DNA of 64,000 nt from Ruditapes philippinarum (Eukaryota). Location of the stretch: assembly GCF_026571515.1 (NCBI RefSeq), contig NW_026856539.1, positions 1-64,000 of the forward strand, in the 5' to 3' direction. The translations under genes and the position numbers were made by a program. Shown here one piece after another: positions 1-64,000 of the stretch. Below the pieces are notes generated by a model. It ran no database searches. It was not told the DNA's origin and saw only the letters and a list, made by a program, of their open reading frames with translations. Positions within the stretch are counted from its first letter, which is position 1. Each line of letters begins with the position of its first letter.

Positions 1-313
1 CCTGACTTGTTTTGTAAAGGTCAAACTATTTCCAAAGGCAATCAAAAATCCAAGCAGACAATGACAGCAGCAAAATCAGTGTATAACTTTCAAGCTAAGA
101 AAGAAATCCCCCATGCGGATCCCTCAGCTATAAAAAGGACAAGAAAAAGAAAAGCTATCACAATTGGTAAAATGAATGAAAACGAATACGGCATCAATGT
201 AGACCACAACGATATTCGAAATCCGGGTTTTAGTATTGCCAATAAAGCTAATATAAGGGACAAGCTGTTAAACTGAGCCTGCAATTTCTTGAAAATAATA
301 TCAAAATGCACAT

Positions 314-821
314 GCTTACATTAAGACACTTATGAGCACCCCACATGATGATTTACCGTATCTAGAAAGTAGTCTAGTAAAAATAAAATATGACCCAGAA
401 CTAATTGCAAAAGTTTTGAATCTTTGTTCATTGAATAGGTCTGGTATATGTATATGTCAGAAAAAAAGTTGCACATATAACTCTGTTAAAGTTATATTAT
501 CATGACGACCCAAATTTGGATGAGACAGAGCCTGTATCCGGAAGCAATGCTGGACTTATCAAACGAGGTACATCTACTAAAAACAGTGCTGAGTTTGAGA
601 TGGAAGGTTCATTGATGGAAGACATATTTTCTATTGACAAATATTTAGTTAATGGAATTGATATTAATTTAAAGTTATACAGAAGCAATCACGCCTTTAC
701 GTGTATGTCAAAAGAACCAACTCCTTATTATAAATTGGTATCGTTAAATGTTGTGTTTAAAGCCTGCAAGGTTAGAGTAGACCCTGGGATATACCTAGCC
801 CATGAAAACAAATGTAGATGA
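314..821 (+). pseudogene. Maverick major capsid protein fragment (double jelly-roll, F54H12.2-like)
   Basis: AYIKTLM at 314-334, then after an AT-rich interruption LYYHDD..SNAGLIKR..EMEGSLMEDIFSIDKYLVNGIDINLKLYRS..YKL..KVRVDPGIYLAH. Matches the recalled MCP pattern AYIETLL..FYKD..N.GL..R..D.F.Q..YL.NGVDI.LKL.RS..KV.V.P....AH. Confidence 0.8.
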
Positions 822-875
822 CCCAACACAATACCCTTTCTACTGATTGACATAGTAAACGTAATAACCTTAAAA

Positions 876-1496
876 ATGGAAGACTGGTGGAAAGAAGAAA
901 GTTTAATTAAGTTTACCAGCCCCTCAATTATTTATATCAACGGACCTACTATGAGTGGATAATCTGTTTTAACTAATTCTGGAAATGCAAATATAGTGTT
1001 CAGTGAACCCCCGGGGAAGATTATTTATTGTTATTCAGAATGGCAACCTCTATTTGATGATATGAAACACTGTATGTTCACTTTGGGGATGTGAACATGA
1101 TATTATGTATCGATGACCTTTTCATGCAAGTGACGCAATCAGAAGATGATGTGCACTTGTTTACTGGACTGAGTCACCATTTGAAGATATCTGTAATATT
1201 TTGACCCCGTCCCTCTATCCCCAGGTCGATTTTCAAAAACTTTAAGCTTACAAGTACAATATTATTTTTTTACTCAAAAATAGAAGAGATAAAAGACAAA
1301 TTGTCACTTTCGCCTCTCAATTACATCCAGGCAAAACTGGTTATTTTCTAGATGCTGATGAGAAATGTGTATCACAGTCTTATGGCTATCTACTTGGAGA
1401 TATATCTGCAAATACTGATCACAAAGGTTCCAGTTAAGAACAAATGTTTTTCCTGGCGAAGTTACAAAACGTTTCCTGCCCTTAGACTATAAATAA
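876..1496 (+). pseudogene. Maverick A32/FtsK-like packaging ATPase, frameshifted
   Basis: Walker A GPTMSG*S (Lys codon position is TAA at 960-962), KIIYCYSEWQPLFD, Walker B ILCIDDL, LFTGLSHHLKISVIF, SKTLSLQ, LKNRRDKRQI, YGYLLGD, LRTNVFPGE. Confidence 0.9.
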
Positions 1497-1540
1497 CATA
1501 TGTAACTTAATTTGATATCATATGTATTTTAGAAGTCATA

Positions 1541-2000
1541 ATGGAAACTTCAATAGAGAATAACATAAACTTTATGAACTACTTGTATTTGTCAGTCTCT
1601 AGTCCTAAACATAGAAAACTCTACCAATATTCAGGTAGATGTAATATGTGCTTTCTTTTTCAATTTTTTAAATGGTGTAATACATATAAATACTGATCAG
1701 GGGAGGGTCCCCGATAATGTTGTTATAACTTTTGGCCCAACCCTTTTGTATATTTACATTAATGTATTTATGTATAATTGTGAAAATTTATGTAGGCCTA
1801 TGTATGTATACAATAAAATATGTTTAAACTTAAACTATAAATACTGATGATCTTCAAACCATGTTATCATTTGAAAAGTCAATGCATATGCTTGCAGACA
1901 AAACTGTAAGTAGGATAGAAAAAAGGAGCTTGCTTATATTATTTATTATTTATTATTAATTTATTATCATTAATTTTAAACATTATTTTACCAGTCATTA
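1541..2000 (+). pseudogene. Small conserved Maverick ORF, interrupted by a retroposed insertion
   Basis: VDVICAFFFNFLNGVIHINTD continues in frame as DLQTMLSFEKSMHMLADKTVSRIEKRSLL once 1698-1835 and one TSD copy are removed. Resembles the helical IC...N.L.G...LA.K.VS...K[KR]..L ORF of Mavericks (recalled). Confidence 0.55.
1698..1835 (+). mobile_element. 5'-truncated non-LTR retroposon 3' end with 13-bp TSD
   Basis: TATAAATACTGAT duplicated at 1685-1697 and 1836-1848. Insert ends AATAAA..TTTAAACTTAAAC, like the tail of the LINE ending near 9489. Confidence 0.75.
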
Positions 2001-2499
2001 GAAAATGAGTTATTTTTATTGCCCAAGGCTCAATATGAGCAGCTTAAAAAGCAATCTATGGAAGATACATGTGATAAAAATAAACCAACAGCCTATCTCA
2101 GAACCGGAACGTATTGAACGTAAAAGGGACGAGTTCAAGAATTCCAAGACAATTATTTGATAAACACACTGAAATTAAGACACCTAATACAAAAATAAAA
2201 TTAAAAAAATACAATGGTTGAAATATTAATTTTATTGTTGTTTTTTTTTTCTTTATAAACTGTATGTATATATTTTGTAACATGTGAAATAAGAGATAAT
2301 AAATAATGAAAAAATAATAAATAAAATTGTTGCTTTTCAATCAAATTAAGAACGTTTCTATTGGAAACTCTGAGGCGAAAACAAATTTAACCACCAAACA
2401 TAAAGTCCAACTTAATAATAATACTTATATTCTTTCTTTGACGTGTTAGACTGTAAATAGATATTAATTCTTCGTGCACTCAGAATTGATATCTATTTC

Positions 2500-2532
<33 letters not shown>

Positions 2533-2714
2533 AAACAAAAAAATTACAGAAAATTTTATAAAAGATAAAATATATTAAATAACTATATATTTGTATATAA
2601 AAATACAATGTATATGGTTTAGAAAAAAAAATGGTTTAGAAAAAAAAATGTATGGTTAAGAAAAGAAAATATATGGTTTAGAAAAAAAAATGTTTTCTAT
2701 TTTTTTTAATGTTA

Positions 2715-3230
2715 CCTATTTAAACAAAGCTTGGCCAATGCTCTTTTGCCTTTGTTTTTCTGTATGTTACTGTAGTCTAGTCGTTATCCCAGTAGCTGTT
2801 GATATAACTATTTTTATTATGTTCTGATGAAATCCAGTGGGCCAGCCAGAACTTTCTTGTTTTAATTTTAAGAAAGTGTTGATATATTATTCTGTAAAAA
2901 TACCACCACTTTTGCTGTCGGGTTATATTGTTCTGTTGAAGGGAAATGATAGACTTCATATATTGTCACCAGTTTGTATCCTTTTTCTACGGCTTTTATT
3001 TTCCGGTGTACAATAAATTTCTGTCATCAATCTTTGTTTATCAGTACATTGGCAATTTGTATGACTTTCTTCAACAGGTAAGATTAGGAAACGGGACTGT
3101 CATTCTGAGATTTTTGTCTAATTGGTCCTATATAAACCGTTACAAACCCCTACCTCTGAAGTTAGTAACGCACTAAACGTTGTATTGGAAGTTAAATATT
3201 TTCTAATTCAAAGTTTATTAGCGATGGAGG
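2715..3230 (-). pseudogene. Protein-primed B-family DNA polymerase (pPolB) fragment of Maverick
   Basis: Minus strand, with frameshifts: CQCTDKQRLMTEIYCTPE/KAVEKGYKLVTIYEVYHF..GGIFTE/YINTFLKIK/QESSGWP..YINSY..LDYSNIQKNKGKRALAKLCLN. Truncated at PolB motif B (K..LNS.WGKF). Confidence 0.88.
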
Positions 3231-3312
3231 ACTTTCCAACACTAACTAAGTGAGTAAAAAAAAATTCTAGTTATTACAAAGGATGTTTTAAAAGTAATCT
3301 TAATAATTGTTT

Positions 3313-5376
3313 TTATTTAATTTTAGCCATGAAATATGGTGCTTTATTTAATTTTAACTATGAAATATGGTGCTATATCAGTCAAATATATTTCATATTT
3401 TTTAAAAATAAATATGAAATATAAATATGAAAGTCAAAACTCATATTTGTTTTAAGGGACTTCTTTCACCATTTTGTTTGAAAAATTTGATAAATACAAA
3501 CAACTTTTTTGTTGAATTTTGTTTTGAAAACTATCTAGAATGATAGAAAATGGTCTAACTAAGAAAATAAATCCGAACACCAATATCTTTAATTCAGCCA
3601 TTAACGCTGTACAGACGTTTAAAAATTTGTGTACGTGACGTCACAATCTAGCACTAAATATCGCGTGCAAAACAAGACGATACTTATATTACTGCGCGCT
3701 GTATAATTGCAGTTGCGTAGCAGGCAATGGGGTTCATAACCATTTTTATCACATAATACACGGCGCAGGAGTGTAATAAAGCCATTTAATAAAAACGATA
3801 TTACACTAGTGTAATAACACTTTGACGTGACGTCATTTGCGCTATATATATACATAGCGTTAAAGCGCGCTAATGTTAGCGTTACACTATAGGCGCGTCA
3901 TTGAAAAATTACTGATTTTAACAGTTTACTGTTTTTATTTTATATATGTGATAAATAGAATATTATATTCGTGTAGATTCAATACTAGATTTATTAAACT
4001 CGTTGAATAAAACAATATTATGCTCGCCAGAGGCTCGCATAATATGATTTTATTCAACTCGTTTAATAAATTTAGTATTAAACTACACTCATTCAATATC
4101 CTCTATTTCTTTGATAATGAAATTAAATAAAAAGGTTATTTTTTCGTTTTTCGTGAAATATGGTATATATTTTCACTCAACATGATAAAATGCCTCATAT
4201 TTTCACTCGCCGTCCCGGCTCGTGAAAATATGTGGCATTTTATCATGTTTCTTGAAAATATATTCCATATTTCACTAAAACGAAAAAATATCCTCTTATT
4301 ATTTAATTTTACCCATGAAATATTGTGCTTTATCAGTCAAATATATTTCATATTTTTTAAAAAAAAATGAAATATAAATATGAAAGTGGGCGGTGTCAAA
4401 ACTCATTTTTATTTTAGGGGACTTCTTTCGCCATTTTATTTACAAAATCTGATAAATAAATAACAACTTTTTGTTGAATTTTGATTTGAAAACTATCTAG
4501 AATGATAGAAAATGGTCTAACTAAGAAAATAAATCCGAACACCAATATCTTTAATTCAGTCATTAACGCTGTACAGACGTTTAAAGAGTTGTTTATGTAA
4601 CGTCACAATGTAGCGGTAAATATCGCGTGCAAAACAAGACAATAATTATATTACTGCGCGCTGTTCAATTGCAGTTGCGTAGCAAGCAAGGGAGTTCGTA
4701 ACCATTTTTCTTTGATAATGAAATTAAATAAAAATGTTATTTTTTCGTTTTTCGTGACATATGGTATATATTTCCATATTTCACTCAAAAGAAAAAATAT
4801 TCTCTTAATACCAGTCAAATATATTTCATATATGTAAAAAATAAATATGAAATATAAATATGAAAGTGGGCGGAGTCAAACTCATATTTATTTTAGGGGA
4901 CTTCTTTCGCCATTTTGTTAACAAAATCTGATAAATAAATAACAATTTTTTGTTGAATTTTGATTTGAAAACTATCTAGAATGATAGAAAATGGTCTAAC
5001 TAAGAAAATAAATCCGAACACCAATATCTTTAATTCAGTCATTAACGCTGTACAGACGTTTAAAGAGTTGTACGTGACGTCACAATGTAGCGCTAAATAT
5101 CGCGTGCAAAACAAGACAATAATTATATTATTGCGCGCTGTACAATTGCGTTTGTGTAGCAAGCAAGGGGGTTCGTAACCATTTTTCTTTGATAATGAAA
5201 TTAAATAAAAAGGTTATTTTTTCGTTTTTCGTGAAATATGGTATATATTTTCACTCAACATGATAAAATGCCACATATTTTCACTCGCCGTCCCGGCTCG
5301 TGAAAATATGTGGCATTTTATCATGTTTCGTGAAAATATATTCCATATTTCACTCAAACGAAAAAATATCCTCTTA
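3313..5376 (+). mobile_element. Three head-to-tail copies of a ~550-620-bp non-autonomous hairpin element (3313-4298, 4299-4807, 4808-5376)
   Basis: Near-identical bodies; each ends in (C/T)CTCTTA. Copies 1 and 3 have a long 3' hairpin with loop CTCGCCGTCCCGGCTCG; the hairpin centre is deleted in copy 2. Confidence 0.85.
3746..4106 (+). mobile_element. Second hairpin-element family nested in copy 1, no TSD
   Basis: Absent at the equivalent CCATTTTTCTTTG site of copies 2 and 3. TTATCACATA at the start and its inverse at 3945-3954; ~150-bp hairpin with loop CTCGCCAGAGGCTCG; ends CCTCTAT. Confidence 0.85.
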
Positions 5377-6060
5377 ATATAATAAATGCAGTGATATTTT
5401 TTTTTTTCAAAAAATATAGGGCTCTAAAATTTTACATATTTTTTTTTCTTTTATATCTCCAATGATTTCAATGATAGTTAAAGGTGTATTTTCATCTCAT
5501 AAATATATATTGCGACGCGAGCATGGTGCTGTACGTATGTTAGCTACTTCTAGCTTATTATATCTAAATGGTTTGTTGACTAAATACTATTTTTAGGTGT
5601 TTTTTGTTGTTGTTTATTTCAATGTTGTACTCGCGTCGGCCGTCACTAGACGGCCTATCAAAATGGGCGGGGGAAATCCGGACTTATTTTAATCAAGGCT
5701 GATGTTTTATGTTGTTCTCTGTGTTGTTCTAAGATCTCGAGTGATGATTGTTGATGTTGAAATTCAGACGAAGACACAAAGTCTTGTCTTTGTATGGTTG
5801 ATGACGGTGACTAAAAATAAATGTCACCGGCTGGAGAGTCGTACTTTAACACAATAATTACACCATCGATAAACAGTTAAAATAATTTATTTAAGTAACA
5901 ATTATATTAAGAATTAAAGGTGCAACAATTTATCAATAAATATTTAAAGTTTGGCTACTACGCGGACTGTCAGACCTCGAAATAAAAACAGTGCTCATGC
6001 GCAGTACATGTAAAAGAGCCGGAGATGAGCCGATAAACATGTACAATGCATGTTAGGTAG

Positions 6061-8240
6061 CCGGTGTAACGTTGTAAACTGACCTCTATAAAAATGACCC
6101 CCGGTCAATGTTTTATATAAAATAATGACCCCCGGTCATAATATTATGACCGGGCAGTCATAATATTATGACTCCCCTACACGTAGAAAAATGACCCTCG
6201 CATAGAAAAGTGACCCCCTGTAGTATAATCCCCCCCAACCCCCAACCCAAACTATAAAGCAAAGAAACACTCTCAATATGATTATCTCAGAAGAGAAATA
6301 TGGTAATGTTCGCGTCCGCGTCCAGATTTAAGATAAACGTTTTGTTGCAATAAAATATTTTTCACTTTAACTTTTTCATTTCTTAAGACTTCAAATATAT
6401 GTTCCTTATCATCAACCACAAGCTTCACAACTCTAGTTCCAATATTTTTAGATTTATCTCCCCTTAAACTTAGAATTTTCCTTAAAAAATATTATTTTTA
6501 CTGTTACTTCTTAATAATAAGGTTACTTCTTTATTAATAAGGGATAAACTTCATACTTCAAATATATGTTCCTTATCATCAACCACATCTTATGTAACAA
6601 GGTTCATAACTCTAGCACCAATATTTCAAGAATTATCTCGCCATGAATTTAGATTTTTTTACTTAAAAAAGTGATTTTTTTTAAAATATAACTTCTTTAG
6701 TTTTAAAGGTATCTAGATCTACTTCAAACTTCAAAATCATATCCCTTATCATCAACCACATATTATGTGACAATGGTCATAACTCTTTAAGCAATATTTT
6801 TAGATTTATCTCCCCTTAAACGGAACATTTTCTTTAAGAAATATTATAACTTCTTTATTTTAAGGTATCTACTTCAATCTTCAAATATATATTTCTTATC
6901 ATTACCCACATGGTGTGTGACAAGGTTCTTAACTCTAGCGTGACTATTTCCTGAATTATCCCCCCTTTAACTTGAAATTTATATTAACAAATGGTATCTT
7001 TTACTATAACTTTTTGTCATATGGATAAGAGTTACAAAACGCAAGCTCCTGTATTCTCAGAATTATCTCCATTTCATTTTTGAACTTAGAATTTAATTGT
7101 AAATTGATTTTTTTAGTATTATCTTTGTTATTTTAAATGGTATCTACCCTAGACTTAATTTTTAAATCAAAGCACAGATGGCGCTGAATTTGCATGGGTC
7201 TCAGAATGTCAGAAAGGTGAAGGTTGTGAGATTATACATGTAAACCAATTTGTTTTTGAATAGTGCCACCAATGCTGTTTGCAGTTTGTAACTGTAGTAA
7301 GCTATAGGCTAATAATGTTTATTACCGCTTCCAATTAGTTCCAATATTTTTAGATTTATCTCCTTAAACTTAGATTTTCCTTAAAAATATTATTTTTACG
7401 TTACTTCTAATAATAAGGTTACTCTTATTATAAGATAACCATACTCAAATATGTTCCTTTACAACCAATCTTGTAACAATTCATACTCTAGCACAATATT
7501 TCGATTATCTCGCCATGATTGATTTTTACAAAGCGTTTTTTAATATAACTTCTTTGTTTAAAGTACTACTTCAAATCAAAACATATCCTTACCAACCAAT
7601 ATTATGTGACAATGCATAACTCTTTAAGCAATCATTTTTAGATATCTCCCCTTAAACTGACATTTCTTAAGAAAATATAACTCTTTGATTTAGTTATTAT
7701 TCAATTATGACTATTTTCTTTCATTCTTGTCATTCTTACTTACGGAAATATTACTATGTATCTTACTTGAATTTATGTCAATGTCTGTTACAAGCATTGT
7801 TGTCTAGAAGAGTTACCTCTTATTTAGGAATTCTTATTTCGACTGTTTCATTGAAGCAATTGATTTTTTTAAATATATCTATTATAAACTCGCAGCAAGT
7901 TAATAAAATATTATTTTGGTTGATGAATATGTGGATTATATGCCAAGTTAACTTAATCTTAACAGTATTTCACATGTATCAGTCCTCTATCTTTTTTTGT
8001 TAAACAAATAAACATTTTCTATTCCTTTGTTAGTTTAAACACACTATCCCTAACATGCATTGTACATGTTTATCGGCTCATCTCCGGCTCTTTTACATGT
8101 ACTGCGCATGAGCACCGGCTCTGAGACGGTGACTGCACATGCGCGCTATCGGCTCGGAACGCCCAAAGTCAGTTCAGAGCAGTATAAAATAGTGACTGGG
8201 GGTCATTATTCTATGGGGTCACTTTACAACGTTACACCGG
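6061..8240. mobile_element. TIR-bounded non-autonomous DNA element (TIR CCGGTGTAACGTTGTAAA) with nested repeats
   Basis: 18-bp perfect TIR extending imperfectly to ~45 bp, subterminal ATGACCCC repeats at 6090-6220. No matching TSD; superfamily not assigned. Confidence 0.6.
6310..7100. repeat. ~160-bp satellite-like tandem repeats in a probable Helentron-associated (HINE-like) element
   Basis: About five diverged monomers sharing CTTCAAAT..CCTTATCATCAACCACA..CATAACTCT..ATTATCTCCCC, preceded by a CGCGTCCGCGTCC microsatellite-like block. Confidence 0.7.
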
Positions 8241-8379
8241 GACAGAGCCGATGCACATGCGCAGTGTAAATAAAACAGCCGGTAATACGATCCGCATAAT
8301 AATACAAATCCGACTATTAAACTATGACCGAGCTTAAATTAACGCACGCGCAAACAATACAAAGACGAAAATGAAAGAT

Positions 8380-9489
8380 AAAAAAAATCATTGTTGATAA
8401 TGCTAGAAGAACAATGTTTTCTGTGATCCAAAAGTCCCGTAAATTATGTTTACCCATATCTTTGCAACTACATTTATTTAACTCTATGGTTGTTATGGAA
8501 GTGAAGTTTGGGGATTCGAACAAGTTCAAATTCTAGAGAAATTTCAGTTGTTTTTTTTTGTAAATTTATTTTGAATTTAAAAGCTTCTACACCTAATTGT
8601 ATGGTTTATGGTGAGTTAGGCATACATTTTGTATTTCCATTAGTCTTACAAGTGCAAGCAAGAGTTTTGTGTTACTGGAGTAAAATTAATTATGCTAAGG
8701 AAAATAAGATATGTAAACTTCTTTATAAAAGAATGTTGTCTTTGTCCTCTAGGAATATTGTTAAAATCTTAATGGATAAATTTTGTGAAAGAAACACATA
8801 GTAATATTGGCATGCCAGAATATTTTCATTTACAGAAGGTAGATAATATTAATCACTTTAAAAATATTGTGAAGCTTAGACTACATGATCAATTTTTACA
8901 AGATTAGCATAGTATTATTGATACATCCTCTAAAGTGTTTAGTGAAATTAGTGTATCGTTCATATAAAAATACTCATTGTTTTGAAAAATATCTAGATGT
9001 TCTTCCTTTTGACATAGGCAAATAATTTTGTAAATTTAGAACAATGAATCACCTATTACCAATTGGAAAAGGCAGACATTTGGCAATTGATCATAATAAT
9101 AGGCTCTGTATCAAGCTATTGGTGATGAATTTCACTACTTCTTTGAATGTTCGTACTTTAATGACATAATACGTAAATCTCTTCTTCCCAGGTCTTTATA
9201 TTCATCCCAATATTTTAAACTTGACAGATTAATGAATAGTTTTGATAAAAAGATTCTACTAAAATTATCTTTATTTTGTAAAAACATTATGTTAAAATTT
9301 AGATGATTAATACTTCTCATTCTCCACAATGTAAAATACATGTTGTATTGAATTCAGTAGCTGAATCACCTTTTATTGTTTATTTAGCTAGTCATAATTG
9401 TATTCTTTTATTCTGATATTAGTGATTTTTGACTGTTATTTTCTGTCTGTTTGTTATATGCCTTGGTTTAATAAAAACTTAAACTAAAT
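8380..9489 (+). mobile_element. Non-LTR retrotransposon 3' fragment (ORF2 C-terminus, RTE-X-like), decayed
   Basis: YGSEVWGF..FCKFILNLKASTPNCMVYGELG..LCYWSKI..LHDQFLQD..FEKYL..CKFRTMNHLLPI..RLC..GDEFHYFFEC (CCHC knuckle), stop near 9306, then AATAAA and an AAACTTAAACTAAA tail. Confidence 0.85.
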
Positions 9490-9816
9490 CTTGACATGAA
9501 ATTAGCAAAAATACATTCATTCCACGCGATGACAGTCATAAGCAGCGGTGTTTAATAAAAAGGTTCAATGAATACTTTCTATAGATAATATTAATTCTCA
9601 AGTTGAACGTTTCATGTATACAAAAAATAGATCGAAAATAATTCCATAAAAATAACCGTAATTGATGTCGCAGAAATTGTATAATTAGAGTATTGCATAG
9701 AAACATGAACCCTCAGATGTCACAATATCTTTGGTCAATCTGCCTGAATTTAGTGAGTTTTGTATATTTTATATTTAAATAGTGCAGAAATAGAAGAATT
9801 TTTAAGTATACCGTGT

Positions 9817-10375
9817 ATGGCCACACCAATAGACCTGGGGGACCTGGATTGGACAACAGAGCTCATGCAGGTCCAGGAACAACAGCCGCAGGAACCCATG
9901 CAGGTCCAGGGACACCAGCCACAGGAACCCACGCAGTTCCAGGGACAACAGCCGTATGAACCCGTACAGGGTCCCGCAAAGCCACAAACACAGAAACCAA
10001 AATGGGTTGCCCCGGTAGGGCCAGTTTTGCTTAAAAAAGTGGAAGGAGAAAATGTGTCACTCCCATTCCAACAGTAAGTTTTACATATTATTTAAAAAAA
10101 TAAATATTTAAAGTATTCAGTAACAATAATGATGATGATGACGATGATGATGATGATAATAAATTAATCATATTTTTTTACATTTCAGAACAGACAGATT
10201 TGATCATTTAGAAGCAGCGATTAGGGGGAGACCAAAACAATCCTTACCGGAAGAAACTGGGAAAGAAATTAAATTATTAAAGGAGTAAATTAGCAGTATC
10301 ATCCATATGGTTGATGCTTTACAGGTGATGAATGAAAATACCCAGAAAAGGATGAGAGTGCTGGAAGCGATTTAA
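9817..10375 (+). pseudogene. Two-exon Gln/Pro-repeat plus coiled-coil orphan ORF with a premature stop
   Basis: Exon 9817-10073, GTAAGT..TTTCAG intron 10074-10188, in-frame exon 10189-10375 (TDRFDHLEAAI..EIKLLKE*ISSIIHMVDALQVMNENTQKRMRVLEAI*). Exon 1 has four 33-bp QVQGQQPQEP-type repeats. Confidence 0.5.
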
Positions 10376-10457
10376 AGGCGATTAAAAAATAATTAATGTT
10401 TTCAAATCACCTGTAAAGGATCAGCTGTATATTTAATACTTTTCATGTACATATTTA

Positions 10458-10616
10458 TGAGCCGCGTCACGACAAACCCAACATAATGGGTTTGCGACCA
10501 GCATGGATCCAGACCAGCCTGCGCATCTGCGCAGTCTGATCAGGATCCATGCTGTTCGCTTACCAACCCTATTACAAGAAGAGAAACTGATAGCGAACAG
10601 CATGGATCCTGATCAG
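10458..10616. mobile_element. Palindromic TGAG..CTCA MITE, partial copy
   Basis: Left ~160 bp of the family seen complete at 41076 and 52408. Confidence 0.85.
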
Positions 10617-11429
10617 GCTGATCATATTCATACATTCAATCAATTGTATTATATTTATTTTATATTTTTTATTTGTAAATTATGATTGCTTTAGTTTATT
10701 GTAGAAAAAAAGAGGGGAAAGAAAAATAAAAATATAACCCCCATTACTGCATAATGTCAGGGGATCAAGTAGACTGCATTCGATCTCAGTTGTTATGTAT
10801 TAATGGTGTTATATGAATCAACGTTGGATAAAATCAAGAAGGAATATCAGCTGGAAAAGACAATCTTGGAAATAAAGGGATTAAATGAATGGAGACAAGA
10901 GGTGGAACTTAGAAGCTGTTAACAAGACAAAAAGTCAAACAAAAAAAAAGTCATAAATAGTCTAATCGCCACACACATTCCCCCATAACAAGGCCATATG
11001 TACAATAAAATTCGTACCAAACAGTTAATAAATTAACACCCTCCGGCCTATTCATCAAATAGCAATACAAACACAAAAAATAAAGGATCAAAACGAGGAT
11101 CAATTTTAGGATCAAGATCAATATTTGGATCGTGCTTGTTAATCATAACATTTTCCCCTCCAAAATCATAACATGCTACTTCAAGTCCACTTTCATATAA
11201 AATAATTAATAATTCGATATTGAATAACAAATAATCATTTTTAAGTTGTGTATTTTGAATCTGATCGGCCAACTTTTTTAGAAGTATGCCACAAATCGCT
11301 CTATCGCTACTTCGAGCTAGCGCTACTGAATTGGTAGCTACTACTGAATAGCGCTACTGAAGTGTCAACTAAGGTATAGAGTTGTCTTATTATATATTTT
11401 TGTAGACTCTGCATGCTCGAAGAATGCTA

Positions 11430-11500
11430 TACCATAAAGATTTTATTAAAGTTTCAAGGGAAAGTAAAGTTGATCTGAAGTTGTGGCGGCGTTTCCAAGT
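11430..11500 (+). mobile_element. Possible DIRS/Ngaro RT-RNaseH micro-fragment
   Basis: FIKVSRESKVDLKLWRRF resembles the recalled I.L..E.K.DL..W..F motif; very short. Confidence 0.3.
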
Positions 11501-11821
11501 CAGCGAATTTATCGTTGATTGCTATTGCCTTATAAACAGCTTTTCAGATTTAATTTCAGATATGTTATGTGCGCACGCGTAGCTAATATATATCACGTTG
11601 CCATATATCATTGTTGCGTGCGCACGGTATGCATATCGCGTGCGCGGGCGCATAAATAGCTACCGCATGGCTACATAATAGATAAAGTACGTACGTAGTA
11701 CATGAAAAAATTCGTATGTCCCCTTTATTCCATCGTCTTACTTCTGTCATCGCAAATCTAATATAAGCAAATCATGACATGATTATTTTTATTCATCATC
11801 AGGTGATGCATAAAATATAAT

Positions 11822-14800
11822 TGAGACGCGTCACGACAAAACCAACGTATTGTGTTTGCGACCAGCATGTTCGGTTTGTAGGCGAACAACATCGATCCTG
11901 ATCAGACTGCACGGATGCGAAGGCTGGTCTGGATCCATGCTGGTCGCAAACACATTACTTTGGGTTTGTCGTGACGCGGCTCATATGAAGATGATATAAA
12001 AACAAGTTTTCAACAACGAAACAATCAATACGTAGCTATTTAAATACATGTACAACTTATTTGTATAAAACTCTCTTTTTACTTAAACATTCTCTGAACT
12101 AATTCCATATTCGAGAGATGTTAACAGCTACATGTAATTATCGGGGCCGGTGACATTCCACCATAACACTTTATGCTAGATTTCTTCTATTTTTAACAAC
12201 CTTCTACATTTCCCACTGTTTTTAAACGTATATCTATGATAATATTATATTTTTATATTACGTTTTTTCTTAGTGGTTTTACATCGTCCTCTTTAGGGGT
12301 TTGCCATAACAGTAATACATATCATTAATGCTGGATTTTCTTGCGTTGTTCGTTTGTCACTAAGTGACAGTCGGGCACCAGTTCGGATCTCGTTATATTT
12401 AGACCAGATGTACATGTACCCGTCATCTGGCTGCTTTGTTGGTGTGCGACTATCCCATTAAGTTCTATGTGAAGTATTTCATGTAAAAGACCGCGTTGTC
12501 CGTAAATCTGACGCGGAACTTGCAGGATTCTTTTCATGGAATCGGACCATCGAATAGCATTTCATTAAGAACTTCATCAAAATGAAATAATAAAAATAAC
12601 TGCGATAAACAAATTGAACTGGTAAGGGTAAATCCAATTATCTATGTTTTTCCTCAAATACCAGTAGATTTTATCAATAATTCCGGAAGAAAATACTGTA
12701 TACGATTTATGTTCTTGAGATTTTAGATCTGACAGATAATCTATTTGTCTGTATTTCTTTATATGTAATCATTTGTCTGTATTTCTTTATATGGAATCAA
12801 AGAATTGCTGTGACTTGCGTAACTGTTTCACTAGAGATAAGTTGAATAAATCTTCAACACTAAGCTGACCATTCTAAAGTATATAATTTTGGACAAACGT
12901 AAATTGTATTTCATGAAATTAATTGATGATGTCATGGTTGTTTTTTTTAAGTACTGCAGTTTCAGAACAGTTTGAGATATTGAAGTAAAACAACGTTTAT
13001 ATGATTCCCAATAAATTAAGCAATGTCAAAAACTTTTTCCTCAAATACCAGTAGATTTTATCAATAATTCCGGAAGAAAATACTGTATACGATTTATGTT
13101 CTTGAGATTTTAGATCTGACAGATAATCTATTTGTCTGTATTTCTTTATATGGAATCAGAGAATTGCTGTGACTTGCGTAACTGTTTCACTAGAGATAAG
13201 TTGAATAAATCTTCAACACTAAGCCGACCATTCTAGTGTATAATTTTTGACAAAAGGAAATTGTATTTCATGAAATTAATTGATGATGTCATGTTTTTTT
13301 TAAGTACTGCAGTTTCAGAACAGTTTGAGATATTGAAGTAAAACAACGTTTATATGATTCCCAATAAATTAAGCAATGTCAAAAACTTTCAAAATAGATA
13401 TTTTTCATAAATTATCCTATAACCACCTTTTATTATCATGCTTATTTCAGTGCGGCCTGCCTAACCATTTTGATACATTGATCAAGAATGGTTTAAGTAC
13501 GTACGTATTTACAAATCAAGCAATAAAAATATCAATATGAAAAGATAAGCTTTAATCAAAATAAGATACAGTACACATAAACTAAACTATTGTAGTTCCC
13601 CAACATGAAATTGTATGAAATTCAAGGGGTGGAGTAGAGAAATTGTTCACAAAACAAAATTAAGTGCTTGGCCCGATATTTATTGGAAAACAAAAAAGAA
13701 GTTTTTTTCTCTTCTTTATTTAAAGTTTTCGGCTAGTCCGTATGACTTACACAAAGCAAACATTTGGTTGTGAGCATGATAAGGCGTTGCCAAGTAGTTG
13801 TCCTTAGCAATGGTCAGACAATCAACTTGCATGGTCCTTAGCAATGGTCAGACAATCAACTTGCAAATATAATTAGGTTTGTGGATATTTGGAAAACAAC
13901 TTAATACAAAACTAATGCAACATCAGTAAAAACGAGGTTAAATTTGACCTTTAATCTTATTGATTAAACATGCAATTTAAAATATTCACACTAAAACATT
14001 TGATGCTTATTAAAAGTTCAGCATTATAATACGAAGGAAATTTGAGCCGATTCACGACAAAACCAACACAGTGCGTTTGCGAGCAGCATGGATACAGACT
14101 AGCCGGCGCATCCGCGCAGTCTGATCAGGATCCTTGCTGTTCGCTATCAGTTTCTCTACTTGTAATAGGGTTTGTAGGCGAACAACATCGATCCTGATCA
14201 GACTGCACGGATGCGCAGGCTGGTCTGGATCCATGCTGGTCGCTAACACATTACGTTGGTTTTGTCGTGACGCGGCTCATATGAAGATGATATAAGTTTT
14301 CAACAACGAAACAATCAATACGTAGCTATTTAAATACATGTACAACTTATTTGTATAATATTCTCTTTTTACTTAAACATTCTCTGAACAAATTCCGTAT
14401 TCGAGAGATGTTAACAGCGGGGTCGGTGACATTCCACCATAACACTTTATGATAGATTTCTTCTATTTTTAACAACCTTCTACATTTCCCACTGTTTTTA
14501 AACGTATAATTATGCTTTGTTGGTGTGCGACTATCCCATTAAGTTCAATGTGAAGTATTTCATGTAAAAGACCGCGTTGTCCGTAAATCTGACGCGGAAC
14601 TTGCAGGATTCTTTTCATGGAATCGGACCATCGAATAGCATTTCATTAAGAACTTCATCGAAATGAAATAATAAAAATAACTGCGATAAACAAATTGAAC
14701 TGGTAAGGGTAAATCCAATTATCTATGTTTTTCCTCAAATACCAGTAGATTTTATCAATAATTCCGGAAGAAAATACTGTATACGATTTATGTTCTTGAG

Positions 14801-17800
14801 ATTTTAGATCTGACAGATAATCTATTTGTCTGTATTTCTTTATATGGAATCAGAGAATTGCTGTGACTTGCGTAACTGTTTCACTAGAGATAAGTTGAAT
14901 AAATCTTCAACACTAAGCCGACCATTCTAGTGTATAATTTTTGACAAAAGAAATTGTATTTTCATGAAATTAATTGATGATGTCATGTTTTTTTTAAGTA
15001 CTGCAGTTTCAGAACAGTTTGAGATATTGAAGTAAAACAACGTTTATATGATTCCCAATAAATTAAGCAATGTCAAAAACTTTCAAAATAGAATATTTTT
15101 CATAAATTATCCTATAACCACCTTTTATTATCATGCTTATTCAGTGCGGCCTGCCTAACCATTTTGATACATTGATCAAGAATGGTTTAAGTACGTACGT
15201 ATTTACAAATCAAGCAATAAAAATATCAATATGAAAAGATAAGCTTTAATCAAAATAAGATACAGTACACATAAACTAAACTATTGTAGTTCCCCAACAT
15301 GAAATTGTATGAAATTCAAGGGGTGGAGTAGAGAAATTGTTCACAAAACAAAATTAAGTGCTTGGCCCGATATTTATTGGAAAACAAAAAAGAAGTTTTT
15401 TTCTCTTCTTTATTTAAAGTTTTCGGCTAGTCCGTATGACTTACACAAAGCAAACATTTGGGTTGTGAGCATGATAAGGCGTTGCCAAGTAGTTGTCCTT
15501 AGCAATGGTCAGACAATCAACTTGCATGGTCCTTAGCAATGGTCAGACAATCAACTTGCAAATATAATTAGGTTTGTGGATATTTGGAAAACAACTGAAT
15601 ACAAAACTAATGCAACATCAGTAAAAACGAGGTTAAATTTGACCTTTAATCTTATTGATTAAACATGCAATTTAAAATATTCACACTAAAACATTTGATG
15701 CTTATTAAAAGTTCAGCATTATAATACGAAGGAAATTTGAGCCGATTCACGACAAAACCAACACAGTGCGTTTGCGAGCAGCATGGATACAGACTAGCCG
15801 GCGCATCCGCGCAGTCTGATCAGGATCCTTGCTGTTCGCTATCAGTTTCTCTACTTGTAATAGGGTTTGTAGGCGAACAACATCGATCCTGATCAGACTG
15901 CACGGATGCGCAGGCAGGTCTGGATCCATGCTGGTCGCAAACACATTACGTTGGGTTTGTCGTGACGCGGCTCATATGAAGATGATATAAAAACAAGTTT
16001 TCAACAACGAAACAATCAATACGTAGCTATTTAAATACATGTACAACTTATTTGTATAATACTCTCTTTTTACTTAAACATTCTCTGAACAAATTCCATA
16101 TTCGAGAGATGTTAACAGCTACATGTAATAATCATTCCACCATAACACTTTATGCTAGATTTCTTCTATTTTTAACAACCTTCTACATTTCCCACTGTTT
16201 TTAAACGTATAATTATGATAATATTATATTTTTATATTACGTTTTTTATAGTGGTTTTACAACATCCTCGAGTCGTTAGGGGGTTGCCATAACAGTAATA
16301 CATATCATTAATGCTGGATTTCCTTGCGACAATTTGACAGTCGGGCACCAGTTCTGACCTCGTTATTTTTAGGCCAGATGTCCACGTAGCGGTCATCTGG
16401 CTGCTTAGTTGGTGTGCGACTATCCCGTTTAGTTCAATGTGAAGTATTTCATGCAAAAGACCTCGTAGTTCCTTAATCTTCCAGCGTTCTTTTTATTGCA
16501 ATCGGACCATCGGATAGCATTTCAGTAAAAACTTCATCAAAATGAAATAATAAAAAAAATTTGGATAAACAAAATTGTTTTTCCTCAAAGACCAGTAGAT
16601 TTTGTCAACAGTTCCGAAAGAATATACTGTATACAAGTTATGTTCTTGAGATTTTAGATCTGACAGATAATCTATTTGTCTGTATTTCTTTATATGGAAT
16701 CAGAGAATTGCTGTGACTTGCGTAACTGTTTCACTAGAGATAAGTTGAATAAATCTTCAACACTAAGCCGACCATTCTAGTGTATAATTTTTGACAAAAG
16801 GAAATTGTATTTCATGAAATTAATTGATGATGTCATGTTTTTTTAAGTACTGCAGTTTCAGAACAGTTTGAGATATTGAAGTAAAACAACGTTTATATGA
16901 TTCCCAATAAATTAAGCAATGTCAAAAACTTTCAAAATAGATATTTTTCATAAATTATCCTATAACCACCTTTTATTATCATGCCTATTTCAGTGCGGCC
17001 TGCCTAACCATTTTGATACATTGATCAAGAATGGTTTAAGTACGTACGTATTTACAAATCAAGCAATAAAAATATCAATATGAAAAGATAAGCTTTAATC
17101 AAAATAAGATACAGTACACATAAACTAAAATATTGTAGTTCCCCAACATGAAATTGTATGAAATTCAAGGGGTGGAGTAGAGAAATTGTTCACAAAACAA
17201 AATTAAGTGCTTGGCCCGATATTTATTGGAAAACAAAAAAGAAGTTTTTTCTCTTTCTTTATTTAAAGTTTTCGGCTAGTCCGTATGACTTACACAAAGC
17301 AAACATTTGGTTGTGAGCATGATAAGGCGTTGCCAAGTAGTTGTCCTTAGCAATGGTCAGACAATCAAACTTGCATGGTCCTTAGCAATGGTCAGACAAT
17401 CAACTTGCAAATATAATTAGGTTTGTGGATATTTGGAAAACAACTTAATACAAAACTAATGCAACATCAGTAAAAACGAGGTTAAATTTGACCTTTAATC
17501 TTATTGATTAAACATGCAATTTAAAATATTCACACTAAAACATTTGATGCTTATTAAAAGTTCAGCATTATAATACGAAGGAAATTTGAGCCGATTCACG
17601 ACAAAACCAACACAGTGCGTTTGCGAGCAGCATGGATACAGACTAGCCGGCGCATCCGCGCAGTCTGATCAGGATCCTTGCTGTTCGCTATCAGTTTCTC
17701 TACTTGTAATAGGTTTGTAGGCGAACAACATCGATCCTGATCAGACTGCACGGATGCGCAGGCTTGGTCTGGATCCATGCTGGTCGCTAACACATTACGT

Positions 17801-20800
17801 TGGTTTTGTCGTGACGCGGCTCATATGAAGATGATATAAGTTTTCAACAACGAAACAATCAATACGTAGCTATTTAAATACATGTACAACTTATTTGTAT
17901 AATATTCTCTTTTTACTTAAACATTCTCTGAACAAATTCCGTATTCGAGAGATGTTAACAGCGGGGTCGGTGACATTCCACCATAACACTTTATGATAGA
18001 TTTCTTCTATTTTTAACAACCTTCTACATTTCCCACTGTTTTTAAACGTATAATTATGATAATATTATATTTTTATATTACGTTTTTTATAGTGGTTTTA
18101 CAACATCCTCGAGTCGTTAGGGGGTTGCCATAACAGTAATACATATCATTAATGCTGGATTTCTTTGCGACAATGTGACAGTCGGGCACCAGTTCTGACC
18201 TCGTTATTTTTAGGCCAGATGTCCACGTAGCCGTCATCTGGCTGCTTAGTTGGTGTGCGACTATCCCGTTTAGTTCAATGTGAAGTATTTCATGCAAAAG
18301 ACCTCGTAGTTCCTTAATCTTCCAGCGTTCTTTTTATTGCAATCGGACCATCGGATAGCATTTCAGTAAAAACTTCATCAAAATGAAATAATAAAAAAAA
18401 TTTGGATAAACAAAATTGTTTTTCCTCAAAGACCAGTAGATTTTGTCAACAGTTCCGAAAGAATATACTGTATACAAGTTATGTTCTTGAGATTTTAGAT
18501 CTGACAGATAATCTATTTGTCTGTATTTCTTTATATGGAATCAGAGAATTGCTGTGACTTGCGTAACTGTTTCACTAGAGATAAGTTGAATAAATCTTCA
18601 ACACTAAGCCGACCATTCTAGTGTATAATTTTTGACAAAAGGAAATTGTATTTCATGAAATTAATTGATGATGACATGGTTTTTTTTAAGTACTGCAGTT
18701 TCAGAACAGTTTGAGATATTGAAGTAAAACAACGTTTATATGATTCCCAATAAATTAAGCAATGTCAAAAACTTTCAAAATAGATATTTTTCATAAATTA
18801 TCCTATAACCACCTTTTATTATCATGCTTATTTCAGTGCGGCCTGCCTAACCATTTTGATACATTGATCAAGAATGGTTTAAGTACGTACGTATTTACAA
18901 ATCAAGCAATAAAAATATCAATATGAAAAGATAAGCTTTAATCAAAATAAGATACAGTACACATAAACTAAACTATTGTAGTTCCCCAACATGAAATTGT
19001 ATGAAATTCAAGGGGTGGAGTAGAGAAATTGTTCACAAAACAAAATTAAGTGCTTGGCCCCGATATTTATTGGAAAACAAAAAAGAAGTTTTTTTCTCTT
19101 CTTTATTTAAAGTTTTCGGCTAGTCCGTATGACTTACACAAAGCAAACATTTGGTTGTGAGCATGATAAGGCGTTGCCAAGTAGTTGTCCTTAGCAATGG
19201 TCAGACAATCAACTTGCATGGTCCTTAGCAATGGTCAGACAATCAACTTGCAAATATAATTAGGTTTGTGGATATTTGGAAAACAACTTATACAAAACTA
19301 ATGCAACATCAGTAAAAACGAGGTTAAATTTGACCTTTAATCTTATTGATTAAACATGCAATTTAAAATATTCACACTAAAACATTTGATGCTTATTAAA
19401 AGTTCAGCATTATAATACGAAGGAAATTTGAGCCGATTCACGACAAAACCAACACAGTGCGTTTGCGAGCAGCATGGATACAGACTAGCCGGCGCATCCG
19501 CGCAGTCTGATCAGGATCCTTGCTGTTCGCTATCAGTTTCTCTACTTGTAATAGGGTTTGTAGGCGAACAACATCGATCCTGATCAGACTGCACGGATGC
19601 GCAGGCTGGTCTGGATCCATGCTGGTCGCTAACACATTACGTTGGTTTTGTCGTGACGCGGCTCATATGAAGATGATATAAGTTTTCAACAAAAAAACAA
19701 TCAATACGTAGCTATTTAAATACATGTACAACTTATTTGTATAAATATTCTCTTTTTACTTAAACATTCTCTGAACAAATTCCGTATTCGAGAGATGTTA
19801 ACAGCGGGGTCGGTGACATTCCACCATAACACTTTATGATAGATTTCTTCTATTTTTAACAACCTTCTACATTTCCCACTGTTTTTAAACGTATAATTAT
19901 GATAATATTATATTTTTATATTACGTTTTTTTATAGTGGTTTTACAACATCCTCGAGTCGTTAGGGGGTTGCCATAACAGTAATACATATCATTAATGCT
20001 GGATTTCTTTGCGACAATGTGACAGTCGGGCACCAGTTCTGACCTCGTTATTTTTAGGCCAGATGTCCACGTAGCCGTCATCTGGCTGCTTTGTTGGTGT
20101 GCGACTATCCCGTTTAGTTCAATGTGAAGTATTTCATGCAAAAGACCTCGTAGTTCCTTAATCTTCCAGCGTTCTTTTTATTGCAATCGGACCATCGGAT
20201 AGCATTTCATTAAAAACTTCATCAAAATGAAATAATAAAAAATTTGGATAAACAAAATTGTTTTTCCTCAAAGACCAGTAGATTTTGTCAACAGTTCCGA
20301 AAGAATATACTTTAATACACTTGTTACTATATATAGTAACAAAATTGTCTATGATTTCAACTGATTATGAGTGTCACGTGACCTATTATGAGTTTGCGGC
20401 CCGGGGCCGAGAACTAGTTATCAGCCCGCAGAACATGTGCACGTGCACAAACTGAAACAATGACGTCATATTTTACGTCATCAAACAGTTAACTGTAAAA
20501 GTGAAAGTAGGTTGTCAGCACGAATCGCTTTATTTTTATTATGAGAGCTTAAGCGTATTTAGTACAAACACATTTTTGTTACTATTGAAATTTAAAGAAT
20601 TAATACGACAAATTCATTCCGAAAAAAAATGAAAATAAAACTTGCTTCTTGATTCTACTGCTTTGAACACACAAACAGTAAACATCTCTGTACAGTACAG
20701 AACAGTAGAAGAGAAGACAAGAATTTCAAGGAAAGAACTTCAAAGTCTATTAAATTTTGTTTTGATTTTTTTTTTTAAATGCTACTATTAGATCTACCAA

Positions 20801-22111
20801 GTGTATTAAAGACATTAATACACGTCAGCGTAGGGCCGGAAGGTGATAATCGGTCCTGAATGAATAATGACCCTCGGGCTAAAGCCCTCGGGTCCATTAT
20901 TCATTTTGCGGGCCGATTATCACCTTCCGGCCCTCTCCTGTCGTGTATTAACCTCTTAGTATACAATTTATGTTCTTGAGATTTTAGATCTGACAGATAA
21001 TCTATTTGTCTGTATTTCTTTATATGGAATCAGAGAATTGCTGTGACTTGCGTAACTGTTTCACTAGAGATAAGTTGAATAAATCTTCAACACTAAGCAG
21101 ACCATTCTAGTGTATAATTTTTGACAAAAGGAAATTGTATTTCATGAAATTAATTGATGATGACATGGTTTTTTTTAAGTACTGCAGTTTCAGAACAGTT
21201 TGAGATATTGAAGTAAAACAACGTTTATATGATCCCCAATAAATTAAGCAATGTCAAAAACTTTCAAAATAGATATTTTTCATAAATTATCCTATAACCA
21301 CCTTTTATTATCATGCTTATTTCAGTGCGGCCTGCCTAACCATTTTGATACATTGATCAAGAATGGTTTAAGTACGTACGTATTTACAAATCAAGCAATA
21401 AAAATATCAATATGAAAAGATAAGCTTTAATCAAAATAAGATACGGTACACATAAACTAAAATATTGTAGTTCCCCAACATGAAAATGTATGAAATTCAA
21501 GGGGTGGAGTAGAGAAATTGTTCACAAAACAAAATTAAGTTTTTTTTCTTCTTTATTTACAGTTGTCGGTTAGTCCGTATGACTTATACACAGCAAACAT
21601 TAGGTTGTGAGCATGATAAGGCGTTGCCAAGTAGTTGTCCTTAGCAATGGTCAGAAAATAAACTTGCATGGTCCTTAGCAATGGTCAGACAATCAACTTG
21701 CAAATATAATTAGACAATTTTGTGGATATTTGGAAAACAACTTTAATACAATTAACTAATGCAACATCAGTAAAAACGAGGTTAAAATTTGACCTTTAAT
21801 CTTATTGATTAAACATGCAATTTAAAATATTCTCACTGAAACATTTGATGCTTATTAAAAGTTCAGCATTATAATACGAAGGAAATTTGAGCCGATTCAC
21901 GACAAAACCAACACAGTGCGTTTGCGAGCAGCATGGATACAGACTAGCCGGCGCATCCGCGCAGTCTGATCAGGATCCTTGCTGTTCGCTATCAGTTTCT
22001 CTACTTGTAATAGGGTTTGTGGATCCTGATCAGACTGCGCGGATGCGCAGGCTGGTCTGTATCCATGCTGGTCGCAAACGCACTATGTTGGTTTTGTCGT
22101 GACGCGGCTCA
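11822..22111. repeat. ~1.8-kb macrosatellite: five units delimited by six MITE copies
   Basis: MITEs start at 11822, 14043, 15738, 17587, 19429, 21888 (spacings 2221, 1695, 1849, 1842, 2459). Unit 1 has a ~390-bp internal duplication, unit 2 a deletion near 14513, unit 5 a 647-bp insertion. Confidence 0.95.
20312..20958 (+). mobile_element. Third hairpin-element family (647 bp) inserted in array unit 5, no TSD
   Basis: Empty site TATACT|GTATAC in the other units. Start TTAATACACTTG with its inverse at 20798-20809; hairpin 20815-20951 with loop CCCTCGGGCTAAAGCCCTCGGG; ends CCTCTTA. Confidence 0.9.
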
Positions 22112-22828
22112 TTTATCTCTATAGCAGCTATGATGGCATGAAACAGTAGCATTTTATCTCTATTCAGCTCATTTTGTTATTTCTGCATTGCTTCATTTCA
22201 ATGTTATAATATATGGTGTCCAACACTCTTGCACTCGAAATAATTTTGTCCAGACTTCATATTTCTTGATAATTAATAATCATGTTCATGTCATATGTTT
22301 GATATATTCACAAGATTTAAAATAAAAATGTTTCTAAGATAAATGCGAGGTCTCAATAAGACAATGTTTGTTTTTTGTTTTTGTTTTTTTTTTAAAGCAA
22401 CTACAACTCGCTGTTTGTGCTGTACGTCTGTCGCTTTAAAATTATTTTAAGTGTTTCGGGAGAGAAGAGCTAGTCTAACATTTTTGTCTGTGCCGATGTC
22501 ATTGAACATTAAATACAGATAAAGAACGAAATCGATGAATAATAATAAAATTCGACATCGAAAACAAAGTTTGTATGGTTCCGTCCTTGCAATCTAGTCT
22601 TAAAAGTTTATACACGGAGTCGTAAAATTAACCACTCTGTTGATAATTTTATTGAAAAAAAAAAGAACATATATTTATATAGATGTTAAGGTTATTTAAA
22701 TGTGTACAGATTGATTGTTGCTCATGGTTATTTATTCTATCTTCATTTGACACATCATGACACATAGTCTGATCAATTTTAACCTGGGAATATCATCTTA
22801 GAATTAATGGAGAACTAACATTTGATAT

Positions 22829-24538
22829 CTAAATGAGTTCATTTACTAACACGAGCGCCGTTATAATAAACACTGTATGTTGAATGTTTTGTGTACATCT
22901 TGATCCACTATCTTGAATACCTGAAAAAATGTAATTAACCCAAATGTAAAAATAACACAAAAGTATGAAACATAAATAAATTTCATTAAATAATCTAACG
23001 TAATTTACAGAACAGTTCTTTCAGAATGGCATCAATTTTCTAATTGTTTTGTTGAATACGTGTTTTTTTGCTCCTCCAATTGATAAAGCATCGTCTGATA
23101 AAGAATAAATATACTTAAGTGCCAAAGTTAAAAGTTTTTGAACAGAGAAAACATTTTTATTTTATTTTGATCAATATTCAAAAATACCTTCTATTAAAAA
23201 GTAATATGTATTCAAATACAGCAAAAAAAATCAATTTATAATAAAGACACACTGAATGGAATATAAAGTGTTATACCATAAGAGATCCGTTCGTTGCTTT
23301 CTACTGGGAATTCTTTCGAAAAATCTGAAATAAAGCCGAGATGAAAAACGGGTTGCGCAATCTGAATCTTTACTGTTTGTAGTTTTGATATTGAAGTCCC
23401 TGTAACATTGAATAAACTGTTCCAAATTCAAACCTGTACAATCCATTACAAAAATTCAACTTGTTAATGGTTAAAAGTTTTAAAAGGATTTGAAATATTT
23501 GAATATATTATGGCTTAAAAACGAAACAAACTGTTAAATAAGTATATACGGATTCCATGGACGACAGCCTACTGCACACTGCCAACTGCTTACTGACAGT
23601 TTAATTCTCAATCGGAACTGCCTCCGCTAGTATCTTTAATGTCTTTATCGGAAGTCTGACGGAAAGGGCCGAGTAGTTGCGATTGTTTAATTCTATGTAC
23701 TAGTATATGGATTAATCACGAAGTATTCCGAATGTACACGCAAAATCTGCTGAATTAAATTTTACGGAACATAATTGAAAGTAAGTTAAAAAGGAATATT
23801 CTATAATAAAGCCGAATTATTTGTATTTATTTTTGACTTGTCTACGCCCCATCCTTGCACACTGCTTCGGTTATGTTATGAAATGGTTCTACGTGCCTCA
23901 GTACACTTTCAACTTAATAATAAAAAATATGGGCCAAGGAAATAACTCCATATATGGAGACATCGTGTGACAGTTTAGAGCTTTAATTATATCACAGGAG
24001 ACAGTTTTAAGTTATCTTTTGATAGTTAACTTTTATTGTTTCATGTATATCACTTGGTGTTCCAGATTACGAGACATCAGTATAATATCATAACAAAAAT
24101 ATTATTAAGTACAGAACTTTAATCATAATTCTGCTTTTATCAAGTTTTCTCATTCAGAGGCTCTTTCATACCACAATGTGTATTTTTGTGTTAATTCTTA
24201 AATATGATATTAAAAGAGTATTGTTCTTTGAAGACATTGGCACGTAAATGGGCACCTTTAAAATTTCGAACAACATTCTATTTTACAATTTTGCTATATA
24301 ATTTATACATCATGTTTTTTTCCGACTAAATGATCAATCTACAGCAGATAATAATGAGGCAAAGTACTGCAATCATTAGTCAGGATCATTTAAATGTTCA
24401 AAAATGAAAACATTAGCAAAAATACAGGAATTTTTAATTCGGGTTTTCTTGCAGTTTATAAATTGTTTTCTCCGTAACAAGGCAAATATTTTTATACATA
24501 CGGAATATTTACAGGCGTCTCATAATTTTTATTTTGAA

Positions 24539-24589
<51 letters not shown>

Positions 24590-27500
24590 AAAATAAATAA
24601 TAAATAAATATATGTTTGTTCTCATTAGCTTAGAGGTCTCATTATTGTGACCAAGCTTATTTTCATGTGGTGCTAAAATCACTAAGTGTAATTTGTTTCG
24701 TTTTAATTGTAAATAAAAGAGTTCTATAAATAAATATCATAATTTTCTTGTAATTTTGTTTATGTTTGATTTATGTTTGATTAATATTCAACAGTGTCCA
24801 TATTTTAAAAAAATGTCTATAATTTCATCAATTTTAAATCCATGACATCGCTAAGAGTAATTATTAGGGAGATGAAGGTTTTGTAATATTATCAGTTCCA
24901 GAATTTTATTTTGAAAATACATCCGAGGATCCAATTTCGGGCAAGTTCACTGACTATAGGTTGTACACCCCTAATGCACTGTCTCCACGAAGTAACTAAA
25001 TCAAAGCACAGAAGGCGCTGAATTTGTTTGGGTCTCAGAATGTCAGAAAGGTGAAGGTTGTGAGATTATAAACCAATTTGTTTTTGTATAGTGCCACCTG
25101 TGCTTTCCAGTGTTTTAACTGTAGTAAATTGGCTAATTGCAACACTGATTCAATGTTTATTTGTCTTTAAAAAAAATTTAAAAATGAGTGGCCTCAACTA
25201 GGATTTGAACTCGAGACCTCTCGCTTCATAAGCGAGCGTGCAAACCCCCCGGCCATATGAAGTTATATGTTAACGGTCTGAAGAAAACCATATTATTCTA
25301 AATTAGGGTTTGTAACTTATTTTTTCGACGCTAAACACAGATGTAAATAATCATGTAGCATACTACTAAAGCATGAAATATCTATAAAAAATGAAACAAT
25401 ATTAGAAATCTTCGACCATTCGGGAACTACTTTGCTTGAATATTATTTTTTGACAATCTTTACGCATTGATCTCCCCTGAAAAGTTCGGCTTTGTGTTAC
25501 ATATAAAAGGGAAGTAACCGCTTCAAAAAAGATGGCTTACTTTTAGGCATATTTGCAATTAACAGCATTAGGCTCTGAAAATTTCGCTACAAATTATTTT
25601 GTTTGGGTCTGACGAAACCCAAACAAATAAAACTTAAAGATAAACAGTTGTGACAAAAACGAGAATTTATATTTTTGTCGTTAATTTCGTTCCCCGTTAC
25701 AACCGCGACAGAACGAAATAACGACATGCAGAAAATCAGTTCACCATAATTTCAAAGTCTTGGAGATATATCTATATATTTTTGAGCAACCATGTCCTAG
25801 TATATTTTTTGAACAAAACTTTACTTTTTAGCATTACATTGTACATGTATTTTCAAAACGCTAACTTAAAATTGACCGTGGTAATTGGAATGTACAGACA
25901 GCGACGTTCATGGCATAATAAGGCCTCCGGCCTAAAGTCTAAAGTTATAAAGAATCATAATCATTTAAGGAATAAATTTATAATATGCATGTTATATGGA
26001 AAATGTATTAAGATAAGTGTCGTTTGTAAACAGAGATATATTTGTCAGTTTTAATTAATTATTTATTGATAGCTAAAAATTAGAGAACAAGATTTAACAA
26101 GAAAAAGGTAATATTTGGTTTGATAGCAATTTTATAAAGTTTACAGGTCAATGATTTTGGAAAGTTCCCGATGCCAGGCCGATGCTTGCAAAGATTTAGT
26201 AACACGAGAATTATACATGTATAAATGTAACGCATTCCGTGATATTATTGGTCAAAGTCTTCATCTATGATACAGAATAATTCTTTGAACAACACTGTTT
26301 AAAAAGGTCCCTCATTCTAACATATAAACACATTGGAAGAAGGATATAAAATGCTGAGATTTACTTTTAGGCATTTAATCGGGTATTTTGCATTAAGCAG
26401 TTAACAGTAAGCATTAAGCAGTCGATTGTAAGCATTAAGCAGCCGATTGTAAGCATTAATCTGTCGACTGTAAGCATTAAGTAGTAGACTGTAAGCATTA
26501 AGTAGTAGACTGTCGTTTATAGAATTCCGTAAGAATATGACAATTCTATTTCGCTGTATAGCACCAGTATGTAAGTTTTGTACTGCAACGCTGAAAGTAT
26601 GTTGAAAGTTGTTATTAAATGATGCATTTACCATATACAAGCACTGAATCAAAATCTTCGCCGAATGAATTATTGGCATGGCATGAATAGTTTCCAAACT
26701 GACAGTCTCGAATTTTCAGTAACCGCAAACGAAATGTTGTCGTATACCCATCTAGATTCTTCTCAACCTAGAATACAGTGAAAATGAATAACGCGTATGT
26801 CCATAAACATGGATAATAGCAATAGAAACTGAAATATATTGATCATGTTGAAAAAAGTCAGTTATTATTAAAGCTAGTGCTCTGAATGTGTGTTGAAACA
26901 GATCACTTATTACTGACGCTACTGCTGTGTGTTGAAAAACGTCAGTTAATTAAGAGCTCTAACCGTTAACGTTTAAGCTTGTGCTCTTAGTGCTAACAAA
27001 GGTATGTAATCATTTACGCTATAGTGCTTTCAGTGCTAACAAAGGTATGTAATCATTAACGCTATAGTGCTTTCAGTGCTAACAAAGGTATGTAATCATT
27101 TACGCTATAGTGCTCTCAGTGCTAACAAAGGTATGTAATCATTTACGCTATAGTGCTTTCAGTGCTAACAAAGGTATGTAATCATTTACGCTATAGTGCT
27201 TTCAGTGCTAACAAAGGTATGTAATCATTTACGCTATAGTGCTCTTAGTGTAAACAAAGGTATGTAATCATTTACACTATAGTGCTCTCAGTGCTTACAA
27301 ATGTATGTAATCATTTACGCTATAGTGCTTTCAGTGCTAACAAAGGTATGTAATCAATTACGCTATAGTGCTTTCAGTGTTAACAAAGGTATGTAATCAT
27401 TTACGCTATACAATAGTAGTGCTTTAAGTGATGACAATTAAATGTTTGTGTATTTTAACTCTAGTGCTCTTTGTAATGACAAATGTCTGTTATCAGTGAC

Positions 27501-30500
27501 TTAAGTTCTCTAAGTGTATAAAATGTCCGTTATGCCCCGTGTTCAAGTGATCCTGATTTTATTTTCAATGTTTTATGTTACTAAAATTAATTTATTTTGC
27601 TAGAATTAAATTGTATATATTCAAAAATGTAAGATATTGCTGATTTGCAAAGAAACCAACCAAATTTTGGACAAAATCAACACATAACAAAACAAATACA
27701 AAAATATTGGGATCAAAATACGGATCAATTTTAGGATCAGGATCAATATTTTGATCAACTGAAAAATGCCTGTATTTTGCAAAAAATTTATAAAGTTTAT
27801 TCTAAAATTTCATAAACTTGCTATTGCAAGTCATGTTTTATCAATTTAATATAAGATATTTAATCTATGAGGAGAAACAACGAAGAATACTTGTATTTTT
27901 AAATTTGATCCTGATCTTGATCCTGATCCTGTGTGAACTTTGTGAACACGGGGTCAATGTTCTATGTGTTCTATGTGTTTAGAAATATCTGATTTCAGTG
28001 ACGCCAGTGTTCTATGTGTTTACAATTGTCGGTCATTTTTGTGCGATCGATTTTTGTAAACAAGACAGTTCCATCTTGAATAAATGTATATTTCAAAAAG
28101 GACAACACTACCTTGAATGTGTTCTTGTCCAGAGACTGTAATGCTTCATTGTCTTTTTGCCAATACATGTTAGTAGGTGTTCTTGTAAAAATCTCACATT
28201 CCAATATGACGTCACTTCCTTTAATCTGACCAATCATTTTAGCAAGCAATGATACTTTCGGAGCTTCAGTAAGAGTGAGATGATCTGATATTATAAAATG
28301 TTACATATTGTTTTATGTTCATGATAATACAAACATGTAACTTAAATATCACAAGCTTGTTCCCTTTTACGTAATATTTTTTGCAAGAAAAAGTAATAAC
28401 ATTTGATTGTGGAAATAAAAGTAAACAACGTAATCACATTAAAATCTACTGCAAATGCATCATATATTTTCTTGTTTCAAAGACATAAATTATCATTGAA
28501 ATTATTGTAGTTTGTTTTAAATTTATAAGTGTTTTATAAAATTTTAAGAGTTATGTATCACAACTATACCGCCACGTTTTTCTGTACTAGTAGTGCCGTC
28601 TGTACTTGTAACAATATTTGTACGCAAATCTGGAAGAACTTCTGAAAAAGATAATTAAAGAACAAGGACAAAAATAAAAAAGAAGAAAAAACAAAACAAA
28701 GACAAAAAAAGCAACAACAAAAACAACAACAAAGAAAATAGTTCTGATAAAGTGTGAAACTGTATTTCAATGACACATTCTGTTTACAGAGAAAAGATTG
28801 AAATTAAAATGCAGTTGTATGGTTGTATTCATTGTTCCAAATGAAAACGGGAAAAAAACATCACTTATGTCAGTGAACTCTTGTCCCATAATGACTATGT
28901 TTGTATTACAGTATGAAAAGGGATACAACACTGAATTATAGTCAAACAAGTTGAATGTAGCCAAAACCATGTACATGTACTCATTTTAAAAACTCGGTTC
29001 TTCCATGCGTTTTAAGCAGGACCAATTTCAAGACAGTGTGTCAGAAAATTCTTCCAGAAATTCAAATTTTATTAATAAAAGTGCCTGGTGTATTCCCGAT
29101 TTACCCTGTAAAATAATAATCTAGGATCGCACTGCATTTGGACAACATACTCGACCGACACAAAAGTAAGGCTAGAGCTACTTGTGGGTGGGTAGCGGGA
29201 GAGGAAATAAACACTGTTTTATTTTAGGCATAGGACCATTTTCCGTTGGTGCCGTAAATTTCGGTTGTATACATTAATTAGAATGGTATCATATATGACA
29301 CACTTACCATATAAAACAACAGTCTCACAGACCGTGCACACGGAATTTTCAGCGCAGCATTTGTACTCCCCAAACTGACTTCCCCTAACATTTTCTATCT
29401 TTAGTTTTAAAATTACTTCTGGAATATCATAATCCATTGTGTATACCTACAGAAAATATATGTAAATAAATGAAACTGACAATTTTATTTGATTCTTTAT
29501 AATGTTTTACATACTAGTAATTAAACTTTAACAACAAACACCATTGTTTCGTGATAAATAAAAAAGGACTTTTAATTTTGTATTTTTATGGATTCTTATG
29601 TCAATTTTAAGACATATTTGGGCATTTCTCGCCGGTTGATCCACCTAACCGGTTTTCCTGGATAACTAACCTGTAAAATAACCAATTTTTAGCAAGTGAT
29701 CGACTACTTATTCCATTCCACGTGAAATCTGAACTCAGCGTTAAAAAACAAATGAACATTAGACATTATGTCCGAAATATTATAATTGACATACCATGAG
29801 AAATCGTTCATTCCTATATTTCATATGCTCTTGTGGCGGCATGGCCGAGCGATCAACACATCGGACTAGATATCAAGGATTGCTGGCAATCTTAGTTCAA
29901 ATCCCGTCAGGGACAAGACATTGTTTCCGCGAGCAAGAAACAATACACTCATTGCTTAGTTGGTTTCCAAAACGGATTCGAGATTGTTTCAATAAGCTTA
30001 TAGCTTCAGACACTATCGAACTAAAATAAACTGATATAAATAAAATGCTTCTTTGTAAGGAAGTGATAATGCGTATAGCCATTTTCTCTCTGCATACAAA
30101 TGATTATAATGCTTTGGTACGCCGACGACATACTTCCAGAGTTTGCGTTCTGTATTGACAATAGTCTAAACCATACATATAGCTTACACTGGATACGTAC
30201 AAAGGTAACACCAAACACAGCTTTATTTGCCTTAAATTATTACGTTATAGTATTCCCTGGTGAAGAATTCTAAAGTAACATTATCCTTCAGCCAGTATAC
30301 ATCTTCCTGAGCGGCCTCGGTGACTTCGCATTCTAGTACAACATCATGCCCTAGATACTGTCCAATACGCCGTGCCATAGGTGTAATTCTTGGTATTGCT
30401 GTAAAAATATAGTCATAACTATCAGTCACGTGGTTTGTTCCCGGAACAGAATACTTTAGTACTTAAACAGGTTTTATGGCTATTTGAACAGGTTTTTTTA

Positions 30501-32263
30501 CCATTAAAGGGTGTTAAAATAAACTGATCTGCTGCAGATTAGTTACAATAAATAACTGAACCAATTTAGGGGAGGAATAAATCTTTAATAGATATAATAA
30601 ACTTTATTATGTATATTACCTGTAAAGTTGGTATTCGAACCATTGATGGCCCAAGCACACGCATCAGACTCTACATTTGCATCAACAGCTGTTGATAGAA
30701 GAAAATATCATTTTTAAAAATATGAAATTATTGTCTGTAATTTTGAATTCTAAATATGAATAAACAGACATTTTCCAAGTAATTTTTTTTGTATCAAGCT
30801 TAATTCTCCACTGTTTAAATATTTAGATACGTACAATTCATTGAAAGGCTGACTTTATCTGTCAGTGTTTTACAATTTGATACATTTAAAAATTACTGAA
30901 TTAATTAATCATGTCTCATGGATAGAGTTGGGTCATTTGGGATGAAAAATTAAACAAACAGTTCCACTTTGCTACCGGAAGCGACACATCTCTTTGTTCA
31001 TAATAAAGCTCATAATCCAATGTGAACATCTCGGATATTATAAATAACTGTTCTTATCCGAAAGGGCCGAGAAGATGCGATTGGCTCATAAATAAGTGAC
31101 CCCAAGAAATGTTTATCATACATCTTTTGATTTAATGAAAGACAATTCCTCGCTCCACATGTATATAAGGATATATACATAATAACAACTTACCATAAAT
31201 GTGCACCGACTCAGACCTGTTACCAGCTGAGTTCTCGGCAACACACGTAAACACTCCGAGCTGTTCTTGCTGTAGGTAAGACAGTGACAGACTTAACGTA
31301 GACAACGTGTTATCTGAATATCCCTGAAACATTCCCACCTAGAAATACAGATTAAATACCCTGATATAGAACTTGATATATGTATCCTGATACATTCTAA
31401 AATTGCATTTTTAATTTTAAAATATTGATAAAATTGTAACAAAATATAGTGACACCGCAATGTCGAAGAAAGGAAACATTACAATTAACTTCCTTCTCAA
31501 GCTGTTAATACTAAATGCAGCAGACATACCAATCTTACGTTTCATTCTGTTCCTTCAAAAAAAAGTCGATAGGCAAAATTCTGAACAGAAAAAGAATTAA
31601 TACGTTTGAAGGAAAGGTAAATATTGAGAAAAAATGAAAATTTACAATACGTCTACATATCTACAACACAAATCTACCAACACTTGTAACGACGTTGGTA
31701 GAACGTCATAATACTGATAATGAGCATAATAATATGCAAAAAAACTAAAGTTGGTGAATTAACATAGGGGAATGTTTCCCATATATAAAGACACAAACCG
31801 CTCTTGGTGGTGAGCTAGCTTTTCACCGACAGGGTTTGTGTGCCTTAAACATGTTAAAACGTTACACTCTTTCGTCAAGAGAGTCAAGTGATTTTATACC
31901 GAGTGTTAGCCTGCCACTTGGTGGATTTTTAATAACTTGTACACATATCGTAATTAAATATTAAAAAGATAAAAAAAAATATGTTAATATGCACCCTATT
32001 GCAAAAATCTTAATCAAACCTTATACAATTCTTCATTGGCAGATTCTAGAGTATCGTTGTCCTTTAACCAATATATAGTTGGTGTTGGAATGGAAAAAAT
32101 CCTACATTCCAAATATATCTTGCCTCCGATAGTGTGCCCTATTTCTTTTACTCTCAAATTTATTTCAGGCGCAACTGAAAAGAAAAAGTGATCGTTTAGT
32201 TGTTATTGAAGTACTTATACTGTATAATCATCACCATCATCGTCATAACTGCTGTCGTCGTCG

Positions 32264-32296
<33 letters not shown>

Positions 32297-35200
32297 CCAC
32301 CACCACCACCACCATCACCACCAACATCATCATCATCATTATTTAAAGAATATGAGATAGAACTATTGAGTTAAAACTATTTAGTTACTAAACATGTAAA
32401 CTTGTCAGTACTTACATATAACTGTAACTTTTATTTGCATGAAGGCAGTTAACGGATTTCTAGCATAGCAGTAGTACACCCCTCCGTCTTCTCTTGTTAC
32501 GTTGACAATGTTCATTGTCTCTCCTTTCATACCTGAAATATGTTTTTCTCAATATTGAACAACTGTCTACATCTCATTTAACGTGCCATTTTTTGAAATG
32601 TACTACATTTTATATTCAAATGGAATAAACTAGGTCCTTAATTAGTAAGGCTAAGCTATATCTATATACATATATGAAAGAAACAAATGCATGTAGATAT
32701 ACGTACAGTGCCATTAAATAATACCGAGTAGCAGGTTTAGTACTTGTGTGAAAAGTTATGTTGAAATATCTGAATTGCGCCTGTGCCCTTGATCACTGAA
32801 AATGTTAGCAGCATACAAATAGATTAGCAGATTTAATGAATGAAAATTGTAGCTTAAATGTTAGGAGAGGGGATGGCAGTATTCAGAGATAGATAGATAA
32901 ATGTAATGATATGAGATAATCCTTGTCTGTTAGTTGCTGTTTGATATCATATATATGTATAAACATATCGGACGAATAAGTAAGAGGCAGCACATTCATT
33001 TCCTGTCTTCTTTCTCATTTCATATTGACAACCAGAACTTAAATAGGCTAACAATGTTCATAAAACAAACCATTTATAAACAAGTTTTAAAAGAGGCACT
33101 ATTATGTTGGTAACTTTTATTGGAATTGAAGATTGTAGACACATACTTGGTAACGACCACGTGGATCCCTTTACCCATTCTATGTTTGGCTCAGGAATAC
33201 CTAATGCTTTACAAGTCAGTGTTAATGTTTCGCCTTCCCTCAGAGTAGTGTCGTGACTTGAAACATCCTTTCGTATTTTAGCAGGAACTGCGGTAAAATA
33301 GAATAGGAATATACTTGTAATATTGTATGTACATAATTTTCAGATTATGGCCAGCAACTTGACTTCCATGTAGATCGACATGGTCATATCATTCAAATTA
33401 TGTTCACGCATGTGTGTCACATGTTGGCCGGTCAGTCCATCTTGCCGGCTTTACTTGTTAACTAACTAAGTTATTACCATTATCCCCCAGATGATTTCTA
33501 AATAAATTAATTGTGAGAGACAAATGACTATTTCATTCGATGTCCGAGATCAATTGCCACGGAGCAATTCCGCCACGTCCGAGGATCGAAACAGCGACCC
33601 CTGGTCTATTGATCTGATACTCTCCCTATAATGTCGAAGTATTGTCGCTTGAAAGCATGGAATTACATGTTTATATGTGACATCTTAATACTAACAGAAT
33701 ATGGCCATGCTATGACAATTAATCAGTATAAGATAATGTATTATGATAATTTTTAACCATGGCAGGATTCATGATCGAAATATTTCAAGATATCTCAAAA
33801 TAAGATAACAATATTGAAACCTTCACGTGTTAATAAGATCAAGTTCATTGACGAAAGATCAAAAATACTTGATAAAACTGGCCACTTTATCTGGAATATT
33901 TATTTGATTTAAGACAGTTCATTTAATTTTTTAATGAGCATATGTAATAGAACATAAATATAACCGACACATCAAGGGTTTTACAGTATATACCTATAAT
34001 ATTTAGAGTGACATGTTTAGAGATTGGAGGATCTGTGTTTATACGACAGATGTACTGTCCCCTGTCCCTGTAAGTTACATTGCTTATATGCAAATTCCAC
34101 CACCCTTCGTTTGGGCGCTCCACGGTATATCTAGTGTCGTCTGTAAAAAGTTGTTGGTCTATTGCTAACAGACGGGTTTCATTTCGCAACCATCCAACCT
34201 AGTAAATAAAAAATACCAACTTTATACTTTTTTCCTGAAATGTTACCTTACTCATGGCCGATAAAGAAAGTATAGGGCATAGAAGATAAATGATTTAATC
34301 AGTGCATTAAAAATACTTCCTACGAAATATTTTTTGTTGACAAAAATGCTATATTCGAGTAGCTTATGAAGTTGAGTTTGTAATTTCATTTCTTGGCCTA
34401 CAATGAAAATGCATTATTGGCTGAATAAGTCATTTTTTATGTTGTTGTTTTGTAAGTTTCAATTGTTTTGTCTTAGTTTGCACCTCGTACAAATGTGTTG
34501 AGCTTATTCTAAAACTGGTATCCATCTCTAAATGTTTTTAGAAAACTATTTGAGTAAGTAAACGTGTCTGATGTCTGCTTCAAATTGTAACGAGCTATAT
34601 TTGGTTGCGTGATTCCTCATATTGTACTAGTGCTGCTTAATTCCAGGAAGCAGACTAGCAACTGGTAAAAATGAGCCTAAAACTTGTAACACAACTAAAC
34701 TAAAATGAATATGATAAAAGTAAGTATTTTGATTGTAATTAAGTATACAATGGTATACTATTTGCGCTTTCCTTCGTTAATCACTCTATCCAGTAAGCTG
34801 TATTACAATAGAATCCCGAAATAAGTTCTTCAACATATTTAAGGCAACATAAACAAATAGTAACAGAATATACATGGTCACGTGGATGAAATGTACGAAT
34901 CATGATCAACATAAACATTGTACAAACCTTGTATTTGCCCAAACCTTCTATGTAACACTCTAAGATCGCTGTTTCACCAACAACAAAGGTTACATTAGCA
35001 TCGTTTCCATTAATAACCGGCTTTGCAGTGTTTATATCTGGATATAAGAAGAAGTTATGTTTCTTACACTCTGATGTGACGCTGATAAGTGAAACAATGT
35101 CATAAATCTCAAAAGCTCAAAAATAGATATTATTAAATCTTTTACATGAAGCCTAGCGTATGCATATTGTTATTCTCTCAACAACTCAATAGTAAGGGAG

Positions 35201-35990
35201 CGGTGGCCTTAAAGCAGCACGCCTCTAGATTCATGTTAATTTTCATGAAAACGTTAGAAAAGTTTTTGAAAGTAAACTATTGTGAAGTGAACAAAAATAG
35301 TAATTTACATATTGCTATCGGCACGGAAAAATTCCAAAAGTGGTCAATATATGCAAAAACAGCCCTTAATGCGTAAGTAACGCAGTAGAAATATGGTACA
35401 TGTAATAAAATACTGCACCGCACATTACATGTAATATATAATTTGAATCTTGAATATTGTTACCTTTCTTAAACTTTTAGTACATTTTTCTCAATATTGA
35501 TTTTCTTGAAATATTTTAGGTCATCTGGAGGCGTGCAGCTTTAATTATAAATGGTAAAGAAATTAACCTAACGATTGTTGGTTCTCATCTTACACCCGTA
35601 CTATTTGGTTCCAGAAAACGGACTCGAAAGAAATTTCCTCGTAACGAGCATCCGTTACACATAATAAATTATTATTATAGTACTGCATATTTCCTGCATT
35701 ATTTTACACATTTATGCGGTATTCACAACTGAAAGCTTATAATTAAGCATATGTTACCTATGTGTGCGTGTGGTAATCATAAAGCAACAATAAAGCTTAA
35801 TGCATATTACATCAGATATGCTTTTGAACATAATATTATAATAAATATATCAATAGTACGAAATGAAGATACTGTTTGCAAAAATAGTATAAAAAATTGT
35901 ACAAAATATAAAAACATATACATAACCTGCCCCTGCCACTGAAACACCAAAATAAAACAGCAAAACAAATATTGTTAGACAGATATCCAT
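22829..35990 (-). CDS. Lachesin/IgLON-like GPI-type cell-adhesion protein with 5 Ig domains (~606 aa model)
   Basis: Phase-compatible GT-AG exons: 35990-35927 (signal peptide MDICLTIFVLL), 35037-34928, 34198-33994, 33287-33147, 32532-32416, 32174-32020, 31338-31194, 30688-30620, 30398-30244, 29446-29308, 28641-28570, 28284-28112, 26767-26632, 23324-23277 (less sure), 22920-22829 (DSGS plus hydrophobic tail). Ig C..W..G.Y.C motifs; WNLHISNV..DRGQYICRINTDP. Confidence 0.85.
24537..24610. repeat. (AAAT)n microsatellite
   Basis: Direct reading. Confidence 0.95.
24998..25630. mobile_element. Helentron/HINE-like interspersed element carrying a tRNA-like segment; partial copy at 7164-7300
   Basis: TTTGTTTGGGTCT near both ends, terminal hairpin TTTGGGTCTGACGAAACCCAAA, minus-strand B-box GAGTTCAAATCC and CTCGC/GCGAG stem at 25190-25255. 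First ~130 bp shared with 7164-7300. Confidence 0.55.
26388..26512. repeat. 21-bp minisatellite, about 6 copies
   Basis: GTAAGCATTAAGCAGTCGATT-like units; intronic. Confidence 0.9.
26981..27410. repeat. 43-bp minisatellite, 10 copies
   Basis: Unit TAGTGCTTTCAGTGCTAACAAAGGTATGTAATCATTTACGCTA, period 43, no spacers; intronic. Confidence 0.95.
27535..27953. mobile_element. MITE, possibly PIF/Harbinger (Tourist-like)
   Basis: TIR CCCCGTGTTCA / TGAACACGGGG; internal GGATCA/TGATCC repeats also seen at 11083-11132. Confidence 0.6.
29832..30030 (+). mobile_element. tRNA-headed SINE with CORE-like body
   Basis: A-box TGGCCGAGCG, B-box GTTCAAATCC, body TTGTTTCC..GAGCAAGAAAC..CATTGCTTAG..AACGGATTCGAG..ATCGAACTAAAATAAA. 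Confidence 0.7.
32229..32340. repeat. Compound (GTC)(CAT)(CAC) microsatellite, intronic
   Basis: Direct reading. Confidence 0.9.
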
Positions 35991-38900
35991 TTTATATTAA
36001 CTTCACATAAACTTTTTTCACACAAGTATAACCTCTGTCAATGCATGAATGCTCATTTTAACACACACAGAACGTTTCAGCTGCATTCTAGTTTAAGAGA
36101 TAGGCAGTGTTTTCCTGTAAACATATTTCAACATGTTCAAGGGAGATAAAAATGAAACATATCATAAATCTTATAGCAGCATTTAGTTTTTTTCAGGAAT
36201 CGAACATAAAGAAATGAAAATTGTCCTTGTTGTTCTGCACTGTTTTTCATGTCTCGTGTCCATACATATTTTTGTCCATTCTTTAACAATGTACACTGTT
36301 TTTATGCACTGGTTTATATGAAAAAAAGACATATTTTAAAAATCAATGATAAGCCCATAGACCCTGAATGTTGTTTTGTGCGTCCGTCTGTCCTTCTGCC
36401 CAACACTTTTGTCCGAGCAAAACTCGATTACTATATACGTTTTATCTCCTTAATTAAGTGAAATATGACACGTGTAGATTGGAAAATGGAATATAAAAAA
36501 AATCATAAAGTAATATGTACGTAATTGTATTTAAAGATATCAACGAAACTAAAAATCGCCATCAATACGCTAGTCATGTCGTCATTTTCACCAATGATCT
36601 TGTAAAATAAACATTTTCATGGAAATATTTTTTGACGAGGTTTAAAGAATAATGTCTCAGCAACCGTATGCGCTAACTCATTTCTTCCAATTTGGTGTAA
36701 AATAAAAATATTAGTCCATTTACTTATCGCGGTGCTCATTTGAGCCACTAAATTGCACAATTCTGCGTTACTTTTGCACAATTCCTGCGTAACTTGCACA
36801 CTCCTGCGTTCCTGTCATACTGGATATACACGGTGATATATAGATAGATCTCATTGATGCACTATACACCATATTTATTTTTGTGTTGTTGCCCTACTTA
36901 TATTTTGTCCGGAGCATAACTGGAAAAGTATTCGTTCAGTTTAGCATTTGTAGAGAAGTTAAGTTTTACTTGTGTTGTTATTAGCTGATGTGAAATCTAT
37001 AAAAACACAGATTTCATGTAATCTATATACAGCTTGGCTTGTTATGTACGGTGTTTTATTACCTTCTACTTACATTTATGACTTTCATGCCGGAAATGTA
37101 GCTATAACACAATTGATTCCGACGAAATCCGAGTTCATATCGAAGGATCCAACAGCACGAAATTAAAGTAAATTTAAGCAGGCAAATTACTTCTTAAAAC
37201 AACTTACTTTTCTTAAACAAACACTTTTCTGGCCTAATGGGTTCAAATCTCTACTGTGCACTTTCTTCTGTTGTTAACTTCAATAAAGTTATAACTTCAA
37301 TAAAGTGATTCAGACAGATTCTGTAGCAGTTAAAAGATCCATCTTGGCACAGGCTCGCAACTGAAACAATAGAAGAGAAGCATCAAGAATTTCTTTATGC
37401 CCTCTCAAGTAAAAAAAATGATAAATGCTTAGTTGCTTGTTGTTAAAAAAAACGGCACAGTGTAACTTAAAATCCGGAAAAGCTAGTGGTGATCCATCGG
37501 AAGCGAAAATTGCAAGCTCGGTTTTATTGAGTCTGTTCATGAGAAATAATAGAAAAGTGCAACATCCTTCACGCCCCCTAGCACCGGCTTTGGCGGTATT
37601 TTATCTTTAACACTTAATCAATAACTTGAATGGACCAGAAAAATATGATAACACTGAAGTGAAGTTCAGGGCAACTTTTTACACTTGACTACCGCTGTTG
37701 TGAAGTATAAAAAATTGCAAAAAAGGGAGCCTAATACCTAGATAAATAGAACATGTATATACATACAGTGGTTGCGTTTGTTAGCTTCAGTTCGCTAAAA
37801 GGACAAACCAGTGAATTCTAACTGTTAGACACTATGATATTAGTGTGGTATAAATTTATATTACAGATAAATATGCTAACTAGCAAAATAATGTAGTAAC
37901 TACGTGTAATATGAACAATATTACATGTAATTACCGACAGATATTTCTATAATGATCGGATGATTTGATGACACAAGTATATGATGAGACTGTACTAAGT
38001 CAGTAACCTTTATGAATGGTGTATGTGTGTTTTACGGTGTTCTCTTTAAACTCGTCACCTTGAATCAAAACTGTTTAATGGTTTCTTTTTTGTTTAAACA
38101 ATTGCGGCAATTTTATTCAGATACTTTAAGCTGTCTGTAAAAGACTCCCTTATGAGTTTCAGTTTGAAAATCGACTGAACCGTCCAAAAATGAGATGTAA
38201 TTCAAAGGTTTTTTAATCGAAGCACAGCGACTATTTTATTCAGTTGAATAGAATGATTTTAGTTATTTTTGTTAAAGACGATTTTTCTTTGATCAATCTT
38301 TGGTCAGTGAGTGTCTAATATGGCCAAACTCTATGATAACAACTAAAGCAGAAATTTGACATTTTATGAGAACAATAACAAGTGGTTAGTGGTGAGAGAG
38401 AGTGTCCGAAATAGTCTTAAAGCAACAAGCACAGTCATTTATTCTATGTTCATTTACTTTTAGTCACTACTAATGGTTGGTGAGGTCAGTGAAGAAACGG
38501 AAGTTGAACGCCACTAAATTTTTAAAATGTTATCAAGCTGTCAAAACCTCTATTTAACCGGGGTTTCTATTATACGGCAAAATGGTGCATGCACATATAT
38601 ATTGACGACGATTTCACAAGGTACAAGGTTACCCGGTTAAATCCACTTTCTTGCACTTTAAATGACACATGTTTTTGTACGAGACTGATTCCCTACTATT
38701 AACAAATTGTGTCACTAATAGTATAAAAACAGGATAGAAAACATATAAATGAAACATCAAATGAAAATAACTCCTCTGAAGAAGCCACATTAGCCAATAC
38801 CTACAGGAACTAAACGAAACACGTGTAAGTGAGTAACACCATTATAAACAGAACTATTGTTTTTAGAAAATGTCAATCCAAATTTGTCAATTAATGAATA

Positions 38901-39062
38901 ACTTTGAAACCAGTCATCAGCGCGTGCTTCTGTAATTTAGCATAAAATATATTCTAAAAGTTATAATACGGTGATTATTATCATATCATCATCGTACACT
39001 GGTAACAAACATAACGTTTGATAATACGGCGTGTAGAACACCGAGGAACACATTTTATAAAA

Positions 39063-42000
39063 ATGGATATATCTTTAAATATTCCGGTCTTGTTTGGTTT
39101 CTTAAAAGTATCTATAGCAGGTAAGATTTACGCAAAATCTTCATTATATAGCATTTATATATCATCAAAACACTGGTGGTGGTAGTGGTGGTGGTGGTAG
39201 TTTACCCTCCGAATGACAGCAGAAAGCAACTTTGAATTAATCAGAACACAGTTCAGCCACAGCATTGTCCCTGGGCAGGATCTCAAGCAGTTACCAGTGC
39301 TAAAGCCTTTATCACTGTCGCAATGAACTAATCACTTCTGTACCTACCAGAGCCGAGGTACATTACAAATGACCGTAGAAAGCATTTCATAATCAATTAC
39401 AACGATGTCGGGACCTATACATTCCGGGAATCGAGCCCGGGTCGCCCCCAACCTGTTGAGCTAACCGGACGGCTCGCAAAGTATTAGGGAATAGATTTAA
39501 GTACATCCTGGGTAACCCAGACTATACCAGTATATTAGAATTAGTATAATATACGAAATGTGTACCGTGGGTTTCGACGATGGCTTTAGTAGTGAAAATT
39601 ATCATAGTTTCAATTTCACTGGGCTTTTGATTAGTCCTATAAATTTGACGATGAAATTGTAAATTTAGGAGGAATAATATTTCTTTACTGTTTTTTCACA
39701 AAACATTTTTTTTATTTTTTTTATTACCGCAAGCAAATATATTTCAACTGTAACAAAATTAAATCAACAATACCATGAACTCAGCTCACCTTAACATTCA
39801 ATGCTGAACTATAGAATATACTTTTCTTACATTCTGTCAGCGCATACAATAATTTGGACAAACTAAACAAAAACCCATGAATACTGGTTATGGGCTTTGT
39901 ATCATATCCAGAATATTCTTCATCAACGATGATACCCTCCATTATTGAAAATGGTGTTTCAGATTTATCTACACCACACGTATTCGTTTCGTTATGATCA
40001 TTTATTACAGCTCGTTCATTTTGATTGATATTCCCCTGCAAAAACTTCCGTTGTTAAAGATGTTTACTTTTAACTATGTCACCAAAAGAGTTAAAGACAT
40101 GAAAAGTACTACTAAATTCTCTGGTAAATGACCCTATAGCTACATAGTGAATATTTAAAACTGAATCGAGAAAACAATTCCGGCCACAGTGTGACAATAT
40201 TTTTTACAGTTAGAACTGTTTTCTATGTAACAGTACAATTTTAGTCACATACTTGATACATGCATTACCAATATGAATTACCCTTATGCATTCTGCTGTG
40301 TTGGCTTTACTTACAAAATAGTTAAGATAAGATCATTTAAGATCATTTAGCAGACGATTTAAACATGTAATAAATGATAATAACGAAACGAATACGTGTG
40401 GTGTAGATAAATCTGAAACACCATTTTCAATAATGGAGGGTATCATCGCTGATGAAGAATATTCTGGATATGATACAAAGCCCATAACCAGTATTCATGG
40501 GTTTTTGTTTAGTTTGTCCAAATTATTGTATGTATACGGAAAGAATATAAAGGGCATGTCAGTCAATAAAAACCGGAAAATTTTATTTGCATAATCAGCA
40601 ATCATTACATATTTTATAACCGTTTTCCCTTATATTTTTCGTAACAGTTTATGGTGTAAACCCATCTATAGATTCTCCAGTTACGAATGTCACTGCATTA
40701 GAAGGTAACACCGTCACTTTGCCTTGTGTTGTAAAATACCTGGGCGAATTTAAGGTAAATATGCCATTTTACTTTTATTCTAATATAAATAAGTTAACAT
40801 TAACATTAATGTATGACATAACTTAAGTCTGCACGGACATTTAAAAGCACCATAGATGTTCCAAACTTTGTAATAAATGAGCATTAGATGGTCATAAATG
40901 TTGTTCAATTTGTTAAATATTGTAACAATACAATACATAGGCCCCGTAATTGTCGGTTAGAAACGAAAGTATTTCGAACAATTCAATTTCTCAATTGAAC
41001 ACATGATAACTGCTCTGGTACACATAGTGCACCTTTCAAATTATAAACAATGACTTGTTTAATCAACGTAATAAATGAGCCGCGTCACGACAAAACCAAC
41101 ATAATGGGTTTGCGACCAGCATGAATCCAGACCAGCCTGCGCATCCACGCAGTCTGATCAGGATCCATGCTGTTCGCTAACAAACCCTATAGCAAGTAGA
41201 GAAACTGATAGCGAACAGCATGGATCCTGATCAGACTGCAAGGATGCGCAGGCTGGTCTGGATCCATGCTGGTCGCAAACCCATTATGTTGGTTTTGTCG
41301 TGACGCGGCTAAAATTAAGAAATTTAAAGAAATGATCAATTCAGTTCATCTTTATTTGAAACAAGGCGTAGAAAAGAGCCATATTCTTTATTTTATTAAC
41401 CATTTACATGTATACACTGTACATATTATTTAAGGTTGTATGGATAAGTCCATCTTCGGTTGCATTGACTCTCGATGATCGAAGTATAACGGACGATGCT
41501 CGTTACCTTGTCGAGAGACCATTTAGCCAAGAATGGAACTTAAATATTATGAACGTAACACACCAAGACGCTGGGCAATATCGCTGCCAGGTAAACACCG
41601 TTCCAGTCACGTCAAAAACTGTCAACCTTGCCGTTCTAGGTAAATCGAACAAAACATTTATTTAAGTCTCGAGTGTTCGAGTTGAATTTCACGATTTCAT
41701 TAAAAATTTAATTTCAAATAAATGAAATATTTTTTTTACAATGTCATTAAAATCGTTTTCTCGTTGATACTGATCGATACTGATGATGAGGCGCGTGGCG
41801 TATTTAAAGATCCCGTTACTCAATTTTTGTTATGGTTTTATATCATAAATATAATGCTCAAATGAAGATTTATCAATATTGTAAGTTCCAAAAAGCATTA
41901 TTTGTAAAGATATTACTGAATTTAACATTTCATGTAAATAAAGGGAGGTAATTAGAAATTTATATTCTATAAAGTCTAAGTCAAATTTTTCAATAAGAAA

Positions 42001-45000
42001 TGAATGCATTTATTTTAATGATTACATATAATGTGGACAAATATTTGCAGTACATATTTTACATACTCTTCGATGTTTGAACATTGTTTAAGAAGCATAA
42101 TTATATACATATATAAGTACAACATAGAACACTACGCATTTAATAGTCAGTGCGGCCTCTTCATGGTCACAGTAGTATAATTTCATGCATTATAAAATTG
42201 TCATCAAATTGAATTATATGTGTAAAAATCATATTTTCTTTATGCAGTTCCTGCCAAGATTATCAAAGATATTTCAAGTAGAGATGTGATATTGAAAGAA
42301 GGTGAAACATTGTTTCTACAGTGTAACGCCACAGGGTTTCCGCAGCCTACAGTCAAATGGTATAAACTACAATTGGGACAAAAGCAGGGTAAGTTTCCAA
42401 CCTTAAAGCGGCCCTCAGCTTTGCTAAAGGTTAAATCAAATTAAGGATATTTGTAGATAAATGATTTCATATGATATCAAAAGTCAAATCAAAAGAATTA
42501 AGGTGAAAAATAAAATTTGCCGACACTAAAATACATAAATATAAGGGAAGCCATCGATACCTCTAATCTACCGCTCTACTCTCTATGCATGTATTTGAAT
42601 TCGAAAAGTGGACTATTCGTTTCTCAAACTTCTATTTTCAGAAAAAATTTCACTGACGCGTTTATAAATTGCTCTCGGCACGTATGTTTTGAACAAGGCT
42701 TAACCGTGATATGATGCACTTTTCCAAGATAGAATTACTAAAAACAACACATGATTGTTTTTCCAACAGAAAAGAAAAACTGAAGGCCGCTTTAAAATAT
42801 CACGCCGAAACTACTGAACAAAGTATGAGTTACTTCATTGTCATAAAAATCATTTATTTCTGAAATATGTCTTCAGTAAACCCTAACAGTTTAGTTAATA
42901 TTATGTGCCATTGAAGTTATGATGTATTTTCTTTTACTTGTATTTCTGTTGAAGACTCCGCGTGTTACTTTAAACATATTTATCTAAGCTCGATATCAAT
43001 CACTTTCGAGTCCGCTTCATGGAAACTACCATTACCGGTGTCATTGAAGAAACGAGATTGTGACCCAAGTAGGGCTCGAACCCATGCTCCCTGAGTTGAG
43101 AGGCAGACACCTTACCCACTAGGCCACCAGTTCCGCGTGTTCCATGTTGTATCCGTTATTATTTGTTGCATTATTTTCTCCTAAAATCTGTTTTCTGCAG
43201 ACATACACCGTTCTGGAGATGTGTTGATTATACCAAACGTGACCAGACAGACGGCCGGTACATACGAGTGCGTGGCTTATAATGGTAAATCAGACAGCAA
43301 GAAAACTAGAGTTATCGTACAATGTACGTATTCCTTATTCAACATTATTAAATATTTTCATACGCAGAGTAAAATGTTTTAGTGAAAGAACTGTTTTACA
43401 TTATGAAAATAATTGGTAAAAAATAAAGGAGTAAACCTATATCATTTAATCAAAGTAAAGAAAGTGCATGTACTCTACAAACTAGCCAAGCAATTCAAAC
43501 TAAATACAAAGAGGTTTAGAGTGGGCGCAATTCAAACAGGTGTTATGTAGAATGATGGTTTACATACATGAGATCAACTGTAAACAGTCAAAGTCAATCG
43601 CACACCTTTTCGACAGTGAACAAAATACAAAGACTTCCGGTAACGTAGCATCGTTTTGAATTGATATTTGCTTGCCAAAAGAACAATGCACATGAATAGC
43701 CAAGTATTATACATGTATTTCGACACTTACTGCTTACATTGGTTAAATTCACTACAAATTGTACATAAATAAACAGTTTATTCTAAACTTTTTAAATGTT
43801 TATATGTACGCCTCTGATTCACCTAAGCTGTCGATAAGGGATTGAATAAATATACTATTCAAACTAGTATACTATTATAATGAGTCTGAAAGAATTGTTA
43901 TGGCTTTAGATGATTATGCTTATGCTTTTTTCTCATAAGTTGCTCCAAAGGTCAGCCTCCTATCCAAGCGGATTGGTCAGAATGTTGGAAAAGAAACCAT
44001 CCTGGACTGTAAGATTACTGCCAACCCGCCTTCAGATATGTATTGGCTAAAGGGCAACACCAATCTTGACACCCCCAACAAAGGCAAATACCAGGTATAT
44101 GATAGAACATTTTTATTTTTATTTTAGTATTAAACTACAGATTATTCATAAAAATGTTCTGACACATATAAACATTATACTTTGAAAAAGGAAAGTTGTA
44201 GGTCATCTATTGTCATACATTGAACTGGGTGTGCTTTGATGCCAACATACATTTTCCACAGAAATTCAAACCTTCAACTACTTACAAGTAGTCAATTATA
44301 CTGAAATATTCTATCTACGGCAAGACTTGTAAAATAATCTTGACAAAAAGTCACGTGAGACCGGTATTTGTCGTCATACATATGACGAAATGCAGTTCTT
44401 TGACAGAATACCAGACATTATGATTCACCGACACTGGCTTACATATTGCCTTCCTTGCCATTGAAACATGTAGCATTGCCCATTGTATGGCTGGTAGCTG
44501 AGTGTTTCTGTTAGATAAGTACATTAACGACTCTCAGTTTCGATTCATCTCTACAGTACACTTAAATCTGCTTTCATCCTTCCTTCTGTTTTATGAATTT
44601 GTTTATGTGAACGTTGTTTTATAATTTTTGCAGTAAATACTTAAGCATATTCTTAACAAAGGTTTAATAGACACATGCTTATGAAAAAAGTCTAATGTAA
44701 CAATTTACAGATATAACTCCGTCTATTTTAGATGAGACTCTATGGCAGCAACATAGACAATACTGTTAAAACATTGTCCTTGGCAATATCAGACCTACAA
44801 AAAGATGACTTTGGAAACTATACGTGCTACGCTAGAAATTCCTTAGGCAAAGATTTTGACACAGTGTTAGTATATGGTACGTACAACAAACACCATATAT
44901 AAACAATATGCATTCAAAGTGTAACAAATGCTCCGTTTTCAAACTTTATAACATTGTTCAATAGACAATGCGAACATGAATTTATTCTACATTGTACCAA

Positions 45001-46083
45001 TATGAGATCAAAGATGCACTTATAGAAGCGGTTTTAGATGCATGATAATGTATATTAAGGTATAAGAAATAGTTTTGATTTAATTTTTGTTTTCAGATTA
45101 CGCCATACATTTCACTACACCCGCATCAATTGATACAAGTCAGACAAATCTACAGATCAATCATTCTAAAGCTACAGGTATAATCGGCTTGCTCCTGATC
45201 ACTTTATATAACTATCTCAAGTTAATTACTAATTTTGTGAAGACACTGTATAAAGTAAATTAAATTATATTTCAATTTTAAAAATCTTGATGCGGTTGAA
45301 TCGGCACACATCAAGAAATAAAGCCCTGAATCAAACTTTAATCACTGTCATTTTGCACAATAAAAATAATTATTCTGAAAAAAAAACGGGATGAGCGAAT
45401 GATCTAAAATTTGTACACAAGTTATTGGTCTGGACCTACATTAAATGGTACAAAAATTTTGTGAAAACATTTCAAGTACTGTCATGTGTAGCTTCACTGA
45501 GGTCCATATGAATAAAAAAAGCATACAATTTGAAGTTCTTACACAAATCGACTGGTGTACTTGAAATGTAAAAATGTGCCAAGATAAAGAAAACATATAC
45601 TCAGAATTTAATTGAAAATCATTTTTTGTGCGATTCTCAGCCTGATTTGAGTTAAAAGCATTTAAACGCAATTTCAATGTCTATTATTATATTATATTAT
45701 ATTATTAAATTTATCATATTATATAATATTATTTTGCAAAATGCAGAGAACCAGTAATCTGATATTTTGCAAATATATTAAAGAATCGGATCTTCATCAA
45801 ATGGTCAACAATTCTCGATTAGAAATTTCCAGTTCCTTCTTGTCAACATCCTTTAAAACTTAAATAAGTTATATGCCATTATCATTCCATAAAAAGAAGA
45901 TAGGAAACGTTAAGTACAAGAAAATATATTTTTGTGATTGGCAATACTTTTAAAAAGGCAATGTTAACATTACTATTTTCCACTTTTACAGGTTTATCGG
46001 CTGATGTGTCTAAAGGGAATCATTACATGATGACGTCATCAATTTTATTACTCTATATTACGATGGTCTTTATAATATTCTAA
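39063..46083 (+). CDS. Lachesin/IgLON-like GPI-type protein with 3 Ig domains (~368 aa)
   Basis: Exons 39063-39120, 40648-40754, 41435-41639, 42248-42388, 43201-43323, 43940-44094, 44732-44876, 45097-45177, 45992-46083; all GT-AG and in phase. LPCVVKYLGEFKVVW..WNLNIMNV..DAGQYRCQVNT; hydrophobic C-terminal tail. Five exon lengths (205, 141, 155, 145, 92) equal those of the minus paralog. Confidence 0.92.
39200..39478 (-). mobile_element. Decayed tRNA-headed SINE
   Basis: Reverse B-box GGGAATCGAGCCCGGG and A-box remnant TGAGCTAACCGG at 39426-39470; bivalve SINE-like body. Confidence 0.55.
39843..40532. repeat. ~167-bp inverted repeat (39843-40009 / 40366-40532) in intron 1 of the plus Ig gene
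   Basis: Arms are reverse complements with about two mismatches; spacer ~356 bp. Confidence 0.9.
41076..41311. mobile_element. Palindromic TGAG..CTCA MITE, near full length
   Basis: Long TIR GAGCCGCGTCACGACAAAACCAACATAATGGGTTTGCGACCAGCAT and its inverse. Confidence 0.92.
42407..42791. mobile_element. Kolobok-like MITE with TTAA target duplication
   Basis: TTAA|AGCGGCCCTCAG ... CTGAAGGCCGCT|TTAA; AG..CT termini. Confidence 0.8.
42945..43114 (-). mobile_element. tRNA-headed SINE
   Basis: Minus strand TGGCCTAGTGG (A box) and GGTTCGAGCCC (B box) followed by a non-tRNA body. Confidence 0.7.
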
Positions 46084-47654
46084 ATGAAAAAAGCCAACAC
46101 TTTATCACATTTTATCGACATATCTTAAGTAACTAAACATTAATGTAGGAATAGTGAATAGCTTTACCCCTCACTTTAGTTAGTTATACTGTTAATGCAA
46201 GTGTACCACGTGACTAAGAAATTTGTACTGTCACAGGGTAACAGTATCTTTAACAGTATAAAATATTGTCAAATGGTCTATTTTCTAAAGAAAATAAATA
46301 AAATCATCATAAAAAATCATCACACGTACTGTTCGGGTAACAGTATTTTCCTTGGGATGATATTTTTACTGTTACCCACAAACCCCATGTGTTATTTATA
46401 TAATAATGCAGCATGCTGAAATAGAAGAATAGGAAGGTTATATAGTTGACCTGCTTTAATTCAATTAACCCCTAGCCTGCTGAATGTTAAAAAAGGGACT
46501 TATCCAGCTTCCATCTTCAAGGTTAAAGCTTTAAACGAATGTTTCCATTATTACAATTGGTAATATGGTCGCATGTTACTATAGAAACGTTTGTGTTACA
46601 TGTGGCATCAGAATAAAATTCCAGCCGTTTACACATTTTATATATTTTTTCATATATTTTTTTTCTTCAAATGTTGTCCCAACAAATGAGCAACCTATAA
46701 ATGTTAAGCAAAGTTTTTCATGCATACAGTATGACATTGGATGCTATAACAACGATTTTATCTATATCACAAAAACTTCTTGTTTGTTTTTTAATTTAAA
46801 TTCTACCTTTAGCAGTTTAATGAAGTTTTTCAGATTTCCTCTAATAATCAAAGACTTTTGTCCCTTATTTTCGACCTGATGTTTATCTGTATATATATTC
46901 TGTAACATTATGTATATATAGTGTTGATAAGACATACACCACTTTCTTATCATAATCCTTCATTTTCAATACGTTGATGGTAGTTCATATTAGCATAAAC
47001 ATAGTTGTAAGATAAGTACTTTCAGCTTTCATTATTAAAATTCTAGTCTACCCCCTTTGGCTTGAGCGATCGAAATATGAGAGAAAAATGATGTGATCCA
47101 AGTAGGTTCAAACTTAAATTCTCATAGATTGGCAGCAGACACATTTTCTCCAATATCTTGCTCCCAATTTAATATGTTGATGATCTTGTAACTAAAGAAA
47201 GTTGATAGAGCTCAAAAACGTCAGTGTAGTTCTTAAGATTTTACATTTTCTTTCTAAAAATACATATTTGTTTACCATTTTCGTACGAACAGTGCTAAAT
47301 AAATTTAGACAATTTATACCTTTCTTTATTATATATGTGTCCATCTATATACCCTTGTAGACCATTATTTATATATACATGTACGGTGTCCAACATGTTG
47401 GTTTTTCATGTAAAATATTTCTTTATTTCAATCTGCAAAACGTCGAAAAGAGTCTATTGCCTTTGGTATCCACATACAAAATAAAGCAAGTTAATTGTAA
47501 TGTACGAAATACCGGTAAGGACATTTCAACTTCATGAATTTCAGATGTCATCATCGTGAATTCACAATTTTAACTACTTCTTACTTGGATTTTTTTTACC
47601 GTATTTGTGATAAGCGAACTTATAAAAGTGCATCAGAATGTTAAGTATAAATTT

Positions 47655-47897
47655 AGGCCGTTGGTCGTTGCTTTCAAACCATTTGTCCCGCTCCGCTATG
47701 GGTTCGAATCCCGACAGGGCTTTTGCATTCTTTCAAGTGATGCAGCTAGCTTCCGGAACATCAGTGGTTCTACTCCGGTTCTCGCTTGTGCCAGAAATAA
47801 TGCACAGAAGGGTACCATAAGTTTTTCCTTCACCAGTATAGTTTGAAAGTCGCCATGTGACCTATTCTATGTTTGTGTGTCGTAAAACCGAACAAAA
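47655..47897 (+). mobile_element. Bivalve-type tRNA-headed SINE (Meta/Deu-like body) just upstream of the SLC10 gene
   Basis: B box GGTTCGAATCCC, body GTGGTTCTACTC..GAAATAATGCAC..GAAAGTCGCCATGTGACCTA, tail CGTAAAACC. Confidence 0.75.
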
Positions 47898-48123
47898 ATA
47901 TTTTGAGACAAACAAAAATAGCCGTAATTGTAGAATAAGAAATTGCATCCATATCTCGTTTTGGACAATTTAAATACAGAAGACGGCATGGAGATAAATC
48001 AAACTTCTAAATAGTTTGACATGGTCATCTTGTCAGATGTTTATTTTCCCACGCACTTGACAAACAAACAACAGGTGCTATACTAGATTGTTTGATTCAT
48101 TTGGCAACAATTTAAATAAAGAG

Positions 48124-49888
48124 ATGGAAACTGTAACAGAGGCTGACCATCTCATACCGGATGTTACTAATGGAACTAATGTATCACTATCCGACTTTAA
48201 TATTACAACAGCAGCAAGTGGACTTTCAACATTAAAAGTCGTTTCGGACGTTGTTATTACCACAACTTTAGTGATCATAATGTTTGGCATGGGCTGTACA
48301 ATAGAACTGTGGAAACTTATCGGGCATTTACGGCGGCCAATCGGAGCAGCTATAGGAATGCTTGCTCAGTTTATCGTGCTACCATTGGTCACATTTGGAT
48401 TCGCGCATGCGCTTCAGTTAGAACCTGTTGCCGCCATAGGGATGCTGGTAATGGGTAGTTGTCCTGGTGGTTCTACATCAAATATATTCTCGTATTGGGC
48501 TGACGGAGACGTGCCCTTAAGGTTGGTTATATTTTACAATAAACATAGTCGTTTATGTTCCGAGTTAAACTTATCCATACATTCATTAATTATTTTCTGT
48601 CCTTTTTTAAACATTACATGTATCTATGGTTTTTAAGTAAATTGCATCATTGTTAAATTCAAAAATCTACTGTCAAAGGAAATAACATTAAAATAAAGGC
48701 TTTCGTGTTTCTCAATTACGGAATTGCGGGGGATGGAACCTTAGACCACAGTGCATCTAGTCGCCATTAAATTTTAACATTTATAGTGTCAGTCAGATAT
48801 ATATTGCCGCTAAACAATAATTAACTGTCGTACATTTTATTTCGTTGCCTTTTCAGTTTAACTATGACATCATTGGCTACTCTTTTGGCGTTGGGTATGA
48901 TGCCTTTAAATATATGGCTGTACAGTAGAAGCTGGACGAATGATGATCTTGTCATACCTTACAAAAATATTATTATCTCCCTTGTAATGACAGTGGGGCC
49001 TGCTGCTGTGGGAATAGCTTTACGTTGGAAGTGGGAAAGGGTCGCTTTATTTTTTGTCAAGGTAAGAACATGGAAAGAACAAAATTGAAATTAAAAATAA
49101 AATCGCAACTTGAAAGTTCAAGAGAAAATTCTTGGCATTCATTTATCAGATAGAGACTATTTGGGATAACTTTAAAGTGTTGTGTGAGGGTGTGCCATAC
49201 GTATACTTTCCCTGGGTATAACGCGTCTTTACGAGTTTCTGACCCTTCTTAAATCTAATTAGATCTCCCGAGCCACAAAGAAGGAATTCAGTTGACAAGG
49301 AAGTTTTGTCCTGTGTCACATGATCAAATAATTCTGTTTCTGAAACATCTTTGATAAGTTTTGTTTAAACACTGTTTTCTTGTGACACTAAGATACGGCA
49401 TGCTCTTTGTTTTTCTTTTTCAGATAGGAAGTTTCTGTGGTGGTTTGGCGGTGATTCTGTCAATGACTTTAATGAGCCTACTTTATCCGTTCATGTACAA
49501 ATCTTCTTGGAAAATCTACATCGGTGCCTTCTTTTTACCCTTTGTCGGATTTGCATTCGGATACATTGTAGCTAAGATATGCCGAATGAATGCCACGCAT
49601 GCGCGAACAGTAGCGCTTGAAACAGGAATTCAAAACTTTCCATTGTGCATGACCCTTATTAGTTTATCTTTCCCGAAAAATATGATTCCGAAATTAGCTC
49701 TTTTCCCTTTATTATACGGAGTTTTTGTGCTGACAAACAGTTGTGTGTTTGTGTTACTTTATCACGTGATGAAGAAATTAAAGGAAAAGTATGATAAAAT
49801 GGCGGGAAAAGAATTTACCAGAGTACCAGTCAACGAAAATAACGGTACTGTTGATGTAGAGAATATAAAGACTCTAGGTATGAGCTGA
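48124..49888 (+). CDS. SLC10 sodium/bile-acid symporter family protein (SLC10A2/A6-like, ~355 aa)
   Basis: Exons 48124-48521, 48857-49061, 49424-49888 in phase. Motifs MFGMGC, QFIVLP, SCPGGSTSN, DGDVPLSLTMT, LGMMPLN, ALETGIQN; N-glycosylation sequons in the N-terminus. Confidence 0.93.
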
Positions 49889-51394
49889 AGGTCATTTTCA
49901 TTTTTAGGTCATTTTACAAGGTAAAGATGATTGTTTTGAGTTCTGAAATAAAGTTAGTTATATTTGTAACTATTTTGAAAATGTTGTATAAATAAAAGAG
50001 AAAAGGAAGGTAATAAAAATATTATATATAAAACATGCTTGTCATGAAAATTTTCTGCTTATCCTTTACATGTATATTTAAAAAAGAGTATTTCTTACTT
50101 ATGTTTGAGATATTTGATGCAATAAAATGATTGTTTATGTATCTATTTGAAACCTATTTTTGGTCATATCTTGAGGGTTAGTCCGCCTTATTGGCTTTCC
50201 TACAAATTTCTCGGCAAGTAACAGACTGCCTATCTCACACGATTTCTATATCAGCAGTGTGAGAAACATGTCAATTAATAAGACTCAAGTCTGACGGAGA
50301 AAATCGTCACCTTTGGGGATTGAACCAACCACTCCTGGAATACAAATCAGATGATGTGCCTAATGAGCAAAACGGGCGGACTCGAAAGTTGGATAGAATG
50401 ATATGTCTGAAATATATTAATTTGCGTTCCATTGTATTGACTATTGACGCCTGAACTCTTATATTGCTAATATGTATACATATTGCTTTGATTGTTTGAA
50501 ATGACAGTTTATAAATGCGATGGTGTAATATCAATATACTAAAAAAATAGTGTGCCACCTGACAGCATGGGAGTGCATGGGAGTGCAGACTGGCTTGGGT
50601 CCATGTTAAAAACCATGTCATTATACTTGCTAGCATTTACAGTGTCAACAATTATTCAAAACTGTGCTGTCAGTGGCAAAGGATGGTGTGTGCTCGTTAA
50701 TGAGAATAATTGATGTAAATTTAAGAGCACAAATACATACAGTTTTACAGTGGGAAAACGCCTCAAGTTTTTGCACTCCCAAAAAATATATGAGCTTTCA
50801 ATTAATGATACTGTGGACGTGTATAAACTTGAGAATTTCGTTTCTAAGTTTGATATCCATACTCACGACTGCTTATTTCAACTTGATAAATGTATGAACA
50901 TTTCCAGTTTTTTTTACAGTGAAAAATGAAGCCTCCTCTATTCTATTCTTCACAAAAGTAAGACAAACAAAACCAAGAACTGTTGTGTAACCCATGTCAA
51001 CCAGTTACTATATGTAGTGTCTCACAGTAGCAACTTGTTCATCATAAAACTGTAAACATTGGAAAGGTCCATTATCATGAATATGGATCAATTACAAAAA
51101 TACAAATTATATTCTACTTTTAACTAGAGAAGTGTTATTGCTAAAGTATCCAAAAACATCACCACGCTTAATCAGCATCGCAAACAGAAATAATTATGTA
51201 TGTGTGTCGTCTGCTATTAAAACAAGAACTGTGAAAGACCATTAACAAATTAAACATGTACATGTAAATATTTATAATCCGTCCTATTAAAGTTTGGCTT
51301 ATTTGCTGTGCTTACACTACATGTAGTTATATAGTATGAACATTTCCATTACCTTTACCAAAGTGATACTAAAGCATTTTGTCTGAATAAAAAC

Positions 51395-54300
51395 ATGGAG
51401 TATGGCCTAAAGAAGTTTTGGGCGCGTCTGCGACTTATGCAGTATATTTTGGCAATTATGCTGTTGAATAATGAAGTTACGGCGGTCAATCATGTCATAT
51501 CAAAATTGACAAGAGTGTCGTCTTTGGATGACAAAATATGTGTGACTAAAGATTTAATATTTTCTTCAAATTTTGGAATGTTGAACAGATGTCTGTTAAT
51601 GTGTATAAATGAGACAAAGTGTCTATCTGTTTTTTATAATCAGATAGACGGCAAATGTCGCGGATGTGCAGAGATTTATTCATCTCCGGGCGGGCTGATT
51701 TCATTCACTGGATTTATATATTTTCAAAAAGAACCTAAAAGTAAGAACTTATTATAACTTTTAAAACAGCTAAATGTACAGTGTTTATATAGTCTATATC
51801 ATATCAGAATTTTATATATCACAAAATCATATCTAGCCGTTAACAGGTGAGTATCAACATATAACATTGAACAAATCAGCATTTTTTTACATTTTCCTTT
51901 TATACTAGTACATTGTAACAAACAACCAAAGTCAGGGCTTATTATAATGAACACTGTATTGTGTCTGGTAGTAGTGAACGTCTTATCGGCTGCCAAAACA
52001 AAGGATCATTATAATTTTAAGATTATACGTTAAACTGCCAATCACGAGAAGGGACAATATTACAATTTTAAATAATCTACTTACTGTTTATTTTTCAAAT
52101 ACGTACTGTACGACATTTCATTCTAGTAGGATACTACATTATGATAAGTTAAATATAGATATCTTAAAGATGACATCTATGTAATATCCTAATACTGCTT
52201 TCTTCTTTTATAGTTTAGATACACATTTTTCTTAAGACAATACTTTTACTTACATGGATTGGGCAATTATTTGTACCTTTTAACACTCTTTCATTAGCAG
52301 TCTGTGAAGAATCTGGTTCGTGGACGGCCTACAAAGAGTCGTGCTACATGTCAAGTCCGAGTGGTACCTTCCAGCAAGGAGTGGTATGATTCAATTTGTT
52401 TCATATTTGAGCCGCGTCATGACAAAACCAACATAATGGGTTTGCGACTAGAATGGATCCAGACCAGCCTGCGCATCCGCGCAGTCTGATCAGGATCCAT
52501 GCTGTTCGCTATCAGTTTCTCTACTTGTTATAGGGTGTGTAAGCGAACAGCATGGATCCTGATCAGACTGCGTGGATGCGCAGGCTGGTCTGGTTCCATG
52601 CTGGTCGCAAACGCACTATGTTAGTTTTGTCATTGCGCGCTCATTTGCTTTTCTTCTTTGCCAGTACATTGTATGATAATAATATATTGATAATAATTTA
52701 TTAAAGTGTTTTACGTAATATGATTATAAACGCGATATACCTAGAACAATTTACTTTGAATAATGTAAAAAAATAATTATAGAGACCTGTTTTTGTATGT
52801 GACTTTATATTAAGACATTTGTTAGTATTTACAATAATAAGTCAGGGCCTGCGTTAGCTAATTGGGAAAAGGCCCCTGGCATAAATTGGGAAATAAAAAT
52901 ATTCGGCATGTTGGGAAATTTGTGAAATTTTGAGAAAATGATAACTTCCTAATACATGACTTGTAAATTTTGAGCATTTGTCAAATCATGAAACATGTTA
53001 CTTTAAGAAACATGCCAAAATAGTTCAAATTTTCTCACAAGTTTAAACAGTTTGATAGTTTTGCGCTTCAACAGTTGGAATTCTTTTTCAAATTGGGAAA
53101 AAGAGGCTATTTTGGATAAGGAATGGGTCTTTTGTGTATTTTGATTACTAAATACGCATTAATACATTTTGTATTAGAAATGCAATACTGATATGTACTA
53201 ATCGTTGCAAAACGTTTGCTTCTTATATATTATGATTGCTATATCTTATTATTTCTTTGGGTTTTTTGTTTGTTTTATTCATTGCTGTAAATTTTTCTGG
53301 TGTTTCGGAATCATTGATAACACCACGTTAAGAGCTGTGGATAGAATACCTTTGAAAGCGGTGCTGGGGGCATGACAGGAGTTGTATTTGGTATTATTTC
53401 TCACAGCAAAACTCAATTATTCTGCGATTTTAGCTAAATATTTCTTTTATTCTTGCTCCCTCTTTTAAAATATTTTAAGTCAGGTCATATGGGGGCTTTT
53501 TCAGAACCCAAGCCATGTAATTAGAACGGCTCGCTTACTTTACGTAGAAAAGCTTACTCAAAAAAATCTGACACTTTCTGCAAGAAATATTAAATATTAG
53601 ATAGATACATGTGCATTGTTTATTGTATTTATTTTGATAAGTAGTGTCATTTAACACAGGATTATTGTCAGACGAACGGAGCACACCCTGTGTATGTAGA
53701 GACTTCTGACGAAAATGAGTTTCTAAAGACCTTTCTAGCAGAACAGGGTAAGTTTGGTTAAATATTATTCTTTTAAAGTATTCAGGAAATCACGTAAAAA
53801 ATCGTTAAATGATACCTATATGCACGAAAGCCTTCATGTTGTAACTTTACTTTCTATTGAAGTAATACATCACCGTCTGTATTCATGGTTAAAACACAGA
53901 CGCTTGGGGGTCAGATCCTGCCCCCCAACGTGATACGCCCCTGTAAACACTCTACCAAAACTATTTTAATATTTAAACACGAATTGTACATCTGTTACAA
54001 CGATAAAAATGGTTTTCGAACAATTTTTACGTATATGAAAAAAAATACCGTATACCATCAAGTCTCAATACTTTATTGAGACTTGATGGTATACGGTATT
54101 TTTTTCATATACGTTAAAATTGTTTGAAAACCATTTTTATCGTTGTAACAGATGTACAATTCGTGTTTAAATATTAAAATAGTTTTGGTAGAGTGTTTAC
54201 AGGGGCGTATCACGTGGGGGGGGGGGGGCAGGATCTGACCCCCAAGCGTCTGTGGGTTAAAATACCCGGTAAAAAATGACGCTCTGCAATTTGTCCAAAT

Positions 54301-55494
54301 GCATGTTAAAATACAGAATTGTAACGATTAATTTGTTTAACTGGTTTAATTTCCCATTTTTATGTATTAGTAAAAATATTATTGTAATGCTGTAACGTTA
54401 AGAGGGATGTTAATTGGTGTTTTAAAAGGATGTTGTTACTATAAAATTCAATATTTGATTAGTGTTAGTTACTTTGTATTGATTATATGATAACAAACTA
54501 ATGAGTATAAAATTATTTGCTTTAAGATTCAATAACTGAATAATAGAAGATCAATATTTTTACAATGTTTTACACCCTTGGAGTAAATTTAATGTGTGCA
54601 CGTGGGTGGGGGACTTTGGTCGGGGGTATATATTGAATCTTCTTTGAAGCTACACTTTGATTGTGTTAACGATCATCTGTTCATAGTAACATCTTTTATG
54701 CAAACAGTGCTGTATATTGAGTGGGTCTTATTAAAAGCAATTCCGTTTGATATTTCAAAATACAAAATGTAAGTGAAAGTGTCTGTAAATTTTATCACCT
54801 TTAAACATAAAATATAAAGATTCAAAGTTGTAATATTCATCATTGGATATGGGGAAAAAATAAACAAAAAAACAAAGAACGAAACACACACACAAAAACA
54901 AAGAACAAAACAGCACGCTCATGTTTATTGCAACTAGGAAATGACCGAGGATTTTAGGTCCTTGCCATGGCAAATCGTACGAAATATATCGAATCGGTCT
55001 TGGCTACGGCTTGACAGCGAGGTGTTCTAAATGATCAAGAATTTCTAAATGGGACTTGAAACTATATAACTATTATTTAACGATACATTTTCTTTGTACG
55101 ATAAAGGACAGGCAGTTATTTCTGGAAATCAAAAAAGCGCAATTTATCTTGTACATTGTATTTTTCTACAAATATTGAATTTCTATCCAATTGAAAACTA
55201 TCCAAAAAGTTAATAAACGACATATTTTTATTTTTAGTTTCGAACAATGGTTTATGGTTCATGGGAATGAGCGACAGTACTAAACAAGGGGAGTGGAGAT
55301 ATTGGGGTACTAATGAAATAGTGACGTTCCTAGACTTCTTCCACTCAGAACCGAATGATGATGGGTCTAATTCCCAGCAATGCGCTGTTTTTGTGCAACC
55401 GTACCGTTTTAACTACCAATGGGCGGACCATTTCTGTACTGACATTTCTCCAACTGTTTGTGAAAAATCCTGCTGTGAAACCATATATACATAA
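51395..55494 (+). CDS. Secreted PAN/apple-like plus C-type lectin domain protein (perlucin-like, ~257 aa)
   Basis: Exons 51395-51740, 52301-52383, 53660-53747, 55238-55494 in phase. CLLMCINETKCLSVFYNQIDGKC; W..YKESCY, YC..NGAHPV.VETSDENEFL, WFMGMSD..QGEWRY, EPN, C, WAD..C, VCEK. Confidence 0.88.
52408..52643. mobile_element. Palindromic TGAG..CTCA MITE, full length, 25 bp after the lectin exon-2 donor
   Basis: Same family as 41076. Confidence 0.92.
53895..54254. mobile_element. Foldback MITE (360-bp palindrome, 3-nt loop) with 8-bp TSD; hAT- or P-like
   Basis: GGTTAAAA at 53887-53894 and 54255-54262; CACAGACG..CGTCTGTG termini; centre CAATA-CTT-TATTG. Confidence 0.9.
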
Positions 55495-56293
55495 TTATAG
55501 TATATGATACAGAAACCTCATAAATAACGTACTATTAATAACGTCTTCTGTGTCATGTATCACAAGAACTGATATAGATGATGGTATATCACGTGACGAA
55601 CACGACTTTATTTGCTAGGTACATATGTGTATTTAACAATGGTAAAACAAACATTTATACAAGTAACACAGAATCTCCAGCTTCTTTAGATTATTATTAA
55701 TGAAGAACGTAACGGTGATATAAATTCATCTATAACATTCACCGAACACTTGATCAACTAGTATAGGCAGCTTTTGTTGTAAGTATCATTTATGAAGAGG
55801 ACATAATAATGTTTGATCAAATCAAACATACATTGTAACTGTATAATTTCCTGTTCGAATAATAAGTAACAATGAGAAAAAATAACAACGACAACAGCAG
55901 CAGCAGCAGCAGCAACAACAACAACGAAAAATCAAACAAACGAACATGACACGGAAATGTTGTATATTGTTAAACATGCTTACATAAATGGTGTGAAGTT
56001 CAAGGCTGAAGATATATCAGTAAACAATACTAATTTATTTAAATTATTTGCCACCAAAATATAATAATGGTCATTAATAAAACCTGTGGATTTAAGAAAG
56101 GAATAGTGATCAAAATCAACAGTGTACTCAGCAAGTTTTAATGATGTATTGGTTATCTGGAAAACAAGCACATACCCTGCTCTTGTCATATGTAGCTTCG
56201 AAATAACGTTAATTATTTTATTTTGTTCCTTTAATTCAACACGTTAACAGGTCATCAAAGTTGTTACAATGTAACATCAAACATAGTTTCACT

Positions 56294-57172
56294 CTATAAA
56301 TCATTAAAAATTGAATCAAAATCATCATCAATTTCCTTTTCAATATCTTCAATATTCATCCCTTGGGTGAAATATTCTAATGATAAAGCTTTTGACACAG
56401 AGAGGCGACTGTCAGGTTTAAAAGCAAGAAGTCCACGGACAATGTCTAAATAGTCCTGGTCAAAATACAAAAAGCGTTCCTCACTCTTTCGCAATTCGAA
56501 GGACCGCACAGAACGCATTTTCTTTATATATTTGGCGATTTTTGTCTGATCAACTTCACCAAAAGGAAATCGTCCAGTGAGCATGATAAACAAAACAATT
56601 CCGATACTCCATTCGTCAATTGCCCGGATGTCGTAGGTGTCGTCTGCTGTGGCACAAAATATTTCCGGTGGCAAATATTCTGGTGTTGTTGCTATGTAAG
56701 CGAAATCATCGTAGGTTGCCTCTGAAACTCTGAGTGCAGACCCAAAATCAATGATCTTTATGTCTCCTGTTGTATCGATCAACATATTTTCAAGTTTCAG
56801 GTCACAATGAGCAATTTCTCGGTTATGCATATGTTCAACAGCTGACAGAATTTGCTTGCTATATTTTCGCCTTTTTTCAGCCGACACAGGCCAATTACGG
56901 ATGATATAATCATGTAGATCCCCTTCAGGTAATCTCTCTATTGCCATGGTAACTATTCTGTTACACGCTATACAATCAAACACTTTCACGATGTTTGGAT
57001 GCTCGAGGGTTCTTAGTATTTCATACTCTTTGAGGAGACCATCACAAAACTTTCCATCTGTCACTTTGCAAGCGTTTATTTTACCATGACATTCAGCTTG
57101 ATAAACGGACGAAGTGCCGCCATGACCAATTCGTCCGTTAAAAACATAGTTGCCAACGACCTTGCCCGTCAT
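56294..57172 (-). CDS. Ser/Thr protein kinase (CAMK-group/TSSK-like), catalytic domain in one exon, non-RD
   Basis: IGHGGTSSVY, ACKV, KEYEIL, LEHPNIV, HCDLKLEN, IKIIDFG, YLPPE, DEWSIG, TGRFPF, PDSRL. A splice acceptor at 57221 followed by 16 open in-frame codons suggests an upstream exon. Confidence 0.9.
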   Translation of the reverse strand: MTGKVVGNYVFNGRIGHGGTSSVYQAECHGKINACKVTDGKFCDGLLKEYEILRTLEHPNIVKVFDCIACNRIVTMAIERLPEGDLHDYIIRNWPVSAEKRRKYSKQILSAVEHMHNREIAHCDLKLENMLIDTTGDIKIIDFGSALRVSEATYDDFAYIATTPEYLPPEIFCATADDTYDIRAIDEWSIGIVLFIMLTGRFPFGEVDQTKIAKYIKKMRSVRSFELRKSEERFLYFDQDYLDIVRGLLAFKPDSRLSVSKALSLEYFTQGMNIEDIEKEIDDDFDSIFNDL

Positions 57173-59202
57173 CCGTTCTTTTCGCCATTTTTTGCCCTTT
57201 GGTTTCTGTCGATCATTGTTCTGGGAAAAGAAAACTTTTTATTTAATCTTTTTTTAGCTGATGATATTTGATAAATCTTGCCCAATGAACTACTGATAGA
57301 TGATAAATACACATAGATATGGTAGGATACAAATCGAAGACTTTGTCGCCAAACTTATATATTTTTTCTATTTTTTTCCTTTATTTAAAGAAGGTAACAC
57401 ATGAAGATATAGCATCGTAGGAAACAAATAACAAATCTTAATTTAAAATGTGGCCTTTTAAACAATATATAAATACACAAAACATCATGATATGTTAACT
57501 AAACTCATAACTGACCAAAGTCTCAATATTTGATATTCACTAAGTAAAACAATGAACAATATATAAATATATTAATTATGGCCGCCAACACGCAAAGTAT
57601 GTAATGTCGAATGCCAACTTCCGGTGGAATATTTAAACATAGAATACCAAAAAAATACTCTTAAGTTTAAACTATAATATACATTAATACATTTGACAGA
57701 AAGTCGGCAGTTGTTTATAATTACGTACTTTATAGCGCATTTTATAATTTCTGGTTAAATTCTATGTACTATTTGTAAATTAGATATAAAAATCACTGAT
57801 GATAATAGAAATAAATAACTCAAACAAGCAAAAAGAAACAAGTTTAACAAATATGGATTGATCTTTATTTTTTATCGAAATTATGTTTAACATAATAAAA
57901 TTTCTTTGAAAGAATACCTACCAAAAACGTATTCACATCATCCAAGTCCATTATTTATAAACAGAATAAAGATAAATGTATGACACTAGTTTTTGTCGCG
58001 CCTTACTTACCAACTACTTCAGTAACTTCCGGCCACAGGGGTTGAAATGTGGTGACGTATATAATGTAAGTTATAGACGATTCAAGTGGGTGTAAATCTC
58101 AGCCTTTAGAACGTGTGACTAATATAGATGATGGAATGTACGTTAACCACGTTTTAATGATATTGTCTAGAAAGCACTTTTTTGTTACTTTAAATATCTA
58201 TTTGTAAAAAAGAAAAGACATGTTGAGAGTTTGGATAAGGAGTTTGACTTACATAAAAGAACTTTTGTTCTGTCTGCATTGCCAATAGTCTGACATATTT
58301 GAAAAAAGAAAAACTTGTAGAATTTTGAAGAAACCTTAAATTCATTCAAAAATTAAATTGTTTTAATATACGATAAAACAAGTTACCTTTAGTGATAGTG
58401 ATATACCGGTATTTTATCTTTGTAATATGAAAACAGAGAAATAAATGTAGCCTTATCGATATACTTCGCCGATATTAAATTCGGAATTGAAAACGGTTAT
58501 CGCGTGCTAATGATTGAGTAAACAGGCACAGTTATTTGATTTTGATTTTTAACTGCTTTTCGAATGTTTAAAACTATTAAAATTCGTTTGTATCAGTTGT
58601 AGGCAGATTGAACACTGTTTCATAGAAATTATTTTAATTTCCTTTTGTTATAGAATATAATAACATATTTTAGCAACAAAAATGGTGTGTCTTTCACGTA
58701 CATGTATTATGTATTTTCTAGTTATCTGCCTTCCAATTTCAAAAGTTTTATTCCAATAGCAGATAATTAAATTAGTCTAAAATATAGTTTATTATTCACT
58801 TTGGTTTATGTTTGTCATTTAATTCGTGGTCACAGTATAAAATTTCACGGAATTCTATAAAATATTTATTGTTCCTTAACTTCCAAGGAACATTCCGCGT
58901 GTAACCGTTGACCATTGGATGGTACCGACCGATCGGATAAACAAACGATCAAACGCATTTATACATGTATTTTATACATTGACATTCTTTCATTCGTTCG
59001 TCCGTCTGTCAGTGCCAACATCAAATGGTTTATTCACTTCATTCCGTCCATAACCACGGTGAAATAGAAGGACAGCACATTTGTTTAAGATAAAAAAAAT
59101 CCTATAATTTATGTGGAAAAATGCAAAGAAAAAAACAATAAGAATAAAATAAATAATCAATACATTGTAAAAAGATAAATAAATAAATAGAAGAAAGAGT
59201 CC

Positions 59203-59335
59203 NNNNNNNNNNNNNNNNNNNNNNNNNNNNNNNNNNNNNNNNNNNNNNNNNNNNNNNNNNNNNNNNNNNNNNNNNNNNNNNNNNNNNNNNNNNNNNNNNN
59301 NNNNNNNNNNNNNNNNNNNNNNNNNNNNNNNNNNN
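59203..59335. other. Assembly gap (133 N)
   Basis: Run of N. Confidence 1.
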
Positions 59336-59597
59336 CTATTGTAATGAGAACTGCACAATGATATGATAATATGGAAGATAAGGAAACGACATATTCTTGA
59401 CGTAAATGTCTGACAAGTAATGTTGCCGCTGTTTCCCCCTTCACATTATTGAATACAGTATATACAATGTATATATCACTGTCCTTTTCAGGAAATTTGT
59501 ATCGGAAATAAATTTCAATTGCATGTCAACATATATATACATGTTATTAAGATAAAGTGGATCTTTGTGAAATATTTCCTCCTTATAATAAATTTAA

Positions 59598-59785
59598 CCC
59601 TTACACCGCTAAATTTCTAAAATTGACGTGTCCACCTTTTAATCTGGACGGCACCATTGAGCATTTTAGGGATAATTTCAAAATAGATAATGACTGCAAA
59701 CCATGATCAGACGGCAAAGATGACCTTAATCTGTCGTCTGCACTAGTTACATGTTTATATTCAGCGTTCGCCAGTCGTGTTAGGG
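59598..59785. mobile_element. piggyBac-like MITE, decayed; related left end at 46465
   Basis: TTAA|CCCTTACAC ... GTGTTAGGG|ATAA. Confidence 0.55.
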
Positions 59786-60910
59786 ATAATATTTTTAAGT
59801 ATCGTCATCTGATTTTTGATATGACCATTTTCTTATACCTTTGTCATATGTCATGAATTTAGTTTTCGGAAACAAATTAGAGGAACTCCGTTGATGTCGA
59901 AAACCCTTAAAATTTGAATTTCTTACTAATATCAGCTGGGGCACTTATAACAAGATAATAAATAAATATAAATGAAAATCGTATTTTTGTGCTATTCTCA
60001 GGTTCATTTTTCGCAAAAATTAATCCCGAAACATTATTGCAAGCCATGTCATGTCAAAATACCTCAGTGCAGTCCCTTTAAAAGATTTCAATACGAAATT
60101 CACATCACTTAATCAATTATACTATAAGACAATTGTAGACATGATAGTTCTGGCTTCCAAAACTTTGTAAGCCACTTTTTTAACATTTTTGTTTTTCATC
60201 TGTTCACGTCATGTCATAGTATATACACGGGTGCGCTGAAGACCTTAAGCTATATATACATGGGAATGTATGTAGTTGTCCTGTTACTTTCATAATCTTC
60301 CCAAACAAAATATTCACACGATTTAGGCTTATTAACCCCGTAACAATATTCAAACAAACTCCTCGCAGCGGTTACTTCCCCTGACAAGACCAACCACACT
60401 ACATTCAAAGTTTCGCCCCGCCATCTTTGCCGTCTTTGTCCAACAAGCAATATGTATATGGTAATTTTGATCCCAAACTACACAACCAGGTAAAACAAAA
60501 TACATTTTCTCAGCGACGAAGGGATACTTTGGTCTAGGACCTTACCTATATGTAGAAAAACAGCTTTCGGGTCTTTACCAATCAACGTGTCCTTGGTGGA
60601 AATTTCAGGCAAGCTCCAAATCTTCTGCCGATGCCCTGCAAATTCTCTACGACGTAGGATAGAAAGAAATGTGGCAGAAGAAGTTATTTACTATTACAAT
60701 CGCATCCTCTCGGTTCTTTCCTGTAATTTTCGGATTTGTATTAATTATATAAAATGATTTATTTGTAGTGGGCAATGTCTCCAGGATAAAACCATTTCTA
60801 CTGCTGCTGCTATTGCTACAATGTAGCTCTCTACTATTGTTACTACCGACACTATACAGTATGGTTTAGCATTTTTGTATTATTCGTATGCTGTTCCTTG
60901 CTGTATTATT

Positions 60911-62580
60911 CAGGGGCGTTACTATTTTGATAAGTACTCCTTAACTATGGGGGGTTCGGGGGCATGCTCCCCCAAGAAAATTTTCGAAAGAGGAAGCGAT
61001 ATCCTGGCATTTCGTGACTGTCTAGATGCTATATTGACAACATATTGGTGATGATTTCAAACTATTTTATTAATTTTAAAATACAAAAAAAAATGTATGT
61101 AAAATGAACAAGTACGTTACATATACAATAAAACCGTTTTTTATATTTATAATCGAATTTTTTGGCATTAAAAAGTTATTTTGCGACCTTCAAACTGATG
61201 TTATGGCAACAAATCTCTCGTATTCAGTAAATCTTAATCGCTAGACGTCTGTTTCGTTGGTATGCCAGCTTGTCTACTCGGCATTCACTACCCTATCTTT
61301 ATAAACATTTATGAGGCCTAGACCAGACATACGCTCAGTCTCCAACGTACGTACTTCTGACGTTTTAGGTCAGTTGTTGCCGTTGACAGACAATGCCTCA
61401 TGTTTGGGTACAGAGCCTTGCTTTCTTAAGAAAAGATGGGGCCGCTGGACGGCAATTGTCAAGTTCAGGTTATTCCATCACATAAGTCACAGCTAACACT
61501 CGGAAAAAATGCGAGGTACAATGCCCCAATGCTCTCTCAGGAAAGAATGTCATACTGCACCTTCATAAGTAGCAACTGTTGTAACAATGTATTAATTTAA
61601 GAATGATAATAGCGTGAACATTGTGACTTATTTGGCTTGTAAAATATTTCATTACATTACAATATATCAAAAATACCGCGACATATTACACGCTAAGATA
61701 TGTCAAAATTAATAATCGTTGCGTAAAACATAGATTATTTGGAGTTAAATATATAACTCACGTGAATACATTAAAGGATTCATTTAAGATATTTTGTTAT
61801 AAAGTAAATTCATTAGCAGATATACGACTTTAATAATGTAACTTGCTTGATGACTCATCGCAATGTTTTGATGACCACAAAGAATAATAATCTCAACAAC
61901 TAATATTAGAATCTGGCATTCTTTTAAATAAATGCATAAAATTGTACACTCTTTGTCTTTTTCTGCCTTTTCGGCACGGCCAAGTAATTCTCTGCAGTAA
62001 TCAAATGATAGAAACGCCATTGAGAAATAACATCAATTTGTTACTTGTTTTCTAGGTAAAAGATGAGAACAAAAATCAAACATACAAGGCGACGTTGGCA
62101 GATAGCAGCCCCTACACAATCCAGCCCCACCAGCAGGGCACCCAGAAGGAAGGCACCAAACCAAAAGCAGAAGAGGGAGAAAGGGCCGATACGGGAAATA
62201 AGGAGGAAAAAAATACTGCGGGCGACCTGCTAGCCGAATAAGAAGCACGGTGCGCAAAACATGCCGCCAATGCTTGGTGGAATATCTCCGCCAAGAATGG
62301 GTCCTGAACCAGGCACATTAAGCTTTTCGTCACTTATCTCCGCTGAATCTGTATAAGATATTGCAATATAGATCATTTTAAAAGATGTATGTTATGATTT
62401 TTTTATATAATGATAAAGTCGAAAGAGTCAGATCGAAGGCCTATACAAATATATGTGCCCGACCACACTACCCCCTCTGTTTTTATCACTTTTTTAGAAC
62501 TTTTAGCGCATGTATTTTTTTAGAATAAAGGATTGATTTGTACACACGGGCGTACAGGAGTACGCCTAGTTAAGCCCCTG
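60911..62580 (-). mobile_element. Internally deleted hAT transposon with transposase remnants
   Basis: TIR CAGGGGCGTTACTA / TAGTTAAGCCCCTG; 6/8 matching flanks. Minus strand QILILVVEIIILCGHQNIAM (DUF4371/THAP12-type CG.QNIAL) near 61860-61915 and TLETERMSGLGLINVYKD..NRRL (hAT dimerisation domain) near 61240-61350. Confidence 0.82.
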
Positions 62581-64000
62581 TTATTATACTTCACCTAGAT
62601 AGAGATGTGTACACGTGTATATGCAAAATAATAATTTCTTAACTTGTACAATCTTATTTTATTTGTGAAATAAAATTAACAATATATTACAAAAAAACAA
62701 CCCAAAAAACATTGTACCTGTTTATACACATGTGAATATAAATAATTTCTATTAATTAACCCACTAATTGCTTTTTATGCCAACTAAAAAATAAAATGGT
62801 TTAACATAATGTACTTGGTCCGTCAAGAAGTATGTACATATATGTATATTGTCAATTTTCAGACCTTTTTCTCAAACAATTAACAATACCACATTGAAAA
62901 CACTTAGGTCTTAAATTGCATACGGTATCACAAGGTCAAAATGTGATATGCTTTAAAACTCAATTTCTTCCTAATATTCTAACACCGTTTTGCTTCATAA
63001 CTTTATAATATTTCAGCATTACTAGAATACGGCCACTCATGCCTATACGATGAATATAAAAACGTGTTATTTATAGCATTAATTGTGACTTAAAATAGGT
63101 AAGCAAAACTAAACCTGAACTACAATTACATAACACCAATCAATGGCTATTAACATACTTTCTTCTAGTAAATCAAAGATTCATAGATTTTGTTTTCAAA
63201 CATGTTCTTATTCATTTCACAATTTGTCATTGAGGACTTCAAATGTGCAAATGTATTTATAAACCTACATACCAATATACACGGTGCTTATATATGATGT
63301 ATTTTATATGATATACAGTAGACAGTATTCAGTATTTTCCGTAATGTTCATGTAAACCACGAGAGAATGCCCCCACCCCCACATATATTCATCATGAATA
63401 TTTTTATAACAATATCCCACAATGGTCCACGTGATTATCATAATGCCGGGCAATATCCTACATTGTATTATGGCCGTACACTGGTCATGTGAAGTGAAAC
63501 CTCGTGTCAAGTTCCCTTTCTAACGACAGTAAATTTTTCTTTCGTTTCAATGTTTATTTTCTCCATTCTCGGGAACACAACTCGATACCTAAAATAATAC
63601 ATGTATATACACAGATCAACTCATAATTTGCATCATGATTATTAAGAAATATAATTATAGCATTATAAACAGAATATTATAACTATTAAAAGTTACATTT
63701 TCATAAAACCAGTACACGCCGTGTAATACATTTATGGATAAAATCACGTGAACACGTGCGGGCTTGTTGCACGTTTACAAAACATAATATAACTGACTGC
63801 AATAACACCCCGTTAATTTCATTATCAAAACATATCACATGCACAATCAAGGAACTGAAATCTTTATACAAAAACAATTACTGAGATATGAAATAACCGT
63901 AACACATGTATAAGTTTATGCAATAATAACGTTCATGCATTTTTTTGCATTTTTGCCTTCGGACTTATTAAATCCCTGCGGGCTCGGACTTTCAATCAAT

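Follow-up and report, generated by a model that had tools for sequence, protein, structure and literature searches.

The first 64,000 nucleotides of Ruditapes philippinarum contig NW_026856539.1 (the window) contain five tandem copies of a ~1.8-kb piece, with units of ~1.6 kb and MITEs of ~240 bp. The original prediction for this locus was that the units hide a small coding core which was, or is, under purifying selection, and the question is what this core represents and how it came to be repeated. The overall explanation to which we incline, with barely more belief than doubt, is an array built by MITE crossover that carries a dead minus-strand coding remnant, whose two types, A and B, had already separated under purifying selection when the array formed.

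Unit 1 (11987..14039; unit coordinates are unstranded) is of type A and contains an internal duplication (12647-13033 / 13034-13389). Unit 2 (14283..15734) is truncated and has a type A core, while unit 3 (15978..17583, core 16334-16465 on the minus strand), unit 4 (17827..19425, core 18175-18306 on the minus strand) and unit 5 (19669..21884) are of type B. The predicted typing of the cores, A in units 1-2 and B in units 3-5, was retained, with the qualification that half of the unit 2 core is deleted: a loss of ~185-195 bp removes codons 22-44 and leaves codons 1-21 (14576-14514). The stretch originally described ended at 20150; unit 5 continues to 21884, past a 649-bp MITE-like insertion that splits it (20310..20958) and contains nested inverted repeats (20310-20341/20780-20811 and 20809-20856/20910-20957). 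The units are also less uniform than described, since the zone of high A/B divergence (12270..12700; 10-13% plus several indels) covers ~430 bp rather than ~300 bp, and differences occur outside it as well, at 4-5% to its left and 0-7% to its right. Overall, A and B align at 87-96% in cis, and the internal units 2-4 are mosaic. Both versions occur in DNA run X15, in which, among the contigs listed, the depth along the unit was 41-51 for unit-1-like and 27-31 for unit-5-like sequence.

Homologous MITEs in the same direction stand at both ends of the array, an internally deleted copy on the left (11817..11986, plus strand) and a second copy on the right (21885..22111, plus strand). Plus-strand MITEs also occupy the four junctions between units (j1-j4: 14040..14282, 15735..15977, 17584..17826 and 19426..19668), and 4/4 are chimeric: the left half equals that of the right-flank MITE and the right half follows the left-flank MITE. 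These chimeric internal MITEs, newly found here, are a signature of unequal crossover. Because j1-j4 are left/right chimeras of the flanking elements, the array was very probably produced by unequal crossover between two flanking same-direction MITE copies. The starting point would have been a single-copy 1.6-kb segment between two MITEs, present as two old versions; these were most simply two haplotypes, although an older paralog pair or donor conversion would look identical. Exchange between the right MITE of one version and the left MITE of the other would have placed A and B in tandem, and further unequal exchange may have given the mosaic units 2-4. The divergence of A and B most likely predates array formation.

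The type A core lies at 12364..12495 on the minus strand (44 codons, RGLL...PDCH, within a 78-codon stop-to-stop frame at 12328-12561; GC 45%), and the type B core of unit 5 at 20019..20150 on the same strand (44 codons within an 89-codon stop-to-stop frame at 19911-20177; GC 48%). Alignment of 12495-12364(-) with 20150-20019(-) revealed 12 differences in 132 bases, distributed 0/1/11 over the codon positions; nine of the 12 are synonymous in the minus frame, leaving three amino-acid changes in 44 codons, which exactly confirms an earlier manual count. The plus frame that shares these third positions is interrupted, as also stated there, by TGA stops, two in number and common to A and B. NG86 estimates for the minus frame were pS = 0.295 (9/30.5) and pN = 0.030 (3/101.5), with a dN/dS of 0.08 (Fisher's test, p = 7e-5). 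The position bias persisted on formal alignment, both in the untrimmed gap-free block 12359-12507, where 13 of 18 differences shared one position class (p = 0.0027, taking the best of the classes), and after a scan correction that took in all 40 differences within the divergent zone (p = 0.0009). When the 12 substitutions were moved to random same-base sites, nine or more synonymous changes in whichever of the six frames scored best occurred with a frequency of 0.00055 (20000 trials).

These values have to be weighed against luck, namely noncoding DNA in an old haplotype block with 11 of 12 differences in one phase by chance and then selected by the scan, which we consider possible but rather unlikely. 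Since the core was picked out of a very large scan, a selection that goes beyond the p values given, p near 0.001 is not rare overall. Against chance stand the local values themselves (p = 0.0009-0.003) and their restriction to this comparison: of the window's 69 alignments between duplicates, which are not independent pairs, only three had a scan p < 0.01, all of them A versus B, and none of the other 66 fell below 0.13, the next value. Taken as a whole, the core is as diverged (12/132, 9%) as its neighbours are (22/207, 10.6%), which fits the chance reading, and the periodicity did not clearly extend into the blocks adjoining the core. Separated by site class, nonsynonymous core sites were less diverged than the neighbour blocks (3/102 vs 22/207, p = 0.004), and synonymous core sites were ~3 times more diverged than these presumed noncoding blocks (0.30 vs 0.106, p = 0.003). 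Such a synonymous excess goes beyond purifying selection alone, and the flanks must therefore be partly homogenised or constrained.

Synonymy alone does not fix the strand, since 10 of the 12 differences are also synonymous in the plus frame of the core (dN/dS 0.045). The core has a GC content of 45-48%, against 30% for the remainder of the unit and 41% for exons of the window (n = 16); among the 359 other 132-bp windows, 14 reached 45.5%. GC1-GC2 was +0.16 in the minus frame, and the minus-strand score minus the plus-strand score was +0.06 to +0.10 bits/codon; the equivalent difference in true exon chunks averaged +0.08 bits/codon and was positive in 21 of 25. Position-specific base composition thus favours the minus strand as the probable coding strand, and the coincidence of a GC island and exon-like GC1>GC2 on the same frame speaks against chance. 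Compared with shuffles, the minus-frame composition was not significant (p = 0.13 and 0.23), and core codon usage was intermediate between exons and noncoding DNA.

A plus-strand exon, past or present, is the corresponding alternative, and an improbable one. It would comprise a hydrophobic reading of 33 codons (SGTS...VIWLL[CS]WCATIP[LF]SSM, 12371..12469, plus strand) that starts after a CAG and ends at a TGA common to A and B, with the indels in introns. Within it 8 of 10 differences are synonymous, its codon-usage score is slightly above that of the minus frame, a pyrimidine-rich stretch precedes the CAG and the 13-bp indel lies upstream of it; of the three sites that tell the two frames apart, codons 28 and 33 speak for plus and codon 12 for minus. 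However, the bias goes on beyond the shared TGA that ends the frame (12484, 12493, 12502), and the exon would need a GC1-GC2 of -0.16, a value as low as which was found in 0 of 25 exon chunks. Searches with the plus peptide gave no match by word search (0/7 candidates), in Pfam, in PDB or in the atlas (best 0.81); candidate stretches numbered 0/187 in metagenomes, 0/69 in viruses and 1/51 in prokaryotes, the single match spanning 15 residues and being taken as chance. With TGA read as Trp (code 4), the resulting 67-residue frame had no match.

The reading frame of the core is disrupted in both types, in each through indels or stops of its own, the lesions being flanking 13-bp and net 10-bp indels, a stop in B and the deletion in unit 2; in unit 4, the minus frame 18076-18540 has a single stop in 155 codons. 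Younger, within-type changes were 1 synonymous to 3 nonsynonymous, compared with 9:3 between A and B (Fisher's test, p = 0.12). Three runs, of RNA or probably of RNA, contributed ~2 reads over the core, all in a single run; this is an absolute count without a control stretch. Both reads were of type A, came from X21 and had opposite orientations, and coverage of the core was absent in X23 and X1. No RNA joints were found at the core and no splice sites were convincing by eye, which is also compatible with chance. Of the predicted small protein or exon, the past tense gives the best reading, i.e., a coding sequence that was once constrained and has since become frameshifted at its edges (dN/dS 0.08, flanking indels). 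The present tense finds no support, with the A and B frames broken differently, unit 2 half-deleted, 3 of 4 younger changes nonsynonymous and reads near nil.

For the same core to be a live small ORF, type A would have to encode a peptide of 70 residues (MKRILQ...KIQH), starting at the ATG at 12537, in an unsampled tissue or stage, and A and B would have to be old allelic classes, which appears quite improbable. Unit 1 is indeed open from ATG to stop across the core, the two X21 reads are of its type, and a divergence peak on the core is the pattern reported around selected sites under gene conversion (PMC3924837). In type B, however, no in-frame start precedes the core and the frame has a different end, unit 2 carries a truncated core, the reads run in opposite directions in a single run, and the A/B differences are mostly silent and not adaptive-looking. 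An extension that seems just as improbable is an orphan bivalve small-protein gene, two ancient allelic classes of which (~30% of synonymous sites apart, three amino-acid changes in 44) were put in cis via MITE crossover, fixing heterozygosity, with type A still encoding its 70-residue HExxH peptide in an unsampled tissue.

The minus peptide P0002 gave 0/11 candidates in a word search of longer proteins and no accepted homologue in a HMMER search over 1.84 billion representatives; the only two matches, a 68-residue tandem-repeat protein and a receptor-L repeat protein, were rejected as repeat-summed chance (best pairs 26-30 bits). The atlas held no usable match, phage genomes held none, PDB yielded nothing at E<0.5, and candidate stretches were 0/9 in viruses, 0/600 in metagenomes and 0/85 in prokaryotes. 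The language-model recognition value of the core peptide was 1227, under the 2300 reached by 91 of 100 family proteins. Pfam searches of 123 frames from 1-26000 (a selection from 180 listed, plus three read-throughs) found none above the curated cut-off, PHROGs and NCBIfam gave no significant match, and of eight sub-threshold hairpin matches in Rfam none fell on the core. Thus the bias holds on formal alignment, and the homologous ORF was not found, either as an intact parent or core paralog elsewhere in the window (tblastx and tblastn) or in the protein databases. This blank across protein, profile and locus searches is consistent with chance, as is a structure model of the minus peptide with a mean pLDDT of 39, the latter being a weak point because the model came from a shallow alignment. 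Separately, the idea that the core closes the neighbouring Ig gene as its terminal exon was rejected, since a likely final exon of that gene lies at ~22920-22830.

HExxH is a zincin metallopeptidase motif that needs further ligand and profile support. All five cores contain such a motif, HEILH, with no peptidase profile match in Pfam, PHROGs or NCBIfam.

A loose resemblance to an OTU cysteine protease had also been suggested, and a degenerate domain of this kind is hardly credible. By eye, a loose motif order can be traced (QIYG...H; M..TW....L.I; YY..GN), and a CKFR stretch lies upstream in another frame of type A. At the sensitivity of these searches the guess fails, because the peptides score no better than the shuffle median against a profile built from 11 OTU sequences (P0001 -0.4 and P0002 -1.0 bits vs medians of -0.6 and -0.7), the best local match being in a different register. 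The profile-profile (hhalign) probability was 0.8%, and Pfam OTU (PF02338) had no match at E<=10, whereas the same profile family recovers 19 solved OTU sequences. The upstream catalytic Cys loop DGNC, invariant in 7/7 fetched OTUs, occurs in none of the six frames of the cores, and the catalytic His motif HY near the C-terminus is missing, with GNPL in its place.

A coding origin of the core on any strand is fairly probable, and, somewhat more guardedly, we regard the core as probably a dead remnant of minus-strand protein-coding sequence. Its synonymous divergence would date from the time when the parent ORF still worked, that parent being possibly part of a host gene or else an ORF from a transposon or virus, and the core would now have no product. 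The locus is likely to hold a decayed coding remnant, genuine but unremarkable, within a tandem duplication mediated by MITEs. As such it matters little, but it offers a clean small case of this kind of duplication and indicates that comparison of repeat units can reveal fossil coding sequence unrecognised by databases. Were the orphan-gene reading true, the locus would hold an unannotated gene with ancient alleles put in cis by transposon recombination, and would open a testable path by which haplotype divergence in bivalves could lead to new gene families.

NAHR between repeats is an established route to tandem duplication. The present array resembles its products in the same-direction end repeats, the chimeric repeat at each junction and the mosaic internal units, and differs in its small scale (1.6-kb segment, 240-bp MITEs) and in parental units that are 4-13% apart. 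It is likewise established that a pseudogene or transposon-ORF fragment can keep a historical dN/dS signature. The core is similar in that its old versions show a dN/dS of 0.08, indels break the frame, the younger changes are relaxed and reads are near nil, and unlike in having only 44 codons, synonymous divergence above that of the flanks and no named parent gene. Red/green opsin exon 5 is reported to show a divergence peak in duplicates under gene conversion, and substitutions and large indels can stop conversion by themselves (PMC3924837). Our locus shares the short high-divergence stretch with low flanks and differs in having no known functional gene or adaptive replacement. A recent preprint describes extensive divergence between haplotypes as common in bivalves and links it to transposons and to young genes of low expression, and such divergence would supply A and B; the regions described there are unalignable, whereas A and B align and lie in cis (bioRxiv 10.1101/2024.09.09.611967). 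Bivalve MITE/Helentron tandem repeats are similarly reported as arrays linked to non-autonomous elements, but there the repeats are described as lying inside the element, while here MITEs form the junctions of 1.6-kb units (PMC3879986, PMC7492417).

The window is AT-rich animal DNA containing spliced Ig-domain genes, a sodium/bile-acid symporter, PAN and C-type lectin domains and a kinase. Gene content, together with the character of the 240-bp MITE family, suggests a bivalve. The tandem array is bordered on the left by a decayed stretch and on the right by a minus-strand Ig gene, whose 3′ end faces it. The likely last exon of this gene, presumably encoding a hydrophobic, GPI-signal-like tail, ends near 22830; the array therefore lies outside its coding part. 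Two paralogous three-Ig-domain genes, which we take to be lachesin-like, occupy 22830–35116 (−) and 41372–44878 (+) in divergent orientation. The minus-strand copy carries two alternative third-Ig modules (32187–31192 and 28264–26630), suggesting that its C-terminal part is duplicated or alternatively spliced, and ten copies of a 43-bp minisatellite lie within an Ig gene intron (26981–27410). At 56294–57238 (−) lies a protein kinase ORF without introns, 313 codons long (PF00069, E = 2.5e-52). Decayed frames at 1–1500 (+), including ORF 435–818, presumably resemble a Polinton/Maverick-type major capsid gene; Pfam, NCBIfam and PDB searches gave no match, and one viral-contig match covered 23 residues (E = 2e-4 among the candidates). 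At 9757–10390 (+), a 106-codon Gln/Pro-rich frame with a 33-bp repeat ends in a GTAAGT donor, followed by an exon-like coiled-coil stretch broken by stops; family searches returned no match.

The five array units, each ~1.45–2.2 kb long, are enclosed by MITEs at 11817–11986 and 21885–22111, and one MITE occupies each of the four unit junctions. In alignment, the left half of every junction MITE is identical to the right-flank MITE, except for one 1-base gap in the third, while the right half carries the diagnostic bases of the left-flank MITE in all four; the switch occurs around a GGTTTG common to the copies. Units 2–4 are mosaics whose sequence right of the core zone is a near-exact match to unit 1's second copy, from which unit 5 departs (9/126 in one bin). 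Between units 1 and 5, differences number 6/136 and 7/143 in the left bins, 14/132, 16/138 and 12/117 in the core zone, and 0–9 per bin on the right. Unit 2 has lost ~185–195 bp, including half of the core, and unit 5 contains a 649-bp insertion with nested inverted repeats (20310–20958), over which a unit-5-like contig of run X15 shows only 41 extra letters. Every unit also holds a 46-base stretch (13450–13495 (+) and equivalents), lying between a pyrimidine-rich CAG and a GTACGT and open in phase 0 (CGLPNHFDTLIKNGL). By eye it is a putative micro-exon; RNA reads matched to the unit contained no splice joint there.

The original prediction counted 12 differences over 44 minus-strand codons between the unit 1 (type A) and unit 5 (type B) cores (12364–12495 and 20019–20150), 11 at third positions and 9 synonymous, and our recount was exact. 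The dN/dS value was 0.08. In the untrimmed block 13 of 18 differences fell in one position class (p = 0.0027); p was 0.0009 after scan correction, and 0.00055 for core synonymy under randomisation preserving the substitutions. Among 69 duplicate alignments in the window, three gave p < 0.01, all A versus B. Core GC, 45–48% versus 30% in the remainder of the unit and matched by 14 of 359 other 132-bp windows (several being MITEs), agrees in direction but is weaker. Against these values, the bias is one finding picked from a very large scan, and we consider chance a minority explanation, though one of appreciable weight.

The plus frame, in which TGA stops had been claimed, is indeed bounded by TGA codons common to A and B; 10 of the 12 differences are also synonymous in it, a point absent from the original prediction. 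Position-specific composition favours the minus strand: GC1−GC2 is +0.16 and log-odds are +0.06 to +0.10 bits per codon, resembling true exon chunks of the window (positive in 21/25), whereas a plus reading would require values found in at most 1/25. Taken alone, minus-frame composition does not differ significantly from shuffles (p = 0.13 and 0.23), and codon usage is intermediate between exonic and noncoding DNA.

The proposal of a once constrained, now broken coding sequence stands in part. Replacement sites show a divergence deficit (p = 0.004), for which purifying selection accounts. It does not account for the silent-site excess (~0.30 versus 0.106, or 22/207, in adjacent blocks; p = 0.003), except on the premise that exchange between units evened out part of the flanks or that the flanks, too, were under constraint. 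Total divergence of the core matches that of the adjacent blocks, and we count both points against a coding reading. Divergence peaks arise under gene conversion, and substitutions and large indels can end it, according to PMC3924837. Database searches found no homologue of the core; the most sensitive (HMMER, 1.84 billion representatives) used the type B minus frame as its only query. The A and B frames are broken in differing ways, and younger within-type changes number one synonymous to three replacement (p = 0.12 against 9:3). A live orphan bivalve small-protein gene, with two ancient allelic classes in cis and type A still coding, is very improbable.

The suggested OTU cysteine-protease identity was rejected. 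A profile of four database proteins and seven of 13 viral loci retrieved by a short motif (Pfam OTU confirmed for 4/4 tested) scored the core peptides P0001 and P0002 at −0.4 and −1.0 bits, level with the medians of ~1000 shuffles each. Core frames were absent from its top 25 among 1704 six-frame chunks, and hhalign gave 0.8%. The seven-sequence alignment retrieved 19 solved OTU sequences, so the control works.

Sequencing runs were compared with unit 4 at 80% likeness. In RNA run X21 (~4% read), 65 reads matched, with core depth of ~1 per direction: about two type A reads in opposite orientations. None of the five matched reads of RNA run X23 (~6% read) fell on the core, and no RNA joints were listed among reads matched to unit 4. 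Contigs of X1, RNA by guess, left the core uncovered; over the non-core half (18936–19395 and equivalents) they were continuous, 99% identical and of depth 6–33, possibly a transcript or long 3′ end. These runs are weak evidence that the core is silent. The X15 contigs, of unrecorded kind, drop rare variants and indicate presence only. Those listed include type A with unit 1 private variants (depth 41–51) and type B with unit 5 private variants (depth 27–31); both parental types are present in this run. The unit 3/4 base at 18366 was absent among the variants listed, and the contigs listed gave no sign of extra high-copy core relatives at ≥80% likeness.

Since junction MITE halves differ from their flanking parents at 0–4 positions and the cores are 10–13% apart, types A and B are most simply older than the duplication, although a similar picture could result if the MITE halves had undergone conversion. 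The chimeric junctions match what unequal crossover between the two flanking MITE copies is expected to leave. A single-copy segment probably existed in two old versions, either haplotypes or paralogs, which MITE–MITE crossover brought together in cis and further unequal exchange amplified; the core would record selection on a parent ORF, dead since. Extensive haplotype divergence across bivalves is described in bioRxiv 10.1101/2024.09.09.611967. The core is partly supported as a decayed ORF fragment whose parent no search recovered, a kind already known. The array likewise is probably a repeat-mediated tandem duplication of a known kind. PMC3879986 and PMC7492417 concern bivalve tandem repeats tied to MITEs and Helentrons.
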